Shown: positions 1 to 64,000 of the stretch, piece after piece | Position numbering within the stretch: position 1 is the stretch's first letter | Layout of the letters: each line of letters opens with the position of its first letter | IMG/VR virus record: IMGVR_UViG_3300020050_016871 | Coordinates: 14,455 to 78,454 of that record | DNA length: 64,000 nucleotides | Direction: 5' to 3' (one strand) | Source: a virus | Lineage: Duplodnaviria; Caudoviricetes | Translations under genes and position numbers: made by a program | Notes under the pieces: generated by a model | Databases searched by the model: none | Seen by the model: the letters and a program-made list of their open reading frames with translations, nothing else | What the model was told of the DNA's origin: nothing

Positions 1-1374
1 ATCATAACTATCACAACCTGCAATATCAGGTTTATGATCCATATCATCATGATTTATTGGATCGGCTATTTTTTGAATAGTTCCATTTTCATCATCAACC
101 CAGCGCAGTTTTGATTTATTTTTTATTCTAATTTTAGTTTTTTCTTTGGTGTCTTTACATCTCCCCAAAGCTTTAATAGTACGTTCATCATCTATCCAGT
201 CCAAACGACCTTTGCGTACATCATAAGGACAAAGACCTTCATCAATAACCATCATTTGATTATTTAACTTAACGCGATCAAGTACACCTCCTTTTGTTTT
301 TATAAAAATTTCTGATTCTTTAATTGGATAAGATTGGATATGTTTGGTAATACCCTCTTTAGATTTAGAAGCAATTTTACGTTGTTCTAATATATGCTTA
401 AGTGCAGCATCCTGATTGGTACGTCCTGTTCTTAAGTCAAAAAATGATGGTCCTTTTATTCCTGTTTTTTCATCAATTTCTCCATCACCTGGATAATATT
501 CGTAAGCTGGAATAAATACTTTTTCAAGATTATAGGCTTTGTGATTTTCCCACATATCCATATATCCTTTTGAACCTTTTTCAATTTGACCTCCGGTACC
601 AAAAATGATAGGAGTACCAAACTGAATAGAACCTTCTTTAAAACAAGGTTCTGTTGATTTATAAGATTGAATTAGATTTTGAAACAAACCAGCTTCTTCA
701 AAAACTACAGCTGACATCGATGCTCCCTCAAATCCAGCACTATCAACAAACATGGTACGAATCAACATTTCAGATTCTAATCCACATTCAATTTGTTGTT
801 TGTTAACAATATCATGATAACCTAATTTCATAGATTTATCATTTTTCCAAAGTCTAGCCGAAGCGTATTCAGGTCTTACATTTTTAAATAAAGAAAGTAC
901 CTTGTCGTAAAAGCCATCGGCTTTGTCTTGTTTACCAGCACAAATACCAACACGGTTTTTAACGTGCATAGTCATTTCGTATTGTAACTGAATTGCTCCA
1001 AATTCGGATAATCCAACACGGCGGGGTTTACCGACAATAATACCATATCTATTTTTTTTGGCATCATAAACAATTTTAAAAAGTCTATTGTCTAATTCTC
1101 GATAATATGGAGAGTGCATTCTTTTTCTGCTTTCGCCCTGGACTAACATTTCAATTTGATTCATATTCAAATGAAAATAATGTTCTCCAGTAATATCATT
1201 CATTCCTTTTGGCTTAAATCCAAAAAGACATTTATCATCTTGATCATCCCAAAAATCATCATAAGCTAATGTTCCTGGACGTAATGTTTTAGAATATTTT
1301 ATAATTTTTTCATCATATACTAAAGGACTAAATCGTTTAGCATCATAAGTATGATCAAGAATAGTAACAGCCAT
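1..1374 (-). CDS. terL: Terminase large subunit, N-terminal ~458 aa (runs off the left edge; missed by the ORF track)
   Basis: Manual translation from ATG at 1374 (MAVTILDHTYDAKRF...) is open to base 1. Contains Walker-A-like GKPRRVGLS, Walker-B-like VVFEEAG, motif IIFGTGG and the nuclease start IAGCDSYD, as in crAss-like TerL. Confidence 0.92.
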   Translation of the reverse strand, partial: MAVTILDHTYDAKRFSPLVYDEKIIKYSKTLRPGTLAYDDFWDDQDDKCLFGFKPKGMNDITGEHYFHLNMNQIEMLVQGESRKRMHSPYYRELDNRLFKIVYDAKKNRYGIIVGKPRRVGLSEFGAIQLQYEMTMHVKNRVGICAGKQDKADGFYDKVLSLFKNVRPEYASARLWKNDKSMKLGYHDIVNKQQIECGLESEMLIRTMFVDSAGFEGASMSAVVFEEAGLFQNLIQSYKSTEPCFKEGSIQFGTPIIFGTGGQIEKGSKGYMDMWENHKAYNLEKVFIPAYEYYPGDGEIDEKTGIKGPSFFDLRTGRTNQDAALKHILEQRKIASKSKEGITKHIQSYPIKESEIFIKTKGGVLDRVKLNNQMMVIDEGLCPYDVRKGRLDWIDDERTIKALGRCKDTKEKTKIRIKNKSKLRWVDDENGTIQKIADPINHDDMDHKPDIAGCDSYD

Positions 1375-1396
1375 AGTATTGTTTTTTTAAATAGAA

Positions 1397-1425
1397 ACAG
1401 CTTTCACAAATAAATGGAAAGCTGT
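1397..1425 (-). terminator. Hairpin / possible intrinsic terminator upstream of terL
   Basis: ACAGCTTTC...GAAAGCTGT 9-bp inverted repeat in the intergenic gap; only a weak U-rich tail on the minus strand. Confidence 0.5.
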
Positions 1426-1455
1426 CTCAAGAAACAAATAAAAAAAAATTGCCAA

Positions 1456-2061
1456 TTAAAGTTCTGAAAGTGATGCAATCAATTTTTTTGATTCTTCAGT
1501 TTCCGGTAACGTACCGATATAAGCAAGTAAAGCAGTTGCCTGTTTTCTTAAGCTTGCAATTGATTTTTTATTTGATTGGATAATTAATTCATAATGTTTT
1601 CTCTCTACTGGATTTAATGGTTTTTTAAAAACCAATTCTTCAGTAGGCGCTTCTTCTGTAACTTGACTTTGATTATTTGCAGAATCATTAGAGAAAGCTT
1701 CTTCAGGAGATAAAGGTGTTTGTTTTGCTAAAAAATCATCTTCAATTACAGGAGCTGCTGGTAAATCATTTTTCAACAATTCTAGATCTTGTTCTGCTTC
1801 TGATTTTTCTTCAACAATAGGAGCTGCTAGAACAGGAGCATTTTCCTGAACAGGTTCTTCTGGTTTATTTTCTTCTACTACTGGAACATCAGGAATATTA
1901 TTTTTTTCCTTTTTTATTTCCGGTGGTGCCGGCGGCGCTTGGAGGTTTTGCGATTCCTGGAGGGGGTTGGATTCCTTTTGCTCTTGATTCGGCAAGGTCT
2001 CTTGTTCTTTGTTCTTCAAGCTCTCTTTCTTTGGCTTCGGTTTCTCTTCGTTTTCTTTCAT
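1456..2061 (-). CDS. Acidic Pro/Glu-rich hypothetical protein with C-terminal helix
   Basis: 201-aa ORF with typical TTATTATG start context; overlaps the upstream ORF by 164 nt. Confidence 0.65.
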   Translation of the reverse strand: MKENEEKPKPKKESLKNKEQETLPNQEQKESNPLQESQNLQAPPAPPEIKKEKNNIPDVPVVEENKPEEPVQENAPVLAAPIVEEKSEAEQDLELLKNDLPAAPVIEDDFLAKQTPLSPEEAFSNDSANNQSQVTEEAPTEELVFKKPLNPVERKHYELIIQSNKKSIASLRKQATALLAYIGTLPETEESKKLIASLSEL

Positions 2062-2602
2062 AATAAAATGATTTTGGATCTAAAATTTTAATTTCTAATC
2101 GTAATAATTTGTAACCATTTCTAACAGGACTTTCTGCAAATGTATCTTTATCTCCATTTTTTTTATCAAAAGAATCATTCAGATCATTAATATTTGCAAG
2201 TTCTTTTAAAAGAGTTGTTTTTTGATAAGTCGTTTCAGCGTTCTTAATTTCTTCAAGTTTAGTGATACGTAATTCATTCAACAACATTTTTTCTTCTAGA
2301 ACTGGATTAGGCTGTAATTGTTTATAATTAATACAAGCAAGTTGTATTTCATCACAATTCCAATTTAATGCCTTCCTATTGTTAAAAACAATTTCCATTG
2401 CTTTTAAAGGTCGTTCTTTCTCACTATAACTTTTTATAATAGAACCATAGTCCATCACTAAAGCTACACAAGTCAAAGCCCGTAAACCATACCCTTCTTT
2501 ATTTACAAGAATCCTGAAAGACTCGATAGCTAAATACCCATCTAGTTCCGCATCTTCTTTTATTAATCCCGTAAAAGAATTCAATTCTAATAGATACATC
2601 AA
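1898..2602 (-). CDS. Hypothetical helical protein, possible terminase small subunit
   Basis: 234-aa ORF with coiled-coil middle and basic tail, located near terL; TerS call is positional only. Confidence 0.4.
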   Translation of the reverse strand: MMYLLELNSFTGLIKEDAELDGYLAIESFRILVNKEGYGLRALTCVALVMDYGSIIKSYSEKERPLKAMEIVFNNRKALNWNCDEIQLACINYKQLQPNPVLEEKMLLNELRITKLEEIKNAETTYQKTTLLKELANINDLNDSFDKKNGDKDTFAESPVRNGYKLLRLEIKILDPKSFYYERKRRETEAKERELEEQRTRDLAESRAKGIQPPPGIAKPPSAAGTTGNKKGKK

Positions 2603-2610
2603 AAGTATGT

Positions 2611-2928
2611 TTAATTTTTAATAAATACAGAATATTTTTTTAAAGCATAATCATGAATTAAATTAGCATACTGTCTTTTCTCTACAAAAATATCAAATCT
2701 TTCAGTAACAGCTTTGTAAATATTTTTTTTTAATTCATCCGGAAATGCTAAAGTAAATAATTCATTTAGATAACCAGCTTTGTATTCTGACTTTTCTCTA
2801 TTTAATATAATATGCTTTGGAATGTAAATTTTAGGGTAAGAGGTAAACAAAAGCCCTCTCAACTGAGCCTTTTCAGGCTCGGTTAAAAGGGAAGGATCTT
2901 TTATTTTATTATTATTGAGTAATATCAT
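2611..2928 (-). CDS. Hypothetical protein
   Basis: 105-aa ORF in a tightly packed operon. Confidence 0.7.
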   Translation of the reverse strand: MILLNNNKIKDPSLLTEPEKAQLRGLLFTSYPKIYIPKHIILNREKSEYKAGYLNELFTLAFPDELKKNIYKAVTERFDIFVEKRQYANLIHDYALKKYSVFIKN

Positions 2929-3319
2929 CTTTAGCGATTGACATAGTAGGATTTTCTTCTTTAGATTTATTTTCAGTTAAAGTTTTTTGAATTAAATCTA
3001 ATCGTTCTTTGTTTTTATTAGCAACAAAAACATCAAATTCTTTGATAAGGCTTTGACTTCGGCGAATACCAAATTTCATTCCCAAATCTTTTTTCATCCT
3101 TAAATCTAATTCTTTTTGAATTTCAACGTATTTTTCATCGGATTCGGCAAGAGCAGCTTGAGATTTATTATAAATTGTTTGAATTTCTTCTTGAGTACAA
3201 TTACCATCAGTTATTGCTTGAGAAATTTCCGTTTGTATCGCAAGATTTGATTGAATAATATTTTCAAGAATTGTAGAATAACTTAGTAAAACTGCAGTAT
3301 GGGTATTTGATAAATCCAT
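2912..3319 (-). CDS. Hypothetical coiled-coil protein
   Basis: 135-aa ORF coupled to neighbours. Confidence 0.7.
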   Translation of the reverse strand: MDLSNTHTAVLLSYSTILENIIQSNLAIQTEISQAITDGNCTQEEIQTIYNKSQAALAESDEKYVEIQKELDLRMKKDLGMKFGIRRSQSLIKEFDVFVANKNKERLDLIQKTLTENKSKEENPTMSIAKDDITQ

Positions 3320-3323
3320 TTTT

Positions 3324-4865
3324 TTAATTGTTGTGTGTTTCCACGATTAAACATTCAGTCGAAAGAACAGTAAGAGCAATACTAACAGCATTTCTTAAAT
3401 AATTTTTGATTCCATCTACTGGATCAATAATTCCAGTTTCATATAGATTTTCAAACTGTCTGGTTTTAGCATTATAACCTTGTTCGAAAGAAATCTTTTC
3501 TCTGATTTCATCTATGTTATCATGAAAAGAATTTTGTAATATTTCTTTAAAAGGCTTTCGAAGCATTCTATGAAAAGCTAATTCATATTCATTACAATCG
3601 TTAAAATCTTTTGATAAAAGAACTAAACTTTGTCCACCTCCTATAATCACTTTTCCATTAAGAGCAGCTTTACAAGCGCGATAAGCATCTTGTACTCGAT
3701 GTAATTTTTCTTTGATTTCAATTTCAGAATCACCTCCGACATAGAAAGTAGTAATTCCGTTTTTCATTTTATCAACACGTCTTAACATTTGCAAAGAATA
3801 TGATACTTGTTTTTCTTCTTTGGCGGCTAATTCAATCAAATGAATATAATCATCTAGAATTTCTTTTTGTGTTCCTTCAGGCTCTCCAAAAATAGTATAT
3901 CCTTGCTTTACAATAACATTGAAAGCTTCTCCAAATTGTGTATCAAATTCATCAAAATATTTTATTGGTTCTGCTCCTGTGTAATTATGAATATCATTAA
4001 TTAGATTATCATATTCTTCATTTCTTAATTGATTTTTAATTAAACAAATTTTATTTTCTCCATTATTAAAATCAACAACATTAAGAACATCTTTTGAAAA
4101 ATCTTTGGCAAAAATAATTGTCGGCAACAATGTTCCGTTTTTAGGAAAACGTTCAATCATTTTAATCATTTCTTTTCTGTCTGTAAATTCATTATCATAA
4201 AGAACTACACGACATTTTTTTGCTTCAAAAAAACCACTTATTGGATTATTAGCAAATTTTCTATCCATATACCCCAGGTCCAAAACATAACCTTTGATTA
4301 TATCAACATAACTTTTTCCGTCAACACTTTCAACAATATTAATATAACCATCTTTTCCTGTATTGTCAAAAGCTTTTTGAAATAAATCAGCAATTTCATG
4401 ATCATTGTTTGACGAAGTAAAAGCTACTTTTTTAATTTCAGATAATGGAAGAACAATACTTTTTTCATCTAATAATTCAAAAATATTTTCTAATTCTCTT
4501 TTTACATTTTGTCTAAAAATATGTTCTGAAAAACTTTTCATAGAAGTTTTTAATTCCATTCCTAAAACAATTAATTCTCTACAGAGAACTGAAGCAGTTG
4601 TGGTACCATCACCATTATCAAAATCTGTTTTGGTAGTTACTTTTTTGATTAATTGAATTCCCGTGTTAACAACTGGATCACTATGATCAATACTACTTCC
4701 AACAGTAGCTCCATCTTTTGTAGCAAAAGGATCTGAACCATCAGCGTTATTTATAATAACAAATTTTCCACTTGGTCCCAATGTACTTTTTACAGCATCA
4801 GTGTAAAGATCAATTCCTTCAACTAATTTCTCTTTACTGTTCTTTAAGTAAATTTGTTTTGACAT
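3324..4865 (-). CDS. groEL: Phage chaperonin GroEL (Cpn60)
   Basis: VKSTLGPSGK, TKDGATV, GDGTTTASV, VGGDSEIEIKEKLHRVQDA and GIIDP motifs; lacks the GGM tail. Confidence 0.96.
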   Translation of the reverse strand: MSKQIYLKNSKEKLVEGIDLYTDAVKSTLGPSGKFVIINNADGSDPFATKDGATVGSSIDHSDPVVNTGIQLIKKVTTKTDFDNGDGTTTASVLCRELIVLGMELKTSMKSFSEHIFRQNVKRELENIFELLDEKSIVLPLSEIKKVAFTSSNNDHEIADLFQKAFDNTGKDGYINIVESVDGKSYVDIIKGYVLDLGYMDRKFANNPISGFFEAKKCRVVLYDNEFTDRKEMIKMIERFPKNGTLLPTIIFAKDFSKDVLNVVDFNNGENKICLIKNQLRNEEYDNLINDIHNYTGAEPIKYFDEFDTQFGEAFNVIVKQGYTIFGEPEGTQKEILDDYIHLIELAAKEEKQVSYSLQMLRRVDKMKNGITTFYVGGDSEIEIKEKLHRVQDAYRACKAALNGKVIIGGGQSLVLLSKDFNDCNEYELAFHRMLRKPFKEILQNSFHDNIDEIREKISFEQGYNAKTRQFENLYETGIIDPVDGIKNYLRNAVSIALTVLSTECLIVETHNN

Positions 4866-5271
4866 GTTCTGATTTTAAATGATACTGAATTTGACTAGCA
4901 TCGATTATACAATACGTTATTCCTTCTATTTGAGTTTCCTGAATGAAACGATGATTAAATTTTACCAAATCACCTTTGGCTAAATTATCATTTCCATTTA
5001 TTACTTCAAAAAAAACATCTGAAGTATCTTCTGGATCAATTTTTTTAGTAGTAGCATATTTGACTTTTTTGGTCAAAATATTACCATTATCCATTATTAC
5101 TAATTCTGCTAACATTTTATTTTTGTTTTTATATTTTTCTTTTTTTTCTACCATTAAACAAACTATAATTAGTGATAAGAGAATGGCAAATCCTATACTA
5201 AATTTTAATCCCGGAGCACGCTTTTTAGGATGCTCTAGGATTGTAGTATTTGTGTCAAAAAGCTTAGCCAT
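4834..5271 (-). CDS. groES: GroES-like co-chaperonin (second likely start at 5115; in-frame N-terminal hydrophobic extension)
   Basis: C-terminal GDLVKFNHRFIQETQIEGITYCIIDASQI resembles GroES and it abuts groEL. Confidence 0.7.
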   Translation of the reverse strand: MAKLFDTNTTILEHPKKRAPGLKFSIGFAILLSLIIVCLMVEKKEKYKNKNKMLAELVIMDNGNILTKKVKYATTKKIDPEDTSDVFFEVINGNDNLAKGDLVKFNHRFIQETQIEGITYCIIDASQIQYHLKSEHVKTNLLKEQ

Positions 5272-5510
5272 TATTCCACTTTTTTAAAATTTTTACCTGT
5301 TTTAAAAATGTTAAACCAAGCGCTAATGTTTTTAGTTCTTGTAGCTTCAGTAAATTCCAATTCTTTTACTGGCCAATAATTATATTTAGCACCACGATGG
5401 AATTCAATAACAATCATATCAACAGAATCTTTTATTTCAGGATCTTTAGGAACCCAACCAATAGCTTTTAAATTACTACTTTCAACGGGAACCATTTTTA
5501 CTTTTTCCAT
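5271..5510 (-). CDS. KTSC domain protein
   Basis: MVPVESSNLKAIGW...IEFHRGAKYNY.PV pattern typical of KTSC. Confidence 0.85.
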   Translation of the reverse strand: MEKVKMVPVESSNLKAIGWVPKDPEIKDSVDMIVIEFHRGAKYNYWPVKELEFTEATRTKNISAWFNIFKTGKNFKKVE

Positions 5511-5516
5511 AATGAA

Positions 5517-6230
5517 TTATTTAAAGTTAGCTTTTACAGCATGCATAGCAGCTTCTTCATAAGCTGTTTGAGCAAGTGCAATTGATCTATGTTTTTCTCC
5601 AGAGCAATTTTCATCTAATCGCATTGATTCACATAAATCAATTAATGCTGCAGAAGATTTTTTAATTTCATCTACACGAGGATTGTTAGATGGATTAAAA
5701 GAAGCTTGAACTCTATTCATTCCAAGAGTAAGTTCTAATGGAGTAGCTTCTTGCTCTGATTTCTTTTTAAAATAATCAGCAATAATATTTTCTTGGTCAA
5801 CAGTAGGTTCAACTACAAACCATTCTTCTTGATTTTTAAATTTTTCGTAAGGTGTATCTAAAACTTCTTGTGTTTTAGCAAATACCAAAGTCTCTAACGA
5901 TTTCATATCCTTAAACCAGAATCCAAACCAGCCAGGAAGAGCAATACATTTGCCATCATTCAAAAACTTTTCAGCTTCTTCATAAGTCATTTTTTCTGTT
6001 TTAGGTAATTCATTTTCTAAATTAATACCATCAATGTAATCAGATAAAGAGTCTTTTGCAACAAGAAGTTTTGCAATAACAACAGTTAATTGCGGATGCG
6101 CACCTAGTAATTCAATTTTATTAATAGCTTCTTGAATTGAAATTTCTTCAGGTGACAATAAATCCAATCGGTTCCGTCTTGGAATTTTATTTTGATCATT
6201 CATAATTATTTCAGCACTTAACCTTGCCAT
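5517..6230 (-). CDS. Three-domain protein: helical hairpin + DUF2829/Tad2-like + Acb2/Tad1-like domain (putative anti-defence)
   Basis: Middle MTYEEAEKFLNDGKCIALPGW...EEWFVV resembles DUF2829; C-terminal SFNPS...IALAQTAYEEAAMHAVKA resembles the Acb2/Tad1 hairpin family. Confidence 0.55.
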   Translation of the reverse strand: MARLSAEIIMNDQNKIPRRNRLDLLSPEEISIQEAINKIELLGAHPQLTVVIAKLLVAKDSLSDYIDGINLENELPKTEKMTYEEAEKFLNDGKCIALPGWFGFWFKDMKSLETLVFAKTQEVLDTPYEKFKNQEEWFVVEPTVDQENIIADYFKKKSEQEATPLELTLGMNRVQASFNPSNNPRVDEIKKSSAALIDLCESMRLDENCSGEKHRSIALAQTAYEEAAMHAVKANFK

Positions 6231-6235
6231 CGGGT

Positions 6236-7015
6236 TTATAGTTTGTTTAAAAAATTATATAAATCTCTGTCATAACGTGCATCCTCTAGGGCATGATGCT
6301 TTTTAGAAGCTTCTTGCTTTGGATAATCAGGATGTTTTTTTAATTTATCTAAAGAAATTCCTTCATGCCCCCAAGTACTTAATTCAACATCTTTCCATGT
6401 TTTTGAAATATAAGTATTCACTATTTGCTGAATATCATTACAATACATCGGAAAACCTTTTGGTAAATCAATCATTTTTCCAAATAACCAACAAAATACT
6501 ACCCAGTCGTAAGAACAATAATCAGCGTAGAATTCAACAGGAAATAAATGTTTTACCTGATCCCAATTAGCAATAGTATCCGGATTATTTATTTGGCTGG
6601 TTTTATAAACAAATGATTTTATTTCTTCAGCAATTTCTTTATTGGTTTTTCCATAACGACAAAGCAATCTTTCAAGATTATCAAAAGTAAATGACGTATT
6701 CAAATCATGAAAAGCAATATCTTTTCCAGATAATTCATAAAATATTGGTTTCAACACATTCTCACGTATCCAGTACACTTTTCTTCCTGAAAATTGATGA
6801 TATTTTTCAAATGATGTTTGTTCTGCAATATCAAATCTATACCAAGCTTCTTTCAAATTAAAGTCTTTTGAAATAGCATAATACCCCCGTCCATCCTCAG
6901 CCACAATACCAATCGATATTAAATCAATCGTTGGCTTTGTATATCCAACATTAAAACCTAGAAATCTTTTCTTCTGAGGCCCTTCAATGAATTCTGTGTC
7001 TAAAAAATATTTCAT
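6236..7015 (-). CDS. DEDDh 3'-5' exo(ribo)nuclease (Rv2179c/DUF5051-like)
   Basis: YFLDTEF, LISIGIV, YDWVVFCWLFG and HHALEDAR motifs. Confidence 0.88.
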   Translation of the reverse strand: MKYFLDTEFIEGPQKKRFLGFNVGYTKPTIDLISIGIVAEDGRGYYAISKDFNLKEAWYRFDIAEQTSFEKYHQFSGRKVYWIRENVLKPIFYELSGKDIAFHDLNTSFTFDNLERLLCRYGKTNKEIAEEIKSFVYKTSQINNPDTIANWDQVKHLFPVEFYADYCSYDWVVFCWLFGKMIDLPKGFPMYCNDIQQIVNTYISKTWKDVELSTWGHEGISLDKLKKHPDYPKQEASKKHHALEDARYDRDLYNFLNKL

Positions 7016-7024
7016 AATTATAAT

Positions 7025-7603
7025 TTACTTGTTTCTATCATATCGCTCCCATGCAAAAAAATCATCCTCGTCCCAGTCATTATGAAAATCAACCGCCGAA
7101 GAATAAGGAAGAATAACATGCTCCAAATCTTTTCCTCTCATATCATCAGAATGAGAAAAATCACCCATAAATTGCTTTTTATAATATTCTTGATCTTCAA
7201 TCATTCTTTGAATATACGGTTTCATTGAAAGATCAAGAACATTAATATCAGACTCTTCATCAATAGAATCTGAAGAAGCAACAATATTAAACTTTTCATT
7301 TTTTTGCCACATATCATAAAAATGACTTCCAATAGTATCATGACCACCCGTGCCAATAATCATTACCTTACCAAAATTCTTATTGTGATTTAATCTTGGC
7401 ATAGCAGCTTCCCATAGTTTTTTATCATAGCCATTCAACATTGCCGTATCAGGATCTCCATAACCAAATAATCTTCTGTTCAATTCAGCAATATCATAAG
7501 GCATTTTCCCTAAAACCCCAGTAACAGATTGTTCTGAGGTTGGTTTTAACTTCTTTTTTTTAGGAATATATCCTAATGACTTTCTTTTATCACGCTTAGA
7601 CAT
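7025..7603 (-). CDS. Hypothetical protein containing a terminase-ATPase-like fragment
   Basis: FGKVMIIGTGG...GSHFYDMWQKNEKFN aligns with TerL FGTPIIFGTGG...GSKGYMDMWENHKAYN in this window. Confidence 0.65.
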   Translation of the reverse strand: MSKRDKRKSLGYIPKKKKLKPTSEQSVTGVLGKMPYDIAELNRRLFGYGDPDTAMLNGYDKKLWEAAMPRLNHNKNFGKVMIIGTGGHDTIGSHFYDMWQKNEKFNIVASSDSIDEESDINVLDLSMKPYIQRMIEDQEYYKKQFMGDFSHSDDMRGKDLEHVILPYSSAVDFHNDWDEDDFFAWERYDRNK

Positions 7604-7628
7604 AATAACTATTTATTATAATTTGTAA

Positions 7629-7729
7629 AATTAATTTGCGCCCGAGGATTACCTACCGCATTTCAATCCAATTCCCTATTAGTTATCCTAGGTTCTAATA
7701 AAGCGCAGCATTTCGGGCGCAAATTAATT
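7629..7729 (-). ncRNA. Putative structured RNA (17-bp closing stem, two internal hairpins, possible pseudoknot)
   Basis: Perfect IR 7629-7645/7713-7729; internal CTTTATTAG/CTAATAGGG and GGATTG/TAATCC stems that use G.U pairs on the minus strand. Confidence 0.6.
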
Positions 7730-7737
7730 CTTTATTG

Positions 7738-7845
7738 TGGAGAGTGAAGGACTCGAACCTCCGACCTTACTTCGGCGACTCGCTTTGAAGTTTCCCCCGC
7801 ACGACACAATCCGAAATACACTCTAGCCAACTGAGCTAACTCCCC
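7738..7845 (-). tRNA. Atypical 108-nt tRNA-like RNA (Ala identity G3.U70, A73) with greatly extended anticodon arm
   Basis: Acceptor GGGGAGT/ACTCTCC, D arm GCTC-AGTTGGCTA-GAGT, variable loop AGGTC, T arm GGAGG-TTCGAGT-CCTTC; ~51-nt arm closed by TATTTCGG/CCGAAGTA in place of the 17-nt anticodon arm; no encoded CCA. Confidence 0.8.
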
Positions 7846-7870
7846 CTGGGTGGCATCCCAAAACTCATTG

Positions 7871-8101
7871 CTAAGAAAACTGGCCATGTAGCTTTTTTTG
7901 ATAACCTGTAAAATCAATCTCTATATGTGCCTGAGCCAACCTTTCCTCATACAACTTTCTTTCATAACTACTCCTAGAATGAATCTGAGGAATATAACTA
8001 AAAAGCAACCATATTGTATCAAGATAAAAATGAATAGCAGAAGAATCAAATCCCTTACACTCCATATTCCATATCAAATCAGGTAAACTTTCTCTAGACA
8101 T
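7871..8101 (-). CDS. Hypothetical protein
   Basis: 76-aa ORF in strand context. Confidence 0.55.
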   Translation of the reverse strand: MSRESLPDLIWNMECKGFDSSAIHFYLDTIWLLFSYIPQIHSRSSYERKLYEERLAQAHIEIDFTGYQKKLHGQFS

Positions 8102-8112
8102 ATCAACTATTA

Positions 8113-8346
8113 TTATTTAGTATAGATTTTTTTAAATATTGGATTCATATTTAAATCATCAATTATCATTGACTTTTCTTTTAAATATTTTTCTAAGTTT
8201 TGAAACCATTCTTCTTTTGGTTTGTCTAAAAAAACATAATCAGATTCAAACAATAGATCTTTTATTTCACTAATCTTAAAACCTTCCGAATGAACTGTTT
8301 CAAAAATTAAATCATAAATATTTAAATAATCCGTTTCTCCTAACAT
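8113..8346 (-). CDS. Hypothetical protein (first gene of the leftward unit)
   Basis: 77-aa ORF directly downstream of the promoter at 8372-8401. Confidence 0.65.
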   Translation of the reverse strand: MLGETDYLNIYDLIFETVHSEGFKISEIKDLLFESDYVFLDKPKEEWFQNLEKYLKEKSMIIDDLNMNPIFKKIYTK

Positions 8347-8371
8347 AACTTATAAATTATTATTAACTTCA

Positions 8372-8401
8372 CAAATATATGCAATTATTGCACACACACA
8401 A
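8372..8401 (-). promoter_or_regulatory. Bacteroidota housekeeping-sigma promoter P1
   Basis: TTG-19 nt-TATATTTG, matching the -33/-7 (TTG...TAnnTTTG) consensus. Confidence 0.8.
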
Positions 8402-8429
8402 CAACCGATGTAAAATTATTTTACAAAAC

Positions 8430-8459
8430 AAAAAAAGCGATACCATCCCTGATACCGCT
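8430..8459 (-). terminator. Intrinsic terminator between P2 and P1
   Basis: AGCGGTATC/GGTATCGCT stem (with G.U) followed by a U7 run. Confidence 0.75.
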
Positions 8460-8513
8460 TCCCTTACTAATTCAAAACTCTAACGCCACACAACTAGCAT
8501 TCAAAGAACATCG

Positions 8514-8543
8514 CAAAGATATGCAAATATTACACATACACAA
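8514..8543 (-). promoter_or_regulatory. Bacteroidota housekeeping-sigma promoter P2
   Basis: TTG-19 nt-TATCTTTG; 26/30 identical to P1. Confidence 0.8.
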
Positions 8544-8698
8544 ATACTAGATAAAAATAATTTTGTCACAAATACTTACTATATCTGTGACAACCCCAAT
8601 AACCTCCAATACCACAAACACTAGCCTACAAACATATATATCGCGAATAAAAAATACATAAGCAATATTTGCATCACATGAAATAAAAAAAATAATAT

Positions 8699-8760
8699 GC
8701 GGGGGGATGGCTTATATACAGAAACCCCCGCCCCTTGTTCCAACTTCGAAGGGGGGGGGG
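8699..8760. other. G/C-tract double-hairpin at the divergence point
   Basis: GCGGGGG(8699-8705), CCCCCGCCCC(8725-8734), G10(8751-8760) in an AT-rich genome. Confidence 0.7.
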
Positions 8761-8818
8761 TGTAAAAACAAATTAAAAAAGTAGTAGAGATTAACTAATC
8801 CCTCTACAGATATAAACT

Positions 8819-8941
8819 ATGACAACAAACGCAGACGTTGCAGCAGCAACACCACAAATCAACGGGAAAGACGTAGCCGTTCACACAGTTAAAACTATCA
8901 CATGTGGCGCTCACATCCTATTCACAGCTATAGCTTTATAA
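8819..8941 (+). CDS. Small 40-aa ORF (MTTNADVAAATPQING...)
   Basis: Manual translation; AAACTATG start context; first ORF of the rightward block. Confidence 0.45.
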   Translation: MTTNADVAAATPQINGKDVAVHTVKTITCGAHILFTAIAL

Positions 8942-9315
8942 AATGGAACACCAAATCATTAAAAACCCAACACTCTTTGTCCTTGTAGGCTGTGAATAGG
9001 CTAATGATTGCTTAATGTGGCTAATTAATTTAATATTAATTTGAATATTAATTGTAGGCTATTGTTTGGTTGTTCAAGGGCAGCCATATTGTTAGGGCAC
9101 ACCGCACTACGGATGCTGGGTTTGTTTGAATTGATTGTTAGGCTATAGTTTTGCTATAGCTTATATTATTTGGATAGGGTAAAAAAATTTGATATTTACG
9201 TACTGTATGGATTTATATTGTGTGTAAAAAAGTATCTCTAAACAGTAATAAGCGCAGAAGTTGTAAAAATGTTAGGTTAGCCCAGTGATAGTAAGGGTTA
9301 CAGCGATTTTACAGA

Positions 9316-9367
9316 ACTACGATTTTTCGTAGTAATAGGGGGGTAGTTTACTTCGATTTTTCGTAGT
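9316..9367. repeat. Iteron-like direct repeat CGATTTTTCGTAGT x2; first copy forms hairpin ACTACGA-TTTT-TCGTAGT
   Basis: Copies at 9320-9333 and 9354-9367, partial copy at 9304. Confidence 0.6.
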
Positions 9368-9401
9368 TATAGCAATTTTTTAATTTAATAAATAGAGTAT
9401 T

Positions 9402-9566
9402 ATGAGTAAAGAACATATAATTAGTATTGGGTCTGCTTGGATTAAATTCAATGATAAGACTAATAAATGGGATGTTAAGTTTTTAATTAACAACAAGGTT
9501 AAATGGGTAAGAGGATTTAGTACAGAATCGGATGCTACGATATGTGCTGAGTCTTATTTTGGATAA
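9402..9566 (+). CDS. Small 54-aa protein, AP2-like DNA-binding pattern
   Basis: Manual translation; KWDVKFLINNKVKWVRGFSTESDA resembles the AP2 W-x-A-x-I...G-x-F-x-T-E-x-E-A pattern. Confidence 0.45.
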   Translation: MSKEHIISIGSAWIKFNDKTNKWDVKFLINNKVKWVRGFSTESDATICAESYFG

Positions 9567-9609
9567 ATAAAAACAAATTAAAAAAGTAGTAATAATTACA
9601 AGCAAGACG

Positions 9610-9843
9610 ATGAAGACCATTTGTCCCAAGAGTTGGCATTATAGTATTATGAGAACAGTATTAGTTGGAACAATTAATGTTCAAGAAGTAGAGCAATCAT
9701 TGGTAAATGAATTGGCTAGTGTGAGAGAGAGTCTTCATGTGTTGGTAAATGCTAAACCATTTGGTGAGCATAGTGATCAGGATTTGGAGGATTATGTATC
9801 GTTGCGTAATCAGGAAGAGTTATTAAAACTACAATTATCATAA
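9610..9843 (+). CDS. Hypothetical early protein
   Basis: 77-aa ORF. Confidence 0.55.
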   Translation: MKTICPKSWHYSIMRTVLVGTINVQEVEQSLVNELASVRESLHVLVNAKPFGEHSDQDLEDYVSLRNQEELLKLQLS

Positions 9844-9846
9844 GTT

Positions 9847-10050
9847 ATGGCAAGACGTAGAATAAATAGTTTGAGAGTTGATGTATCAACACAAGCGCAG
9901 CGTATTATCAGAGCATTGTCATTGATTTATGAAATCAGTTATAGTGTGGTTAGAAGTTATTACTACATGTTCGGTGAAGATGTAAGAGTAGTAAAGATTC
10001 ATTTAAATAGAATCTATCAGGTAGGTAATGAATTAGAAATTATAAATTAG
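9847..10050 (+). CDS. Hypothetical early protein
   Basis: 67-aa ORF. Confidence 0.55.
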   Translation: MARRRINSLRVDVSTQAQRIIRALSLIYEISYSVVRSYYYMFGEDVRVVKIHLNRIYQVGNELEIIN

Positions 10051-10057
10051 TATTGAT

Positions 10058-10387
10058 ATGAAAGACAGAAGAATTAATGTTTATATCTATGCAGCAATAT
10101 TCATTGGTGCATTAATCATTGGTGGTAATGTTATTGGCTATGTATTTACAGGCTTCATTACGTTAGCATCATTTGTATTCCTGGTAGAATCTATTCCGGC
10201 ATTGAAATGGTTTGTGGCCAAAACAAATGCTTTAGTAGATATTGGTATATTTTGCTTTGCAATATATGCGAAGATACATTTCGGAGTAACAATTGCTATG
10301 GCATTATTGTTTGCTGGTATTGGCTATACATTGTTGTATGCTCCATACATTCGTGAAACTTATAATAATTCTAAAAAAGAAAAATAA
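10058..10387 (+). CDS. Small multi-pass membrane protein
   Basis: Three to four hydrophobic segments. Confidence 0.7.
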   Translation: MKDRRINVYIYAAIFIGALIIGGNVIGYVFTGFITLASFVFLVESIPALKWFVAKTNALVDIGIFCFAIYAKIHFGVTIAMALLFAGIGYTLLYAPYIRETYNNSKKEK

Positions 10388-10545
10388 TGAAAATAATTGC
10401 ATTACTGTTAATAGCTATAGTATCATTTTTGGTTGGGAGTTATTACAATCAAAATTGCTCTATTGATAGAGCAAATGAATTATTAAATTCTAATCAAAAA
10501 GAATTTACATCGTTAGATATTCGTTATGTAGCGATAGGAGAATAA
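10387..10545 (+). CDS. 52-aa protein with N-terminal signal/TM segment
   Basis: Manual translation MKIIALLLIAIVSFLVGSYY...; TAATG coupling to the previous gene. Confidence 0.6.
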   Translation: MKIIALLLIAIVSFLVGSYYNQNCSIDRANELLNSNQKEFTSLDIRYVAIGE

Positions 10546-10625
10546 AAACAAATTAAAAATAAAATATATTATAATCGGGCACATAAAATAAGACCCATAA
10601 TACTGACGAGTTACGTACAATTATT

Positions 10626-11288
10626 ATGAAAACAACAATCACAAAACAACAAGCACAATCAGCAGGAGTATCAACAGTAAAAGCAATTGTCTATCCATTG
10701 CATTTAGTAGCTCAAACCACAGCTGATTTATTGGCTATTGGACAAGCTCAAGCTATCAAAGCTATTGATGGTACAGAAGTATTCGAATCAATAATGAATT
10801 GTCAATCTTGGACTCAAGAACAACAAGCTAAAGTGGTATCAAAAGCTATGGCTATTAAGGAAAAAATGGATCGTCAACGCGATGCAAATATAAAACAAGA
10901 CATTGAAAAATTCAAAGCAAAGCTGGATAAATTGGAAGGAGTAGAACATATTAATGAAATGAAACATGGTTACTATGATCAACAATTTCCTCCATTAGAT
11001 AGAATAGAAAACTTCAATGAAGTAGCTACATTCAATCCAGTAATTGAGCCAGCAGTTGAATCTGTTATTTCTGATAATGACTATCATGGATTAACTCCAA
11101 CAGATAAAGATTTAGCTGCTATGGAATTAAGAACGAATAGACTTATTGATCATGAAAAATCATTTAAAGAAACTATTATTCCAGCACCACCAGTTGAGGC
11201 GCCAAAGAAAATACGTGCTCCTAGAAAACCTAAAGAACAATCAGTACCGTTAATGACTGTTCCAGTACCACCAACTTCAATAGTATAA
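10626..11288 (+). CDS. Hypothetical protein, Pro-rich tail
   Basis: 220-aa ORF with TTATTATG start. Confidence 0.7.
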   Translation: MKTTITKQQAQSAGVSTVKAIVYPLHLVAQTTADLLAIGQAQAIKAIDGTEVFESIMNCQSWTQEQQAKVVSKAMAIKEKMDRQRDANIKQDIEKFKAKLDKLEGVEHINEMKHGYYDQQFPPLDRIENFNEVATFNPVIEPAVESVISDNDYHGLTPTDKDLAAMELRTNRLIDHEKSFKETIIPAPPVEAPKKIRAPRKPKEQSVPLMTVPVPPTSIV

Positions 11289-11310
11289 TTATCATTAGAA
11301 TTAAGCGGTC

Positions 11311-11370
11311 AGGCAATTGGAAATAGGTTATCACTTCATTGCGTTGCGGGTTCGAATCCCGCATTGCCTA
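11311..11370 (+). ncRNA. 60-nt minimal tRNA-like element (acceptor stem + T arm only)
   Basis: AGGCAAT/ATTGCCT 7-bp stem plus GCGGG-TTCGAAT-CCCGC; only 28 nt where D and anticodon arms should be. Confidence 0.7.
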
Positions 11371-11439
11371 CTAACCAAGTCCTAAACAATTAGGCATTAA
11401 AGCAGTTCCTTGCTCTGGACAATAAAAGCAAGCTATATT

Positions 11440-11793
11440 ATGAATACAGTTAAATTCATCGGAAACGCAGGAAAAGAACCAAGAATCACAACATTACCAT
11501 CAGGTGATATCGTAGCCAATTTTAATATTGCTACTAGTGAAACATTTCAAAACAAAGAAGGAAACACTGAAACCAAAACAGAATGGCATCCAATTGTAGC
11601 CTGGGGAAAAACTGCTGAAGCAATTCAGAAATTTGTCCGAAAAGGATCTTGTGTTGTGGTTAAAGCGAAAGCTGTCAACCGTAAGTATGAAAAAGAAATC
11701 GAAGTTCCAGTTTCTAAAAATAAAACAATTAAACATAAAATTGAAGTGTATGCTACAGAATACCAAGCATACAACATTACAGTAATGGATTAA
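11440..11793 (+). CDS. ssb: Single-stranded DNA-binding protein (OB fold, no acidic tail); start revised to ATG 11440
   Basis: MNTVKFIGNAGKEP...NFNIATSE...TEWHPIVAWGKTAE...KGS pattern. Confidence 0.9.
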   Translation: MNTVKFIGNAGKEPRITTLPSGDIVANFNIATSETFQNKEGNTETKTEWHPIVAWGKTAEAIQKFVRKGSCVVVKAKAVNRKYEKEIEVPVSKNKTIKHKIEVYATEYQAYNITVMD

Positions 11794-11847
11794 ATAAAAT
11801 TATACCTCTTGGGTGTAAATATCCAAGAGGTTATATATTTTTGTTCT

Positions 11848-12369
11848 ATGAAGAAGAAACAAGTAAAAAAAATAACAGCTAAAAAAGTAATTGATGTTAG
11901 TGTATATCACAATGAAGAGACAGGGGAACTCTTGTCTTCTGAACTGGGTAAAGGATCCACAATAACAGTCAATGAAAAAACAAGTAACGTAACCATTGAT
12001 TACGAAGACTATGCTACCATTTCAACACAGGCTATGTTTTTACTTATGGAAGTATTAAACAATTCAGATCTAGCCAATACATTGAAAATGACATTGTGTG
12101 CCAAAGGACCATTGAGCCTATTATACAATGAGAACAATCAACTTCATTCTAATGAAAGTTTAAAAAAGTATTTAGACATATCGTCTGAATCTACATACTT
12201 CGCCCTAATCAACAAACTAATCAAGGTTGGTGTATTGTATCAGGTGAAAGGATTAATATACGGCAAAGTCCGTAAAATCTACATGATCAATCCATTCTTA
12301 AGTAAAAAAAGAAAAGTCTTTGATGAAAAGGTAATTGAAGTATTTCAATCATTCGACAAAACCAATTAA
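11848..12369 (+). CDS. RepL-like winged-helix replication/maintenance protein; start revised to 11848
   Basis: C-terminal wHTH ending KLIKVGVL...YMINP, typical of RepL-like phage/plasmid proteins. Confidence 0.55.
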   Translation: MKKKQVKKITAKKVIDVSVYHNEETGELLSSELGKGSTITVNEKTSNVTIDYEDYATISTQAMFLLMEVLNNSDLANTLKMTLCAKGPLSLLYNENNQLHSNESLKKYLDISSESTYFALINKLIKVGVLYQVKGLIYGKVRKIYMINPFLSKKRKVFDEKVIEVFQSFDKTN

Positions 12370-12370
12370 A

Positions 12371-14989
12371 ATGAAAAACGATGAAGAGATAATCACATCA
12401 AATCAATTGGTATTAGATTTTGATGCCAAAGAAATTGTTCCCGAAGTTATTATTCCAGAACCCGTTTATGTTGCTGAAGTTATTCCTGAAAAAATAGAAC
12501 CTGATTTCATACCAGGTGATATAAATAACATTGCTAAAATGTTACCATTATTATATCATGGACAACATCAAAACGTTGCTTTCGCTGAAAAAAGATTTCA
12601 AGAAGGCAAAGGTGTTATGTTTACTGATGGAACAGGAACAGGTAAAACATTTACTGGTTGTGGAATCATTTACAGATTCTATTACCAAGGTAAAAAAGAA
12701 ATTGTTATTGTTGTTCCAACAGATCAAAAATGTATTGACTGGATAGAAGAAGGAGCCAAGCTTGGCCTTTCCATTTATCACATTCAAAACACAAAAGATC
12801 CTGGCTTTGAAATTACAGTGACAACTTATGCTAATTTCTATAAAAACGAAGCCTTATTAAAAAGGCTTTTAGATTTATTAGTATATGATGAATCACATTA
12901 TCTTGGACAAAATGCTTCTGGAATTGAAACAAGTTACTTTGAACAGCATAAAAAAGTAGCCAACTTGCCTACAGCATGCAGAGAACGTGCTCGTGAAATG
13001 CACCAAGAATTGAAACCCAATTACGATGGATCTACCAGTTGGTATGAACAATCAAAATACTATGAGAAAATCATTCAGCTTACCGTAGAACGATTTGTAA
13101 TTCAAACCAAAGTAGTATTCTTATCAGCAACACCATTTGCTTATCACAAATCAATTAAATATGCTGACGGTACATTGCTTGAGATAGAAGAAAAACTGAT
13201 TGTTGAACAAAAAAGCTACAGAAACTATAATGAAGCGCCACCATTTGGTGATTTCTTAGTAACTAACTTTGGGTACCAAATGAAATATGACAAAGTAACA
13301 ATACCTGAAAGCGGTGTTGATGTCAATTTATTGGAAAGACAATTCTTTGAAAACATGAAAGAAAAAGGAATCATCAGTACTAGAGTTTTAGAACTAGAAC
13401 AAGATTACTCAAGAGATTTTGTAACGTTGGATTCTGATATTGGAGATTTTATTAATGAAGGAATGGAAGAATTTTTCACTCCTAATTTTCAAAAAACCTT
13501 TCCAATATTATATAATAAGTTTTCAACGAAGTACAATTATATGTACATTAATCAGCTATTGGAATGTATAAAAGCCAGAGAAGTAATTCCAAGAATTCAA
13601 CAACATTTAGATTTAGGTAGAAAAGTTGTTATTTTCCACGCTTACAATCATGCAGCAGTAGAACATCCATTTCGTTTTAGTGCAAGTCGATTATTAAAAA
13701 GTGATGAAAAAATACTTATTCCAAAGCTAACAAGAGAAATAGAATTGTACCAGAAATTATATCCTGAATACTATAATTTAGATTTATCTTCATTAGAAAA
13801 TGTACGCGATGTTATTGTAAAAGCTTTTCCAGATACAAAACAATTTAATGGTACCATTCCTAAAAAGAAAAGACAAGAATCGTTGAAAGATTTCAATAAC
13901 GATTATGGAAATACCAATATATTATTAGTTCAAAACAAAGCAGGAAAAGAAGGGATTAGTTTACATGATAAAACAGGATTATATCAACGTGTTCTAATAC
14001 AATTAGGATTAGCAACAGAACCTACAGGATGTATTCAAATTGAAGGCAGAACGTACAGGGATGGAGTTAAGAGCAATGCGCCTTATGAATACATGACTGT
14101 TCAAACTACATTTGAAAGGATTGCTTTTGGAGAAAAAATAGCAACACGTTCCCGAACAGCTGAGAATTTAGCAATGGGGAATTTAGCAAGAAATCTAGAA
14201 GCATCATTCAAAGAAGGATATTTAAATTCTAGTCATAAACCTCCATCATTGGAACAAGGTATTGGTGGCAAAGCAATGGATAAATTCAATAATGATATTA
14301 CTCCATTTGACAAAGCCATTACGTATTATTATTCCAGAGCCAAAAGAAATTCTAAAACAAAAGCAAAAGAAGGTGGTGATTATTTCGCTACTCCAGAACC
14401 ATTAGGATTTAAAATGGTTCAATGGGCAAAACCTTGTCCTAACGACAGAGGATTAGAACCTAGTGCTGGACATGGAGCAATTGCAAGATTTTTTCCAGGA
14501 GATACAACGAATCATTTTATCGAACAAAATATAAATCTAACAGGAGAACTATGTATTAACTCTACAGGTACTGTAAAAATAGAAGATTTTGAAATTCATA
14601 ATTCGATTAACAAATATGATTTTGTTGTAATGAATCCACCATTTGGTTCTTCAGGTAAATTAGCTATGGATCATTTAGAAAAAGTAATGGTTAAACATAC
14701 TGAAAGATATCATGGTAGAATTATCTCTATTGTACCTTCAGGACCAACAATGGATAAACGATTGCAACTGTTTTTAAAATCAGAAAAAGGAATGAAGTTT
14801 TATATTAAAACTGAAATTCAATTACCATCATGTGTGTTTACAAGAGCAGGAACAAATGTTTCAACAAAAGTATTGGAAATAATAAAAGTAAATCATCAAG
14901 ATTACAAAGAAGAAACTAGAAAGATTGATTTATCTCATATTGAATCAATTAAAGATTTCTTCGAAGAAATTCGATATCTTGAAATATAA
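12371..14989 (+). CDS. SF2 (strawberry-notch/SNF2-like) helicase fused to C-terminal N6-adenine methyltransferase; start revised to 12371
   Basis: DGTGTGKT, DESH, SATP, QIEGRTYR helicase motifs; EPSAGHG and NPPF methyltransferase motifs. Confidence 0.88.
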   Translation: MKNDEEIITSNQLVLDFDAKEIVPEVIIPEPVYVAEVIPEKIEPDFIPGDINNIAKMLPLLYHGQHQNVAFAEKRFQEGKGVMFTDGTGTGKTFTGCGIIYRFYYQGKKEIVIVVPTDQKCIDWIEEGAKLGLSIYHIQNTKDPGFEITVTTYANFYKNEALLKRLLDLLVYDESHYLGQNASGIETSYFEQHKKVANLPTACRERAREMHQELKPNYDGSTSWYEQSKYYEKIIQLTVERFVIQTKVVFLSATPFAYHKSIKYADGTLLEIEEKLIVEQKSYRNYNEAPPFGDFLVTNFGYQMKYDKVTIPESGVDVNLLERQFFENMKEKGIISTRVLELEQDYSRDFVTLDSDIGDFINEGMEEFFTPNFQKTFPILYNKFSTKYNYMYINQLLECIKAREVIPRIQQHLDLGRKVVIFHAYNHAAVEHPFRFSASRLLKSDEKILIPKLTREIELYQKLYPEYYNLDLSSLENVRDVIVKAFPDTKQFNGTIPKKKRQESLKDFNNDYGNTNILLVQNKAGKEGISLHDKTGLYQRVLIQLGLATEPTGCIQIEGRTYRDGVKSNAPYEYMTVQTTFERIAFGEKIATRSRTAENLAMGNLARNLEASFKEGYLNSSHKPPSLEQGIGGKAMDKFNNDITPFDKAITYYYSRAKRNSKTKAKEGGDYFATPEPLGFKMVQWAKPCPNDRGLEPSAGHGAIARFFPGDTTNHFIEQNINLTGELCINSTGTVKIEDFEIHNSINKYDFVVMNPPFGSSGKLAMDHLEKVMVKHTERYHGRIISIVPSGPTMDKRLQLFLKSEKGMKFYIKTEIQLPSCVFTRAGTNVSTKVLEIIKVNHQDYKEETRKIDLSHIESIKDFFEEIRYLEI

Positions 14990-15026
14990 TTTTTCATATC
15001 TTTGATTGTAATCTAAAAAAAAAATT

Positions 15027-15359
15027 ATGCCTGATACTACTAAAAAAATTTACGCACCTTATGGCTCTGACAAAGTAGACATAAATGATAAGGGCTTGGC
15101 TTCTCCAAAAGCTTATCCGAAAACAAGAACGATGGGTACCAATAAAAAAAATGGTAAACCAACAATTACTGTTACTGACAATGCAACTAAAAAAATGTTG
15201 TTCTCTAAAGATGATGAAGCTCCTAATGGTGCCAAAGAATCCAATAGATTTAAAGCAGACTCTACAAATTATGTAAACAATGCTATTAAACAAGCTGAGA
15301 AAATTAATATTGGAAAAGTTGCTTCCGAAAACGCTAGAGCATTTGTTGGAAAAAAATAA
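15027..15359 (+). CDS. Basic hypothetical protein in its own transcription unit
   Basis: 110-aa ORF preceded by TATCTTTG (14997-15004) and followed by a terminator. Confidence 0.7.
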   Translation: MPDTTKKIYAPYGSDKVDINDKGLASPKAYPKTRTMGTNKKNGKPTITVTDNATKKMLFSKDDEAPNGAKESNRFKADSTNYVNNAIKQAEKINIGKVASENARAFVGKK

Positions 15360-15384
15360 AACAAATTAAAAATTAAAATTATTT

Positions 15385-15416
15385 AAAGCTGTAGTTTGAT
15401 CTACAGCTTTTTTTTT
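15385..15416 (+). terminator. Intrinsic terminator
   Basis: AAAGCTGTAG/CTACAGCTTT stem plus long T run. Confidence 0.9.
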
Positions 15417-15437
15417 GTTTAACTAAATCCTAATGGT

Positions 15438-15608
15438 ATGAAGAAAATTATTCGAAAGACAGAGGTTTACAGTCTTCAAAAAGTAAATGAACGAATTGAG
15501 TATTACACTCAAAAAGCTATTCTTATTAAAGAAGAACAAGCAACGATAATTAACTCAAAGCTTTTGAGTTTCTGGACAAATTATAAATCAATTCATTATC
15601 CTGAGTAA
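15438..15608 (+). CDS. 56-aa hypothetical protein
   Basis: Manual translation MKKIIRKTEVYSLQ...; fills the gap before 15610. Confidence 0.5.
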   Translation: MKKIIRKTEVYSLQKVNERIEYYTQKAILIKEEQATIINSKLLSFWTNYKSIHYPE

Positions 15609-15609
15609 A

Positions 15610-15969
15610 ATGCAAAGCTATTTAATCCTGGCTATAATGATAATTTTATTATTGTTAAAGCAAAATTATTATCTCAAAAAACAAATTAAAAAAATAAATG
15701 CTGACCATAAAAATGCTTTGAGAACAATGCATGTAAATAATGAGCTTTATGAGGTAAATCAGAATTTAAAAAATGAATTAAATGTTTGTTATTATAATTT
15801 AAATAATTACAAACAAGAATTAGAACGACAAAGAAAAATCAATGTTGATATAGTATTAAAATACAACAGTATTCGCGAAAGCGTTATTGATGTGCCATTA
15901 AAACATGGTCGATTCTTTGCCGTTAAATTAGCCAAAGAAAAAGTGTTATTGCACTTTAGTGAAAATTAA
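15610..15969 (+). CDS. Hypothetical protein, N-terminal TM + coiled coil
   Basis: 119-aa ORF. Confidence 0.6.
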   Translation: MQSYLILAIMIILLLLKQNYYLKKQIKKINADHKNALRTMHVNNELYEVNQNLKNELNVCYYNLNNYKQELERQRKINVDIVLKYNSIRESVIDVPLKHGRFFAVKLAKEKVLLHFSEN

Positions 15970-16005
15970 TAATTAAAAACAAAGTCCTGAAATAAGGCAA
16001 CACAC

Positions 16006-16569
16006 ATGGGAGCAGGAAATCCACTATTAAGAAGTTTTGATCCGGAATTGTATCAAGATAAAACGTATTACATTGATTTTGTAAAAGCAACTGATTCAAA
16101 AGATGATGATGATTATTTAGCAGCTCAAGATCATTTAGATTTCTTTAAATGTCTTGACTTTATTGATATATCATTTGATTTTTCAGATGATGTACATAAA
16201 GAACTAAGCGGTGAATCCAGAGGCTTTGCAGTTGTATTAGCTCAATTCGAACACGGAATGTTACTTAGCACTTCTGATTCTGAAATAAATCATTATGCTA
16301 TAGGTATGGTGCCTAATTTCAAGTATGAAGATATTTGTGATGAAATGGAAGAAAAATTTGAACACAGAAAATCTTGGTATGAAATCAGAAAGATCAGTTA
16401 TCATGATGCAATCAATCGTTATGCTTCTTCAGCTTATCGCAAAAGATTAAAACTATTCAAGCAAGAAGCTAGGAAAGTAATGAGTAATATCCGTGAATCT
16501 TATGCGGAATATATGACGGTAAGATGTGGCGCTTGGACATCAGGAAAAGTAAATAAAATTGAACTTTAA
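16006..16569 (+). CDS. Hypothetical acidic early protein
   Basis: 187-aa ORF downstream of a GTCCT/AGGC hairpin. Confidence 0.7.
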   Translation: MGAGNPLLRSFDPELYQDKTYYIDFVKATDSKDDDDYLAAQDHLDFFKCLDFIDISFDFSDDVHKELSGESRGFAVVLAQFEHGMLLSTSDSEINHYAIGMVPNFKYEDICDEMEEKFEHRKSWYEIRKISYHDAINRYASSAYRKRLKLFKQEARKVMSNIRESYAEYMTVRCGAWTSGKVNKIEL

Positions 16570-16580
16570 TTTTATATATT

Positions 16581-16889
16581 ATGCAAAGTAGAATCAAACA
16601 AGAAAAACCAACAAAAGAAGAATGGGATTTAATGATGAATGCTATTAAACAGCAAAAAGAAAAACCGGTTGTTATTCCGGAACAATTTGCTGAATATATG
16701 ATTGATCATTTTACAAATTGTCTTCCTCCGATTGTATGGAGTGATGATTATGTTTTATGTTCAGAACCTTACGATGAAGATTCGGAAGGAAAAGAAAGAT
16801 ATATTGGTTTTTATCAATCCAATCATATCTATTACGGAGTAATTACAACCATTGTTAAATTTAACGCACTTAAAAATGAAAGTCTATAA
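16581..16889 (+). CDS. Hypothetical protein, weak DUF1419-like pattern
   Basis: YMIDHFTNCLPPIVW...LCSEP resembles the LPP motif of DUF1419; family call tentative. Confidence 0.45.
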   Translation: MQSRIKQEKPTKEEWDLMMNAIKQQKEKPVVIPEQFAEYMIDHFTNCLPPIVWSDDYVLCSEPYDEDSEGKERYIGFYQSNHIYYGVITTIVKFNALKNESL

Positions 16890-17325
16890 ATCAACTATAA
16901 AAGAAATTTCTCTTAAAAATTACAAAGGAGAAATTCAAAAAGTAAAAATATCTTCATCTGAAGATATAGCTAAATACTTCAGAGGAATTTTTGACCAAGA
17001 AACTTTAGAAGTGTACGAACAAGTAATGGTAATCTTTTTAAATAATAGTATGAATACTATTGCTTGGTATAAAGCTTCTCAGGGAGGAATGACAGGAACA
17101 ATCATTGATATAAGATTAATTCTTAAAGCAGCATTGGACTGTTACGCTACTAATATTGTAATATGCCAGAATCATCCATCTGGCAAACTAGAAGCTAGTG
17201 AAGCAGATAGAAACATTACTAAAAAATTAAAAGAAGCTTGCAATATTATGCAAATTCAATTGATTGATCATATCATATTAACAACCGAAAGTTATTATTC
17301 TTTCTCTAATGAAGGATTACTATAA
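16876..17325 (+). CDS. radC: RadC-like JAB/MPN domain protein (first Zn-ligand His replaced by Gln); start revised to 16876
   Basis: EQVMVIFLN, GGMTGTIIDIRLILKAAL, QNHPSG...SEADRNIT, LIDHIIL. Confidence 0.88.
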   Translation: MKVYKSTIKEISLKNYKGEIQKVKISSSEDIAKYFRGIFDQETLEVYEQVMVIFLNNSMNTIAWYKASQGGMTGTIIDIRLILKAALDCYATNIVICQNHPSGKLEASEADRNITKKLKEACNIMQIQLIDHIILTTESYYSFSNEGLL

Positions 17326-17327
17326 TT

Positions 17328-17540
17328 ATGAAAACATACGATATCCCAGTAAAAATTGTTTTTGAAGGAACAGTTAAAGTTAAAGCTGAATCTAAAACAG
17401 CTGCTCGCATTAATGTGAAAGAACATTTTAAAATTCGTTCCGGAACATACTCTTATCCTTTTCACGAGGATTTTGTGGATTATAATATCCCAATACAAAA
17501 CACTGACGTAATCACTGGACACATAACTGTAGAAAAATAA
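17328..17540 (+). CDS. Hypothetical protein
   Basis: 70-aa ORF in packed early operon. Confidence 0.6.
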   Translation: MKTYDIPVKIVFEGTVKVKAESKTAARINVKEHFKIRSGTYSYPFHEDFVDYNIPIQNTDVITGHITVEK

Positions 17541-17542
17541 TT

Positions 17543-17761
17543 ATGGCAAAGCTATCACAAAAAGAAATAAGATTAAATGAATTATATGCTGATTCATTTT
17601 CTGAAGAAGAAGCCGTTGATGCTTTTATTTATTTAACAAATAAAGAAAGAGGAAAAGGAAACACTACAACAGTAAAACATATTAGAAGTTGTCACTGTAA
17701 TCATCAATTAGGTAGCTTATTAAAAAGATTAGATCCAATAACTTATAATTTATCTGAATAA
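17543..17761 (+). CDS. Hypothetical protein
   Basis: 72-aa ORF. Confidence 0.6.
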   Translation: MAKLSQKEIRLNELYADSFSEEEAVDAFIYLTNKERGKGNTTTVKHIRSCHCNHQLGSLLKRLDPITYNLSE

Positions 17762-17763
17762 TC

Positions 17764-17964
17764 ATGGCACAATTAACAACAAAAGTGAAATGCAAAAAAA
17801 CGTTGCACGATCAAGACGGACAAGTATTTACTAAAGGTGAAACTTACGAAGGAAATATTTGTAATGTTTTAGAAAATCTAAAAGTTATAAATGATTTAGG
17901 CCAAGAACACAGACTTGGTAATTGGTCCAAACATTTTAAAAATGTTATTCCAAAATATTTATAA
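17764..17964 (+). CDS. Hypothetical small beta-rich protein
   Basis: 66-aa ORF, FTKGETYE pattern. Confidence 0.6.
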   Translation: MAQLTTKVKCKKTLHDQDGQVFTKGETYEGNICNVLENLKVINDLGQEHRLGNWSKHFKNVIPKYL

Positions 17965-17967
17965 TCA

Positions 17968-18222
17968 ATGAAAGTAGAAACTAAATATCCAGAAGTTTTT
18001 GTTGAAATAAATATTACTAATTTCAGCTATAAAATTATTCAAATTATAAACGGCAAAAATAAAGTAAGAAGAAGAGTTATTGGTCGAGCAATAAGAAGAG
18101 CTCGCAAAGGAAATCCTTCACATGACAACTATGGCAATCAATTATATAAACGATTTGAAAGCATTAAAGATGCAAAAGAAAATGCTTTAAATTTTGTAAA
18201 CAATTTTTTAGTATTAAAATAA
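17968..18222 (+). CDS. Hypothetical basic protein
   Basis: 84-aa ORF. Confidence 0.6.
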   Translation: MKVETKYPEVFVEINITNFSYKIIQIINGKNKVRRRVIGRAIRRARKGNPSHDNYGNQLYKRFESIKDAKENALNFVNNFLVLK

Positions 18223-18254
18223 TCAAAAAAAGTCCTATATAGGCAATAGAAATT

Positions 18255-18716
18255 ATGAAAACATTTAACAAATCAGCAGTATTAAAAAGAGCGTGGAAAA
18301 TCTATAGAGCGTTTCCAAATTTAACTTGGTCAATTTGTGTAACTCGTGCTTGGGCTATCGAAAAAGAAAATGCTCAAACCATTAGTCCTACTTTAATGAA
18401 TAAAATTCTAAACGGGTTACGAACATTTAATCGTTCTAGAACAATGTCAGAAAACAAGCCATTGCTAGCAGGAACACAAGAGCATTTTAAAATATTGAAT
18501 TCTAAATGCGGTAGAAAAATTATGAAGCTGCCAATAGAAGATGATTCTAAACAAATGCTATCTGAAGGAGAATTAGTTCTTCAAGATATTTTACATCAAA
18601 GAAGATTAGAATCAAAACATTTTACTCCGACAACAAAAAAATTAAAAACAACATTTAGAAACAGAATTATAAATCTGGAAACTTGCCAAAAAGTAAATAT
18701 CAATGACTACATATAA
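18255..18716 (+). CDS. Hypothetical phage protein (N-terminal KSAVLKRAWKIYR...RAW motif)
   Basis: 153-aa ORF; N-terminal helix pair common in small phage proteins. Confidence 0.65.
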   Translation: MKTFNKSAVLKRAWKIYRAFPNLTWSICVTRAWAIEKENAQTISPTLMNKILNGLRTFNRSRTMSENKPLLAGTQEHFKILNSKCGRKIMKLPIEDDSKQMLSEGELVLQDILHQRRLESKHFTPTTKKLKTTFRNRIINLETCQKVNINDYI

Positions 18717-18996
18717 AGAAGAAAATGCCGAATTAATAGAAATTGGAAATGTAAAACTATCCATATACTGGACTAATTTGTATCTAAAATTTCGATTTCA
18801 AAATGGCGAAGAAAGATGGTTGTATTATTCTGAACACATAGAAAAACCAGAAAGATTAAAACAAATAAAATATTTTATTTTTCCTGAAAGATATCCTATT
18901 GGTTCAAAAATGACTGTCAACTATAAAATAGTTCAGTCTTTTAATAAGTCAACTAAATTATCGATCATTGATATTAGTAATTGTAAAAGAAAATAA
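18703..18996 (+). CDS. Hypothetical protein
   Basis: 97-aa ORF. Confidence 0.6.
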   Translation: MTTYKEENAELIEIGNVKLSIYWTNLYLKFRFQNGEERWLYYSEHIEKPERLKQIKYFIFPERYPIGSKMTVNYKIVQSFNKSTKLSIIDISNCKRK

Positions 18997-18997
18997 G

Positions 18998-19597
18998 ATG
19001 AAAAATAAAAATTGTCAAATATGCAAATCTTCAAAAGAAAATTGTTTACACGTTTCAAACGAAGAAGAACATAAAAAAGATTTAAGAGTATTACGAATTT
19101 TGTGGTTTATTATTGGATTTCTTTCCGCATTAACTTTACTATTTCCTTTGTCTGGACATAGTCAAAATATTCAATTTAAAGAATCTGAAGATTTTACTTT
19201 TTCTACAATTATTGATCCTAGAGCATCAATAAAAGAAAAAGGATTATTTATTGGAGCAGAAATAGAATACTCTGGCACAATATATACACGTATTGGAATT
19301 TCTAATTTCTCAGTTCTTAAAGATGGATATACAGAAGTTATAGGAGCAATAGGTATTAATTTAACTAGTGGTTATTTTGAAAATGTTAGATACTATACTG
19401 GTATTCGTCTTGGAGTAATTAAAAGAAAAGCAGCTAATGCAACAGCAGGATTAGAAGCAGGAATTGATTTTAATCTAACTGATAATTTTTTTATAGGACT
19501 AAGAGCTTCTTATGATTATCGTTCTGATTTTGAATTTTATGATTACCCTAATCAAATGATTGGAAGTGGATATATCAGAATTGGAACTAAATTTTAA
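18998..19597 (+). CDS. Outer-membrane beta-barrel protein; start revised to 18998
   Basis: Hydrophobic signal segment ending SGHS|Q, alternating beta-strands, terminal YIRIGTKF (C-terminal Phe BAM signal). Confidence 0.75.
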   Translation: MKNKNCQICKSSKENCLHVSNEEEHKKDLRVLRILWFIIGFLSALTLLFPLSGHSQNIQFKESEDFTFSTIIDPRASIKEKGLFIGAEIEYSGTIYTRIGISNFSVLKDGYTEVIGAIGINLTSGYFENVRYYTGIRLGVIKRKAANATAGLEAGIDFNLTDNFFIGLRASYDYRSDFEFYDYPNQMIGSGYIRIGTKF

Positions 19598-19640
19598 TTA
19601 TATTTGTCTTGTAGAACAAAACCCTTAAAACATAGAAATT

Positions 19641-20336
19641 ATGGCAGTTACACCACAAGACACGCTTGCAGACCACCAAGCTTTTTTAATGAACATTGGT
19701 TATTTAGCAGTAATTAATGGAAGAGGTCCTTTCTCTGGACAATTTGCTCAATCAGCAATAGGACAATTTAACATTCGTGAAAACATCAAAGATGTTACCG
19801 TAGGTGATGATGCTTTTAATGGAAGTGAATGGGGTAAAGTAACATCTATTACAGGTGATACTACTAACGGATTTTCATTTGTTGTGAAATATTCTCATAC
19901 TGTTTTACCAGCAGGAATTGATCATGCAACATGGAATCCTGCAAGAAATCAAACTTATGCTTCTATGCTTCCAGCAGCAGCTACAGTAACAGGATTAGTA
20001 ACAAATAATGCTTGGCAAAAACTAGCATCTATTGGAGTACTAATTGTAGCACCTAGCAATCCATCTATAGCAACTGCTCCAACAATTGCTCTTGAAGGAG
20101 CGGCGCCAACTATTCAAGAAGGAGGAGCAGCAACCTCTCTTGATTTTAATATTGCTGGAGTATCTGTTCAAAAAACTGTTGATGGAGTAGCATCAGGTTC
20201 ACCTGTTGTTGCAAATGGTTCAGGAGTTGCTTCTATTCCTAACGGAAATCTTGAAGGAGAAGAAATTACATTTGTTGTTTCTAAAGCCGGACACAATACC
20301 GTTACATTTGGTCCTTACACAGTTGCGGCAGCATAA
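19641..20336 (+). CDS. Gly/Ala/Thr-rich beta protein, possible virion decoration (Ig-like C-terminus)
   Basis: 231-aa ORF with TATATTTG at 19599-19606 and own terminator; structural role inferred from composition. Confidence 0.55.
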   Translation: MAVTPQDTLADHQAFLMNIGYLAVINGRGPFSGQFAQSAIGQFNIRENIKDVTVGDDAFNGSEWGKVTSITGDTTNGFSFVVKYSHTVLPAGIDHATWNPARNQTYASMLPAAATVTGLVTNNAWQKLASIGVLIVAPSNPSIATAPTIALEGAAPTIQEGGAATSLDFNIAGVSVQKTVDGVASGSPVVANGSGVASIPNGNLEGEEITFVVSKAGHNTVTFGPYTVAAA

Positions 20337-20358
20337 ATTTAAAACAAATTAAAAATTA

Positions 20359-20389
20359 AAAAGCTTTCATTAACGTGAAAGCTTTTTTT
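20359..20389 (+). terminator. Intrinsic terminator
   Basis: AAAAGCTTTCA/TGAAAGCTTTT stem plus T run. Confidence 0.88.
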
Positions 20390-20449
20390 ATGAACTAAAA
20401 TGAAATTAATTTTTATATATTTGTCGTCTACAGCATAAAAATATATAAT

Positions 20450-20737
20450 ATGAATATAAATGATTTATCAAAATTAGTTTCTGAAAGAACTGGAGAACCA
20501 GCTTATAAAACAAAAAAAATAATCAAATGTTTTATTACTATAATAAGAGAACAAATTATAAAAGCACAAATTATTAAGCTTAGAGATTTATTAACTTTTT
20601 TTATAGATGTTGCTCCAGAAAAGAATATTTATAATGTATATACTCAAAAATATGAAACATTACCAAGACGTTTTTTATTAAAAATAATTCCAAGTAATAT
20701 TTTAAAAAAACAAATTAGTGAGAAAAAAACTTATTAA
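20450..20737 (+). CDS. HU/IHF-like DNA-binding protein
   Basis: MNINDLSKLVSERTG...IKLRDLLTF...RNxxT-like arm...P pattern. Confidence 0.75.
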   Translation: MNINDLSKLVSERTGEPAYKTKKIIKCFITIIREQIIKAQIIKLRDLLTFFIDVAPEKNIYNVYTQKYETLPRRFLLKIIPSNILKKQISEKKTY

Positions 20738-21050
20738 AGAAAATAAAAATACTGTTTTCGATAAAAAGTATAATCTAGAACAATTAAAACAACACATTTC
20801 AAATGAAGTTGAAAATTTAAAATTTCAAGAACATTGTAATGAAGTTGCTAAAAATCTAAATGTAGATCCAATTGTTGTTAAAGAATTATTACTTGATAAT
20901 TCATTTGTAGTTTTATCTCTAATTCAAAAAAGTGTTTTACAAAACAAAGAAGTAAAAATAAATATAACTGGCTTTTTTAGTTTTATAACAACATTAATCA
21001 AATTCAAAATTACCCATTTAAGAAAACTTACAAAGGGTAGAACATATTAA
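20718..21050 (+). CDS. Second, degenerate HU-like protein
   Basis: EVAKNLNVD...KEVKINITGFFSF pattern. Confidence 0.5.
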   Translation: MRKKLIKENKNTVFDKKYNLEQLKQHISNEVENLKFQEHCNEVAKNLNVDPIVVKELLLDNSFVVLSLIQKSVLQNKEVKINITGFFSFITTLIKFKITHLRKLTKGRTY

Positions 21051-21068
21051 TTTCAAAAACAATTTATT

Positions 21069-22538
21069 ATGAGTCACATTCCAATGACTGCTCCAGCGCA
21101 GACAAGTTCTTTTCCAAAAAAAGAAAAAAATGAAAATTTACAATTAGTACCTACAGGAATGCATCCTGCTATTATCTACGGAGTAGTAAACGTAGGAACA
21201 CAAGATGGAGAATACCAAGGAAGACAAACAGCTTCAAATAAATTAAAGCTGATTATTGAAATCCCAGGACACAGACAATTATATTGGAAAGAAGATACTG
21301 TTCCAACACCATCAGCTATGATTATGGATTTTAATTATAGTGTTTCTAAAAACAAAAAATCAGGAAAGAAAAGCAAATTACTTTTATTGATTGAAAGTTT
21401 GTTTGGCCCATTACAAGAATCTCAATATTTATCTTTTGATATTTCTCAGTTAGCTGGATTAAAAGTATTTGTAAATGTTGTTCATTATTACAAGCAAGAC
21501 CAAACACTAGGAGCTAAAATTGATAGTATTTCTCAATTCAATCCTAATTATGTAGATCCTAACACCCTTGTATTAACAAATCAAATACAAGTGTATTCTG
21601 TACAAATGGGATTTGAAAATATGTCATTTGCACAATTACCTTATTTCTACAGAACTTTAATTAAAGAAAGCCATGAAGGAAAAGCGCACAGTTCTGCAGG
21701 TGGTAGATTTACAAAATTAGATGATAACGGAAACATTGTTGTTGATGATGGTTCAAATAATTATACTACTGCTCCGCTTGGTAAATTAGTAATGATAAAT
21801 CCGGCATATACTTATGATCAGCTGAAATCAGCTGGATGGGATGACCAAGCAATGATTGATAATGGATATGCTAGAAGAGAAGCTGTTCAGGCTCCTGTTC
21901 CCGTTCCTACACCTCAACCACAAGCGCCAGCTCCGTTGCCAAGCATTCCACAAATACAAAATCAACATGCTCAATTACAACAACAAGGCGTTCATCCTGT
22001 AAATTTGACACCATCATCAAATCCAGCACATCAACCAACGGCACCAATGTCTATTCAGCCACAGATGCCACAGGCGCATACCAATCCAGCTCAACCAATG
22101 TTGACAATGATTGACAAAACTGTTTCTTATCAGGATTACATAAATAATGGATGGACTGATGCTTTGTTAATTCAACATGGAAAAGCCATCATGATGCCGG
22201 CTCAAAATGATGTGTTTCCACAAACACCTCCTGTAGCAGTTCCACCCATTGCACCACCGGTACAACAACCGCCTGCTCCACAAATGCAACAAGGTATTCC
22301 ACAAGCACAGCCAGCACCTAATCAAGGTTATGCTCAACCTCAAGCAATTCCGCAAGCGGTACCACAAGGAATACCAGCACCTCAACCAACAGCTGCTCAA
22401 TTGTATCAAAATACACCAGCTGCTCCTGTACAACAAATGGGAAATGTACATCCACCAATTCCACCTGCTCCGATAAGTTCTTTTGAACAACCATCAGCAA
22501 TGAATGGTGACGCACCACCAGATGATTTACCATTCTAA
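21069..22538 (+). CDS. Phage SSB-like / NGO0469-like replication protein with Pro/Gln-rich linker, two W(T/D)D modules and DDLPF tail
   Basis: GMHPAIIYGVVNVGTQ..EYQG N-terminus; acidic-aromatic C-terminus DDLPF as in Bacteroidota SSB. Confidence 0.75.
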   Translation: MSHIPMTAPAQTSSFPKKEKNENLQLVPTGMHPAIIYGVVNVGTQDGEYQGRQTASNKLKLIIEIPGHRQLYWKEDTVPTPSAMIMDFNYSVSKNKKSGKKSKLLLLIESLFGPLQESQYLSFDISQLAGLKVFVNVVHYYKQDQTLGAKIDSISQFNPNYVDPNTLVLTNQIQVYSVQMGFENMSFAQLPYFYRTLIKESHEGKAHSSAGGRFTKLDDNGNIVVDDGSNNYTTAPLGKLVMINPAYTYDQLKSAGWDDQAMIDNGYARREAVQAPVPVPTPQPQAPAPLPSIPQIQNQHAQLQQQGVHPVNLTPSSNPAHQPTAPMSIQPQMPQAHTNPAQPMLTMIDKTVSYQDYINNGWTDALLIQHGKAIMMPAQNDVFPQTPPVAVPPIAPPVQQPPAPQMQQGIPQAQPAPNQGYAQPQAIPQAVPQGIPAPQPTAAQLYQNTPAAPVQQMGNVHPPIPPAPISSFEQPSAMNGDAPPDDLPF

Positions 22539-22924
22539 TGATTCATTTAATCGTTAAAGACGGTAAACCAATATTAAAAGATGAAGCATCTGTAACTTTA
22601 TACAATAGAGTTATGGATGCTTATTCTAATACTGGTAAAATGTTAGTAATGACTATTGAAGAATGGAGTCCTGATATAAATAAAGATCAGCATCAATTAT
22701 TCAAAGCATTACTAGTAAAAGGTTCAGAGGTTTCTGGCTACAAATACAAAGAATTTGAAACTGAATTGATTAATAATTTTGCTCCTTTCAAGTATGAAAA
22801 AAGCTTACTTGGAGAAATGGTTAAAATTAGAAAATCAGTATCTGAAATGAATCGTAAAGAATTTAATATATTCATAGAACAAGCTATTCAATTTTGTGTA
22901 GAATTCTATGAATTAAAATTTTAA
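22538..22924 (+). CDS. NinB/YbcN-like protein
   Basis: QHQLFKAL...RKSVSEMNRKEFNIFIEQ pattern. Confidence 0.5.
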   Translation: MIHLIVKDGKPILKDEASVTLYNRVMDAYSNTGKMLVMTIEEWSPDINKDQHQLFKALLVKGSEVSGYKYKEFETELINNFAPFKYEKSLLGEMVKIRKSVSEMNRKEFNIFIEQAIQFCVEFYELKF

Positions 22925-22926
22925 AA

Positions 22927-23130
22927 ATGAGTATATACATAGTAATATCTCAAGCAACTAGATTAGCAAGTGTGTGGACAAGAAACATACTAACAAAACA
23001 ATTATTATTGTCAGCTTCAATCATTGCTTATTCACTTTTACTGGTTGAACGAAATAAAAAAATAAACAAATATTATGAGCGTTCCAATCCTAACCAATTG
23101 CCAGAAAACAGGAGCTCAGAAAATAAATAA
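22927..23130 (+). CDS. Possible small hypothetical protein
   Basis: 67-aa ORF overlapping the helicase start by 56 nt. Confidence 0.3.
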   Translation: MSIYIVISQATRLASVWTRNILTKQLLLSASIIAYSLLLVERNKKINKYYERSNPNQLPENRSSENK

Positions 23131-24418
23131 ATTTTTGGATTCTAGTGAAAGATTTTTTATACTCACTGGCCCTCCAGGTTCTGGAAAAACATTTTTAATT
23201 AAACATGCTCTTGAACAATTATTAAAAAAAGAAGAGGAAACCGACAACTTACAAGTTGTTGGTATTACTCTTTCCCATCAAGCAAAAAATGTATTAAATA
23301 AAGCTTCTATCAGAAATTGTAGAACATTTGCTTCTGCTTATGGATTTAAAGAAATAATACACGAAGATGGAAGTAGAGAATTTAAACCAGCAAAAAGCTA
23401 TGAAGAAAAACCAGTTGGTCATTTAAATATTCCTGTTTTTGTACATGATGAAATATCACAATACTCTACAGAAATGAAAAGAATTATAATGGATAAAACT
23501 TCTTTATTCAGTAAGGTTATTTTCATGGGAGATATGGCACAGCTTCCTCCTATTGATCCATTAATGGCTCCTGATGAAGACAGTCCAATGTTTTCTTTAA
23601 ATGTTCCAGATTGGTGCAAACACAATTTAAAAGAAAGAGTTCGACAAAAAGTAGGTAATCCAATATTAGATTTGTCTGATATAATCAGAGAAGAGATATT
23701 TGGAAAACAAAACTTAAATCGAGTAATATTAGAAATTCTTAAACCAAAATTATTTGAAGGTAAAGGATATTTAGTATTACCAGAAAGTAAATTGAATAGA
23801 CAATATATGCAATCTAAAAATTTTTTAGAAGATAAAATAATTGCATTTAGAAAATTCAAAGTAAAAGAAATTAATGATAAAATAAAAAATGCTATACATC
23901 CTGATTCACAAGATCTATTAAATACTTATGATTTAGTTTTTATGACAAATAATTTTAAAAACGAAAATCTTAATTATCGATTAATGAATTCTGATCAATA
24001 CATTATTCAAAAAGTAAAAAAGATAATGTATTATGTTCCTGGAGCCGATAAAGAAATTGAATGTTATTTTGGTGAAATTAAAACTAAAGCTTATGAATCA
24101 TATATTATTACTCCAACAGAATTAGGAATGATTGAATATGATAAAACATTAGCAAGATTAAAATCTTATGCAAATCAAAATAGAGCATTGTGGCCAAATG
24201 TATATGCTTTTACAGATTCATTTTGTGATTTTACTATGGGATATGCTATTAACGCATATAAGACTCAAGGTTCAACATATAAAAATGTATTCATTGATTT
24301 AATGGATATATTGGAAACCAAACCTCTTACACCTAAAAGAAAATTGCAAACAATATTTACAGCACTTACTCGTGCTACCGATGTTGCTTATTTTATAAAA
24401 CCCGAAAAAAATGGATAA
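23075..24418 (+). CDS. SF1B Dda/RecD-like DNA helicase
   Basis: GPPGSGKT, VHDEISQ, GDMAQLPPI, RQ, YAINAYKTQGSTY, FTALTRA. Confidence 0.92.
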   Translation: MSVPILTNCQKTGAQKINKFLDSSERFFILTGPPGSGKTFLIKHALEQLLKKEEETDNLQVVGITLSHQAKNVLNKASIRNCRTFASAYGFKEIIHEDGSREFKPAKSYEEKPVGHLNIPVFVHDEISQYSTEMKRIIMDKTSLFSKVIFMGDMAQLPPIDPLMAPDEDSPMFSLNVPDWCKHNLKERVRQKVGNPILDLSDIIREEIFGKQNLNRVILEILKPKLFEGKGYLVLPESKLNRQYMQSKNFLEDKIIAFRKFKVKEINDKIKNAIHPDSQDLLNTYDLVFMTNNFKNENLNYRLMNSDQYIIQKVKKIMYYVPGADKEIECYFGEIKTKAYESYIITPTELGMIEYDKTLARLKSYANQNRALWPNVYAFTDSFCDFTMGYAINAYKTQGSTYKNVFIDLMDILETKPLTPKRKLQTIFTALTRATDVAYFIKPEKNG

Positions 24419-25247
24419 TAATAATCAAATGTTTGCTCCTAAAAATGCTTTCGCACAACCGGTAAAAAAGCATTTTGATAAAGTAGCATTAATAGATGCT
24501 GATAAGATGAAGCATTTAGTAGCTTACGATGTAGCATGTGATTTAAAGAACAATATGCCCCGAAGCCCTAATAGACTATCAATGTTTATAGAAGAACGAT
24601 TGGCAGATATATTCAATAGCTTTTCAGCTAGGGGATATATATTTTGTTTTTCAGGAAAAAGCTCGAATACATTTCGTTCTTCTGTAGCCATAGAAAAAGA
24701 ATACAAAGGAAGCCGTAAAGAAGATCCTAGTTTTTACGAAGGTAAGATTGAAGACATGGCCGAAGTAGTTAGTGTAGTGATGAAAACTCATCCTACACTA
24801 ATTTACAATGATTTAGAAGCAGATGATATTCTTTGTTTTTTACAAACAAAAGATACTTTCATTTATTCCAATGATAAAGATTTAAAACAAATTCATGGTT
24901 TACATTTTGACTTTAATAAAAAAGATTTAGTTGAAGTAACCGAGGACGAAGCTTTTAGAAATTTATGTTATCAAATGATCATTGGAGATTCTACTGATTG
25001 TATTTTGGGATTAAAAGGATATGGTCCTAAAAAAGCAGAAGAGATAATGCAAAAAACACTAACAAAGAATTTAATACATACTATTCTTTGGGAATACCAA
25101 AAAGTATTTGGTTTAACTGCCGGAGCAGATACTTTTGTTGAAACTTGGAACTTGGTAAAACTGCGAATGAATCGCGGTATCCATTTTAAAAAGAAATATG
25201 AATCAGCTTATAATTTACTAGAAATCATCTTAAACAATTCAAAATAA
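24411..25247 (+). CDS. 5'-3' exonuclease (FEN/PolA-N family)
   Basis: LIDAD, EYKGSR, LEADD, SNDKDLKQI, GDSTDCILGLKGYGPKKA. Confidence 0.92.
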   Translation: MDNNNQMFAPKNAFAQPVKKHFDKVALIDADKMKHLVAYDVACDLKNNMPRSPNRLSMFIEERLADIFNSFSARGYIFCFSGKSSNTFRSSVAIEKEYKGSRKEDPSFYEGKIEDMAEVVSVVMKTHPTLIYNDLEADDILCFLQTKDTFIYSNDKDLKQIHGLHFDFNKKDLVEVTEDEAFRNLCYQMIIGDSTDCILGLKGYGPKKAEEIMQKTLTKNLIHTILWEYQKVFGLTAGADTFVETWNLVKLRMNRGIHFKKKYESAYNLLEIILNNSK

Positions 25248-26545
25248 TGGAAAACAAAATGATTCCCCCTCCACCTCCTGGACCGCCAAGAGAAATTGAA
25301 ATCTTTACTCAGCAACAATTAGAAATTTTGCCTTTGGATGCAAAAACAAGTATTGTTGCTTTGGAAGCTAACTTACCTCAGAAAGAGTTGTTAGTATTAA
25401 ATCCGTTGGTATTAAAATTACTAAAAGTAAAAGAGTTAGAAAAATTAGAATATACTCCTTTACCTGAAGAACCAACGGAAGAAGAAATTCAATTACACAA
25501 AGAAAGTATTGAAAAATTCAAAGAAGCTAAAAAAGAAATAGCTGCTTTGAAAAAACAAAATGGTGAAGCTAAATCAGCTATTAAAAAACCATTAGATTTA
25601 TTAGGTAGTCAAGTATTGACAATTGAAAAATCAATTAACTCAGTAATTGTCGAAGTTCTTGAATCTTTAAGTACAACTTTCAAACCTTATTTGGATGCTG
25701 AATCTGAAAAAGCTGCTAAAGCTAAAGCTGCTAAAGAAGCCAAAGCAACTGAGGCTATAAACAAATTGACTGAGGAAAATACAGCTCAAGCAAATGCTTA
25801 TAAAAAAAGTACATTAATTACTTTTTTGAAATATGAAATGCTTGGTGAAACAAAAGTAGAAGTTCAAAATGCTATCGAAAATTATATAATAGATAAATTA
25901 TTTCTTTTAAGAGATAGTTTGCCATTAAAAACTTTTGAAGTATTTACTAAGGAAAAAACAGAAGATCTTTCTTTGCTAGATGAACAAGAATTGGCAAGTA
26001 TTAAAGAGTTTTTCAACAAAGAAATTAATTTGCTTACTTCTAATCTTAATGTAAAAATAACAGCATTACAATTAGAAAAAACAAATGAGAAACTAAGCGA
26101 TACAGTGGAACAGCAAACGGAGCAATTAGAATCAAAGCCTTCTTTATCTATTCCTCCACCGCCTACTATTCCTGCTGCTCCTATATCTGGTCCACCTACA
26201 ACAAGTGGTTCTCCTGCTTCAAATTCAGATTTCTTTGATGTACTTACCAATCATAGTTCTATTCCTTATGGAGCAGGTGCAAATAATGTTTCTGCAAGTA
26301 TTCCAATAGAACTTTATCCTAAAAATTCTAACGAAGTTGATTTCTTAGATTTGGTTATTGATCAAATTAATAATTGTAAAAACAATATTGCCTATATCAG
26401 AAAACGTTTTTTAAATGATACTAACATTGAAAAAACTGAAGATGATAAAAAGAACATTGAAAAAGTAAGAGGCGCTGATTTTTTATTGGACAAAACAATT
26501 GATTACATCCTTGATAAATTACCACCAGCACCATCAAAACAATAA
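25247..26545 (+). CDS. Coiled-coil protein with polyproline stretches
   Basis: 432-aa ORF. Confidence 0.75.
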   Translation: MENKMIPPPPPGPPREIEIFTQQQLEILPLDAKTSIVALEANLPQKELLVLNPLVLKLLKVKELEKLEYTPLPEEPTEEEIQLHKESIEKFKEAKKEIAALKKQNGEAKSAIKKPLDLLGSQVLTIEKSINSVIVEVLESLSTTFKPYLDAESEKAAKAKAAKEAKATEAINKLTEENTAQANAYKKSTLITFLKYEMLGETKVEVQNAIENYIIDKLFLLRDSLPLKTFEVFTKEKTEDLSLLDEQELASIKEFFNKEINLLTSNLNVKITALQLEKTNEKLSDTVEQQTEQLESKPSLSIPPPPTIPAAPISGPPTTSGSPASNSDFFDVLTNHSSIPYGAGANNVSASIPIELYPKNSNEVDFLDLVIDQINNCKNNIAYIRKRFLNDTNIEKTEDDKKNIEKVRGADFLLDKTIDYILDKLPPAPSKQ

Positions 26546-26549
26546 GTAA

Positions 26550-27206
26550 ATGAAAAAAGTATTAATAATGTTTCCGACTATACATAACGGAATCATAAAA
26601 ACAAAAGACCCAACAACTGAACCGTATAATTACGTTTCGGTTGTATGTGGTCATGCAGTTGTAGTTACTCCTTTCTCAAGCATTTTTATTGATCTAAAAG
26701 ATTACTTTGTAAATTATATTACATTGGCTGAAGATCAGAGAGAAGGCTTTCATGAGTTATTAAACTGGATGGAAGGAAAACATTTCACTTCAGAATTTTG
26801 GAGTTATTTAACAGCTTGGAATACAATAGAGGTTGTTGATGACAATTCAATTAGTATTAGTGGAGATAAATTTTATAAAATGCTTCATTATACACATGAT
26901 GAAAACATCAGTATAAAAAATATTTTGAATATGGTTCTTAATAATTTTAAATCTGGAAAATATCAATTAGCATCAATTGGAATTTCTAATTATACTTTAA
27001 AAATTATTGATAAAACTGTTGGTAAAATAATTCAAAAGAATCCATTGATTTTTGAATTTATTTCATTGAACTCTACTATTCGTTTTACAGTGGATAGTAT
27101 GCCTTGCATTTTTGGAATTATACTTTCAAACAACGCATTGACAACTAAGCAATTCATTTTTGATGGATTTAAAAACTTTGCATTGAAATCCGAACTTAAA
27201 TTATAA
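26550..27206 (+). CDS. Hypothetical protein, possible degenerate sliding-clamp-like fold
   Basis: DPTTEPYNYVSVVCGHAVVV and IGISNYTLKII...LIFEF...GIIL loosely echo beta-clamp domains I and III. Confidence 0.4.
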   Translation: MKKVLIMFPTIHNGIIKTKDPTTEPYNYVSVVCGHAVVVTPFSSIFIDLKDYFVNYITLAEDQREGFHELLNWMEGKHFTSEFWSYLTAWNTIEVVDDNSISISGDKFYKMLHYTHDENISIKNILNMVLNNFKSGKYQLASIGISNYTLKIIDKTVGKIIQKNPLIFEFISLNSTIRFTVDSMPCIFGIILSNNALTTKQFIFDGFKNFALKSELKL

Positions 27207-27208
27207 TT

Positions 27209-27658
27209 ATGGATATTATAGAAGCAATACAAAAATTAAAGGATTATAACTATTGGCAAAATGGTGGAATTGATATTGGTCAACCAGAAACTACAGAAGC
27301 CATTAATGTAGTTGCAAAACACTTTGAACAAATTACTGATTATAGTGGTGTTCATATTATTGCCAAAGAGCGTAAAAGACAAATTGAGGAATTAAAATTT
27401 GATTATTCAAATGATTCTTTATATGCTAACAATCAATTAGCACAAGCTGCAGCTTGGTATTCTTTTGATGATGAAACTAGAAATCAATTTTTAAAAAGTA
27501 ATGAAGAAATAGAAGAAGAATTTGGTTTTCGAATAGGAGAAATTTGGCCATGGAAACAATCTTATTTCAAACCAACTCCAGATGATAGAATTAAGGAACT
27601 TGCTAAAGCGGGTGCTTTGATAGCTGCTCAAATTGATTATGAATTAAATAAAAAATAA
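27209..27658 (+). CDS. Conserved phage hypothetical protein
   Basis: IAKERKRQIE...LAQAAAWY...WPW...ELAKAGALIAAQID motif, a recurrent phage family. Confidence 0.75.
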   Translation: MDIIEAIQKLKDYNYWQNGGIDIGQPETTEAINVVAKHFEQITDYSGVHIIAKERKRQIEELKFDYSNDSLYANNQLAQAAAWYSFDDETRNQFLKSNEEIEEEFGFRIGEIWPWKQSYFKPTPDDRIKELAKAGALIAAQIDYELNKK

Positions 27659-27661
27659 TCA

Positions 27662-28330
27662 ATGGCTTCAGAACAAAATCAATTAGAAACTTATTTTGAG
27701 TGGTACATTAACGAACTCAAAGAAGCTGGATTTATTAAATTTGTAAAAAGAGAACCTTTTCCAATACTTGTAAATGATGTTGTTGAAAAAAAACGATATG
27801 ATTTTTCAACAAAAACCCCTAGAATAGAAAATTATAAGTTGTTTCAAAGAAACACTTATACTTGTGATTGGTTTATTATTTGGGAAAAGCATGCTCACGA
27901 AATATTCTACAATTTATTAGATGATACACCCACTAGAATTTATTGTCCTTTTTATGCTATCATTGACAAAAAAGGAGAGCATATTTCTTTTGTAGATGTA
28001 AAACCACCAGCAGGAGCAATGATATTTGGAAACAATACAACAGGTTATACTTTTCCTATACTGCAAAAAATAATTTATACAGTATATGGGATTTATGTAA
28101 ACAAATCAATTCCTATTCCATTAATGAAAAAAGGAACTGTTAAGTCCGGAAACAAATCAGCATTGTTTCTAACAACTTTTGTTCCTAAAAGATATTTGCT
28201 TACAGATGGCGGTATGCAAGGACGCGAAATAAAATATCGTAAACAATCACTGAAAGAGTATGTTGCTTATAAGCAAAAAGAAATTGCTCGAATCAACTTA
28301 GTTTTTCAAAAACAACAAACATTATTGTAA
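27662..28330 (+). CDS. Putative PD-(D/E)XK nuclease
   Basis: YTCDWFI...FVDVKP pattern. Confidence 0.45.
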   Translation: MASEQNQLETYFEWYINELKEAGFIKFVKREPFPILVNDVVEKKRYDFSTKTPRIENYKLFQRNTYTCDWFIIWEKHAHEIFYNLLDDTPTRIYCPFYAIIDKKGEHISFVDVKPPAGAMIFGNNTTGYTFPILQKIIYTVYGIYVNKSIPIPLMKKGTVKSGNKSALFLTTFVPKRYLLTDGGMQGREIKYRKQSLKEYVAYKQKEIARINLVFQKQQTLL

Positions 28331-28830
28331 TGACCGAAGAAAACAAATTAAATAGTTTAGAGCAATTTCAAAAAAACTGTTTTAAAGCTTATAAGACGTT
28401 AGGTTTTTCAGCAGACAATTCAAACATTGTTTTTGAGATAATCATTCAAATGAGAAACCTTGTTGTTTCAGCAGAAGCACAAGACACAATATTGTTACAT
28501 AAACACATGGGATTATGTGCTGAAGCTATTGCTAATTATGCTACAGTAAACAGCATTAAACTAAAAATAGCAATTAGTAAAAATTCGCATCAAAAAATGT
28601 TTCTAGATACTGATTCTTTAGATTTAGAATATTATTTGGAGAAAATAAAAAATGAATTGGCTTTTGTAAATGATATGGAAGATTCTGAAAAAATAGGATT
28701 TATTCAAAAATGTTGGATATCTGTTTTTCCTGAAGAATACCATGATGATTTTTTAAAAGTCGATAGAATTTTAAAAACAGTTATTGAGGATAACAAAATA
28801 AAATTTCCTCAATTCTACATAAACCAATAA
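28330..28830 (+). CDS. Hypothetical protein, degenerate MazG-like helical fold
   Basis: HKHMGLCAEA and VIEDNKIKF echo MazG-like NTP-PPases; catalytic EExGD not evident. Confidence 0.35.
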   Translation: MTEENKLNSLEQFQKNCFKAYKTLGFSADNSNIVFEIIIQMRNLVVSAEAQDTILLHKHMGLCAEAIANYATVNSIKLKIAISKNSHQKMFLDTDSLDLEYYLEKIKNELAFVNDMEDSEKIGFIQKCWISVFPEEYHDDFLKVDRILKTVIEDNKIKFPQFYINQ

Positions 28831-28857
28831 ATCAAACAACAATTAAAAAAAAACATT

Positions 28858-29991
28858 ATGAATTTTTTCGAAACATTATCAGCAACAGGAATTAAAGATG
28901 TAGTATTTCAAGTAAAAGAAGATAGTACAGGAAACATCACTGTTTTTATTACTCCAAAATCAGTATCAGAAGATCCTGCTTTGTCAAAATTAAAACCAAT
29001 TTTTATTAGTGGAACACCACAAGATATTGATGGACAATTTTTTCATTTGATTACTGCTCCTCTTCAAAACATTCAAAAAGTATTTACAAACATAGAAGCT
29101 TTTGAAGCCCAGGCTAAAGAAGTTGCTAAAGCTACTGCAGATAAAAAATCAGCTAAAAAAGCAACAACAACAGCTGCTGCATCGGAAGAAGATGGAGAAG
29201 AAAAAACACCAGCTGCTAAGCCTGAAAAAACAGTTAAAGTCAACAATGAAAAAGTTCTAAAAGAATTTATGACTTCTATTAAAGATGAACCGATTATTGG
29301 TCATAAAGAAAAAATAGAAGAATTGTATGCTTTATTATCTGAAGCTGAGTTAGGAAAACCATTTGCTAAAAAAGTGAGAATCGATTTAGATATTGCTATT
29401 CGTAAAGAAGCAAACTTACAAGCTGCTAGAGAGAAACATGGTTTTACTCCTAAAGAAGAAACTGCCACAGAATCTAAAGATATGAAGATAGTAGATATCA
29501 GCAATCTTACAGTACAAAATGGAGTAATAAAAGAAGTAGTAAACCCAAACGAGAACGCACCTCAAGCTGCTGGTCCAGAAGAGGTAGTTGCTACAAATGA
29601 AAGTGAAAACACAGAAAGTATTATTGATGCTTATGAACAATCTGCTGTAGAAAAAGAAGTTGCTTTTGAACAAGTATCTGCTCCTATAGAAGAAGTAATT
29701 ATTCCTACTCCTACACCACCAGCGCCTGTTGCCGCACCAATAGTTCCGAAAGTACCTGCTGAACCTGAGTTTGAAGAAATTCAACAATTAGTAATGTTAG
29801 TTACTGATGGAACTTATGAAGAATACATTAAAGCTACATGGACTGACGAATTGTTAATTGAGCACAAAAAAGCAGAATACAGAACTGTTAAAGTTCCTGT
29901 TATTAAAACACCGGTAGCCGAAGCACCTGCTCAAAAGTTATCTTATACTTTTCCAACGCAATTTGATGCTGAAGAAGAAGAAAACAATTAA
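28858..29991 (+). CDS. PRTRC system protein E (ParB-related ThiF-related cassette) with long C-terminal extension
   Basis: MNFFETL...GNITVFITP...LKPIFISGTPQDIDGQFFHLITAP N-terminus; first gene of the cassette. Confidence 0.8.
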   Translation: MNFFETLSATGIKDVVFQVKEDSTGNITVFITPKSVSEDPALSKLKPIFISGTPQDIDGQFFHLITAPLQNIQKVFTNIEAFEAQAKEVAKATADKKSAKKATTTAAASEEDGEEKTPAAKPEKTVKVNNEKVLKEFMTSIKDEPIIGHKEKIEELYALLSEAELGKPFAKKVRIDLDIAIRKEANLQAAREKHGFTPKEETATESKDMKIVDISNLTVQNGVIKEVVNPNENAPQAAGPEEVVATNESENTESIIDAYEQSAVEKEVAFEQVSAPIEEVIIPTPTPPAPVAAPIVPKVPAEPEFEEIQQLVMLVTDGTYEEYIKATWTDELLIEHKKAEYRTVKVPVIKTPVAEAPAQKLSYTFPTQFDAEEEENN

Positions 29992-30012
29992 TTAATTTTT
30001 AGATAAAATATC

Positions 30013-30231
30013 ATGGCAATAGTAAAAGAATTAAAAAGAAAGTTCACTATCAAAATAGGAAATGAAGTTATTGAACTTGAAGATCCGAATTCAAACTTTG
30101 AAGCAAAAGATGTAATGGAAATGTATGCCAATCAATATCCTCAATTAGTAAATGCTACTATTGAATCAAAAGGAATTGTTGACGAATGTATTCTGTACAA
30201 TTTTGCGACAGTAGCCGGAACAAAAGGATAA
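30013..30231 (+). CDS. PRTRC system protein C, ubiquitin-like modifier
   Basis: LKRKF...LEDPN...VMEMYANQYPQLVNATIE...YNFATVAGTKG; ends in Gly. Confidence 0.9.
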   Translation: MAIVKELKRKFTIKIGNEVIELEDPNSNFEAKDVMEMYANQYPQLVNATIESKGIVDECILYNFATVAGTKG

Positions 30232-30234
30232 GCT

Positions 30235-30408
30235 ATGAATGCAATTGAATTTTTAAAAATTTTAAAGGAGCGGCCACAGGCTGCTCCTTTTGATAAAAAA
30301 CTTAGTGGTTTATGTCAAAATATTCGATCCAATCAAAAAACAAATTACAAAAACGGAACCGTACAAACAAAAATGGTTCTAAGCAGACAAAAAATATTTT
30401 TCAGCTAA
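30235..30408 (+). CDS. 57-aa ORF inside the PRTRC cassette, overlapping the next gene
   Basis: Manual translation MNAIEFLKILKERPQ...; good start context right after the Ubl stop. Confidence 0.4.
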   Translation: MNAIEFLKILKERPQAAPFDKKLSGLCQNIRSNQKTNYKNGTVQTKMVLSRQKIFFS

Positions 30409-31358
30409 TTGATCAAATTCCTAAAATAAAATATGGAATTAATATTGGTGAACATGATCCTATAATCTTTGCAGAAAATCTTATTACTTTTTTACAATCA
30501 AAACATCCTGAAGAATTAAATAAATTAGTTTTTAAGGAAACTGATAGTTTGAACAAATTGTTAGGTCTATTAGCTAAAACTATTATAGATCTTAAATACA
30601 TAATTGTATATTCTGAAGAAGATAAAACAAATAACGATTTACGAATTTTATATGAGATACCTCATAAAGAATTTATGTGGTATTATTTTGATACAAAAAC
30701 AATTGATGATATAGAAGCTGAAGAATTAAAAATTGGCTTTGCTCATTTTCTATACCATTTTGGAAAATCATGTGAACATAATGCTTTAGATAGTGATTAT
30801 GAAAATACTGTTGATAATCCTTATGAAATGCAATTTGAAATGCTTAGTGATGAAGAAATAGCTTTTGATGAAAATGATGAATTTGATGAAGAGCATTATG
30901 AAAAAATAAGTGATAAAGCTAATGAAGAACTTCAGACATTAAGAGTATTAAAAGAAAAATTTAATTTCTATAATCAAAAACCATTAGAATTGTTTTTAGA
31001 TTACGAACCTAAAAATGATTTAGAAAAAGGATTTAAAGAATGTTTAATAGAAGGATTAGATATTCCTTTTCGTGACATTATGGTTCAATTCATGCCAGAT
31101 GAAGATATTTATAACGATGGAGGTATTGGTTTTGATATGAATTTTGTTTTGTATTTAGATCCAGAAAATGAATTTGAAAAAGAACATTTTACATATATGA
31201 ATGAAAATGCTAACAATGGAATTTCAAATCCTTGTGGCTGGTATTCTGTATCTGAAGGTATTCTAGAACAAATGACTTCAGATGAAGATGCCAAGAATCT
31301 TTTTTATATTCAATGTTATTTGGAAAATATTTATACTCAATTTTTAAATAAAATGTAA
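30312..31358 (+). CDS. PRTRC-cassette acidic protein (protein F position)
   Basis: 348-aa ORF between Ubl and E2, as in Bacteroidota PRTRC cassettes; call is mainly positional. Confidence 0.55.
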   Translation: MSKYSIQSKNKLQKRNRTNKNGSKQTKNIFQLIDQIPKIKYGINIGEHDPIIFAENLITFLQSKHPEELNKLVFKETDSLNKLLGLLAKTIIDLKYIIVYSEEDKTNNDLRILYEIPHKEFMWYYFDTKTIDDIEAEELKIGFAHFLYHFGKSCEHNALDSDYENTVDNPYEMQFEMLSDEEIAFDENDEFDEEHYEKISDKANEELQTLRVLKEKFNFYNQKPLELFLDYEPKNDLEKGFKECLIEGLDIPFRDIMVQFMPDEDIYNDGGIGFDMNFVLYLDPENEFEKEHFTYMNENANNGISNPCGWYSVSEGILEQMTSDEDAKNLFYIQCYLENIYTQFLNKM

Positions 31359-32029
31359 TGATAACACACATTAAAAATGTTGACGAAAACAAATTAGAAT
31401 TTGTTATATGTGGATATTCTAGCGAAATGATTTATCATGAATTCAATTCAGATGAAAACAAATTAGATGCCGGCAAGTCATTGACTTTTGAAACTGCAAA
31501 ATCTATTTTTAATTTTATTAATCAAATAGATGATATTCAAAATTATTCTTTTCAAGACATTATTCCAAAAAATGTTTTAAAGTTTAAAACAGATGAAAAA
31601 TATATTATCTGGGAAACTCCTGAAGGTATTCAAGACATAATTTACAAAGAAAATTTACCTATACAATCAGGAAAGTATTTTGTTCCAAAAATGGTTTGGA
31701 AATTGGTAAATAACAGATTGTCTATTTGGGCAATTAAAAAAAGTGTTTCAAGTAAAAAAGATAAATTATTTCAAGCTCCATTTTTTAACGTAAATGGTAC
31801 CGGAGGTGTTTGTATGGGAAATGCAAAATTTGTTGATAACGGCTATGATTATTTAAAAATAATGAAAAAGGTTGAAGCTGCTTTCTGGAATTCTGTTTTC
31901 ACACATACTATTCAAAACGAACTGCTTAATTTTAATTTTGTAGAATGGTGTAATGATCCAAGATTACATTTAGAAGATTGCAGTCATTTATTGATTGAAA
32001 AGTCAACAATAATTAAAGATATATTATAA
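31358..32029 (+). CDS. PRTRC system protein B, prokaryotic E2 family D
   Basis: IIWETP...YFVPKMVW...LSIWAIK...LFQAPFFNVNGTGGVCMGN...FWNSVFTH; candidate catalytic Cys in VCMG. Confidence 0.88.
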   Translation: MITHIKNVDENKLEFVICGYSSEMIYHEFNSDENKLDAGKSLTFETAKSIFNFINQIDDIQNYSFQDIIPKNVLKFKTDEKYIIWETPEGIQDIIYKENLPIQSGKYFVPKMVWKLVNNRLSIWAIKKSVSSKKDKLFQAPFFNVNGTGGVCMGNAKFVDNGYDYLKIMKKVEAAFWNSVFTHTIQNELLNFNFVEWCNDPRLHLEDCSHLLIEKSTIIKDIL

Positions 32030-32247
32030 TGGCAGAATTTGAAATAGCAGCACCTGGAACAATCTGTTTAATTCAACAAACAGAAGATGGAAGAATTATG
32101 CAATTAGCAATGACAAAAGAACAAAACAATCTTTTACAATTATTGATTGCATCAATGAGCACAGCAAGTCCTTTAATTAAAATGGATCCAGAGTATGATT
32201 TGGTTTTAAAAAATTCATTGTGTAAAAAATGTAAAAATGAAAAATAA
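32029..32247 (+). CDS. Small hypothetical protein within the cassette
   Basis: 72-aa ORF coupled to E2 and E1 genes. Confidence 0.6.
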   Translation: MAEFEIAAPGTICLIQQTEDGRIMQLAMTKEQNNLLQLLIASMSTASPLIKMDPEYDLVLKNSLCKKCKNEK

Positions 32248-33058
32248 AAAAGAAACAATTCATTATGCTCCTGCATATTTTATTGAACCAACGCATCCAA
32301 TAACAATTGCTGTAATTGGCTGTGGTGGTACGGGTTCATTAGTACTTCCTCGATTGGCACGATTGGATTATGTTTTAAAAGAATTAGGATTGCCAGGTTT
32401 GTACGTGCATGCGTATGACGGCGATACTGTAGAGCAAAACAATGTAGGCAGACAGAACTTTAATAAAAATGATATTGGTGAATTCAAAGCGGCCAATTTA
32501 ATCCAAAAAATAAATATGGCTTATGGATTAGATTGGAATGCTACAAATGAATACGTAAGCAATATTCCGAGTGCAAACATTTTAATTACTTGTGTTGACA
32601 AAATTGATTTAAGAACTTTATTTCATGGCGTTTTTAATTCAGATTATAAAAACAAGAACAATGATTATCTTAAAAATTATTATTGGTTAGATTGTGGTAA
32701 CGGTAGAAATTTTGGTCAGGTTGTATTAACTACAATTGGTAAAATAGAACAACCTAAAAAATCAGCATACAATTGTCAATCAATACTTCCATCAGTAATT
32801 GATATCTATGGAGAATTGAACCAATACGATACACAAGAAGCACAAGGTATTGTTGGTTGTTCAATGGCTGAAAGTTTAGCTAAACAAGATGTATTCATTA
32901 ATGATGAAATAGCTGTTCAAGCAGTTAAAATTGTACAGCAGCTGGTTCGTCATTATCGAATTCAATATCATGGCGCTGTAGTCAATCAGGGAACAAGTAA
33001 AGTAATTGGAATTCCGATTCCACAAAACAAAAAATCATGTCAAAATACCAAGAAATAA
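32237..33058 (+). CDS. PRTRC system ThiF-family E1 enzyme
   Basis: VIGCGGTGS, DGDTVEQNNVGRQ, ITCVD, YWLDCGNG..FGQV, GCSMAESLAKQDVFIN. Confidence 0.93.
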   Translation: MKNKKETIHYAPAYFIEPTHPITIAVIGCGGTGSLVLPRLARLDYVLKELGLPGLYVHAYDGDTVEQNNVGRQNFNKNDIGEFKAANLIQKINMAYGLDWNATNEYVSNIPSANILITCVDKIDLRTLFHGVFNSDYKNKNNDYLKNYYWLDCGNGRNFGQVVLTTIGKIEQPKKSAYNCQSILPSVIDIYGELNQYDTQEAQGIVGCSMAESLAKQDVFINDEIAVQAVKIVQQLVRHYRIQYHGAVVNQGTSKVIGIPIPQNKKSCQNTKK

Positions 33059-33435
33059 AAAAGCAATCAGAAAAAAAAAGAACTGTATTGTTTAAAGAGG
33101 TAGGATTGTTTTTCGCTTTCAGTGATGAACAATTTGGTAAAAATAAAACACTGCTTATAGAAGGAGATAAATATGTTTCTATCGGTGCCGGCGGTTATTT
33201 ACCAAAATCAAAAGTGGATGAATTCATTAAAGGTTCAAAGGCAATTACAAAATGGGAGAAAGACGAAATAAAAAATCAAAAGTTAGCCAGAGAACAGATC
33301 GCTTATGAATTGGCAAATCATGAAGCGTATTACACTGGAGAATTAGAAGACACTTATGATGCTCTTGGCGGTGTATATTCAATGGAAGAAATTCAAAAAG
33401 TATACCGTGAAGAATGTAAAACCCATCAGAAATAA
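33037..33435 (+). CDS. Conserved phage/mobile-element hypothetical protein
   Basis: FFAFSDEQF...SIGAGGY...IAYELANHE motif. Confidence 0.7.
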   Translation: MSKYQEIKKQSEKKRTVLFKEVGLFFAFSDEQFGKNKTLLIEGDKYVSIGAGGYLPKSKVDEFIKGSKAITKWEKDEIKNQKLAREQIAYELANHEAYYTGELEDTYDALGGVYSMEEIQKVYREECKTHQK

Positions 33436-33578
33436 TGACTTCTGAAAAAGACCTGGCACTAACAACTTTGCAGTTATTAGCTAATGCTACAGGAGCAACA
33501 TTCGAAGATGAAGAATTAGCTGTAGAAATAATTGAAAGCTTAATTATCAATGTAAAAAATAAAAACAATGAAACTTGA
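33435..33578 (+). CDS. 47-aa hypothetical protein
   Basis: Manual translation MTSEKDLAL...; TAATG coupling. Confidence 0.5.
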   Translation: MTSEKDLALTTLQLLANATGATFEDEELAVEIIESLIINVKNKNNET

Positions 33579-33828
33579 AAATTTATTAAAAGGTCAAGAA
33601 CTTGTAAAATTAATTGAAGAAAAAGAAAAACAAATTTCTTTAATTGAACAAAAAATTGACACAATCAGACGTAGTTCTATTGATAAAATGAAAGTTATTT
33701 TAAATGGACAGTCTGAAGAATTAAACTTTAAAATATCTAAAAAAGTTATTATTAGAGAAGGAAATGAAGAACTATATGTTCTCAGAAACCAAGTAAAAGC
33801 ATTGAAATATAATTTTGAAAAATTGTAA
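33568..33828 (+). CDS. Hypothetical coiled-coil protein
   Basis: 86-aa ORF. Confidence 0.6.
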   Translation: MKLENLLKGQELVKLIEEKEKQISLIEQKIDTIRRSSIDKMKVILNGQSEELNFKISKKVIIREGNEELYVLRNQVKALKYNFEKL

Positions 33829-33830
33829 TT

Positions 33831-34004
33831 ATGAAAAAAATAGCAGTAATAGATCACTCAGTAAATGGATTATTTATTTACAGTGTAGATGAAAATTTCA
33901 ATGAAGAAAAAATCGAAGAATTCTTAACAGAGCAAGGAAGACATATTTCTAATTGCTCATGGGGAGAATTTGATGGAGAAATAATTGATTTAACAAACGA
34001 ATAA
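33831..34004 (+). CDS. 57-aa hypothetical protein
   Basis: Manual translation MKKIAVIDHS...NCSWGEF; fills the gap exactly. Confidence 0.6.
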   Translation: MKKIAVIDHSVNGLFIYSVDENFNEEKIEEFLTEQGRHISNCSWGEFDGEIIDLTNE

Positions 34005-34005
34005 A

Positions 34006-34236
34006 ATGGTAAATAAAGAAACTTTAAAAACGTATAATTACGAAACAATTAATGATTATTTTCTATACATAATTGAAAGTAAGATTAATGGTCAAAATCG
34101 ACAAGTAGCTGATTTGATTGAAGAACTTTCTAAAAATCAAAAGAAAGAATTTTTATTCTATTTACTTTATTCTTGTGATAATTTAGACAAAAAATCAGTT
34201 ACTTATTGTACTGACATCACTATAAAATTATTATAA
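34006..34236 (+). CDS. Hypothetical protein
   Basis: 76-aa ORF. Confidence 0.6.
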   Translation: MVNKETLKTYNYETINDYFLYIIESKINGQNRQVADLIEELSKNQKKEFLFYLLYSCDNLDKKSVTYCTDITIKLL

Positions 34237-34475
34237 TGAAAAAAACAACAGAAGAATGGTTCAAAGAACTACCATTGCAAATACGATTAAAAGCGACAGA
34301 AAACACAAGACGTAATTGGGGGAAAGGTTATTTTAAAAGAGCTTTAAATTTCAAATGTGATAATTTATTTTTTGCTATTTACAGTTCTTTTCCTTTTCGA
34401 AACACAAAAGAAGGATCTCTTTTTTGGCTTAACATAATTAATAAATATTGTAATGATTCTACAGGAAACGATTGA
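34236..34475 (+). CDS. Hypothetical protein
   Basis: 79-aa ORF, coupled. Confidence 0.6.
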   Translation: MKKTTEEWFKELPLQIRLKATENTRRNWGKGYFKRALNFKCDNLFFAIYSSFPFRNTKEGSLFWLNIINKYCNDSTGND

Positions 34476-36375
34476 TAAAGTATTCGCTTTAGACATTGTT
34501 GATGTTATCAAACCCTACGTTCATTTAAAGAAAGCAGGATCCAATTGGAAAGGAATATCTTGTTTCTCTAATGAACGTTCTCCTTCTTTTATTGTATCAC
34601 CATCTAAAAGAATTTTTAAATGTTTTAGTACAGGAAAAGGAGGTAGTTTAGTAAAGTTTATAATGGAAAAAGAGGTAATGAATTACCCGGAAGCCATTAG
34701 ACATCTTTGCAAAACTTTTAACATTGAATGTTTAGAGTCCGAAGAATCCAACGAGGAAAAGATTCTCTCTCAAAAGAAAGAGTCTATGCATATTATAAAC
34801 AATACGGTTAGTCATTACTTCAAACAAAACCTAAATTATTTCCAAGAAGTTTTGAATTATGTGTATGGCCACAGACAATTAACAGCTGAGACAATAGAAA
34901 AGTTTGATATTGGTTTTGCTCCAAGTACATTATCTGGATTAACTAATTATTTAATCAATTCAGGCTTTAACTGGCAATTGTGTGTAGAGTGCTCAGTAAT
35001 TGGATATATTCAAGCAACCAATAAATTATTTGATAAGTTCCGGAACAGAATGATGTTTCCAATTAAAAACGTATCAGGAAATATTATTGGTTTTGGTGGA
35101 CGTGCTTTGGCTCCCGATCACAAAAATGCAAAATACCTTAATAGTGCTGACAGTATTGTTTACAATAAAAGCGAAACACTATATGGTATTTTCGAAAGCA
35201 AAAAAGCAATCATTGAAAAAAATCAGTGTTTGTTATCTGAAGGATATTTGGATGTAGTGATGTTTCATCAAAAAGGAGTTGAAAATATAGTATCTTCTTC
35301 CGGAACAGCGTTAACACCTGGACACGTAAAATTGATTAAAAAATTCACTAAAAATGTAGTTGTTATTTTTGATAACGATCCTGCAGGTATTCGAGCCACT
35401 TTAAAAGGTATTGATGTATTACTTGCTGAAGAAATGAATGTGAAAGTTTTGATACTTCCTGATGGACAGGATCCAGATGATTTTGCAAAACCAAGAAATA
35501 AAGAACAGATTGAGCAATACATATTTGATTACAGTCAGGATTTTGTTTTGTTCAAATTGAATCATTTGTTATTGGAAGCCAGGGGAGATCTTAATTTAAT
35601 TTCTGCAGCTGTAGAAAATGTTTTAGAATCAATTTCAAAGATGCCAGATATAGTACGTCGTGAAGTCTATTTAAAAGAGTGTGCTAGAATTTCTAGCATT
35701 AGTTCCGAAATGCTTCGTATTACTTTGAAGAAGTTTATTATTGATGATCAAAAATTAAATGATAATATTCCAAAGAATTTTTATGAGCAATTTCTCGAGA
35801 ACAAAAATGATATCCAATTTGAATGCGAGAAAAAGATATTACAATACATTCTAGCTTATGGTTCATTAGAATTAACTTTTAAAGAAATAATGCTTGATGT
35901 AGCCGGAACAGCTACACATCAATATTTCAAAGAAATTAAATTTGATGCTCGAAGAACTGTTTTAGATAAAGTAATTTTTGAATTGGAAACAGATGGCATT
36001 CATTTTATCAACATTACTTATGCTCATATTTACGAAAGGGCTAAAATGGCTGATTTAAGAAACATTAGTTCTTTGGAGAACTATTTGGATTCCGAAACCT
36101 ATTTGGCGGCAATTGAGTTACGCAATGAAGAATTAATGGGAAACAAAAACGTTTTTACATTTGGAAATGCATTGAATCAAACTCAAAATAATATTGTTCC
36201 TAATCTGCATGAGTTTTTACAAAACTCTATTTCAGAGAATTTGCTTTTTTATAAAATCATGTACATAGAATATTTGATTGAAGAAGAAAGCAAAAAGAAC
36301 ATTCCTAATAAAGAGAATGTGAAAGATTATATTGATCTGATGATTCGCATTAAAAAAGAACTTAATACAATTTAG
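34453..36375 (+). CDS. dnaG: DNA primase, bacterial (Bacteroidota-type) DnaG
   Basis: N-terminal ZBD-like FSNERSPSF...FKCFSTGKGG, FRNRMMFPI, GFGGR, KYLNS, SEGYLDV, SSSGTALT, FDNDPAG, GQDPDDF. Confidence 0.96.
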   Translation: MILQETIDKVFALDIVDVIKPYVHLKKAGSNWKGISCFSNERSPSFIVSPSKRIFKCFSTGKGGSLVKFIMEKEVMNYPEAIRHLCKTFNIECLESEESNEEKILSQKKESMHIINNTVSHYFKQNLNYFQEVLNYVYGHRQLTAETIEKFDIGFAPSTLSGLTNYLINSGFNWQLCVECSVIGYIQATNKLFDKFRNRMMFPIKNVSGNIIGFGGRALAPDHKNAKYLNSADSIVYNKSETLYGIFESKKAIIEKNQCLLSEGYLDVVMFHQKGVENIVSSSGTALTPGHVKLIKKFTKNVVVIFDNDPAGIRATLKGIDVLLAEEMNVKVLILPDGQDPDDFAKPRNKEQIEQYIFDYSQDFVLFKLNHLLLEARGDLNLISAAVENVLESISKMPDIVRREVYLKECARISSISSEMLRITLKKFIIDDQKLNDNIPKNFYEQFLENKNDIQFECEKKILQYILAYGSLELTFKEIMLDVAGTATHQYFKEIKFDARRTVLDKVIFELETDGIHFINITYAHIYERAKMADLRNISSLENYLDSETYLAAIELRNEELMGNKNVFTFGNALNQTQNNIVPNLHEFLQNSISENLLFYKIMYIEYLIEEESKKNIPNKENVKDYIDLMIRIKKELNTI

Positions 36376-36377
36376 TT

Positions 36378-36593
36378 ATGAAAAATACATTTAAAAAAAT
36401 TGAGAATATTTTATTTTGGCTTTCACTTCCGTATGCTTTGTTTTCATTTTTAGCAGCAGTAATAGATTATCTTTTATTACAATTTCAAATAGATGAATGG
36501 GATTATTACCGTTATTTTGCTGCGCCTTATTTATTTATTATTATTATGATTACTTTATTTTTTAAAGTTATAAAAAAAATTTTTGAAAAATAA
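36378..36593 (+). CDS. Small two-TM membrane protein
   Basis: Two hydrophobic segments. Confidence 0.65.
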   Translation: MKNTFKKIENILFWLSLPYALFSFLAAVIDYLLLQFQIDEWDYYRYFAAPYLFIIIMITLFFKVIKKIFEK

Positions 36594-37009
36594 TGGAAAC
36601 AACTTATTCCTTTAAATGGGGGTATTATATAAAAGTGTATAATACCCCTTATCCAACAGGAGATTGTATTGAATTTATAAAATGGGAAGATTTATCTTTT
36701 CAGTTATTTTGCAGATACAGTTGGTACTTTGAATATAGAGTTGCTTTATTCCGGGTTAAATATCCAAAAGTATATATTGCTCATGGACAGTTTAAAAGAG
36801 ATTTGAATGAACCAGAAAAAAAAGATCTTCTTAAAAATAAAATTACAGGGAAGAAAAGAACCGTTTCTAAGTGGAAAAACAAACTAGCTGCTTATGAAAA
36901 TCAATGGAATAGTTTATTTCCAATTACAGATGATTTAGCATATCAAAAAGCAGTTGAAAAAATCAACAGGCTAGAACAAGAATTAAATGAATTAACGTAC
37001 GGATCATGA
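36593..37009 (+). CDS. Hypothetical protein
   Basis: 138-aa ORF. Confidence 0.65.
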   Translation: METTYSFKWGYYIKVYNTPYPTGDCIEFIKWEDLSFQLFCRYSWYFEYRVALFRVKYPKVYIAHGQFKRDLNEPEKKDLLKNKITGKKRTVSKWKNKLAAYENQWNSLFPITDDLAYQKAVEKINRLEQELNELTYGS

Positions 37010-37266
37010 AAAAATTATTTATTATACCAATTATTGCTCTATTTCTTTCTTGTGATTACAGAAAAGAAAAATCTATTTACAACCCTATTTTTGGTGGAGA
37101 ATCTTGCTATATGCTTAGAGTTTTTGGACCTCCAGGATTTACAAATGAAGGAGCGCTTGTAATTTATAAATTACCAATGGAATCTATCACAGATAAAAAA
37201 GTTGACAGCATAAATAAAGTAGCTGACAAATTTATAGAGAATTGTAAAAAATATACAGAAAAGTAA
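37006..37266 (+). CDS. Putative lipoprotein
   Basis: MKKLFIIPIIALFLSC lipobox. Confidence 0.7.
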   Translation: MKKLFIIPIIALFLSCDYRKEKSIYNPIFGGESCYMLRVFGPPGFTNEGALVIYKLPMESITDKKVDSINKVADKFIENCKKYTEK

Positions 37267-37445
37267 TGACACTCGGAGAATTATCAATAGAAATCGGTAT
37301 GACTTATAAAGAATTGCGAGCAAAATGTTTAAGAACAGGAATTAATCCGGATGGTAAATTATCATCCGAAAACCAAGAAAGTCTTAAAACAATTGTTCGC
37401 GATGGCTTTATGATATTGCCAAGTAAACTAAATAAAGAATCATGA
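37266..37445 (+). CDS. 59-aa hypothetical protein (possible HTH)
   Basis: Manual translation MTLGELSIEIGMTYKELRAKC...; coupled on both sides. Confidence 0.55.
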   Translation: MTLGELSIEIGMTYKELRAKCLRTGINPDGKLSSENQESLKTIVRDGFMILPSKLNKES

Positions 37446-37693
37446 ATATATATTGGAAAGTTTATTGGTTCTTAAATAATTTTATTTTAAGAACTATACT
37501 TGGAAAATTACTTGTAAAAAAATACGGCTACTGCCCACAACATGGCTGGGGAATGAAAGTAGAACGATATCGAATGAATACTGCTTATGTAGAACATGAA
37601 ATGAATTACGCTAATGGTTGTGAATTATGTCAGAAAGAAACTAATGAATATTGGGATGAAAGATGGAAAGAATATTATAGTAATGTTTTATAA
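37442..37693 (+). CDS. Small Cys/His-containing hypothetical protein
   Basis: CPQH...CELC possible Zn ribbon; last gene of the rightward block. Confidence 0.6.
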   Translation: MNIYWKVYWFLNNFILRTILGKLLVKKYGYCPQHGWGMKVERYRMNTAYVEHEMNYANGCELCQKETNEYWDERWKEYYSNVL

Positions 37694-37719
37694 AAAAGGA
37701 GCCTAAATAGACTCCCTTA
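37692..37719. terminator. Hairpin at the convergence of the early and virion blocks
   Basis: A-run followed by GGAGCCTA-AA-TAGACTCC between two convergent stop codons. Confidence 0.55.
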
Positions 37720-37721
37720 AA

Positions 37722-40700
37722 TTATTCAGGTGTTTCAGCACCCATAGGATTTAATCCTTTCAATACAGACAATGCCGAACGCACTGACGGCGGCACTGTT
37801 TTTAATAACATTCTATCTGGATCAAAATGAATATTAGCATCCGACATTACACCACTTGCCACACTCGATGCATCGGTTTTAGAACCCAGCATCTGACTCT
37901 CTTCATTTGAATTCCCTGCTATAAATCCAAGCATGGTCATTAAAGCCATTCCTCTTAATCCTGAGAGGAAGGCTTCTTTTTGATGTGGTTCTAATGAAGC
38001 ATAGTATTCTTTGGCTTTCGCCGGACTCATTCCATTATGGAAAAAGTCACTAGCTGATTTCCCTATTTGGCGTAATGAACCAATATATTTTTGTCCATTC
38101 ATATCAACATCTTCCTGAGCAAAACGCTCTCTAATTTGTGTTGGTATGTGTCTAGAAAATTGCATAAACATTTTACCCAAAGCGTAACGATGGATTCTAC
38201 TTTGATCCGTTGGACTAAATCCTTTTCCATGTGTATTCTTAACACGCTCTTCTAGCGCTTGGAATCGTTCAGGAGTAATTTGTACAGCTCCCGTTTTATA
38301 ATTTCCTTTTTCATCAAACAGATTAAATTCTTCTTCTGTAAGCATACCCAACATGTGCGCTCTTTGAATCCAATCCTCAGTAACAGCCATCGGCGACAAA
38401 GCTAATTTTGTAAACACAGCATCCAACCCTGATTTGGATTCGATATTTACATCATCATAAAAATCAGCTTCCATGTAGCCAAGATTATTTAAAATGTTAC
38501 GAGCACGGTTCCTTCTATCCAAAGTATCAATCCCGATACCTTTATCAATCCCCCAGTAACGTGCTTCACCAGTAATCCATGATTTACCACCTTCACGTTT
38601 TAAGTTCATGTACTTCCCTACCGCCAAATTTCCTATGGCATACAATCCCTTACCAACAAGTAATCCTTTATATCCAAGAGCATAAAAAGTATTTCCTTTT
38701 ACCAATCCATTAATAACGGAATCAGCATTTTTACCAAAAAGAGGTTGTTCTTTTTTCATAATGAATCCCTCTTTTACAACTTCTTTAACGTAATTGTAGG
38801 CATTCTTATAACCGTTCTTATCATTGTAAGCCATAACACCATCAATCATTGGCATCATTGCTTTAAATCCTTGAAATGATTCGTCTCCGTTTGTAAAAAC
38901 AGAAGCGTGAACATATTCAACCAATGCTTTATTTAAATCCATTGACGGCATTAATTCAGCTTTCATAGAACGCGAACTACTAAACCTACTCAGCGGACTC
39001 ATACCCAATAATGTTTCATTTTGCATATTAGAATATATCAATCTGGAACCATCTTCGTTTTTACCTTCTTTCTGTAATTTTTTAGCTTTACTTTTCAATT
39101 TATTGAAAGCTAATAAATCTTTAGTAGTTTGTTCTTTTGATAATGCCAAAGCATTGTATCGATTCTTAATATCTCCAAAAGACATTAGTTCCTCTTTTCC
39201 TGAAACTGTAGTATAAAGTTTCACATCATCAATAGCAGAATCACTTCCTTTGCTATTAACTAACAATCCCAACAACCCCCTATTAGCAAACATTTCAAAA
39301 TTATCCATTGCCGTGTGAGGAATATATCCTTCACGCACTTTATCATTACCATCATAGTTTTTTAAATGATTGGTAACACTTCGAAACGTAGTGTAAAAAT
39401 CATACTCCGCTTTACTTAATTTATTAGTATTGTATAATTTTTTAATTTCCGTTTCGTCTTTAAACTTTAAATTTTTCTGAGTAATACCTTTGGCATCGAC
39501 ATACGTTTCTTCAGATAATAAATTACCATATAGCTTTTGGTAAACATCACTTCTATTATTAAACAATGATTGGCCAATACGCTGTATTGTATTTATTATT
39601 TTGTTTTTACTCAAGCCAAATTTTTCCTGATATAAAGCATCAGTAGCATGGTTGATTACTTTAATGTATTTACCACGTTGCAACACAAACTTTTTGTATT
39701 GGTCATTTAATTCTCGAAGCAATCTTTGTGTTACAGGATGATTAGAAGAGATATTATTATTGTTGAGGTAACTTTCCATAAGTCCAATATCTTTTCCGTT
39801 CTCAATCATTCCAGTAAGCTGACTTTGCTCTACTCCCATTCTATTAGCCAACTCCATAACCAAAGGCGTTGTGATAATAGAATAAGCGTACAAATCTTTT
39901 TGAGCATAAGTAGTATAAAGATTTTTTAAATCTGTATCAGCCATTTGAGAAAAAGAAGTTTGATTATATTGAGAAGTCAAATCATTAGCTTCTTTTTTTT
40001 CTTCCAGATACTTTTTATAAACAAATTCTTTTTGTTCATCACCAATAGAATTATCATATTCCATAACAGCGTTAAACTCCCTTTGGCTTAAGGGAGTAAC
40101 GTCGTTGTAATTATGGTAATCAATTCTTGAAGCGTTTCCTAAATCGGATTTAACTTTTTTTTTTGAAGTATCGCCAAAGCTTTCACTAGCTTTTGACATG
40201 AAACTATTTTCAGCATTAACATCTGAAGCTCTTGCTTTATAAACAGGACGGCTACCATCATCAGCTAATGAAATTGCTTCCAGATTGATATCTCCTTCAA
40301 ATTTATTGTAAGGCTTAATTCTACTTAAAAGCAAATTATTCATTACAGCTGTTCGCTCTGAGAAATCTTTGTATTCTGTACGAGCTTGATTTTTTTCAGC
40401 ATCAGTAATTCCTTCGAAGATATAAGGTTTTCCATCAACTTTAAAAATCATACCGCTACCAATACGCAAAGCTTTATCCAAAGAAACATTATTTGAAGCA
40501 ATGTAGTTTAATAAGTTCTCACCTTGCTTAAATGGCACTCTATCATTTTTAGCATCAAGAATACTACTATTTTGGTTGAACTCATTTGAAATAATCAAAT
40601 TTTCAAGCTTGCTTATAATAGCTTCATCAATCGGTTCATTTTTGGTTTTTGCTTCATGTGCTGCATAAGTAGAAATATCATGATTGGTACCTTCATCGAA

Positions 40701-43700
40701 AACAATTGATAAAGATAGTTTTCCAGTCAATCCATTTTTCATTAAATCTAAAGTGATCAATCCATCTTTAATTTCTTGTGGCAACGCTTTCCATTCTGAT
40801 TGTGCTGCTTTTCTATCTTCCTCGGTTAAACTCTCATTAAAAAAACGAGGGTTTGCAGAAATATAACTTTTTTCATCAAAGACTTTTTTAGATGGGATTA
40901 CATTCTTTTGCCCTGGAGCAAATTTAATATCCATATTCAATGCTCTATTGAATAAAACACTTTTATCTAAAGCAGTTGCTTTTCTATTACCCGGAAGAAG
41001 ATCTCCTTCTAATGTTGAAATGTAATTGTTCACATCGCGAAACACTTTTTCTTTAATAGCTGTTTTTTGAGCAGAACTAATATTATTCAAACCAAGAATT
41101 CTTGATGTATGGAATCGTTTAATAATATCAGAAGAACGTTGCATCTGGTCCTTATTCATTGTATCATCAAAACCAATTTTACTATTTAATGATTCAATTA
41201 ATCCGGAAGTAGAAACACTATAAATATTATTTGCTTTTTTCATAATATTTAAAATCTTCTCAGCATTATCATGATACGCTTTAATATCAGGATTATTTTT
41301 GAAAGCTTCAGGAAAAACCAATAATGGATTTTGTTTTTCAGAATTTACAACTGTATTAAAATCTTTCAATTGTTGTTCCAGGATAAAAGGATTATTTTCA
41401 ATTCCTTTATGACCAGCCATAATTTTTGAAACATGTAATACATCAGCATTAATGGCTTCTAAATTTTCCATTAGCTGAATAATTTGTTTCATTTGGTCTT
41501 TAGTATTAATCATCAAACGATCAGTGTTAATAGCAATATTCTGAACAGGTGCATCACTAATACCAAGTTCTTGATGAATTGCTTTTTTAACATCAGCATT
41601 TTTCATTTTAACAGCAAATGGATTGTTGTTATTAGCTTGATGTTTATTCCAAGATTTTACTGCCTTAGAATTCATAATATCATTTACTTGCTGTAATGAG
41701 AATCCAAGGTTAGTTAATAATGAATATTGATTAATAGTTTGATCATTCAATCCAAGACTATCAGCAAAACCATATTTAGCATTATCCAAAATAATATTGG
41801 CCAACATAGCTGATTTATTGTTACGGCTTTCTTGTCCAACTTCTTTATCACTAAATCGGTCTACTCTCACACCATCAATATTAATCGGCGAAGTTAATTC
41901 TACATTATAAGCTGCTAAATAATTGGCAATACGGTGTGTGTTAAAAATGATACCAATATTTCTTTTTGAAATCATAGTATTATTGTAAGCATCCCTATGG
42001 TAAGATGGACTCATTGGCATTGTTCTTTCGGTTTTATTTTTACCGATTACTTTTAATACTTCTTTTTCAAATTCAATTTTGGCTCTTGTTTGCATTCTCA
42101 TTCCTGGAGAAGTCCATAAGTCAACTGTTTTATCCAAAGCTTCATTAAAGCCAGGTGTTGACTTATCTTTAATTTGAATAAACAAAGAATCCCCATCATA
42201 ATCCGAACCAGCTGTTTCAGAAAAATCAGAATGAACAATTGTTTGATTCCCTTCTCCCTCTAAATAATCAACTGCTTCAAATACTCCTGTAGAAGCAGGG
42301 CCGTGTGAAGGAATACGTGTAGCCATTACATTATCACCACGAACAAACCATCCCACAGTAACACCGTCTTTTTCAAATTTCCCAATATAATCAGAAACAT
42401 CATATCCATAAGAACCTTTAGCTTTTGCTTTACCATGTCTTTGTCTGGCAATCATTAAAGCTACTTCTTTCATTACTTCAGCTTTTGCTTCTGAATTGTC
42501 TTGTGCTGTTGCTTGAGAAAACTTTCCAAGCAAATCAGGATTAGCTTTAATGATACGCATAGCTTGTGGATCCTCTTCAGTCAAATATTGTCTAAATTTC
42601 ACTTTATTTTGCATGTGTTTAGGTAATACAATTTCCATAATTTGAGAACCAACACTTCCATCAGTATTATATCTGTCAACGTGCCCAGCAAGAGTTCCAC
42701 TACCATTTACAGTATATCCATTTCTGTAACGATAATGTAAACTTGGTTTTTGTTGCGCAACACTTCCAGCTGTTTTCAATTTATTACCCGCTTGTTTCAA
42801 TCGATTAGCTAAAGTATTAGTAATGAAATCAGCAATGGCAGGATGGTTTAAATTAGTCAATGACTCTTCAATCATTAAACGCTGTCCTTGGTCCATATTT
42901 TCCAAATCCAAATTTTTCAAAATGAAAGCTTTGTATTTAGCTGGATTCATATCTCCCAATTCAGAAATAATTTCATCAAGATTTTTACTCATATCCTGAC
43001 GAATCAATTTTTGAATTTCTTCACCCATAGCAAGATTATCACCTACCATTCCGTTTACAATAACAGCAGACATAAACTGAACAGGCGTGATAGCTTCTTC
43101 AGTAACTTTATCCATTATTTGTTGTGGACCAAAATTATTAGTAGACAATCCAACAAAACCATCAGCGTTATAATACAACGCATCCAAAGCATTGTGCATT
43201 TTATCTGTTTCAGTTTCTTCTCTTGCATTACCTTGGTTATTAATATGATTATCCAAATCATTATTTAGGTTTTCAAAAGTAATTCCGGATAATGCTTTTT
43301 TGTTATCAGCATTTAAGAAATCACTTTTAATAGCAGAATAAGGAACAGCAAAATTAATGTAGTTATCTTCTCCATTGGTTAAATCCAAAGATGGTTCTTT
43401 ACCAAATTTATCACGATGCCAGTTATTGTAAACATTTTCACGTTCATTCAATAAATTATAAATACCGCGAAGCCCTGGCTCAGTAATTAAAGTGTTTTCG
43501 TCAATGATTGTTGTATATCCTTTGAAGTAAGCAGAAATACCTTTGAAGTTAGGATTGTCACGTTCTACATGATAATTTAATAATTTCAAACCATTATTCA
43601 AATCAAATACTCCAAGCCCAGCATCAACAATTTTTTGAGCTTGTGAACGTGTCATATACATACCTGAATCAGTACTTGCTTTTACTTTACTATCATCAAT

Positions 43701-46700
43701 AGTAATAGGCTCCATTTTTAAATTCTTATTTCCAAAAGTAAGAACTGGAGAACTATTTCCTTTGTTACGTTTTACAATATCATTGAACGGAATACCAGGA
43801 TTAAAAATTTCAGCCAAAGCCATTCCATTAACTGATTGATTAAATACAAATTCAGTTATTTTGTTTTGACCTTTTAAAGAAAGTTTACCATTTTCAAAAT
43901 AATCCGGCTTAATTGTTTTGTTTGCAATTAAATCTTTAGCAGCACCATTCCATCGGGAAATTTCTTCATTTACTGATTCTTTAAATTTGGCAATGTATTC
44001 TTCTTGAGAACGAATTGTATTTTCTTTTTGTTGATCAGAAAGATTTTCATTTGACTTATCATAAATTCTCCAAGACGATTCAAGCATTCTTCTTCCTTTT
44101 AAAGTAAGTTCCGCTTTATCAGTAATAGCATTTCTAGCTTGAAAAACTTCACCGAATTTAATTCGATTTACAGACATTAAAAACTTTCTTGGACTATCAG
44201 CAAAAGCACTTAATGTTTGAACATAATTGGCAGCATTCTCCACTTTAGAGAACATCATAAAATCCTCAATAGTCTGAGTAAAATCAGTAGAATTTTTATA
44301 CAAGGAATTTGCCCCACGTTGTAAATGCGTAAGACCAACATATTGCGACACCGAAGGACGGAGTACACTATTTTTAGCATTATCATAAATACTTCTTAAT
44401 ACAGGATTTTCATGCGTTCTATTAGCGGAATCAGATAAGTGAGCATATTTAGCCTTGAATGATTTAAACGTTGGGAAATTGCCGTTTCTGTCTTTGACAA
44501 GGAAGTCATTCATATCATTTAGTTCTGACAATAAATGATTGTTTGTGATTTTACTTGGTTCCATATTTCCCTCAGCATTTTGAATAACTGAATAAGAAGT
44601 ATATTTTCTGTTACTATCAACCAAAGCCTCAATAAATGGTTTTGCCCCATACACATATAAATTATTTGGTTTGGCAGCATTCTCCATTACTTTAGAAAAT
44701 ACCATTTTATCAATAAGCGTTTTGATATTGACATTATGGCCACGCATATTAATAGTTTGATTGTTTACCAAAGCAGAAAACTTAACACCTCTTGGCGCTA
44801 ATAATCGAAGCACAGCCAAATAATCTTCATTAGTTTGATTTCCTGATTTGATATTATTATACCCATCCAAGAAATATTGATACTTCTGAGCACTATCTAA
44901 ATTGAAACGTTTGTTGTAATGATCATCTTCGAAGGATTCTAATTTTGATAAATGATTATCAACAGTATTTCTTTCTGTTTCAGAAAGCGCATTGCTAGTT
45001 TCCCATTTACCTTCAGCGTTAACAACACTTTTGATAGCACTAATAGTTTGCTGATTTCCCATCACATAAGCCATAGAAGATAAGTACATCATTTTTTCAT
45101 TAGGATGCATCTTTTCCATGTATTGATTGAACTGCCAAACTTCTTCTATTCTACTATTTTCGATAGCATTAATAAAAGCATTAGTATTTCCTTTATTTTC
45201 AAAAGCCAGGTTATAGAATTCAGAAATTAAAGAATCGCGATCAATTAATGATGTTTCATCAAATTCAGAAGCTAAACCATTTTTCTCAACAAATTTTTTA
45301 CGTTTTACATAGTTCAAACTTCTGGTAAAAGAATTAAGAATTCTGGTTGCTCCACGGAAAGTAACAGATTTGGCTGATTCATAATCATCAAAAGCACCTT
45401 CTTCTAACATAGCGTTTTCCAACTCTTCCAATTGAAAGTTAATTTCATTTTGACGTTCCTGCTCCGAGAAGTCTTTCATCTTGCGATTGATATCTTCATT
45501 TATCTTTTTAGCAAGACGAGTATAAGTAGAAAAACGATTGTTTTGTTTTACTGCAGTAGAATCATAATTTTTACGTTGCTCAATTTTAACGTCACTAATT
45601 CTATTAAAATTTTCTTGTTGCTCTTTGTTTTTCATATCAACTAAAGAAGCAAATCCAGAACCATTAAAAACAGCTTTTGGAAGACTAGCAGTCGATTGAG
45701 CAAAGTTTTCCATAATGTGTTCCATTAAATCAGATGGACGTACAGCTACACCATCATTTAATTTCTGTACCACATCAAGAGCAAATGGCTCAAAAGTAAC
45801 TGTTTCACCTTTTACCCATTTCCACCAACTTTTAGATTCTTTTTGACGGCGACGTTCTTTAATCGGCTCTAAAGATTGATTGAAGTTTTTAGCCAAAGGA
45901 CCCTGTAAATAATGAGTGAATAATTCTTCATTAATTACATCTTGTTCAGTATCCGGAGCTCTAAAAATTTCTACATCTGCAAGATACTGTTCTAAAGAAC
46001 CGGATTCTTTTATTTCGGAATCAAAAGCTTGTTGACGAATTTCTTCTGTTTCTCCGTCAATCGTAGATAACATATAATTTAAAAAAGAATCTATATTTAT
46101 TTCTTGACCTTCTTTGTTTTTGTAAATTATTTTGTCTTGATAAAGTCTTTCAACTTTGTCAACTAATTTTTGATCTTCTCTAGCAAGTCTAACAACTTCT
46201 TTTGTAGCAGTAGAATCTTTAGTCAATCGGTAATTAATATGCGCCATTTCATGCATAAAAATATCCGGTTGTTGCCAAACATTTTCATCAATATAAATTG
46301 TACTTGCCAAAGCATATCCCACGGCAGGAGTGCCTACTAATGAAAATAGGTTGTCAGCAACAACAACATTAACATCAATACCTTTTGCTTTAAGCATTCG
46401 GTTAATAGTACGCTGTTCGTCAATGATTCTTGGTCCGTATTTAAAAGCAGCTATTCGAGTATCTAAATAAGCATCTAATTGTTGTTTAGAGATAGTAGCT
46501 ATTGGATTGTTAGCATTGGCACGTACAGGATTTGAATAATAAGCTTGCTCAATAATTGCTTTACGCATTACGTCTTGAGCCATATTATTTTCAATAGTCT
46601 TTTTATTCTGAATAGCATTTCTTTTTTGCTGAATTACCTCTTGGGTTTCTTCAACAACTTCCTGCCCTTTTTTGAATAAAGATTTTCCAATATTAGCACC

Positions 46701-49610
46701 TAATACAACTCCTTTAGCGCCGGCTTTAATAATACCTTTTCCTAAATTAAAAGTTCCTTTAGCAACATCACCAACAATAGAAGCGTTGCCTAAATCTTTT
46801 TTAGCAGAAATAGTAGTAGTATATGTTTTTCCGTTAGGATGTGGTTCTCCTGTTTTTGTATCAATCAAAGTATATTTTCCAGTAGATTCATTTTTTACTG
46901 GTCGATATTCTGGAACCTCTTCTTCTGTTTCTTTCGGAGCAATTACTTCACCTTGTTCATCGTATTGTGCTGATGGCAAATTTTCATTTCTAAATTTCTC
47001 TTCCTCTTCAGCAATTCTTTTAGCTTCTACTTCAACAGCTGTTTCCAATCCAGCTTCTTGATATTCTTTTTCAAATTCATTTAATTCAGAATTATCAGAA
47101 GGTAATTCCGTTGGAACTTCTTCTAAATTTTTATCAACTTGTTTTTCAATATCAGTAGCAGCTTCTTCCATTATAGGTTGATTGTTTTCATCAACAGCTA
47201 CAGAACCATCAGGATTAATTTTGGCTTTCATATTACCAACAATATTTTTTCCCTGATCAATAAGATTTTTGTAAATATCTTTTACTTCTTTTGAAGAATT
47301 CTCAAGCATTTTTTCCAAATTATTTTTGGCGCTTTTGTAAACTTCATCATCGTTCATTTTTACAAACTTGTCATATTGTTCGTCACTAAGACCTGATACA
47401 ATACCTGATTGTTCTTGCGCCATTGTCATTTGCTCAGGAGTCATGGTAGCAGGATCAAAAACAAGTTCTCTTTGTGTATTATCAATAACTGCTCTTTTAT
47501 TACCAGATTCATCAGTTATATAAGCAATTTCATTTCCGTTTTGATTAGTCCAAAATTTAATATTTAATGGACTTGCTTTTTTGCCAGAAATAAGATTTAA
47601 TCTATTTTCTTGAGTAAGCGCAAGATTTAATGAAAGCATTTCAATTTGTTGTTCATGCTCAGATTTAAGCTTTGCATATTTTTTTTGGACAACAGAACTA
47701 TTTCTTTCTTTAATTCTTTTGTTTAAAGCAGCAATTTGAGGTTCAACTGATACATCTTTAACTAATTGTTTTTTTAATGATTCAAGCTGATTTGTTTCTT
47801 GTTCATTAAGTAATGATTCATCATTTTCGCCAAATTGCTCTTTTATAATTTTAATTTTTTCATTGTAATTAGCATGCTCATTTTCAATAAAACGATTTAA
47901 TGATTTCGCTTTAATAGTATTTTCTATTAGAGCGTGCTTCCCTGCGATATTCAAAGAAGAAGCTGCATTATAATCAGCGCTTACATCTTGAAATTCTTGT
48001 TGATATTCTTCAACTTCTTCAGGAGAAATATTTCCTCTGGCAACTTGATCAGAAATAAAACCATCAAAAGCTTCTGTTTTATTAGAATGAAGTAAATCAA
48101 TCATTGTATTTCGAATATGCCATGTTCTTGCTGATTGACCACCTTTATCAGTTGCATCAATAGAAGCTTTTAATGTTTCCATTCGGTTCATATAATCAAC
48201 TCCTTTATTGGCTGATTCATTAAATCGAAGATTCATAGCACCTCCCATTAATCCACCCATAGCAGCGGAAGCAATGATTGTATTTTTATTTTCTTTGGAT
48301 AAATAATAATCCCAGTAATCAGGAGCAACTTCACCTGTTACACTTTCTCTAGCTTTTAATTGGGCCCAGTTTTCATACGTTTCTTGAAAAGTTTCTTCAG
48401 CACCTTCAAGAACAGCATGACCACCTGCCTGAGCCAATCCTTTCAAGATTGGAAAAGTAGTTTTTGTAAAAGCAGTAGCCGCTTCTTTTTCTACTTGTTG
48501 AACAGCTTTCATTCCCATTTTTTTAGAAATACCAGCACCAATTTTTTCTCCTGCTCTAGCATAAGATATACCCCATGATAACATATCAATAGGAGCGTAT
48601 TGCAAATTCTGATACATACTAGCAGCAGCTATTTCAGCTAATTCATTTTCTGTATATCTTGGTTGTTTTCCTTCGTTAATATCTTGTTGATTTAAGGCTT
48701 GTAACTCTCTATGATATTCCATAGCATTAGTAGCACCAGCAAGTAAGTTATTAGCTAAACCCGCACCAGCAGCATTGACAAATTCATTACTAAATTTTGA
48801 CATTTCTAAAACACCATCAACATTACGAGTAAGATATTTAGACAAACCGCTTCCAGTTCCTAAAACATCTTTTGCTATTTTTGTTCCTGTAGCCATTGCT
48901 TCAGCTGTATCAGTAACGGCTAATGTTGCTCTGGCTAATCTTGCTTCAGTAGTCATGGCTTTAGTAAATAATCCCATTCCTTTTTTAGCAGCTGTACCAG
49001 CGCCCGCACCTGTAACTAAAAACTCTATTGCCATTGGAAGCATTTCAGCCATATTAGTGCTCCAAAAATCAGGATCAACCAATGAGCCCCAAGTCAATTC
49101 TTGTCCTTCTAATTTTTTACGTAAATAAGTAGTATGTTCATTTGCTATTTCATCACCATATTCACGCAATGCTCTACCAAGAACATTTCCTTCTGCCATT
49201 GTAAAACCAGGTAATGGAGCAGTAATTAAATTAATAACATCGCCAGTACTACCAATAACAGACTCTCCAACACCTTTTACAAAAGATTCTTGAAACTGAG
49301 AAGCCCAACTTCTATGAATATCTGATTGTAATGGCGGTGCTTTTTCTAAAGACTCTGAAGTATTTTGATTTATTTGATCAATACCTCCAAATTCTTGTTG
49401 AATAACTGCTTCTCCAGAATCTTGAGTAGCAACATCAAGATTACCACTTTGGGCTTGTTGCTTTTTACCTAACAAATCCTGAGTCTGCAAATCAATCATT
49501 TGTTGACTTCTTTTTTGCATACTCAAGAACTCAGCTTGGTTTTGTTCTGGAGTCGGAATGTTAGTTTGGGTTGGATCAATATTATTATTTCCTGAAAATA
49601 ATTTAGCCAT
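37722..49610 (-). CDS. Giant virion-packaged two-barrel RNA polymerase (crAss-like), with zincin HExxH region
   Basis: ATRIPSHG followed by catalytic GSDYDGDS (42189-42203); HEMAH (46239-46253); 3962 aa; located with ejection-protein genes. Confidence 0.88.
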   Translation of the reverse strand: MAKLFSGNNNIDPTQTNIPTPEQNQAEFLSMQKRSQQMIDLQTQDLLGKKQQAQSGNLDVATQDSGEAVIQQEFGGIDQINQNTSESLEKAPPLQSDIHRSWASQFQESFVKGVGESVIGSTGDVINLITAPLPGFTMAEGNVLGRALREYGDEIANEHTTYLRKKLEGQELTWGSLVDPDFWSTNMAEMLPMAIEFLVTGAGAGTAAKKGMGLFTKAMTTEARLARATLAVTDTAEAMATGTKIAKDVLGTGSGLSKYLTRNVDGVLEMSKFSNEFVNAAGAGLANNLLAGATNAMEYHRELQALNQQDINEGKQPRYTENELAEIAAASMYQNLQYAPIDMLSWGISYARAGEKIGAGISKKMGMKAVQQVEKEAATAFTKTTFPILKGLAQAGGHAVLEGAEETFQETYENWAQLKARESVTGEVAPDYWDYYLSKENKNTIIASAAMGGLMGGAMNLRFNESANKGVDYMNRMETLKASIDATDKGGQSARTWHIRNTMIDLLHSNKTEAFDGFISDQVARGNISPEEVEEYQQEFQDVSADYNAASSLNIAGKHALIENTIKAKSLNRFIENEHANYNEKIKIIKEQFGENDESLLNEQETNQLESLKKQLVKDVSVEPQIAALNKRIKERNSSVVQKKYAKLKSEHEQQIEMLSLNLALTQENRLNLISGKKASPLNIKFWTNQNGNEIAYITDESGNKRAVIDNTQRELVFDPATMTPEQMTMAQEQSGIVSGLSDEQYDKFVKMNDDEVYKSAKNNLEKMLENSSKEVKDIYKNLIDQGKNIVGNMKAKINPDGSVAVDENNQPIMEEAATDIEKQVDKNLEEVPTELPSDNSELNEFEKEYQEAGLETAVEVEAKRIAEEEEKFRNENLPSAQYDEQGEVIAPKETEEEVPEYRPVKNESTGKYTLIDTKTGEPHPNGKTYTTTISAKKDLGNASIVGDVAKGTFNLGKGIIKAGAKGVVLGANIGKSLFKKGQEVVEETQEVIQQKRNAIQNKKTIENNMAQDVMRKAIIEQAYYSNPVRANANNPIATISKQQLDAYLDTRIAAFKYGPRIIDEQRTINRMLKAKGIDVNVVVADNLFSLVGTPAVGYALASTIYIDENVWQQPDIFMHEMAHINYRLTKDSTATKEVVRLAREDQKLVDKVERLYQDKIIYKNKEGQEINIDSFLNYMLSTIDGETEEIRQQAFDSEIKESGSLEQYLADVEIFRAPDTEQDVINEELFTHYLQGPLAKNFNQSLEPIKERRRQKESKSWWKWVKGETVTFEPFALDVVQKLNDGVAVRPSDLMEHIMENFAQSTASLPKAVFNGSGFASLVDMKNKEQQENFNRISDVKIEQRKNYDSTAVKQNNRFSTYTRLAKKINEDINRKMKDFSEQERQNEINFQLEELENAMLEEGAFDDYESAKSVTFRGATRILNSFTRSLNYVKRKKFVEKNGLASEFDETSLIDRDSLISEFYNLAFENKGNTNAFINAIENSRIEEVWQFNQYMEKMHPNEKMMYLSSMAYVMGNQQTISAIKSVVNAEGKWETSNALSETERNTVDNHLSKLESFEDDHYNKRFNLDSAQKYQYFLDGYNNIKSGNQTNEDYLAVLRLLAPRGVKFSALVNNQTINMRGHNVNIKTLIDKMVFSKVMENAAKPNNLYVYGAKPFIEALVDSNRKYTSYSVIQNAEGNMEPSKITNNHLLSELNDMNDFLVKDRNGNFPTFKSFKAKYAHLSDSANRTHENPVLRSIYDNAKNSVLRPSVSQYVGLTHLQRGANSLYKNSTDFTQTIEDFMMFSKVENAANYVQTLSAFADSPRKFLMSVNRIKFGEVFQARNAITDKAELTLKGRRMLESSWRIYDKSNENLSDQQKENTIRSQEEYIAKFKESVNEEISRWNGAAKDLIANKTIKPDYFENGKLSLKGQNKITEFVFNQSVNGMALAEIFNPGIPFNDIVKRNKGNSSPVLTFGNKNLKMEPITIDDSKVKASTDSGMYMTRSQAQKIVDAGLGVFDLNNGLKLLNYHVERDNPNFKGISAYFKGYTTIIDENTLITEPGLRGIYNLLNERENVYNNWHRDKFGKEPSLDLTNGEDNYINFAVPYSAIKSDFLNADNKKALSGITFENLNNDLDNHINNQGNAREETETDKMHNALDALYYNADGFVGLSTNNFGPQQIMDKVTEEAITPVQFMSAVIVNGMVGDNLAMGEEIQKLIRQDMSKNLDEIISELGDMNPAKYKAFILKNLDLENMDQGQRLMIEESLTNLNHPAIADFITNTLANRLKQAGNKLKTAGSVAQQKPSLHYRYRNGYTVNGSGTLAGHVDRYNTDGSVGSQIMEIVLPKHMQNKVKFRQYLTEEDPQAMRIIKANPDLLGKFSQATAQDNSEAKAEVMKEVALMIARQRHGKAKAKGSYGYDVSDYIGKFEKDGVTVGWFVRGDNVMATRIPSHGPASTGVFEAVDYLEGEGNQTIVHSDFSETAGSDYDGDSLFIQIKDKSTPGFNEALDKTVDLWTSPGMRMQTRAKIEFEKEVLKVIGKNKTERTMPMSPSYHRDAYNNTMISKRNIGIIFNTHRIANYLAAYNVELTSPINIDGVRVDRFSDKEVGQESRNNKSAMLANIILDNAKYGFADSLGLNDQTINQYSLLTNLGFSLQQVNDIMNSKAVKSWNKHQANNNNPFAVKMKNADVKKAIHQELGISDAPVQNIAINTDRLMINTKDQMKQIIQLMENLEAINADVLHVSKIMAGHKGIENNPFILEQQLKDFNTVVNSEKQNPLLVFPEAFKNNPDIKAYHDNAEKILNIMKKANNIYSVSTSGLIESLNSKIGFDDTMNKDQMQRSSDIIKRFHTSRILGLNNISSAQKTAIKEKVFRDVNNYISTLEGDLLPGNRKATALDKSVLFNRALNMDIKFAPGQKNVIPSKKVFDEKSYISANPRFFNESLTEEDRKAAQSEWKALPQEIKDGLITLDLMKNGLTGKLSLSIVFDEGTNHDISTYAAHEAKTKNEPIDEAIISKLENLIISNEFNQNSSILDAKNDRVPFKQGENLLNYIASNNVSLDKALRIGSGMIFKVDGKPYIFEGITDAEKNQARTEYKDFSERTAVMNNLLLSRIKPYNKFEGDINLEAISLADDGSRPVYKARASDVNAENSFMSKASESFGDTSKKKVKSDLGNASRIDYHNYNDVTPLSQREFNAVMEYDNSIGDEQKEFVYKKYLEEKKEANDLTSQYNQTSFSQMADTDLKNLYTTYAQKDLYAYSIITTPLVMELANRMGVEQSQLTGMIENGKDIGLMESYLNNNNISSNHPVTQRLLRELNDQYKKFVLQRGKYIKVINHATDALYQEKFGLSKNKIINTIQRIGQSLFNNRSDVYQKLYGNLLSEETYVDAKGITQKNLKFKDETEIKKLYNTNKLSKAEYDFYTTFRSVTNHLKNYDGNDKVREGYIPHTAMDNFEMFANRGLLGLLVNSKGSDSAIDDVKLYTTVSGKEELMSFGDIKNRYNALALSKEQTTKDLLAFNKLKSKAKKLQKEGKNEDGSRLIYSNMQNETLLGMSPLSRFSSSRSMKAELMPSMDLNKALVEYVHASVFTNGDESFQGFKAMMPMIDGVMAYNDKNGYKNAYNYVKEVVKEGFIMKKEQPLFGKNADSVINGLVKGNTFYALGYKGLLVGKGLYAIGNLAVGKYMNLKREGGKSWITGEARYWGIDKGIGIDTLDRRNRARNILNNLGYMEADFYDDVNIESKSGLDAVFTKLALSPMAVTEDWIQRAHMLGMLTEEEFNLFDEKGNYKTGAVQITPERFQALEERVKNTHGKGFSPTDQSRIHRYALGKMFMQFSRHIPTQIRERFAQEDVDMNGQKYIGSLRQIGKSASDFFHNGMSPAKAKEYYASLEPHQKEAFLSGLRGMALMTMLGFIAGNSNEESQMLGSKTDASSVASGVMSDANIHFDPDRMLLKTVPPSVRSALSVLKGLNPMGAETPE

Positions 49611-49611
49611 T

Positions 49612-51651
49612 TTATTTTTTCTTTAAAAGTTCATAAAATTTACTCCAAGTTTGAGCAATCTCTTGATTGTGTAATTCATCTTCTGGATTTTCAGAAGCAG
49701 TTACTTTTGCTACCAAATTTATGAAATCAATATCACTATATTTATTTTTATTTATCAAAGCGTTTTTTAATTCCGGAGAATAACTAACTGTTTTTTCAAA
49801 ATTATATGGACTAGATTTTAAATAATACTTATCAGATAACATTATATCAGGATTAATAATTCCTTTTGCGCCACCTTCTCTTTCTGTTAAATAACTTAAA
49901 GCCATATAATAAGCTTTGTGCAACGTATAACGATTTGTTCCGTTAGCTACTTTTGAAAGTTGTGATTCTGATTTAAATTCAGGAGTTGAAAATATTCCTC
50001 CAGGAGCTGATGCAATAGCAGCATCGTTTTGAAGTATTTTAGCATTCCACTGTTTTTCAATTTCTTTTGTTTGTTTAAGTATTGTAGATTTTTGTCTACG
50101 TTTTACAGCTTGAGTAACATTATCAGCTACACCAATAGCTTTACTTAAATCATCCTCTCCTTTCATTGAATTGACATCAATACGTTGATATACCTTATCA
50201 CCATCTTTTGTCGTTAAAACAGCAAACATTTCATTTTTAAGATTACCTGAAAAACCATTCATGTGATCACGTTCTTGTTCAGACAATTGATATTGACCTT
50301 TAGGATCTTTTTTACCTAATGATTCTCCTTTTCTATTTCTCACCTGAGTAACTAAATTATCTTTATCATCAATATACGCATAAATTAATCCTCCAAAATT
50401 CATATCTTGATTAAGACCTTCTTTAATCATTTTCTTAACTGTTTCTTCAGGAAGTTTATTTCCATTTGGAGCATAAAATTTTTCACTATTTAAATTAGCA
50501 ATTACACCACCCGAAGGAGTGCTTCTTGGATACAATGCTTTAATAACATTTGCTTCTGAAAGCATTGGAACAGTAACTGCGCTTGCAGGAGTATATTTTT
50601 TATCAAAACCAATAGACCTTGTAATAGTATTAGATATTGCATCAATAGCATCTGCATCAACATAGTTTGTGTCAGCAGCTATATATTCATGTACTCTACC
50701 TAATAATCCTGAAAGCTCTTTATTTTTTACAGCAGTTTTCTTTAAAAAATTATCAGGTTCCATCAAACTAGCAACAGTTGCTGGAGTAGATTCTTGTATT
50801 TGATTGAATGTTTCATTTACTGCAGCAGTATAAGAAATAGGAATTTCTTCCTGTTCATTTTTAGATCCAGTACCAGCAACAGATAAAGCTTTTTGTTGTT
50901 TTCTTAAATTTTCATTAGCCAAATCGCTTTGATATTTTAGCATATTGGTACCTTGGCCATAATGGTTTTTATAAGTGTAATTCAATAATTCTATTTTTAA
51001 ATTATCACCTTGTAAAGCAGATAATTCTGGATTATCTAAAAGCCAGTTATTATAAATTGGAAGATAGTTACTTCTTAAAATAATTTCAGCTGGAACATCT
51101 TCACCATAGTTATAATATTTCTCAGGAATAACCACTTCTGATTTCATTCCGGAATAAGTAATTTTACCATCACCAATTCCAGCATTATAATCTTCTAATC
51201 TTTTTTTATCTAAATCAGAAATCAAATGACCTTTACCATCAGCTTGAATTTTCATCAAGCTTTCCATGTTTTTCTTATTATCTAAATAACCTAATGTTTC
51301 TGGAGAAGTTAATACATCTGATTTGTATTTTGATAAAAGTGCAATACCACCATTAGCATAAAAAGCTTTTCTAGAACCATGCTCTTCGATTTTGGCACGA
51401 ATATTTTTTTGAAGTTCTAATGATTTTGTTTTTATTTTGATTCTATCTGGTTCAAGCATTTCAGCAGCCTTGTTAGCAATCTCTTCATATTGTTTTGCTT
51501 CTAGTTCTTGAGCCATCATACTAGCTTGCTCATTCTTAGCAATCTCTTTTTCGATATTTTCCATTTGAGCAAACTCACGTTGATTTTGTCCAACGTAATC
51601 TATATTTTTTGCTAGTCCTGTAGCAGCTGCTAATTTTCCGAATCCTGGCAT
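49612..51651 (-). CDS. Internal virion / ejection (cargo) protein
   Basis: 679 aa; synteny with vRNAP, N-terminal coiled coil as in crAss-like cargo proteins. Confidence 0.65.
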   Translation of the reverse strand: MPGFGKLAAATGLAKNIDYVGQNQREFAQMENIEKEIAKNEQASMMAQELEAKQYEEIANKAAEMLEPDRIKIKTKSLELQKNIRAKIEEHGSRKAFYANGGIALLSKYKSDVLTSPETLGYLDNKKNMESLMKIQADGKGHLISDLDKKRLEDYNAGIGDGKITYSGMKSEVVIPEKYYNYGEDVPAEIILRSNYLPIYNNWLLDNPELSALQGDNLKIELLNYTYKNHYGQGTNMLKYQSDLANENLRKQQKALSVAGTGSKNEQEEIPISYTAAVNETFNQIQESTPATVASLMEPDNFLKKTAVKNKELSGLLGRVHEYIAADTNYVDADAIDAISNTITRSIGFDKKYTPASAVTVPMLSEANVIKALYPRSTPSGGVIANLNSEKFYAPNGNKLPEETVKKMIKEGLNQDMNFGGLIYAYIDDKDNLVTQVRNRKGESLGKKDPKGQYQLSEQERDHMNGFSGNLKNEMFAVLTTKDGDKVYQRIDVNSMKGEDDLSKAIGVADNVTQAVKRRQKSTILKQTKEIEKQWNAKILQNDAAIASAPGGIFSTPEFKSESQLSKVANGTNRYTLHKAYYMALSYLTEREGGAKGIINPDIMLSDKYYLKSSPYNFEKTVSYSPELKNALINKNKYSDIDFINLVAKVTASENPEDELHNQEIAQTWSKFYELLKKK

Positions 51652-51661
51652 AACTTTTTAT

Positions 51662-54172
51662 TTATTGCATTAATGAATTTAATCTTTGTTCTGATTCTGC
51701 TTGTTTTTGATTAAAAATGATTTCTCTTTCTGCAGCAGCTTTATTTATTTCGTCAATTTGATTCATTGCATTATCCATTCTTTTTTGATTTTCTAAAACA
51801 ACTGGATCAATACTATTTACTCCTGTTGGCTTATTATTAGCACCATTTGCCAATTGCTGAGTTAACGTAGCATTAGGCAATTTTTCAGAAGTAACAATAA
51901 CAGGAGAATATTTGTCTTTTACAATTTGTTTTGATGTTGATGGTAAAGGAGCAGTTGTTATTGGCATTATTTGTATAGGATCATCAATATTTTCTAAATA
52001 TTTTTTTTCTTTTACAGGAGTTTCTTTTGGTGTTTTACCAAGCATTTCATCAGCCTTAGTTTCAAGATTATTTGTAGTTAACTCACTAATACCTTTTGAT
52101 TTTTGATATTCACTTTTATATTCATCAGTGCCACTAACATCATTATAAAGTTTTTCCAATTCAGAAAATTCTGTTTGCTTATTGATATTTGGATTTAACT
52201 GAGGATTCTTTTGTAAAATATTATTAATGATATCTTGTTCATCACGATTCTTTGAATTAATCCAGTCAGCATACGTTCTCTTTTTGGTTTGAAACAATTG
52301 CGCTTCAACTTTTTTGGTTTCTTTATATTCGGCACTACCAATTTCTCCAGGTTTAGCATTTGGTAAAATTCCTGTAGCATTGAATTGAAACATTTGACGT
52401 CTCATATCATTCATGGAGCCAGGACCATTTTCTTTTGCATTTTGAATAGCATCAATAAAACTAGACATTCCTTGTTGCGCAAGTTGAGCACCAGCAACTT
52501 GTTTTTGCTTATCCTCACCATATTGTCTTTCATTATTTGAAATATCTTTTCGTGATTCAAATTCATTAATATATTGTTGAACTTCTCCGAAGGCTGCCAT
52601 TGCTTTATCTGTTCTATCAACGTCCATAGCAGCTATTTCAACAACACCATTCATTCTAGCCTTGTCTAATTGTCCTTGATTTCCTAATACAAGATTTCTA
52701 TTACCATTAGAAGCACGAACAATATTATCAAGACCTGTTTGGTAAGCATCAGCAAGTTTCATTTTCAATCCTGCTTCAATAGAAGGATCCAATCCCATGT
52801 TTTTAATCTTGGCAATATCCTGAGCATATTGCAACATACCTTCTGATATTTGCTCATCACGGTATTTAATATCAACATCATCAGCTGCTGTTGCGCCTAT
52901 AAGTCCTGTAGTCAATCCAATTAATGCATCAAAAGGAATTTCTCTTTCTCCAGGTGTGTATTGAAATTTAGGATCCGAAAACATACCATCATCATTAAAT
53001 TTATTTAACAATTCAGTATTATCAAAAGGTTTATTTTTTTCAGCTAATATTTTTGCATCTTGCGCAGCTTTGGCCGCAGCAGCTTTTTGATTTACAATTT
53101 TTTCTTCAGGAGTTTCGCCAACAACAGCGGTACCATTTTCAATAGCACCTACAAGACCATTATCAACAGGAATATTTTTATTTATTTCTGCATCAAATTC
53201 TTCACGAGTATATCCATATTTTTCTGGACGTCCTTCTATTCTATTAGGATTAGAAGCTCTTACGGATTGAACTAAATTTGGTAAATTATCAATTGTTATT
53301 GATTTAGAATCAGGTAAAACAACATTTAGTTTTTTAGCATCTTTAACTAATTGATTGTATTTTTTAAAATCAATACTATTATCTTTTGAATAAGTTCCTG
53401 AACCAGAATTATAAGTTCCAGATTGAGAAACAATATTTTCAAGATCAGCAGCTAATTTTTCTTTTGCTTTTTCAATTTTATAATTAGCATGCTGAATAAT
53501 GTCAAAATTACCAGCTCTATAATATTTGTTTTTAACAGCTTGTCTTTCTTTGTTTTTCATTTCTTCAGAAAGATCAGTATCATTTATTTTTTTTAATTGA
53601 TAATTATATCTTTTAAAAATAGCTTCTCTTTCTTCTGGAGAAGTATTCATATACTTATCACTATTTAATTTTGTTAATTGATTATTTCTTTCAGCAAAAG
53701 CTTCATCATTAGATTTCATATAACGCAATACGGTATTTAAAGGTTTTGCTTTTTGACCATTCATTGCGCTTTTACCAGAAGTATCTTTTGGCAGTCCAGC
53801 CCAAACAGGAGCAGCAGCAAAAATAGCTTTTTCAACATCGCCATTATCAAGATGTTTTAAAGCATTTTTTTCTTCTAATAATTTAATCGCAGCAATATCT
53901 TGTTCTTCAGGAGAAAAACCAGTTAAATCAAGTTCTTTAGAAAGTCTTTTCCAAGTCTCATTCATAAATTGATATTTACCATGAGCGCTAGAATTCTTAA
54001 TAATAGAAGTGTCTTTTCCTTTTTTCCAATCCGACTTGCTTCCACCAAATTTTGTAGAATAAGCATCAGGCCCCCAAGTTCCTTCTGCTTTGGAAATAGT
54101 ATCCAACATCATTTTATATTGTGGATTACTATCACGTAATGCTTTTAATCTTAAGTATTCAGAATTTGGCAT
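51662..54172 (-). CDS. Ejection protein with N-terminal lysozyme / lambda-R-like muralytic domain
   Basis: LDTISKAEGT...SAHGKYQFMNETW...FSPEEQDIAAIKLL. Confidence 0.82.
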   Translation of the reverse strand: MPNSEYLRLKALRDSNPQYKMMLDTISKAEGTWGPDAYSTKFGGSKSDWKKGKDTSIIKNSSAHGKYQFMNETWKRLSKELDLTGFSPEEQDIAAIKLLEEKNALKHLDNGDVEKAIFAAAPVWAGLPKDTSGKSAMNGQKAKPLNTVLRYMKSNDEAFAERNNQLTKLNSDKYMNTSPEEREAIFKRYNYQLKKINDTDLSEEMKNKERQAVKNKYYRAGNFDIIQHANYKIEKAKEKLAADLENIVSQSGTYNSGSGTYSKDNSIDFKKYNQLVKDAKKLNVVLPDSKSITIDNLPNLVQSVRASNPNRIEGRPEKYGYTREEFDAEINKNIPVDNGLVGAIENGTAVVGETPEEKIVNQKAAAAKAAQDAKILAEKNKPFDNTELLNKFNDDGMFSDPKFQYTPGEREIPFDALIGLTTGLIGATAADDVDIKYRDEQISEGMLQYAQDIAKIKNMGLDPSIEAGLKMKLADAYQTGLDNIVRASNGNRNLVLGNQGQLDKARMNGVVEIAAMDVDRTDKAMAAFGEVQQYINEFESRKDISNNERQYGEDKQKQVAGAQLAQQGMSSFIDAIQNAKENGPGSMNDMRRQMFQFNATGILPNAKPGEIGSAEYKETKKVEAQLFQTKKRTYADWINSKNRDEQDIINNILQKNPQLNPNINKQTEFSELEKLYNDVSGTDEYKSEYQKSKGISELTTNNLETKADEMLGKTPKETPVKEKKYLENIDDPIQIMPITTAPLPSTSKQIVKDKYSPVIVTSEKLPNATLTQQLANGANNKPTGVNSIDPVVLENQKRMDNAMNQIDEINKAAAEREIIFNQKQAESEQRLNSLMQ

Positions 54173-54183
54173 GATATTTTTAT

Positions 54184-54852
54184 TTAAGATTGTGAGTATT
54201 TAGAACCGATCATTCCCATTTGAGCAGTTAAAAGATTTTTACTTTTTTCAACTTCTTCTTTTCCTTCAGAGAGAAGTTGAGCTTTTTTTCTTTTATCTTT
54301 TACATCATTTAAATAATTAATTCTTTCTAAATTTTCTTTTTTTAATATTTTTTTTTCATCACCAATACCTTGAATTAAACCAATACCTAATCCTGCTACA
54401 CCACCTATAGCTGCTCCCCAAGGCCCTCCAATAGTTGCTCCAGTAGAAGCGCCTTTCATTGTCATGTTCATTGCATTGGCAGTTCTTTCTTTACTATTCA
54501 TTGGTTCTTTATTAGTTATAACATTAGAAGCAATATCCATTAATCCAGGAGCAGCTGCAAGAGCACCTTCAGCAATAGAATTTCCAGTGCTTTTTTCTAC
54601 TCCTTCTAAAACATTTTTATCTATTGGAGCTGATTTTGTTATTTCAGAATAATTACCTCCAACTATTTGAGCAGCTTGTTTAGCTATAGAAAAATTATTA
54701 TTTTCTTTTGATTTATTAATATATCCGGGATTAGATTCTTCTATAGTACTTTCTACTTCAGTAGTAGTAGGCGCTTCAATATCTAATTTGTTTTTTAATA
54801 ATTTTTTCTTTAAATCTATAGACGGATCTATATTGTAATTAGATTTTAACAT
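54184..54852 (-). CDS. Small internal virion protein with Gly-rich hydrophobic helix
   Basis: GASTGATIGGPWGAAIGGVAGLGIGLI glycine zipper. Confidence 0.65.
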   Translation of the reverse strand: MLKSNYNIDPSIDLKKKLLKNKLDIEAPTTTEVESTIEESNPGYINKSKENNNFSIAKQAAQIVGGNYSEITKSAPIDKNVLEGVEKSTGNSIAEGALAAAPGLMDIASNVITNKEPMNSKERTANAMNMTMKGASTGATIGGPWGAAIGGVAGLGIGLIQGIGDEKKILKKENLERINYLNDVKDKRKKAQLLSEGKEEVEKSKNLLTAQMGMIGSKYSQS

Positions 54853-54858
54853 GATATT

Positions 54859-57800
54859 TTATTTATAAGATTTTCTAAAAAAATTAATAAGAGAAAAAAC
54901 TTTTACTTCTTTATTTTCAATAGATTCTACTTCGATTTCTATAGAACACCATTCTCCACGCAAATCATCATAATCTTCTGGATTTTTTGCTGGTAACGTA
55001 TGAACTCCTTCTCTAATTTTATACCAATGATGCGTTCCTAATACGGTTCTTATTTGATTTAAAGAAGTTATAAAAACAGTTTTTAATAATGGATAATTTG
55101 TATTCAAATATACAGCAATTCCTTTATTTATTTTTGTCTCAAAAAATATAGGTGCCGAAATAACTTTTAACTTTAAATTATTTTGAATTTCAAAATATTT
55201 TAATTGATCACCAGTGTTAAGTTCTCCAATAGATTTTGAATCATTATAAGGTGCTAAAACTTTTTCTTGAAAAACAAAATACAAATCATTATCATAATTT
55301 ATTTTTCCATTAAACACTTTTAATACTTCATTAAAAGAAATTACAAAATTAACATCATCAATTGTTCTAAAACGAATATTTGTTTCTTTAAATTGTTCAT
55401 CATAATAACCTTGAATATCAACAACTTTATTGTTTTCAAAAAGTTCCCTAATCAATAACGATAAATTATTTTTCAAAAATAACGGTTCAATAATTTTAAC
55501 CATTTCAAATTTTCGTTCATCATAAAAAACAAAACCAAAATCACTTTTAACAATAGCTCTTCTGAAAGAAGTTCCATAATTACTGACAATAGTATGTCCA
55601 CTAATAGATGTTCCAGAACCTTGTTTGATTTGAATCGCTTCGCCATCATTATCTGGAGTAACAAAAGAGCGTTCATCAATTTGTATTTTAGAAGTTTGAT
55701 GTTCTTGAACAACAAAAATTTCATCTTGTTCTTTTACAACATTAAAAGCTGTTCCTTTATTTTTATCTAATTCATAAAATTCATTTGTTGGAAATTGTGT
55801 CCAGGCATCAATAGAATCTCCATTTAATTTTGTTTTAGAAACAGCAATAATATTATTTAATATAGGATCATCTTTAAAATTATAAGGCTTAGGAATAGAC
55901 TTTCTTAAATTATTTTCTTGAAAATAAGCGTTATTAAATTTTTCATCATAATTAAAATCAATAGCATTACTAAATCGATAAAATTCTTCTGAATTATTTA
56001 ATCTTGGTTCTACTGTAGATTCTAAAACAACAGCATAACACCAAGCATTATATTTATTATATTGAAATTTTCTATCCTGAGCACTAGCATCTCTAGACCA
56101 TTGAAAACCTATTTCTTTAGGAACTAATGAATCCTTATAACTAGATTTATTTCTAATATATAAACTGCAATAAGTATCTCCTTCAACATAAAATACTTGA
56201 GAACTAATTCTATTTGTAATTACAGGAATAACATCACTCATTGGAATGTATTCATTTGCCGAATAAGCAAATTCTGAACGTCCTCCATAAATCGATTCTA
56301 AGTTATTTCTTTTTAAATTTGATACTATATAAGAGTCATTCCCTTTTATTGAATCTGAACGTCCTTCTGATGTTCCAAAATTAACTTGTGAATTGATAAC
56401 AAAAGAAGATTGAGAAATATTTGATGATTTAAAATAGTTTTCTTTTGTTTTTATAAAAACTGTATTTCTTCCTTGGGCAACGTTATTTACTTCAAAAAGA
56501 GTAAATCTACTAATGTATCTTTTTCTTGCTGTTATTTGAAAAAACCAACCTGGACTAGCCAAAGTTAAAGCGTTGTTTGAATAATCAAAACTATCATTCA
56601 TTTTAAATGCTGATAAAACTTCTCCATCATTTGCTGATTCCGTTTTATCTATTTCATAAACATCTAAAGGATTAATATCTTGTTGAAAAGAAGTAAAAGT
56701 TCTTCTTTTTAAATTATTAGAAAAAACACTAACATTAACATAAAAAGGTTTTTCTTTACTTTCTCCAGACAATAATGATAACGGTATTTTTTGAGAAAAT
56801 TTAGGATTTCCAAAAGGAACCGGTCCAGAATTATTTTTACTACCATTAGAAAAATAACATTGAGTACCACCAGGCGAAGATGTTTCTGAATTATAACCTC
56901 CAATTATATTGTATCTATCATGATCGGTAGCAATAGATTCTATGTATTCTAAAACACAAGAAGAAATAAAATTATCTGATATTTTAGAATATATTAAATC
57001 TGGACTATCAAAATAAAATGCTTTTCTATTTGTAATGACTCTTGCAGGAACATTATTAGATCCAAAAATAGTAGAACTATTTGTAGCAGTTGTTCCTTCT
57101 ATTGGACCATCAGGAAAAGGAAATAAATTAACATTGTTTGGATTAATATCATAAGCAGTAAAACCCAGCGCATCATAAACTGGACCGCCATTACTAGGAA
57201 TACCCCATTTATTAGTAATTATTTCTTCAAATTGTATATTAACATCTTCTTCAATTGTAAATGGTAAAACTCTTTCTAATGGAGCAGATATTCCTTGAGC
57301 AAGAATTGTTCTATTCGATTCTGTTCTTTCAACATAAACAATTTGATAGGAATCAACTTCTTTTGATAATTCACAATTTATTCTAACATCAAATTGCAAT
57401 TCAATACCTTCAGAATACATTTCATTACCAACAACACTCCAATTAGTATAAGTTTCATTAGTAATTATTATTTGGCCATTTTCATTAACTTCTCTTTTCT
57501 TTTGTCCTATGTCTGGAATTTTTATATCACCTAAAATAGTAGTAAACAATCTATTTCCATTTTTAAACCATTGTATTCCTATTCTGTAAATTTCACCTTT
57601 CATTACAAACTTTCTAAGGCTTGGTTCTTTTATTTGAAGAGGATGATTATTTGCAACCATCCAATCTGTATTTTTAGATAAAACATTTTCTTTTACAGTG
57701 TGCATCGTAACACGAACACCATTACCATTAAACCATCCATTAGAAACACCTCCATAAACTAAATTGCTATCTTTAGCAGAATCATTTGATGGCCATGAAT

Positions 57801-59586
57801 ATTCTTTTACTTCAATATCATTGTCCATATCAACAATAACTTGATTAGTACTAAAAGATAAAATATAATTATAAAAATCTGTTTGTATATTTTCATCAAT
57901 AGGTTTGAAAAGAATTCTGCCAGAAGTTTGAATTATATTTAAATTAGGAAATTTTGTTTCAAAGTCAATATCATCTTGAGTTGTATTTAAAAAATTAAAA
58001 ATATTAGAAGTTTGATCAATATAATTATATTGAACATTTTCTTCTTCATATTCATAATATTCTCCTGTAATTTTATTTTCAATTTTCATTTTGAAATTAC
58101 CAAAAACCTCAATTTTTCTAAAAAGTTTTCTTTTTACATAAACAAAACTTTCTGTCATTCCTAAGTTTATATAGTTGTAATGTACTGGATCAGAATTTAA
58201 AAGAGAGGTGTGTGTTTCTCCTGTCGGTTTAAATCCGTTTAATGAAAAATCAAGTTCCAATCCTTTGGAGTTAAGAAACAAAGGATCATTTCTTAATCCA
58301 ACAGCAATAAGTTTATTATTTTTTACAGCAAAATCAGAATTATACCTCCAACTAATTGAATTAGCAAATAAATCAGCAAGAGTAATATTTTCTGAATATT
58401 CTGATTCTGATCCAAAATGCTCAAAAGAAACAATAGCATTTACTAATTTAGTGCCAATAAGTTTAATAGAAGTTGGAACATCTTTTGCCTCAAATTCAAT
58501 AGCTATAAGTTGTACTTCTTTAAAGTTTTTATAATCAGGGATATAACAATCAATAACAACAGATTTGTTTGTTATTTCTGAAATATCACCACCTATTTTT
58601 TCATCACCATTTCCTTTAGTTATTTTAACACCTTTCGATAAAGGTGAAAAATCAGTTTGTTGTCCATTTTCAGTAAACAGTCGCATAGCGTAAAAAACAG
58701 TCATTGCTTTTATTTGACCATTTTCATTAATAGAATTAATTCTTGGATTTAAAAGAATCCCTTTTGTTTTTATATCAAATTCAAAAGAATTTCTTTTTAA
58801 TAGATTTTCATCTTTAACATTAACAACTCTAGTAGGATTATAATAATCAGAAAAATAAACACGTTTATTATATACGTTTTCAGATACTCCTTCAGTTGTA
58901 ATTATAGCGTTAAAGGGGATGTTCAAATGTCCTACATAAATAATTTTACCAATTAAAAGTCCAGAAGAATTATATTTAAAAGAAAATATAACATCATTTA
59001 TACCGTCTTGATTATTAATAGGAGCATCAGTATCTAATTGACAAATAACAGGATTTGATGGCATATAAGTAAGTGTTTTAAACAAACCATTATAAGTAAC
59101 ATCAATTGTATTTGACTCTTCTATATCGCTTAAGTTTTGAGAAAAATCATCATCATCAATAGGCTCTACCGGAACATTAATAATAACTGTTTCTTCAGAA
59201 AAATTACTTAAGAAATCGATATTTGTAATTTCATTTGTATTAGTACTAATATTAAAATTATTTACTGTTATTTCAATAATTTCTTGTTCTTCTGTTTCAC
59301 CTTGTTCTATAGGAATATCAGCTTTACCAAAAACAATAAGTTCATCTTCAAAAGCATAAAAACCATTATACTTTAAAACATTTTCATTGTTATAAACAAA
59401 ACGTGTTCCATTAACTGAAACAAAAGCTAAAGTTCCATCTTTACTATAAAGACGACCATTCCAAGCATCCGTAAAACCTGTAGATTGTTCAATGTGATTA
59501 TCTAAATCAACAGTCCATCCTTTTGAAAATTGATGTATTTCGGCATCATTTAAATTTGAATTTGAATTATTGGAATCTTTAGCCAT
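54859..59586 (-). CDS. Tail stabilisation / muzzle protein (crAss-like, P22 gp10-like)
   Basis: 1575 aa; VYFSDYYNP, GEIYRIGIQW, VEGDTY, KTKLNGDSIDAW, S.YGTSFRRAIVKS.FG.VFYD patterns and synteny. Confidence 0.8.
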   Translation of the reverse strand: MAKDSNNSNSNLNDAEIHQFSKGWTVDLDNHIEQSTGFTDAWNGRLYSKDGTLAFVSVNGTRFVYNNENVLKYNGFYAFEDELIVFGKADIPIEQGETEEQEIIEITVNNFNISTNTNEITNIDFLSNFSEETVIINVPVEPIDDDDFSQNLSDIEESNTIDVTYNGLFKTLTYMPSNPVICQLDTDAPINNQDGINDVIFSFKYNSSGLLIGKIIYVGHLNIPFNAIITTEGVSENVYNKRVYFSDYYNPTRVVNVKDENLLKRNSFEFDIKTKGILLNPRINSINENGQIKAMTVFYAMRLFTENGQQTDFSPLSKGVKITKGNGDEKIGGDISEITNKSVVIDCYIPDYKNFKEVQLIAIEFEAKDVPTSIKLIGTKLVNAIVSFEHFGSESEYSENITLADLFANSISWRYNSDFAVKNNKLIAVGLRNDPLFLNSKGLELDFSLNGFKPTGETHTSLLNSDPVHYNYINLGMTESFVYVKRKLFRKIEVFGNFKMKIENKITGEYYEYEEENVQYNYIDQTSNIFNFLNTTQDDIDFETKFPNLNIIQTSGRILFKPIDENIQTDFYNYILSFSTNQVIVDMDNDIEVKEYSWPSNDSAKDSNLVYGGVSNGWFNGNGVRVTMHTVKENVLSKNTDWMVANNHPLQIKEPSLRKFVMKGEIYRIGIQWFKNGNRLFTTILGDIKIPDIGQKKREVNENGQIIITNETYTNWSVVGNEMYSEGIELQFDVRINCELSKEVDSYQIVYVERTESNRTILAQGISAPLERVLPFTIEEDVNIQFEEIITNKWGIPSNGGPVYDALGFTAYDINPNNVNLFPFPDGPIEGTTATNSSTIFGSNNVPARVITNRKAFYFDSPDLIYSKISDNFISSCVLEYIESIATDHDRYNIIGGYNSETSSPGGTQCYFSNGSKNNSGPVPFGNPKFSQKIPLSLLSGESKEKPFYVNVSVFSNNLKRRTFTSFQQDINPLDVYEIDKTESANDGEVLSAFKMNDSFDYSNNALTLASPGWFFQITARKRYISRFTLFEVNNVAQGRNTVFIKTKENYFKSSNISQSSFVINSQVNFGTSEGRSDSIKGNDSYIVSNLKRNNLESIYGGRSEFAYSANEYIPMSDVIPVITNRISSQVFYVEGDTYCSLYIRNKSSYKDSLVPKEIGFQWSRDASAQDRKFQYNKYNAWCYAVVLESTVEPRLNNSEEFYRFSNAIDFNYDEKFNNAYFQENNLRKSIPKPYNFKDDPILNNIIAVSKTKLNGDSIDAWTQFPTNEFYELDKNKGTAFNVVKEQDEIFVVQEHQTSKIQIDERSFVTPDNDGEAIQIKQGSGTSISGHTIVSNYGTSFRRAIVKSDFGFVFYDERKFEMVKIIEPLFLKNNLSLLIRELFENNKVVDIQGYYDEQFKETNIRFRTIDDVNFVISFNEVLKVFNGKINYDNDLYFVFQEKVLAPYNDSKSIGELNTGDQLKYFEIQNNLKLKVISAPIFFETKINKGIAVYLNTNYPLLKTVFITSLNQIRTVLGTHHWYKIREGVHTLPAKNPEDYDDLRGEWCSIEIEVESIENKEVKVFSLINFFRKSYK

Positions 59587-59612
59587 GATTATATATTTTT
59601 ACAAATTTAAAC

Positions 59613-59639
59613 AAAAAAAAGACACTTGTTAAAAGTGCC
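59613..59639 (-). terminator. Intrinsic terminator after the lysis cassette
   Basis: GGCACTT/AAGTGTC stem plus T8; TAAATTTG (-7-like) immediately downstream at 59602-59609. Confidence 0.82.
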
Positions 59640-59891
59640 TTATAATTGTGTTTTAAGAAGATAATATGCTTGTAATCTGTCAAAGTGAGGTTTAGCAATA
59701 ATTAATCTAGCTCTATTGTTTGCATGCGTTGGAGGATCAATTTTAGGATATTTATCAACAACTGCAATATGTCTTTTAATAAATAAAGCTTCATCATGTA
59801 TAACACCTATTGATTCTACTTTAACAGGATTATCAGAAAGATTTAGATTTAATAATTTTTCTTTTAATTCGGGCCAGGGAATGTTTATCAT
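59640..59891 (-). CDS. Hypothetical protein
   Basis: 83-aa ORF at the end of the lysis unit. Confidence 0.55.
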   Translation of the reverse strand: MINIPWPELKEKLLNLNLSDNPVKVESIGVIHDEALFIKRHIAVVDKYPKIDPPTHANNRARLIIAKPHFDRLQAYYLLKTQL

Positions 59892-59894
59892 ATT

Positions 59895-60518
59895 TTAATT
59901 TTTATTTTTTTCTATTTTTAAAACTTTACTTTCTCCACATTCATCAAATTGTTTTGCTGTAAACTCCTTTTTTCCTAAGAATCTGGTTTTAATCCCAAGG
60001 AAATTCCATTGCCTACGTTGCCAATAAGCTACGCCATCAGATTTGTTTTTAAATTCCCGGTTATTTACAGTAACCTTTAATTTTTGACCATCAAAAGAAA
60101 CATGTCCGTTAACTGTTAAACATTTTGTACTATCGGTCCATGATTGAGATTTAGGAATTGAATTTTTGATAGCGTCTACTATTCCGGAAACATCAGTTTC
60201 TTTTTTTGTTGTGTCTGTATATTTATAATTCGACGAAACAATACTTTGAATTCGATTAAGCTTAATCCCTTCGTTTGCGAGCTTATTTTTTAAATCCTGA
60301 TTCTGATATTCCAGATAGTCTTTTATTTCACTCAGGGTTAAATTTTGACTGGTAAAACGCAAACTATCCTCTTTTCTTAATTGAGAAGCGTTTTCAGTTT
60401 GTCGAATGTTTTCGGATTTCTGGTATTGGTAATCTTTATAAAACCAAACTACAGCAACAACCAGCAATACAAGAAATATTGCTTTGATGTTTTTTATTAA
60501 GATGTCTAAGTTGATCAT
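59895..60518 (-). CDS. TM-anchored coiled-coil protein, probable spanin-like (DUF6549-like)
   Basis: N-terminal TM, coiled coil, C-terminal WQRRQWNFLG; directly downstream of the endolysin. Confidence 0.55.
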   Translation of the reverse strand: MINLDILIKNIKAIFLVLLVVAVVWFYKDYQYQKSENIRQTENASQLRKEDSLRFTSQNLTLSEIKDYLEYQNQDLKNKLANEGIKLNRIQSIVSSNYKYTDTTKKETDVSGIVDAIKNSIPKSQSWTDSTKCLTVNGHVSFDGQKLKVTVNNREFKNKSDGVAYWQRRQWNFLGIKTRFLGKKEFTAKQFDECGESKVLKIEKNKN

Positions 60519-60530
60519 GTTTTTATTTTT

Positions 60531-60558
60531 AACTGACCGACATCGATGTCGGTTAGTT
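60531..60558. repeat. Palindrome (perfect 18-bp core ACCGACATCGATGTCGGT)
   Basis: AACTGACCGACATC/GATGTCGGTTAGTT in the intergenic gap. Confidence 0.85.
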
Positions 60559-60561
60559 GTT

Positions 60562-61110
60562 TTACATTAAATCTTCGTACTTTTTAACGATGTCGGCTAT
60601 TTTTACAGCTAACTCATTTTTATTTAAAAAATATGAGTTCAAATCTTTATCATTAGTGATGAAACAAATCTCCAGTAAGGCCACAATTCCCTGTTCACGC
60701 ATTAAACCTAAAGATCCACGGTGACTTTGTTTTTCGGATAAAACACCACGATTTTTAATAGCTAAAACTTCTGCTGTAGTTTCTACCAGTTCTTTTGCAA
60801 AAGCTTTATCCAGCCTATCGGCATCATTACCTATTAAAGCGGTGGTTCCAGTTGCGGATGAAGAAGTTGCTGCATCAAAATGAAATTCTAACACTACCGA
60901 ACCGCTTCCTGTTTTAATTCTATCTAAGTAAGTACCTAAACGTTCATCGTCTTTATCCGTGATTACTTTTACATTTCGTTTTAGCAATTCTTTAATTACT
61001 AAGGTTTTGAATCCGAGAGCCAAATCGGCTTCGGTAAATCCATTAGCAACTGCTCCTGGATCTACTTTTATTCCTTTAGAGTTATGTCCTGCTGAGATAA
61101 ATGTTGTCAT
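60562..61110 (-). CDS. Endolysin, N-acetylmuramoyl-L-alanine amidase (Amidase_3); start revised to ATG 61110
   Basis: ISAGH..DPGA, EADL, LEFHFDA, LLEICFITN..D. Confidence 0.92.
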   Translation of the reverse strand: MTTFISAGHNSKGIKVDPGAVANGFTEADLALGFKTLVIKELLKRNVKVITDKDDERLGTYLDRIKTGSGSVVLEFHFDAATSSSATGTTALIGNDADRLDKAFAKELVETTAEVLAIKNRGVLSEKQSHRGSLGLMREQGIVALLEICFITNDKDLNSYFLNKNELAVKIADIVKKYEDLM

Positions 61111-61193
61111 TATTTCCAATATTTGATATTAATAATTAATGCGATTGCCAATGCTACCAAAAAAAGCACTCCTGTGATAAATTCGGTTTTCAT
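61110..61193 (-). CDS. 27-aa single-TM peptide between holin and endolysin
   Basis: Manual translation MKTEFITGVLFLVALAIALIINIKYWK; TAATG overlaps at both ends. Confidence 0.65.
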   Translation of the reverse strand: MKTEFITGVLFLVALAIALIINIKYWK

Positions 61194-61780
61194 TATTCTT
61201 TTGTTTCGTTAGCTACATCTTTAACTCCCGTAATTAAATTTCGAATTCCTTTAGGTATATTCAAACCACATTTTGGCAGGTTTTCCCAGAAAATAGAAAA
61301 TATTTCATTGGCACAAAAAACTAAAACACACATGGTTGTAATATCAATTTGAGAATCAGTTATTGCCGAAAAACTCATGTTTTTAATTAAAAATGTTTGT
61401 TGAAATTTTAGTACTATCAAAGGAAATGCACCGTAAATAATTCCCTTGATGAAACATTTTTTAAATTTATCAGAAGAAAAACCTTTTTCTTCTTCAGGGA
61501 TTTTTTCTTTAGAATCATTAGCTCTAAAAAAAAACTTTCCTTTTGGCGCTTTTTCTTTCCATGTAAAATAAGAAGCCAATAATCCCGTAGCCAAATCAGA
61601 TAAAAACAACCAAACTAATATCCATACAACAGCTTCTAAACTTACTACAGGAGCAATAGCTATTGATGGTGGCACGATGATTAATGATATTGGCTTAATG
61701 ATAGGATGTACTAAAAATTCTTTCATGGTAATTTGGTTTTTTGTTATTGTTAAAAAAGCAACCTCGCTCTCTCCAGCCAA
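61193..61780 (-). CDS. Holin (phage holin 4_1-like); likely start at ATG 61726
   Basis: LFLSDLATGLLAS...KKCFIKGIIY...NEIFSIFWENLPKCGLNIP. Confidence 0.75.
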   Translation of the reverse strand: MAGESEVAFLTITKNQITMKEFLVHPIIKPISLIIVPPSIAIAPVVSLEAVVWILVWLFLSDLATGLLASYFTWKEKAPKGKFFFRANDSKEKIPEEEKGFSSDKFKKCFIKGIIYGAFPLIVLKFQQTFLIKNMSFSAITDSQIDITTMCVLVFCANEIFSIFWENLPKCGLNIPKGIRNLITGVKDVANETKE

Positions 61781-61788
61781 CCTCTCGA

Positions 61789-62265
61789 TTAGGCAGTTGC
61801 TTTTATTAGTGTTTTATATTCTTGTTTAAATTTCTTTTTCTGACTTTTACTCATAAAACCTCTTTTTATAAGTGAATAAATCATAAAAGGAAATGTTAAT
61901 AGTGTCAATCCAATTAATCTTTTTAAGGCTTTCCATTTACCTTTATTTTTTCTAATTATTCCTTTATAGAATAACCAATTAGATAAATTTAAACACCTTA
62001 TATTAGAAGATACATTATGAACTATACATTGATAATCATGTAACATAGCATCTAAATCTAATCCATCAATATCATATAAATCTTTTACTCCTGTAGCACC
62101 GTCAAACTGAGCAGGATTTTGACAGAAATAATTGTAAGATTTAATGTAAATAGCTATTTCAGTATCATTGTATCCTTTTACTTTAAGTAACTGAACTACT
62201 TGTCTTCTTTTGGAAGAAAGTGCTTCTACGGATTGATGAAAAAATTTTGATTTAGAACCTAGCAT
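61789..62265 (-). CDS. DUF1353-like protein
   Basis: FDGATG...AMLHDY motif. Confidence 0.55.
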   Translation of the reverse strand: MLGSKSKFFHQSVEALSSKRRQVVQLLKVKGYNDTEIAIYIKSYNYFCQNPAQFDGATGVKDLYDIDGLDLDAMLHDYQCIVHNVSSNIRCLNLSNWLFYKGIIRKNKGKWKALKRLIGLTLLTFPFMIYSLIKRGFMSKSQKKKFKQEYKTLIKATA

Positions 62266-62855
62266 TATAAATGACTTGCGTTAATAAAAATATTTTCCAA
62301 ATCAGTTTCAGTCAATCCAAGCATTAAAGCTAATAATACAAGCAATGGACTTTCACGCTCAAATGTAACCGCATAATCCCAAGCAATTAAAGCAATACTT
62401 CTGTCAGGTTCAGGCAACGAATTAATCACTATATCAATATCAGTTAAATTAAAACCGCTTAAAACTAACTGTGTTCTTAGTTGTCTTTGAGAAACTGTTT
62501 GAGGTATTCTTGCCTTTAATTCTTCTACACTTAATTCTAATTTTTGATAAGTAAACACCTGATTTTCTTCATCAAAATAGATTTCTCCTAACTTTTCATT
62601 TTCTAATATTTCAGGAACTAGTAAATCAAAAAAACCATCTTTTTTATGAATTTCATCACTTAACAAATGATAACCGTCTGTTCTTTGTCCTGAATTATAA
62701 TTTAAAGAATAAAATGATGTTGGAATAAATGAAAACTGACGGTTAAATCCAATTTCAATATTTCCAAACAAATCAGTATTTGTACTCTTTAGTTGTTGTG
62801 TAATTTTAATTGCTTTCATACTATATAACTTCATACCCTGCTGATTGTAGATCAT
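62265..62855 (-). CDS. Tail-fibre-associated protein / assembly chaperone
   Basis: VSQRQLRTQL...IAWDYAVTFERESPLL...LGLTETDLENIF C-terminal motif. Confidence 0.6.
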   Translation of the reverse strand: MIYNQQGMKLYSMKAIKITQQLKSTNTDLFGNIEIGFNRQFSFIPTSFYSLNYNSGQRTDGYHLLSDEIHKKDGFFDLLVPEILENEKLGEIYFDEENQVFTYQKLELSVEELKARIPQTVSQRQLRTQLVLSGFNLTDIDIVINSLPEPDRSIALIAWDYAVTFERESPLLVLLALMLGLTETDLENIFINASHL

Positions 62856-63561
62856 AGAGTGATTTTACTTGTTTTTTATTCAACTTTATATTCCAAAACC
62901 CGATTCCATCAAACTTTCCTAATGGACTCACATCATTTGATCCTGTCCAATTTAAACCTCCTATAGAAATTTTTTCGTTTAAATTTTCCATTGAAACAAA
63001 AGTTCCACTGTTTGTAAAAGTCATTGATTCTAATATTCCATTTAAAAATATTTTTAATCCAGTAGCGACTGTTCCTCCATTGTAAGTAGCCACAACGTGA
63101 TATGACGTGGAATTACTAAGCACTGTATTTCCAATACAATCAATATAACCACCTGTAGAGTTATCGTATATCCTAAACATTAATTTTCCTGTATCTCTAA
63201 TATCTAATTGCCATTCTCTGTTTGAAACCTCACCTCTTTTTGAAACCAAATACCTTATGCTGAATCCACCTTGAAGAACTCCTATATTTGTTATATTTAT
63301 ACATAAAGACAAGCTAAATGGTTTATTTGAAAAAGTTAACAAGCTTGTGTCTGGAGTTGTCAACCTGTCAGAAAGACTTGTAAATTGAAGACCCTCATTT
63401 GCAACACCTGAAAAAATTCCATTAGAAAAAATAGTTCCTACTTTTGAATATGTTAAATTACCCGTTTGGTCTATAATATTATTATTTAGTCTTAAGTAAG
63501 ATATTAAATGCTCTACAGGTATTCTTTTGCTTATATCAAAAAACATTAGTTTCTTACTCAT
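62821..63561 (-). CDS. LamG / concanavalin-A-like domain protein (tail fibre / receptor binding)
   Basis: FSLSLCI...YHVVATYNG...IFLNG...GKFDGIGFWN..L. Confidence 0.8.
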   Translation of the reverse strand: MSKKLMFFDISKRIPVEHLISYLRLNNNIIDQTGNLTYSKVGTIFSNGIFSGVANEGLQFTSLSDRLTTPDTSLLTFSNKPFSLSLCINITNIGVLQGGFSIRYLVSKRGEVSNREWQLDIRDTGKLMFRIYDNSTGGYIDCIGNTVLSNSTSYHVVATYNGGTVATGLKIFLNGILESMTFTNSGTFVSMENLNEKISIGGLNWTGSNDVSPLGKFDGIGFWNIKLNKKQVKSLYDLQSAGYEVI

Positions 63562-63563
63562 AA

Positions 63564-64000
63564 TTAATCTGGTTGTGTTATTGAAATTTCATATAATCCG
63601 CTTTTAAAATATTGAATAACAATTAAATTATTCAAAGTACCTACATAACTTCCTCTTATATTGGTTGACCAGTTTGCTGGAAATGTTAATGCAAAATTTC
63701 CTGTACAACGAATCAAAATAGTTTTAGAATGTAAATTACTTTCTGTAAAAGTTGTCGTTCCTGTTAGTGTTAAATTCCATAACTCATAAGCGTTATAATC
63801 TAGGTTATAAGTACCTGTTACAGTTGCGTTTTCAAGAAGTCTATCTTTTTGAGGATATAATGTATCAAAATAAGTTTTCAAAAACACCTTTACATTTGTC
63901 CATGTAATTTTCTTCAAAAGTCCTCCACCAGTTAAGGCAGTAGCAACAACATCAGTATCATTTGGCGTGGCATCACCTGCGCTGCCTATTAACGCACCTA
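63564..64000 (-). CDS. Tail fibre protein, C-terminal part (open to the right edge; ORF-track start at 63917 is not the true start)
   Basis: Frame is open to the window end: GALIGSAGDATPNDTDVV...LKKITWTNVKVFLKTYFDTLY, a recurrent tail-fibre repeat. Confidence 0.7.
   Translation of the reverse strand, partial: GALIGSAGDATPNDTDVVATALTGGGLLKKITWTNVKVFLKTYFDTLYPQKDRLLENATVTGTYNLDYNAYELWNLTLTGTTTFTESNLHSKTILIRCTGNFALTFPANWSTNIRGSYVGTLNNLIVIQYFKSGLYEISITQPD

Follow-up and report, generated by a model that had tools for sequence, protein, structure and literature searches.

A phage tRNA-Ala-type gene with a 51-nt arm in place of the anticodon stem-loop

Alanyl-tRNA synthetase (AlaRS) reads the acceptor stem of its substrate (G3:U70 and A73), and a minihelix is enough for charging. 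The acceptor/T half of the molecule is what is recognised by RNase P, the 3' tRNA-end nuclease, the CCA-adding enzyme and EF-Tu, and decoding depends on a fixed distance between the anticodon and the CCA end. The tags encoded by tmRNA typically have hydrophobic ends. Phage tRNAs are known to rescue infection from tRNA-cleaving defences; a chargeable tRNA half that does not decode would be a different phage tool, namely a decoy, a carrier or a scaffold. In mycobacteriophage DS6A, tmRNA is reduced to its tRNA-like domain ("TLD only"), a kind of molecule by which tmRNA is inhibited (Hudson et al. 2014, PMC4131195). The tRNA genes of Lak megaphages contain short introns that have been called "enigmatic" (Devoto et al. 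2019, PMC6784885). Our literature search returned no description of anticodon-less alanine-type phage tRNA look-alikes, which does not in itself prove that they are unpublished; they recur among phages and, as a class, are apparently undescribed.

The locus considered here lies in a window of 64,000 nt, the whole stretch of DNA that was analysed, which corresponds to bases 14455–78454 of a virus record; the record is 78,454 bp long, has direct terminal repeats and carries a completeness rating of 100%. Its phage genes encode a DnaG-type primase, a Dda-like helicase, GroEL (3324–4865, in the early region), a 5'-3' exonuclease, a portal protein, a head protein, an endolysin-domain protein and an ORF of 3962 aa. 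A PRTRC-like ubiquitin-type cassette is also present at 28858–33058 (+) and 16852–17325 (+), with PRTRC_E, a prokaryotic E2 of family D and a ThiF-family E1, and a RadC/JAB protein is encoded elsewhere. Among cultured phages, those of Cellulophaga baltica have the proteins most similar to the 3'-5' exonuclease that adjoins the tRNA-like gene (46–55% identity). The tRNA-like body, in turn, equals ordinary Bacteroidota-type tRNA-Ala genes in viral contigs at 24 of 26 nucleotides of its 5' part, and has the same type of trailer. From these two similarities we infer a Bacteroidota, Flavobacteriia-like host. A pattern scan for relatives of a neighbouring 192-aa protein found none.

An alanine-type body with an extended arm

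The tRNA-like gene is 108 nt long and occupies positions 7738–7845 of the minus strand. Rfam model RF00005 matches it from end to end (model positions 1–71) with 43 bits against a cut-off of 29 and an E-value of 8.6e-6 when the entire window is searched; 47 nt of the anticodon region fall outside the model and are treated as an insert. By direct reading, the acceptor stem pairs GGGGAGU (RNA 1–7; 7839–7845), which holds the G3 of G3:U70, with ACUCUCC, followed by the discriminator A73 (RNA 101–108; 7738–7745). The D arm, GCUC-AGUUGGCUA-GAGU, has both G18 and G19 (RNA 10–26; 7820–7836), and the variable loop AGGUC leads into the T arm GGAGG-UUCGAGU-CCUUC (RNA 79–100; 7746–7767); the Rfam alignment covers these elements as well. 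With U8, A9 and G26 also in place, the RNA has the 7-bp acceptor stem, D arm, T arm and conserved tertiary bases of a canonical tRNA-Ala cloverleaf, and, at the level of sequence, the AlaRS identity set G3:U70, A73 and G2:C71. No CCA is encoded; in its place stands a CAA trailer, of the type found with ordinary Bacteroidota-type tRNA-Ala genes. The first-pass annotation, made from the sequence alone, had described canonical acceptor, D, variable and T elements together with G3:U70 and A73; direct reading confirms all of these and places them on the minus strand, which had been left unstated.

Where a canonical tRNA-Ala has a 5-bp anticodon stem and a 7-nt loop with U33, an NGC anticodon and purine 37, this gene has an 8-bp helix and a further 35 nt. 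The proximal helix is formed by UAUUUCGG (RNA 28–35; 7811–7818) and CCGAAGUA (RNA 71–78; 7768–7775), as seen in both the fold and the comparison with an orthologue, and its first 5 bp fill the normal position of the anticodon stem. The distal domain (RNA 36–70; 7776–7810), delimited by the fold and by excision tests, consists of short helices and internal loops with a GGGG-GAAA-CUUC tip, and it has no canonical anticodon loop. The minimum-energy fold of the whole RNA returns the cloverleaf body together with this tip, at a modest z-score of -2.0, and leaves only very short single-stranded stretches in the arm. Both the alanine-identity body with an arm of about 51 nt replacing the anticodon stem-loop and the division of that arm into an 8-bp stem and 35 nt with a GAAA-capped hairpin, as originally proposed, agree with the Rfam match, the sequence and the fold. 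The accompanying statement that there is no U33 anticodon loop holds only in canonical numbering, because a U is the second of the seven nucleotides (AUUGUGU) that follow the 8-bp helix.

Standard searches pass over this gene. ARAGORN with default settings reported neither a tRNA nor a tmRNA, and such genes are therefore likely to be under-annotated. When the element was compared by BLAST with 50,697 phage records there was no match, and no exact 18-mer of it was found in viral contigs.

Relatives, early context and proposed role

The nearest contig (L011, 80.5 kb) encodes an exonuclease 53% identical to that of the window and a small ORF with 56% identity. In this contig a promoter box is followed by tandem tRNA-like genes at 4122–4229 and 4282–4415 and then by the small ORF; the second of the tandem genes, which was located through synteny without recourse to an acceptor pattern, has G3:U70 and A73 too. 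The first is the sole orthologue in a related phage that was used for comparison. Like the window gene it is 108 nt long, and the flanking intergenic DNA of the two is unalignable. The proximal helix is 8 bp in both (UAUUUCGG/CCGAAGUA in the window, GUUGAAAG/CUUUCAAU in the orthologue), with seven of the eight pairs different and all still paired, and in the body the pairs 6:67, 7:66, 49:65 and 51:63 are altered on both strands.

Pattern scans of viral and metagenome contigs added twelve distinct genes in which the same body carries an arm of 39–64 nt. Across the 15 alanine-type long-arm genes every stem pair that was not fixed by the search pattern covaries, with four pair types at 7:66 and five at 50:64, and none is mispaired; U8, A14, G18, G19 and the T-loop UUCGA are invariant. 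The pair G3:U70 was written into two of the search patterns, so that its invariance among the hits forced by those patterns is circular, and it is informative only for the window gene, the two L011 copies, which synteny brought to light, and seven hits of one earlier scan. Homologue covariation, suggested at the outset as a check, thus speaks for the proposed structure, both in the compensatory changes relative to the orthologue and in the larger set. Taken together, these comparisons indicate that the tRNA-like gene is real and evolutionarily maintained.

A scan of species genomes for the exact body with a normal arm gave no hits, and a second scan for a normal-armed version of this body retrieved nothing but ordinary tRNA-Ala genes, whose T and acceptor sequences differ. 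The sole long-arm match in 185,579 species genomes (L198, 4419–4517 (-)) was rejected as an artefact of a Bacteroidetes MAG, in which assembly had joined two tRNA genes through NN. The phenomenon may not depend on alanine identity, since phage tRNA genes with long inserts are known with other acceptor stems as well.

The tRNA-like gene closes an early unit on the minus strand, in which promoter-like boxes are followed by two small ORFs and then by the gene itself. The boxes (at about 8371–8544) are of the TTTG...TAnnTTTG type and are putatively assigned from this motif, which is not enriched window-wide; one of them is nearly identical in L011, directly 5' of the tRNA-like genes. The two ORFs, of 76 and 77 aa, lie upstream in the same direction at 7871–8346 (7871–8101 and 8113–8346), and the 76-aa ORF is kept in three related phage contigs. 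Six nucleotides past the tRNA-like gene begins a 105-nt multi-branched RNA (7627–7731, minus strand) with a 19-bp closing stem and then a U run, for which Rfam gives weak noise only; judging from its predicted fold, it is probably the terminator of the early unit. At a distance of 1.5 kb from the tRNA-like gene, a 237-aa protein (5517–6230, minus strand) has a C-terminal Acb2/Tad1 hairpin domain (Pfam PF24729, E of 2.9e-9), and may be a sponge that sequesters the cyclic-nucleotide signals of host immunity.

Between the upstream gene and the early promoters, four related phages keep a GC-clamped hairpin with the core CUUCGAAGUU and a T run behind it, at about 8721–8762 (-) in the window, 3826–3860 in L011, 2493–2530 in L259 and 2303–2340 in L261. 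It, too, is probably a terminator.

The sister phages L259 and L261 retain the small ORF, the promoter boxes and this hairpin, and neither has a tRNA-like gene at E<=0.01. Its being missing from phages that keep the operon indicates that the tRNA-like gene is an accessory, movable part of the early region.

We propose that the gene encodes a functional, non-decoding derivative of Bacteroidota-type tRNA-Ala, an accessory of the early operon of a lytic-type phage that most likely serves as a decoy or sponge, and we hold this reading with about even confidence. Host-type promoters would drive transcription of the RNA and of the two small early ORFs together; RNase P and, at the 3' tRNA end, RNase Z or exonucleases would then cut the RNA free, and CCA would be added to it. 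Charging with alanine by AlaRS is predicted because the acceptor identity set is complete (G1:C72, G2:C71, G3:U70, G4:C69 and A73) and the enzyme reads it without the anticodon. Codon reading, on the other hand, is predicted to be impossible, since a decoding tRNA has a fixed anticodon-to-CCA geometry that the arm, with its 8-bp helix and 35-nt domain, exceeds by far. The RNA is thus probably chargeable but unable to decode. Its most likely target would be a host factor that binds the tRNA body or the 3' end, for example a tRNA-directed immune toxin, with the variable arm either excluding the RNA from translation or acting as a handle. The decoy idea draws on the location of the gene in an accessory early region near the Acb2/Tad1-domain protein, and on an arm that varies like an arms-race surface.

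Extended beyond this phage, the proposal would be that Bacteroidota phages keep tRNA bodies which can be charged with alanine but which an oversized arm shuts out of decoding, for use as an early sponge of host immune enzymes directed at the acceptor end or the body of tRNAs, or for non-ribosomal delivery of alanine, the hypervariable arm being under arms-race selection. We offer this generalization tentatively and regard it as rather doubtful.

Alternative readings of the long arm

The main alternative to a decoy or sponge is that the arm is the active part of the molecule, as an aptamer, a protein-binding site or a regulatory hairpin, with the tRNA body serving as a scaffold for processing and stability and its alanine identity simply inherited. 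The variation of the arm bears on this directly. The distal domain of the orthologue is a hairpin whose 7-nt loop, CUUGCAU, is a perfect Ala(UGC) anticodon loop placed about 14 bp too far from the elbow; it is unrelated in sequence to the distal domain of the window gene and shares no motif with it. Other phages have at least two further arm designs on the same body, which makes at least three unrelated arm architectures on one nearly invariant body overall. Together, the unrelated distal domains and the further designs indicate a conserved body and an arm that can vary freely. Conservation of the arm, which the first-pass annotation had made a point of decision, is found in part: the length of the 8-bp helix is kept with compensatory changes, but the distal sequence differs in the only orthologue, and because of this difference the function of the arm cannot be read from conservation.

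Such exchange of arms on a constant body is what a scaffold might show; moreover, one gene group has conserved arm motifs with covarying helices, and long inserts are found on other tRNA bodies also. Against an active arm in the window gene stand the lack of a common motif with the orthologue, the very short single-stranded stretches, and the results of searches for a target. An antisense role was rejected, since in the rest of the 78-kb genome, with both strands considered, the arm finds nothing longer than 10-mers, in keeping with chance expectation; the energy of a duplex between the arm and the downstream RNA equals that of shuffled controls, with no significant complementarity. We consider the scaffold explanation unlikely.

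Seven loci of other phages (L075, L176, L184, L190, L194, L195 and L197) make up an alanine-type subgroup with the common arm motif CAAAGAAAANCUGUUAG...GUAG...GGAANCAGUAAUAAGGGUC, in which the core of the hairpin loop is always a 6-nt palindrome (UGUACA, UGCGCA or CGCGCG) that could permit loop-loop dimerisation. These genes lie 1.4–2.4 kb 5' of the large terminase gene or beside the portal gene, and are often the first in a tRNA cluster. More than 100 other phage tRNA genes with inserts of 45–75 nt between the D and T arms were collected as loci L069–L186; they include one family of about 50 near-identical copies with the acceptor ACCCAAG and discriminator G, and a family in which a 43-nt element after position 28 is followed by an intact anticodon arm (Asn, Ile, Thr and Lys types).

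The gene could instead be an intron-bearing tRNA, as the first-pass annotation also suggested, in which some unknown pathway of bacterium or phage, like that proposed for Lak, cuts out the insert and rejoins the ends to leave a decoding tRNA. Short inserts in phage tRNA genes have indeed been published (PMC6784885). In our excision test, every single segment between the D and T arms was removed, and a 5-bp stem, U33 and purine 37 were needed in the product. One-piece excision restores a perfect anticodon arm in 18 of the 57 long-insert phage tRNA genes with other acceptors, compared with 20 of 1380 shuffled controls, from which it follows that real excisable inserts occur in phage tRNA genes. 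The window gene is not one of these: neither it nor 11 of the 12 alanine-type long-arm genes gives a canonical product. If a pyrimidine is tolerated at position 37, a cut of 34 nt produces an alanine anticodon, CGC, in the loop CUCGCCG, but this product is atypical in having C37, and the L011 orthologue offers no equivalent. ARAGORN, silent by default on this gene, does report a tRNA-Thr(UGU) with a 28-nt intron once introns are allowed; that product requires an 8-bp anticodon stem or a distorted core, its threonine anticodon contradicts the alanine acceptor, and it, too, is not kept in the orthologue.

The bulge-helix-bulge of archaeal and eukaryal intron-bearing tRNAs was sought in the fold, which has a 2-nt bulge and 2x2 and 2x3 internal loops and no 3-4-3 arrangement; the host is bacterial. 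Group I introns of bacterial or phage tRNA genes are some 200 nt or more in length, have a P1–P9 catalytic core and lie in the anticodon loop; the insert, at 34–35 nt, is far too short, and Rfam gives no group I hit at E<=1 in 7600–8000. No RNA ligase, RtcB or Pnkp/kinase-phosphatase was detected with Pfam and PHROGs in the approximately 45 ORFs scanned, a set without the short ORFs, the proteins of 3962 and 1575 aa and several further large ones from the late region. No insert-free allele or paralogue was found, and what the sister phages miss is the whole gene and not the insert. An intron is accordingly disfavoured, and we judge it distinctly unlikely.

A tRNA-Ala gene broken by an insertion and now decaying as a pseudogene, a passive passenger of the phage, would fit with the absence from two sister phages, with the non-conserved distal domain and with the modest fold z-score. 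Decay is, however, at odds with four intact stems, with the invariance of the tertiary-contact bases and T-loop, with compensatory changes relative to an orthologue whose flanks cannot be aligned, and with the independent recurrence of the design in many phage contigs, and we regard it as improbable.

A mimic or inhibitor of trans-translation, that is, a minimal tmRNA-like RNA that titrates SmpB or enters stalled ribosomes, is highly improbable, for although G3:U70/A73 and the T arm are common to tmRNA and the TLD-only tmRNA of DS6A, of a kind that inhibits tmRNA, is a precedent (PMC4131195), the D stem is complete, the arm stands in the place of SmpB, ARAGORN and Rfam make no tmRNA call, and there is no tag frame. 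The sole open frame in the arm, considered as that of a mini-tmRNA, runs for 12 codons to ...SESPK and then UAA, is not tag-like and has no counterpart in the L011 copy. With these defining features failing, the ribosome-rescue role envisaged in the first-pass annotation is not supported.

A decoy or sponge remains our preferred reading. The window gene is a clean example for its study, coming from a complete genome, with a body near-identical to ordinary Bacteroidota-type tRNA-Ala in viral contigs, an orthologue with compensatory changes and an arm for which a simple intron can be computationally excluded. If it is indeed alanylated, the RNA would be a natural viral case of aminoacylation uncoupled from decoding.

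Comparison with described RNAs

In YrlA the ends of the RNA lie in the Ro-binding stem, and the acceptor is closed. YrlA and the other bacterial and phage Y RNAs (Rfam RF02553) resemble the window RNA in being non-decoding and mimic the tRNA elbow, whereas the window RNA has ordinary tRNA topology with free acceptor ends, and tRNA is the sole Rfam family that it matches.

A second tRNA-like gene in the window, of 60 nt (11311–11370 (+); Rfam tRNA, 30 bits), departs from the ordinary tRNA in another way, having an acceptor stem and a perfect T arm with about 27 nt replacing the D and anticodon arms. A related contig has a copy of 88% identity in which the acceptor pairs 1:72 and 7:66 show compensatory changes, and in L011 the gene is reduced to an acceptor/T minihelix only. 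A conserved tail, CUAACCAAGUCCUAA, follows on its 3' side.

The tRNA genes of Lak megaphages belong to Bacteroidota phages, as the 108-nt gene probably does, and like it have short, non-group-I inserts at the anticodon region. The Lak inserts, however, were defined by alignment to insert-free copies and leave a normal tRNA, while the window gene has neither an excision that restores one nor an insert-free copy (PMC6784885). In comparison with the bacterial elongator tRNA-Ala (RF00005, Bacteroidota type), the acceptor with G3:U70 and A73, the D arm, the variable loop, the T arm and the non-CCA trailer are nearly the same, and the difference lies in the 51-nt arm that replaces the 5-bp stem and 7-nt NGC loop, giving a length of 108 nt versus 73–76.

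The tRNA-like domain of tmRNA, including that of DS6A, is like the window RNA in joining an alanine acceptor and T arm to a long helix with no anticodon. The two differ in that tmRNA has no D stem, accommodates SmpB in that space, and contains pseudoknots and a tag ORF with resume and stop codons, whereas the window RNA has a full D arm and no ORF. The TLD-only gene of DS6A nevertheless provides a phage-borne precedent for a non-decoding RNA of alanine type (PMC4131195).

Follow-up and report, generated by a model that had tools for sequence, protein, structure and literature searches.

The C-terminal tail of bacterial ssDNA-binding proteins (SSBs), composed of a disordered linker and an acidic tip of the type ...DDDIPF (SSB-Ct), represents the hub for SSB-interacting proteins. 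A comparable arrangement exists in phage T7, in which the acidic C-terminal tail of gp2.5 binds the gp5 polymerase as well as the gp4 helicase. Furthermore, the acidic tails of both T7 gp2.5 and E. coli SSB fold back onto the ssDNA groove of the OB core. PRTRC cassettes, on the other side, have been catalogued for years, and our full-text literature search retrieved no publication that connects PRTRC with phages or ubiquitin, nor any functional study by title.

Here, we analyzed a stretch of 64,000 nucleotides of a phage genome (positions 14,455 to 78,454 of the IMG/VR record IMGVR_UViG_3300020050_016871), referred to as the window in the following. It encodes an SSB-like protein of 489 aa and a PRTRC protein E, both of which carry the same small sequence module.

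SSB-like protein and PRTRC cassette of the phage

The 489-aa protein combines the two characteristics of SSB-type proteins, an OB-fold core and a C-terminal acidic tip (...PPDDLPF), and is classified as SSB-like with ssDNA binding predicted from its sequence. NCBIfam NF046043 (“phage replication initiation protein, NGO0469 family”) matched aa 23-203 barely above its cut-off (77.4 versus 75 bits), phrog_862 was the sole match in PHROGs, and no Pfam match was obtained at E ≤ 0.01, PF10991 included. Ends composed of acidic, hydrophobic, Pro and aromatic residues were found in 29 of the 48 representatives of this SSB-like family, with DLPF being the commonest. The phage additionally encodes an SSB devoid of a tail (positions 11440-11790). 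Neither the SSB-like protein nor E gave a megablast or tblastn match among GenBank phages.

The initial annotation had assigned the second gene to PRTRC protein E. This identity was confirmed by PF19556 (63.9 bits versus a cut-off of 26, aa 2-144), by TIGR03741 (46.6 bits versus 37.95) and by the genes encoding a Ubl (protein C, Prok_Ub), an E2 of family D (protein B, E2-D) and a ThiF-type E1 (protein A) directly downstream of E (Table 1). The identical gene order of E, Ubl, F-position gene, E2-D and ThiF is present on a Parabacteroides plasmid. A ParB-related protein, being part of the PRTRC system name, was not found among the scanned neighbor genes. The cassette is located in a replication gene block comprising a Dda-like helicase, FEN and DnaG primase. 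As a single protein, E had no match in IMG/VR, and the E alignment had none in the GTDB genome contigs.

Table 1. Positions of the SSB-like protein, the module copies and the PRTRC cassette, counted from the first nucleotide of the window
Feature	Position	Strand	Basis
SSB-like protein of 489 aa with OB core, two modules in a long Pro/Gln linker and acidic DDLPF tip	21069-22538	+	ORF, NF046043, phrog_862, AF2
OB-fold core	21126-21752	+	aa 20-228
Module copy 1	21783-21875	+	aa 239-269; BLASTP, HMM; AF2
Module copy 2	22098-22190	+	aa 344-374; BLASTP, HMM; AF2
SSB-type C-terminal tip DDLPF	22521-22535	+	read from sequence
PRTRC protein E, 377 aa	28858-29991	+	PF19556, TIGR03741, AF2
Module copy 3 with flanking strands	29767-29901	+	aa 304-348 of E; AF2
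Acidic/aromatic tail conserved in phage E (KLSYTFPxxFDAEE type)	29938-29988	+	alignment of clade E proteins
Prok_Ub	30013-30231	+	Pfam PF14454
F-position gene	30312-31358	+	cassette context
E2-D	31358-32029	+	Pfam PF14460
Small ORF	32029-32247	+	cassette context
ThiF/E1	32237-33058	+	Pfam PF00899
Rest of cassette, whole	30013-33058	+	Pfam PF14454, PF14460, PF00899

Like phage E, the PRTRC E proteins encoded by plasmids and ICEs contain the N-terminal E domain as well as the helical domain, and an acidic C-terminal tail bearing aromatic residues is common to both. In the tail of phage E, the residues P366, F369 and D370 are nearly invariant according to the clade alignment, and the module is positioned between a disordered linker and this tail. 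The sampled non-phage E proteins, in contrast, lack the module and typically comprise 184-242 aa. The initial assumption that E is usually shorter thus applies to most Bacteroidota E proteins, whose open frames span this range, but not to those of the Bacteroidales. The latter are equally long (293-363 aa), containing a Pro/Gln linker without the module and a different tail (..DPYAEY.DFPEEYR..).

Copies and predicted fold of the module

Three mutually ungapped copies of the module are encoded by the phage, two within the tail of the SSB-like protein (cores at aa 240-268, positions 21786-21872, and aa 345-373, positions 22101-22187) and one within the C-terminal extension of E (core at aa 311-339, positions 29788-29874). 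ORF coordinates, BLASTP and HMM searches all reproduced these segments as originally described, including their location in Pro-rich linkers, with Pro-rich segments flanking each of the three copies. Pairwise ungapped identities amount to 10/29, 10/29 and 14/29. In a BLASTP comparison of the SSB-like protein with E, the E module was matched by module 1 with an E value of 5e-6 and by module 2 with an E value of 3e-9, the latter being partly inflated by the Pro-rich flanks. A three-copy HMM applied to all six reading frames of the complete genome (78,454 bp) detected no fourth copy, the next-best match having an E value of 0.5. On the nucleotide level, the copies share 48-59% identity, indicating that they are old and maintained at the protein level rather than originating from recent duplication. 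All three are kept in the related 80.5-kb phage L001 from IMG/VR, whose SSB-like protein is 65% identical. Chance or low-complexity similarity is ruled out by the BLASTP comparison, the genome HMM and the profile search described below.

The core consensus reads ..M....TYEQYiaaGWTDe.Lv.hG.A., with a conserved Tyr and conserved Trp-Thr-Asp residues, and spans ~31 aa, or ~45 aa with both strands. AF2 was run on the two full-length proteins with the modules modelled in place, and in these two separate models all three copies appeared as a beta-alpha-alpha-beta mini-domain with a pLDDT of about 90-96. Copy 1 consists of a strand (aa 240-242), two helices (249-254 and 259-264) and a second strand (268-270) at a pLDDT of about 90. 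The corresponding elements of copy 2 are found at aa 344-347, 354-359, 364-369 and 373-376 (pLDDT 85-96), those of copy 3 at aa 304-313, 320-325, 330-335 and 339-348 (pLDDT 91-94 over aa 311-340). The fold is hence predicted with confidence, and the models depict the module as a mini-domain that would fold autonomously.

Database searches with the isolated modules yielded no relevant Pfam match at E ≤ 10 and no NCBIfam match at E ≤ 1, the module search of PDB sequences returned nothing better than an E value of 0.98, and ESM Atlas gave low-TM, unrelated rows only. Fold searches with the full-length models were filled by larger domains. Regarding the order of secondary-structure elements, the module resembles the small beta-alpha-alpha-beta or strand-helix-helix domains LysM and ribbon-helix-helix. 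Ribbon-helix-helix proteins contain a G-x-S/T/N turn between their helices, and the module has a Gly-x-Thr turn at that place. However, its helices are much shorter (6 residues), its net charge is negative and it resides in cytoplasmic SSB tails. Profile searches matched neither domain at Pfam E ≤ 10. The mean net charge of the module is -1.9, with negative values in 87% of 219 instances. This acidity renders direct DNA binding unlikely and disfavors a DNA-binding HeH/SAP-like motif.

Distribution of the module

A profile search against 1.84 billion proteins revealed 232 carriers at E ≤ 1e-3, 33 of them at E ≤ 1e-10. The best 150 of the 232 matches were grouped, with the module being masked before family assignment. 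These 150 comprised 48 representatives of the SSB-like family of the window, 34 gp2.5-like SSBs (phrog_7011), eight members of phrog_112/Pfam Enc34_ssDNA-bd, two DUF669/phrog_6015 SSBs, one phrog_14578 SSB and 13-14 PRTRC E proteins. Carriers are mostly phage SSBs, distributed over at least four families with mutually unalignable OB cores. In an hhalign comparison of the SSB-like with the gp2.5-like family, the alignment was confined to the module-bearing tails (probability 99.7, E value 2.8e-26) and did not include the OB cores. One to four copies are present per SSB tail, attached by disordered Pro/Gln/Ala linkers; many carriers possess a single copy, and in many gp2.5-like SSBs the module forms the extreme C-terminus. 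The gene neighborhood of the gp2.5-like carriers consists of helicase, exonuclease, SSB and polymerase.

Carriers without an OB domain comprise E, DUF7173, DUF6378 and linker-only proteins. Among them, P0088, P0104 and P0011 are composed almost entirely of linkers and modules; P0104 had no match in IMG/VR. Culturable phages of E. coli are represented as well. PTXU04 was confirmed by the module profile; Pondi and HelliStehle_Bas95 are candidates based on tblastn matches only. In the inspected replication blocks of PTXU04, B8b, CP-T1 and BcepB1A, no Ubl cassette was found. The module thus constitutes a domain family lacking annotation that is present on hundreds of phage SSBs. Judged by these sequences, it is widespread in the tails of phage SSBs, portable, and mobile between families.

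The occurrence of the module was compared between phage and non-phage E proteins, in line with the test of phages versus ICEs proposed in the initial annotation. The module was present in every one of the 20 E proteins from the phage clade and in none of ~20 non-phage E loci on Bacteroidota chromosomes and plasmids (taken from plasmids and from a sample of 401 Bacteroidota genomes), and a plasmid-wide tblastn of 72,556 PLSDB plasmids returned no module-bearing E. The module was thus not found to be common on non-phage E, with Bacteroidota and PLSDB plasmids constituting the non-phage sample. When the E modules were compared with those of other proteins, the closest neighbor belonged to the SSB-like family in 13 of 14 cases, although the pool included 77 gp2.5-type instances. 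This distribution, together with the nearest kin, argues for a graft onto E inside a phage. Based on the sequences, E most likely gained its module in a phage, and the most likely donor is the phage's own SSB-like gene. The original proposal of a phage grafting its own module onto the cassette therefore stands with respect to the addition to E, but the module is no invention of this phage alone, as 232 carriers in several SSB families were detected.

Fusion to E has occurred repeatedly, as two further E architectures with the module were found in P0048 and in P0096, the latter with the module at the N-terminus. The residues M313 and W328 do not vary among the 20 E proteins of the clade, although the linker around the module cannot be aligned. 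Between the window and L001, the region of aa 304-348 shows only about 31% identity in a global alignment. The E module thus evolves quickly, which would be compatible with a loose structural role and equally with a specific interface.

Discussion

Taken together, we consider it fairly probable that the three segments represent a portable, folded, acidic mini-domain, derived from an SSB tail in the case of E, and acting as a docking tag for one common site. Phages hang the module on the C-terminal tails of several SSB families, i.e., the site of partner-recruiting elements in SSBs. One clade of about 80-kb phages took up a PRTRC ubiquitin-like cassette of the Bacteroidota type, and its protein E acquired one copy. 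The common site may belong to the replisome or to a protein of the host, or it may be provided by the SSB assembly. From the shared module we infer a docking function that would co-localize E with the partner of the SSB tail, bringing E and the E1, E2 and Ubl proteins to SSB-coated ssDNA at replication forks; as an alternative outcome, E might compete with the SSB tail for the shared partner. The physical link of the ubiquitin-like machinery to the replication complex or to a shared partner, as initially suggested, is plausible on these grounds. A more far-reaching version is tentative and would have to be regarded as somewhat unlikely in its entirety. Here, E would be the substrate adaptor of the Ubl cassette, and the captured SSB-tail module would redirect it to the replisome of the phage or to ssDNA coated by SSB. 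Proteins of replication or of the host DNA metabolism would then receive the Ubl at the fork, and the module would be a general, hitherto undescribed phage “replication-fork address tag” with one conserved receptor.

Instead of docking to a third partner, the copies could bind each other, e.g., by strand pairing as in ribbon-helix-helix dimers, leading to SSB cooperativity or condensates on ssDNA which E joins by module-module contact. One to four copies per tail separated by disordered spacers correspond to a multivalent-sticker layout, the strand-helix-G-x-T-helix order leaves edge strands exposed in the AF2 models, and helper proteins such as P0088, P0104 and P0011 offer little besides linkers and modules. 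Since AF2 pairs both strands within one chain and many carriers have a single copy, we rate such self-association as unlikely. The negative charge of the module, its position in SSB tails, where it adjoins or replaces the acidic tip, and its travel with OB-type SSBs from several families also suit an acidic pseudo-substrate that folds back on the ssDNA groove of the OB core and regulates DNA binding. In this case, the E module would directly contact the SSB-like protein at its OB core. One module would, however, have to fit the different grooves of unalignable OB cores, and E, DUF7173, DUF6378 and linker-only carriers have no OB domain at all, making this reading improbable.

A stable spacer or folding nucleus without specific interface, present in E as a by-product of recombination between Pro-rich linker DNA, would be in line with the fast drift of the E module, and Pro-rich, repeat-like linker DNA could favor illegitimate recombination. 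We regard this as very improbable in view of a core pattern maintained across hundreds of distant carriers, the retention in all 20 clade E proteins amid an unalignable linker and a second, permuted fusion to E domains (P0096). Least probable is a PRTRC-specific element for binding the ubiquitin-like protein or docking the E2. Such a role is suggested by the occurrence on PRTRC E beside the Ubl, E2 and E1 genes; it is disfavored by the predominance of SSBs among the carriers, by the cassette-free replication blocks of PTXU04, B8b, CP-T1 and BcepB1A and by the absence of the module from the sampled non-phage PRTRC E.

The module common to E and the SSB tail provides a first concrete and testable clue to the site of action of the cassette, which may be the replication fork or any partner recruited by the SSB tail. 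As culturable E. coli phages are among the carriers, a receptor of the module could be found by ordinary pull-downs.

In comparison with the T7 gp2.5 and Enc34 ORF6-type SSBs (PF10991), many carriers are annotated as such (phrog_7011, phrog_112, PF10991), hold the module at the position of the partner-binding tail and share the gene neighborhood of helicase, exonuclease, SSB and polymerase. The SSB-like protein of the window differs in the missing PF10991 match and in a core that cannot be aligned with those families, and the T7 gp2.5 tail is a Phe-terminated acidic peptide, whereas the module is predicted to be a structured domain. With respect to the bacterial SSB tail, the module occupies the same place in a Pro/Gln-rich disordered tail behind the OB core and is likewise acidic. 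In contrast to the SSB-Ct, a short linear peptide, it is predicted to be a folded mini-domain of ~31-45 residues, often in tandem. The 489-aa protein possesses a true DDLPF tip in addition to the module, and the occurrence of the module on non-SSB proteins, too, suggests the role of an address tag. Its receptor, if found, would represent a structured counterpart to the SSB-Ct peptide hub.

Three copies of one module in the phage genome

The 78,454-bp virus record, of which the window covers 64 kb, is a single contig of ~30% GC, with virion-protein and lysozyme-type genes present on the window. The three ungapped segments described in the initial annotation were found at precisely the positions claimed, inside the SSB-like and PRTRC protein E reading frames. 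Ungapped identities among the copies amount to 10/29, 10/29, and 14/29, and BLASTP of the SSB-like protein against E gave E-values of 5e-6 and 3e-9, the latter match being helped by the Pro-rich flanks. A search of the six-frame translation of the whole genome with an HMM of the three copies revealed no fourth one. At the nucleotide level the copies are just 48-59% identical, arguing that they are old and maintained at the protein level; the related 80.5-kb IMG/VR phage L001 retains all three.

Coordinates of features on the window and on related records
Feature	Record	Position	Strand	Assignment
GroEL-type chaperonin, phage-encoded	window	3324-4865	-	phrog_5725, E 3e-91
Canonical bacterial-type SSB OB domain, ~117 aa	window	11440-11790	+	phrog_44, E 2e-25
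SSB-like protein, 489 aa	window	21069-22538	+	two module segments
PRTRC protein E, 377 aa	window	28858-29991	+	one module segment
Acidic/aromatic tail of E	window	29938-29988	+	
Giant ORF, 3,962 aa	window	37722-49610	-	no PHROG match at E<=1e-5
ORF next to giant ORF	window	49612-51651		no PHROG match at E<=1e-5
PRTRC cassette	Parabacteroides distasonis plasmid NZ_OY725769.1 (L002)	468-4470		gene order as in phage
SSB-like protein	phage B8b (L039)	2326-3492		two modules

The SSB-like protein matches phrog_862 and scores narrowly above the cut-off of the NCBIfam NGO0469-family model (77.4 bits, cut-off 75). Its core is followed by a 260-residue Pro/Gln linker ending in DDLPF, an SSB-type tip kept in 29 of 48 family representatives. 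In view of this tip behind the linker and its retention, “SSB-like” is a fair name for this putative ssDNA-binding protein. The canonical SSB lacks a tail, a disordered linker, and an acidic tip; the phage therefore encodes a tail-less SSB plus a long-tailed SSB-like protein.

Predicted fold and distribution of the module

The core consensus of 219 instances is DATYEQYIAAGWTDEQLVQHGYA. No match was obtained in Pfam, NCBIfam, or PDB sequences, and the only profile containing the module, implicitly, is PHROG 7011. AlphaFold2 predicts strand-helix-helix-strand for all three window copies (pLDDT ~90-96) amid low-confidence linkers. The module is acidic, with a mean net charge of -1.9 and negative values in 87% of instances.

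Screening 1.84 billion representative proteins with a six-copy profile gave 232 matches at E<=1e-3, of which 33 reached E<=1e-10; a few LRR/dockerin proteins among the matches were dismissed as false positives. The best 150 of the 232 were clustered with the module masked, and representatives were scanned against Pfam and PHROGs. Within these 150, the representatives comprised the SSB-like family of the window (48), gp2.5-like SSBs of phrog_7011 (34), phrog_112/Pfam Enc34_ssDNA-bd (8), DUF669/phrog_6015 SSBs (2), a phrog_14578 SSB (1), PRTRC E (13-14), a few DUF7173 or DUF6378 fusions, and seven linker-only proteins that bear several modules and carry a ..L..LIKDW motif at the C-terminus. Comparing the SSB-like with the gp2.5-like family by hhalign, only the module-bearing tails align (probability 99.7, E 2.8e-26) and the OB cores do not, which indicates that the module is mobile and transfers between protein families.

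Culturable phages are among the carriers. The profile confirms the module at gp38 of E. coli phage PTXU04 (42.5 bits), whose annotation notes weak similarity to a phage 9NA protein, and two copies in Pseudoalteromonas phage B8b_013. The SSB-like protein of phage B8b (L039) carries a perfect (Pro-Ala)n run of ~50 repeats between its modules, an extreme case of the variable inter-module tether. Pondi and HelliStehle_Bas95, two further E. coli phages, are candidate carriers by tblastn matches only (E 0.1, 42% identity), and more degenerate versions of the module form the C-termini of the SSBs from Vibrio CP-T1, Burkholderia BcepB1A, and Shewanella SppYZU01.

A metagenomic family (P0088, P0104, P0135, P0140, P0011, P0052, P0063) is mostly disordered, with 2-3 modules near the N-terminus, the motifs W.D..G.VW....H and basic K..G.F..RR, and a conserved acidic C-terminal ..EL..LIKDW. 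It matches nothing in Pfam, PHROG, or NCBIfam, and its members may act within the same system as scaffolding partners.

PRTRC protein E with and without the module

The 377-aa ORF is identified as PRTRC protein E by PF19556 (63.9 bits) and TIGR03741 (46.6 bits). It is the first gene of the cassette, followed by Prok_Ub, the F-position gene, E2-D, and ThiF, and the cassette sits within the replication block, where it separates a Dda-like helicase and FEN from DnaG primase. The L002 cassette reads E, C, a 375-aa hypothetical, E2-D, and ThiF, its E N-domain sharing 32% identity with that of the phage; the phage cassette likely stems from the kind represented by this plasmid.

All 20 E proteins related to that of the window, several from 78-80.5 kb contigs, contain the module with invariant M313 and W328. 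After it comes a conserved tail (KLSYTFPKPFDAEE type); the intervening linker cannot be aligned. Sampling of non-phage E covered Bacteroidota and PLSDB plasmids, namely two records of Bacteroidales plasmids retrieved with tblastn (N-domain identity 31-32%), six GTDB genome loci, and 401 Bacteroidota genomes screened with PF19556 (13 matches above cut-off in 11 genomes). The initial annotation held that E is usually shorter, which applies to the typical non-phage frames of 184-242 aa and fails for Bacteroidales (293-363 aa), where E is lengthened by a Pro/Gln linker and an acidic/aromatic tail of another type. The module HMM detected no copy in any of the sampled non-phage loci and matched phage loci exclusively; tblastn against 72,556 plasmids (E<=1) returned nothing, and a degenerate-pattern scan of GTDB contigs no E relative. 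A common occurrence on non-phage E, named in the initial annotation as speaking against a phage-specific graft, was thus not seen in these Bacteroidota loci and plasmids.

Of 14 E modules compared with the non-E instances, 13 have their closest counterpart in the SSB-like family, even though the pool also included 77 gp2.5-type instances. Further arrangements occur in P0048, a short, divergent E with module, and metagenomic P0096, a permuted protein with the module at the extreme N-terminus (aa 6-32) ahead of a PRTRC-E-like domain; the combination of E domain with module thus arose or was rearranged more than once. Both proteins share a ..LNL ending.

Acidic tails with aromatic residues are a general C-terminal feature of PRTRC E (window; loci L008-L012 and L013-L021), reading ..FPKPFDAEE in the phage clade, ..EEEEQEY or ..DPEEQGY in typical Bacteroidota, and ..DPYAEY.DFPEEYR.. 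in Bacteroidales. This layout resembles SSB/gp2.5 docking tails and hints that E might be a hub or adaptor protein.

Proposed role of the module

The module is located in SSB tails, often at the extreme C-terminus, which is where gp2.5 and SSB bear their partner-binding peptides. Position, copy number, acidity, and portability together point to a docking element. We consider it probable that the module tethers E to the site of the SSB tail: E would be held there via its own copy, and the Ubl machinery would thereby be positioned at replication intermediates. That the module instead acts as a homotypic sticker is unlikely, and folding back onto the OB cores appears quite improbable. A mere spacer would be very surprising, and a Ubl-specific binder is the reading to which we give hardly any credence.

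Searches of the accessible literature library retrieved no paper connecting PRTRC with phages or ubiquitin and, judged by titles and abstracts, none on such a module at gp2.5-like SSB C-termini. The nearest known concept is the tail hub of SSB-Ct and gp2.5, of which the module is a folded, repeatable form that also occurs on a ubiquitin-like cassette protein.

Follow-up and report, generated by a model that had tools for sequence, protein, structure and literature searches.

The virus record IMGVR_UViG_3300020050_016871, a complete genome of 78,454 bp, carries five plus-strand genes in the order E, C (ubiquitin-like modifier, Ubl), F, B (E2) and ThiF (E1) at positions 28858-33058 of the window, the 64,000-nucleotide stretch analysed here (positions 14,455 to 78,454 of the record). 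Judging from the sequences, we hold with moderate confidence that these genes form a working, protease-less Ubl conjugation cassette of the PRTRC type (ParB-Related, ThiF-Related Cassette; NCBIfam TIGR03734-03742), inherited in a lineage of crAss-like Flavobacteriia/Bacteroidota phages of ~77-100 kb and expressed along with the replication genes. The cassette type is already known, as is PRTRC in phages, and the cassette is not unique to this genome; new here are its retention in a lineage, a protein F matching no fold, a module shared by protein E and the SSB-like protein, and an ORF (X) overlapping the start of F. The features are listed below.

28858-29991, plus strand: PRTRC protein E, 377 aa (TIGR03741 and PF19556 above cut-offs)
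~29770-29880, plus strand: C-terminal module of protein E, ~30 aa, at aa ~305-340 (BLASTP)
30013-30231, plus strand: Prok_Ub / PRTRC protein C modifier, 72 aa (PF14454, TIGR03738)
30235-30408, plus strand: small unannotated ORF X, 57 aa (conservation; no family)
30312-31358, plus strand: divergent PRTRC protein F, 348 aa (profile-profile comparison)
31358-32029, plus strand: E2-like conjugating enzyme (PRTRC protein B, Prok-E2_D), 223 aa (PF14460)
32029-32247, plus strand: ORF between E2 and E1, 72 aa, overlapping the E2 stop and the E1 start
32237-33058, plus strand: E1-like activating enzyme (PRTRC ThiF family), 273 aa (TIGR03736)

The gene identities given in the first-pass annotation were correct (matches to TIGR03741, PF14454/TIGR03738, PF14460 and TIGR03736). 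Two ORFs inside the interval, at 30235-30408 (57 aa) and 32029-32247 (72 aa), had been missed. The genes are tightly packed in the manner of an operon, with overlapping stops and starts, and no terminator-like site was found on the plus strand within the cassette. All family-conserved residues are retained in the cassette proteins, and the enzyme and modifier genes are intact. In the nearest relative all frames are open, and identities to the window proteins of 73% for the modifier, 74% for E1, 56% for E2 and 41% for E and F have been kept, indicating purifying selection on the cassette.

The modifier was recognised by PF14454 (64.9 bits, cut-off 25) and TIGR03738 (52.2 bits, cut-off 45.95). 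Its C-terminus reads ...VAGTKG-stop, that is, it has a free C-terminal Gly, and the copy in a relative (L005), which is 73% identical, has an identical terminus. Since the modifier already ends at Gly, a maturing protease is not needed, as had been proposed at first reading. Gly-terminated modifiers are encoded by 75 of the 81 loci having a recognisable modifier; the six exceptions are one ending in GTKA and five with a C-terminal extension (L001, L003, L048, L083 and L084). In all five the gap between E2 and E1 is at least 614 nt, and three of them have protein A, by annotation or by a TIGR03735 match. Modifier terminus and peptidase appear to go together across loci. Searches of the whole 78,454-bp genome gave no match at E <= 1 to Prok-JAB or PRTRC_A (TIGR03735/PF14464), for which the TIGR03735 control had 0 matches in 14 reference genomes, yet that model found protein A in 2 of 50 viral records. 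Nor was there a match at E <= 1 anywhere in the genome to PRTRC_parB (TIGR03734) or PRTRC_D (TIGR03739), the ParM-like protein D; the lack of a JAB or ParB partner, noted earlier for the adjacent genes, extends to the entire genome.

E1 matched TIGR03736 with 206.7 bits (cut-off 144.75) over model positions 6-243 of 245. It contains a GCGGTGS nucleotide loop, R72/Q73, K84, D121 and a candidate catalytic C208; residues G28, G30, G31, G33, D61, D63, K84, D121 and C208-S209 were invariant in 33 E1s, with R72 and Q73 present in at least 90% of them. Its N-terminal half matches the solved adenylation domains of UBA6, UBA3, UBA5, Cap2, ThiF, MccB and BubCD; solved E1s align just over this half, and the role of Cys208 was assigned by invariance alone. 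E2, whose start codon overlaps the F stop, scored 80.5 bits with PF14460 (cut-off 25) and 77.7 bits with TIGR03737, under the cut-off of 131.45, and has no solved relative by sequence. The candidate catalytic Cys152 is located within PFFN...GGVCMG, with His183 downstream; P110, P141, N144, C152 (the Cys of VCMG) and G154 were invariant in 77 distinct E2s, and H183 was present in 69. The invariance of these residues bears out the earlier statement that the E1 loop and candidate Cys and the E2 VCMG motif are intact. The HMM check suggested alongside it gave a mixed outcome, with TIGR03736, TIGR03738 and TIGR03741 above their cut-offs, TIGR03737 below and TIGR03742 without match.

The slot between E2 and E1 is the position of protein A in JAB-containing cassettes. 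Its content varies by lineage, from the 72-aa ORF of the window, which is unrelated to protein A and gave no family or Atlas lead, to an unrelated 92-aa ORF in the nearest relative and inserts of 204-651 nt, or none, elsewhere.

ORF X starts 4 nt past the Ubl stop and shares its final 97 nt with the 5' end of F, the frame of which is -1 relative to X. It is kept in the three nearest relatives (MNAIEFLK... with an IFFS or FLS end), and a positional counterpart of 41-71 aa was found in 56 of 58 distinct PRTRC loci, the stop of these counterparts coinciding with the first conserved motif of F. Conservation by frame was 0.85 for X, compared with 0.77 and 0.78 for the other two frames. No family in Pfam or NCBIfam was found for ORF X, which might, speculatively, encode an adaptor or substrate of the cassette alongside E and F. 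Protein F itself had no family match by hmmscan, TIGR03742 included. When its profile was compared with that of the proteins in F position at 57 other loci, among them the annotated F of phage Dina, the match (hhalign 97.2%, E 3.8e-11, 232 columns) supported reading the gene first noted in F position as a genuine, divergent PRTRC F. The protein is predicted to be mostly helical with a small sheet, its first ~27 aa being basic and predicted disordered, and the AF2 model (pLDDT 81.8, pTM 0.78) matched no known or informative fold. The F subfamily of this lineage amounts to 45 clusters among 1.84 billion representatives.

The family match of protein E (TIGR03741 46.6 bits, cut-off 37.95; PF19556 63.9 bits, cut-off 26) is restricted to residues 2-144. 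An N-terminal alpha/beta domain and a long helix (about aa 1-110) are followed by a Lys/Ala/Glu-rich linker, a Pro-rich stretch and the C-terminal module of ~30 aa; an AF2 model of aa 1-120 had a pLDDT of 79.8, and the N-terminal domain gave no informative fold match. Two copies of the C-terminal module are present in the 489-aa SSB-like protein of the same phage (BLASTP E 4e-7), and a profile HMM trained on the three copies in the window finds the module in the SSB-like proteins of relatives and in the protein E of one other locus (L088). Based on its Lys-rich tail and the module in common with the SSB-like protein, protein E is our best guess, a speculative one, for a substrate or adaptor, which would place tagging at replicating phage DNA.

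By sequence, the phage is distantly related to crAss-like phages and has a virulent-type genome. Its terminase, portal and structural genes are crAss-type at about 25% identity: the best matches of TerL are to Crassvirales, Flavobacterium phages, Cellulophaga phi14:2 and Azobacteroides phage (23-27% identity), portal and TerL match phrog_6547 and phrog_6681, and a structural protein matches stabilisation proteins of phi14:2 and crAss001-type phages. A 3962-aa ORF is present, a giant virion protein being a criterion for crAss-like phages, and no integrase was found in the whole genome. The cassette is located in the replication module, with genes for a Dda-like helicase and an exonuclease upstream and primase downstream, in agreement with the genome type and location first described. 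The genome also has a leftward accessory cluster, separate from the cassette. A chimeric contig had been raised as an objection; an independent 80.5-kb assembly contains the same cassette with the same genes on either flank and G+C content is even over the region, indicating that the contig is not chimeric at the cassette.

PRTRC cassettes have been catalogued since 2006-2008 and are common on plasmids, ICEs and phages. The rarity implied in the first-pass annotation does not hold, as IMG/VR contained 314 loci whose E1 is related to this one, most commonly in the JAB-less layout with a modifier ending exactly at Gly, and Ralstonia phage Dina has an annotated PRTRC (gp07-gp02, NC_055026); 355 plasmid records carry a PRTRC cassette. 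The literature also discusses PRTRC in prophages of Burkholderia and Phocaeicola (PMC13366799; bioRxiv 10.64898/2026.10.01.756045). The cassette is also present in all of seven further viral contigs that encode a related terminase (82, 48, 45, 34, 34, 32 and 25% identity). In one of them (G006) it comes after the SSB-like, helicase and exonuclease genes, as in the window, in another (G010) after the helicase and exonuclease genes, and in a third (G050) it lies upstream of these. In the E1 tree, seven of the eight related-terminase cassette loci group on the same side of a branch whose SH-aLRT support is 97%. Inheritance has not been purely vertical, since a Flavobacterium phage-like contig with an unrelated terminase holds an E1 48% identical to that of the window, compared with 39-40% for two members of the lineage.

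The function of PRTRC cassettes has been stated as not studied (PMC13366799, 2026). Following what is expected of the E1 and E2 families, E1 would adenylate Gly72 of the modifier in an ATP-dependent step, hold the modifier as a thioester, probably at Cys208, and pass it to Cys152 of E2, which would then join it to lysines of target proteins. With no deconjugating peptidase, such tagging would be one-way during infection. Speculatively, proteins E and F would serve the cassette as adaptors or substrates of its own; the analysis identified no target, E3 or reader protein.

A sulfur-carrier role, in which E1 would make a modifier thiocarboxylate for thiolation, as with ThiS and MoaD, and no protein would be tagged, seems very improbable. 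E1 does belong to the ThiF/MoeB superfamily and the modifier has a Gly end like ThiS and MoaD, but E2, its Cys invariant, is never missing, and neither the cassette nor the genes around it showed a rhodanese domain, sulfurtransferase or thiamine/molybdopterin gene; E1s of these operon types never have a rhodanese domain (Iyer et al., PMC1779556). Counter-defence, which we consider unlikely without dismissing it, would use the same enzymology as the favoured conjugation reading and differ just in its target, namely host immune proteins or interference with Bil/CBASS Cap2. The occurrence of the cassette across phages, plasmids and ICEs (314 viral loci, 355 plasmid records) suits a function needed on entry to a new cell. 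Proteins E and F diverge quickly (41% identity vs 73-74% for modifier and E1), unrelated small ORFs are swapped in the E2-E1 slot, and a preprint reports a recurrent mutation hotspot in PRTRC protein B of a Phocaeicola vulgatus prophage during host-range expansion (bioRxiv 10.64898/2026.10.01.756045). However, the cassette sits in the replication module, outside the leftward accessory cluster, and has been kept over deep lineage divergence, whereas anti-defence genes usually turn over.

A module for replication, partition or a carrier state, in which tagging would regulate the replisome or maintain the genome as an episome, is rather improbable in our view. Its location between helicase/exonuclease genes and primase, the DnaN sliding-clamp gene directly after the cassette in the Flavobacterium phage-like contig, the SSB-like protein's module on protein E, and the different JAB-like and E1 pair beside primase in cultured crAss001-type phages are consistent with it, and the link between PRTRC and ParB on plasmids would point the same way. 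Gene position by itself is weak evidence, however, and ParB, the ParM-like protein D and integrase are all absent from the genome. More broadly, and tentatively, Ubl tagging might be an old, conserved part of crAss-like replication, carried out in this lineage by one-way PRTRC with an E docked through the SSB module, which would put tagging on or next to replicating phage DNA, in crAss001-type phages by a different set of JAB-like protein and E1 at the corresponding genome position, and including X as a hidden sixth product. The X-over-F arrangement recurs across the protease-less PRTRC loci that were examined in IMG/VR.

To our knowledge, bacterial Ubl conjugation has so far been tested in host defence systems alone (CBASS Cap2, Bil, Bub). 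If Ubl tagging is indeed an old part of crAss-like replication, there would be virus-owned ubiquitination-like pathways in bacteria, with targets of their own. The lineage holds a minimal version of PRTRC, with a ready-made modifier and neither peptidase nor ParB, which allows simple reconstitution; fixation of the cassette inside the replication module of virulent-type phages narrows its likely targets, and the ORF X overlap and the E/SSB-like module are two concrete, testable handles. The cassette is a good experimental lead, not the first of its kind.

With PRTRC as known from Ralstonia phage Dina and many proteobacterial plasmids, the window cassette shares the gene order E, C, F, B, ThiF, with E, C and ThiF above curated cut-offs, B matching Prok-E2_D and F related by profile-profile comparison. 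It differs in the absence of protein A (JAB), ParB and protein D; in a modifier that ends at Gly, where the known form has a ~55-aa extension; in a B under the equivalog cut-off, an F unrecognised by TIGR03742 and an E of twice the usual length; and in its host, a virulent-type crAss-like genome and not a plasmid, ICE or temperate phage. The published operon type with JAB and JAB-N has in common a small beta-grasp protein whose C-terminal Gly is conserved, an E2 lacking the classical His but with a His after the Cys (H183 in the window) and a rapidly diverging helical protein that is the counterpart of F, whereas JAB is absent from the window and protein E and ORF X fall outside that description. 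The same five-gene layout is found in protease-less PRTRC loci of Bacteroidota proviruses and viral contigs from IMG/VR and in the 26.6-kb Flavobacterium sp. P3160 phage-like contig; these Bacteroidota loci likewise have a modifier ending ...GTKG, abutting E2 and E1, a small ORF over the F start and an early/replication region setting, but their terminases are mostly unrelated, about half are flagged as proviruses, E1 identity is 36-48%, and the F of the window lineage forms a subfamily of its own. The E1-to-E2 thioester chemistry expected on a Gly-ended Ubl would be shared with Bil (BilABCD), CBASS Cap2/Cap3 and Bub (PMC10557695, PMC10097602, PMC11601596), and the E1 adenylation domain has weak sequence similarity to Cap2 and BubCD. 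Those, however, are host anti-phage or stress systems with JAB or another peptidase and different E2 families, whereas the window cassette is phage-owned and peptidase-free and has the additional proteins E, F and X. In crAss001-type Crassvirales (Kehishuvirus, OQ198717), where Pfam detected none of the PRTRC E, C, B and F families at the locus, a ThiF-type E1 is likewise located in the replication module near primase; this 383-aa protein is 28% identical over 47% of the query and has a JAB-like protein ahead of it.

The window belongs to a single IMG/VR record of 78,454 bp with a 121-bp terminal repeat and a CheckV completeness of 100%; a chimeric contig at the cassette locus was considered and rejected. 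The best matches of the terminase, portal and large structural protein were Crassvirales, Cellulophaga phi14:2, Flavobacterium phages and an Azobacteroides phage (~25% identity). The genome also contains a 3962-aa ORF, and no tyrosine or serine recombinase was found in it. The PRTRC-type ubiquitin-like cassette (28858-33058, + strand) is located inside a long block of rightward genes, downstream of a Dda-like helicase and an exonuclease and upstream of a primase. Based on these matches and flanking genes, the placement of the cassette by the first-pass annotation in the replication module of a crAss-like genome is fair when worded as a distant crAss-like phage. The host is probably a member of Flavobacteriia. 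A GroEL-type chaperonin is also encoded by the phage (3324-4865, - strand; phrog_5725, E 3e-91).

The genes of the cassette are tightly packed, with overlapping stops and starts:

28858-29991, + strand, PRTRC protein E, 377 aa
30013-30231, + strand, ubiquitin-like protein (modifier), 72 aa
30235-30408, + strand, small ORF X, 57 aa
30312-31358, + strand, protein F, 348 aa
31358-32029, + strand, E2, 223 aa
32029-32247, + strand, variable ORF, 72 aa
32237-33058, + strand, E1, 273 aa

NCBIfam searches confirmed the proposed identities of E, modifier and E1 as PRTRC proteins, with scores above the curated cut-offs (46.6, 52.2 and 206.7 bits, respectively). The E2 scored 77.7 bits against PRTRC_B (cut-off 131.45) and was identified as Pfam Prok-E2_D (80.5 bits). 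PHROGs held no family for any cassette protein. The gene for a DUF7659 protein (PF24692, 90.8 bits; 33037-33435, + strand) shares 22 nt with the 3' end of the E1 gene; it was rejected as a cassette member because it does not travel with the cassette in relatives, and its homologue in the related phage L094 is far from the cassette.

The first-pass annotation had also described the E1 ATP-binding loop, a candidate catalytic cysteine and the E2 cysteine motif as kept, and alignments extended this well beyond the window phage. The GxGGxG loop, D61, D63, K84, D121 and the Cys-Ser pair C208-S209 were invariant across 33 aligned E1s, with R72/Q73 kept in at least 90% of them. C208 is the candidate catalytic cysteine, assigned from invariance alone since the alignment of solved E1 structures does not extend past the N-terminal adenylation half of the window E1. 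In the E2, P110, P141, N144, C152 and G154 were invariant across 77 distinct sequences, and a histidine downstream of the cysteine (H183) was present in 69, as described for the E2 of this operon type by Iyer et al. (PMC1779556). The first-pass claim that a modifier ending in Gly needs no maturing protease was right and holds generally: of the 81 loci in which a modifier could be recognised, 75 encode one with a terminal Gly (typically ...VGTKG), while five of the six exceptions, including phage Dina and Burkholderia phage BgVeeders33, whose cassettes are of the JAB type, combine a C-terminal extension past the Gly with an E2-E1 gap of at least 614 nt (the sixth ends GTKA). A precursor modifier thus goes with the peptidase, and a ready-made modifier with its absence. 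Likewise, the reported lack of JAB and ParB partners extends beyond the immediate neighbours, as Prok-JAB, PRTRC_A, PRTRC ParB and protein D had no match in the whole 78,454-bp genome. Protein A, the JAB peptidase, was present in only 2 of 50 PRTRC-bearing viral records. Cassettes typically run E (~200 aa), modifier (~70), F (~380), E2 (~230) and E1 (~255), the E2 gene directly adjoining the E1 gene. The absence of the peptidase is therefore a general pattern and not a loss peculiar to the window phage.

The E2-E1 junction, which is the position of protein A in JAB-type cassettes, is occupied in the window by the 72-aa variable ORF (32029-32247, + strand), for which the ESM Atlas gave no usable lead. 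In most loci E2 and E1 overlap by a few bases, but the junction is a recurrent insertion slot, used in the window and in L005, L025, L026, L031, L042, L051, L056 and L066; some protease-less loci hold unrelated small ORFs or gaps of 204-651 nt there.

No library model matched protein F, and a simple profile search retrieved three relatives only. Profile-profile comparison with 57 F-position proteins gave a probability of 97.2% (E 3.8e-11, 232 columns), and the F subfamily comprises 45 clusters among 1.84 billion representatives. The structure model of F was confident (pLDDT 81.8), with no Foldseek match at E <= 0.001 and a best VIA-align Z of 3.7. A predicted E2-F complex, with both proteins supplied as alignments, scored 0.23 against a mark of 0.32, and nothing was drawn from it. 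In the public collection record P0126, F is represented solely by a 269-aa product that begins at residue 80, unlike in relatives, where it is called from the upstream ATG; this start was probably chosen by the source gene caller to avoid overlapping ORF X.

ORF X starts 4 bases past the modifier stop and ends 97 nt inside F, whose frame is -1 relative to X. It is kept in the three nearest relatives. Of 58 distinct loci, 56 have a small ORF at this position, and in every one its stop coincides with the first conserved motif of F. Identity in the X frame was 0.85 between related pairs, versus 0.77 and 0.78 in the other two frames, and 0.62 versus 0.35 and 0.39 in a divergent pair. Because the X-F junction is T-rich (consensus NTT TTC TGA), a -1 slip fusing X to F was considered. 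However, the F frame is open across X (45 stops versus 147 expected from codon shuffles; control frame 197 versus 202), the distance from the F ATG to the X stop is exactly 97 nt in three of four members of the lineage (the window and two relatives), and in 29 of 45 clusters gene callers place the F start within query residues 1-10, at the corresponding site or close to it. On these grounds the slip ranks as the weaker alternative, below plain overlap, and we read X and F as two overlapping genes. Translational reinitiation from a start codon sharing bases with the X stop codon was rejected, as that position reads CTA or TTA in about one locus in five. No Pfam or NCBIfam family matches X, the ESM Atlas gave no usable lead for it, and its correspondence to the X of loci outside the window lineage is positional only (hhalign probability 0.14%). 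The equivalent stretch is joined in frame to the modifier in phage Dina and is a gene of its own (61 aa) in BgVeeders33. In one PRTRC subgroup (L070, L082 and L075, 4710-4883) a different small ORF follows the modifier and ends A AAA AAG TGA, a classical -1 slippery heptamer directly before the stop; a further ORF of ~72 aa precedes F in this subgroup.

Relatives of the E1 were identified at 314 loci in IMG/VR and on 355 plasmids in PLSDB. Among GenBank phages, full-length relatives were restricted to Ralstonia phages Dina and YO105_4, Burkholderia phage BgVeeders33 and one gut fragment, with none in named Crassvirales genomes, and a nucleotide search with the 6-kb cassette region gave no match. 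Seven of the IMG/VR records tested had a related terminase (82, 48, 45, 34, 34, 32 and 25% identity) and all seven contained the cassette; terminases were unrelated in 46 of 50 other PRTRC-bearing records, about half of which are flagged as proviruses. The genes preceding the cassette are again the SSB-like, helicase and exonuclease genes in the 45% relative and the helicase and exonuclease genes in the 82% relative, whereas in the 48% relative (L094) the cassette is upstream of the SSB-like, helicase and exonuclease genes. A quick E1 tree placed seven of eight crAss-type loci to the same side of a branch supported at 97%. One group (99%) united the window, its nearest relative and two further lineage members with a Flavobacteriaceae MAG and a 26.6-kb contig of Flavobacterium sp. 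P3160, which is phage-like (SNF2 helicase, NinG, the cassette, DnaN, then small and large terminase subunits). The P3160 cassette is the closest one known from outside the lineage, its E1 being 48% identical to that of the window. The lineage-wide presence of the cassette and this E1 grouping point to inheritance that is mostly vertical, with at least one exchange.

In protein E the PRTRC_E match is confined to the first ~144 residues, followed by a Lys/Ala/Glu-rich part, a Pro-rich stretch and a module of ~30 aa (LVMLVTDGTYEEYIKATWTDELLIEHKKA). Two copies of this module are present in the 489-aa protein encoded at 21069-22538 (+ strand), which has long Pro/Gln-rich linkers, an SSB-like acidic tip (DDLPF) at its end and, as its sole family match, phrog_862 (unknown function) at the N-terminus. 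When the three copies were combined into a profile, it detected the module in SSB-like proteins from two related phages as well, and in the nearest relative's protein E. Fold comparisons of the E N-terminal domain were set aside as below the informative level of the tool, both for T7 gp1.2, the best match (VIA-align Z 6.8, rmsd 2.8, 73 aligned), and for ribosome hibernation factors (Z 5-6). The E-matching ORF of L094 (IMGVR_UViG_3300033553_000478, 5834-7786), at ~650 aa, is far longer than elsewhere.

As judged from the alignments, the gene set is intact and conserved, with every predicted catalytic residue and a free terminal Gly. By analogy with the families involved, the E1 would adenylate the modifier and form a thioester with it, the modifier would pass to a thioester on the E2, and the E2 would attach it to a lysine; tagging would be one-way, as there is no peptidase. 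What E, F and X do is a matter of speculation, including the preferred view of E, with its Lys-rich tail and SSB-type module, as substrate or adaptor. Counter-defence and replication or episome control are rival readings of the purpose of such tagging. Sulfur transfer is the only rival that the data make unlikely, since every cassette has an E2 and inspection of the cassette and neighbouring genes revealed neither a rhodanese domain nor a sulfurtransferase.

A literature search on ubiquitin-like systems in crAss-like phages turned up no paper. In the literature searched, PRTRC in prophages is mentioned only in passing, its function being stated as unstudied (PMC13366799), and a preprint reports that a Phocaeicola vulgatus prophage has a mutation hotspot in PRTRC protein B (bioRxiv 10.64898/2026.10.01.756045). 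Cultured crAss001-type phages differ in having another pair, JAB-like and E1, beside the primase: in Kehishuvirus sp. 'tikkala' (OQ198717; L002, 3316-5705), a 411-aa protein with a weak, below-cut-off match to Prok-JAB (20.4 bits) is followed by a 383-aa ThiF-family E1 close to the primase, the two carrying no annotation beyond 'metalloprotease domain' and 'thiamine biosynthesis protein'. The observation on the window cassette holds and is of use, although it is not a first. The cassette corresponds to operon type 6d, the 'fourth operon type' described in 2006 by Iyer, Burroughs and Aravind (PMC1779556) and later catalogued as PRTRC; because two defining features of PRTRC, ParB and protein A, are missing from it, it is a PRTRC variant rather than a member.
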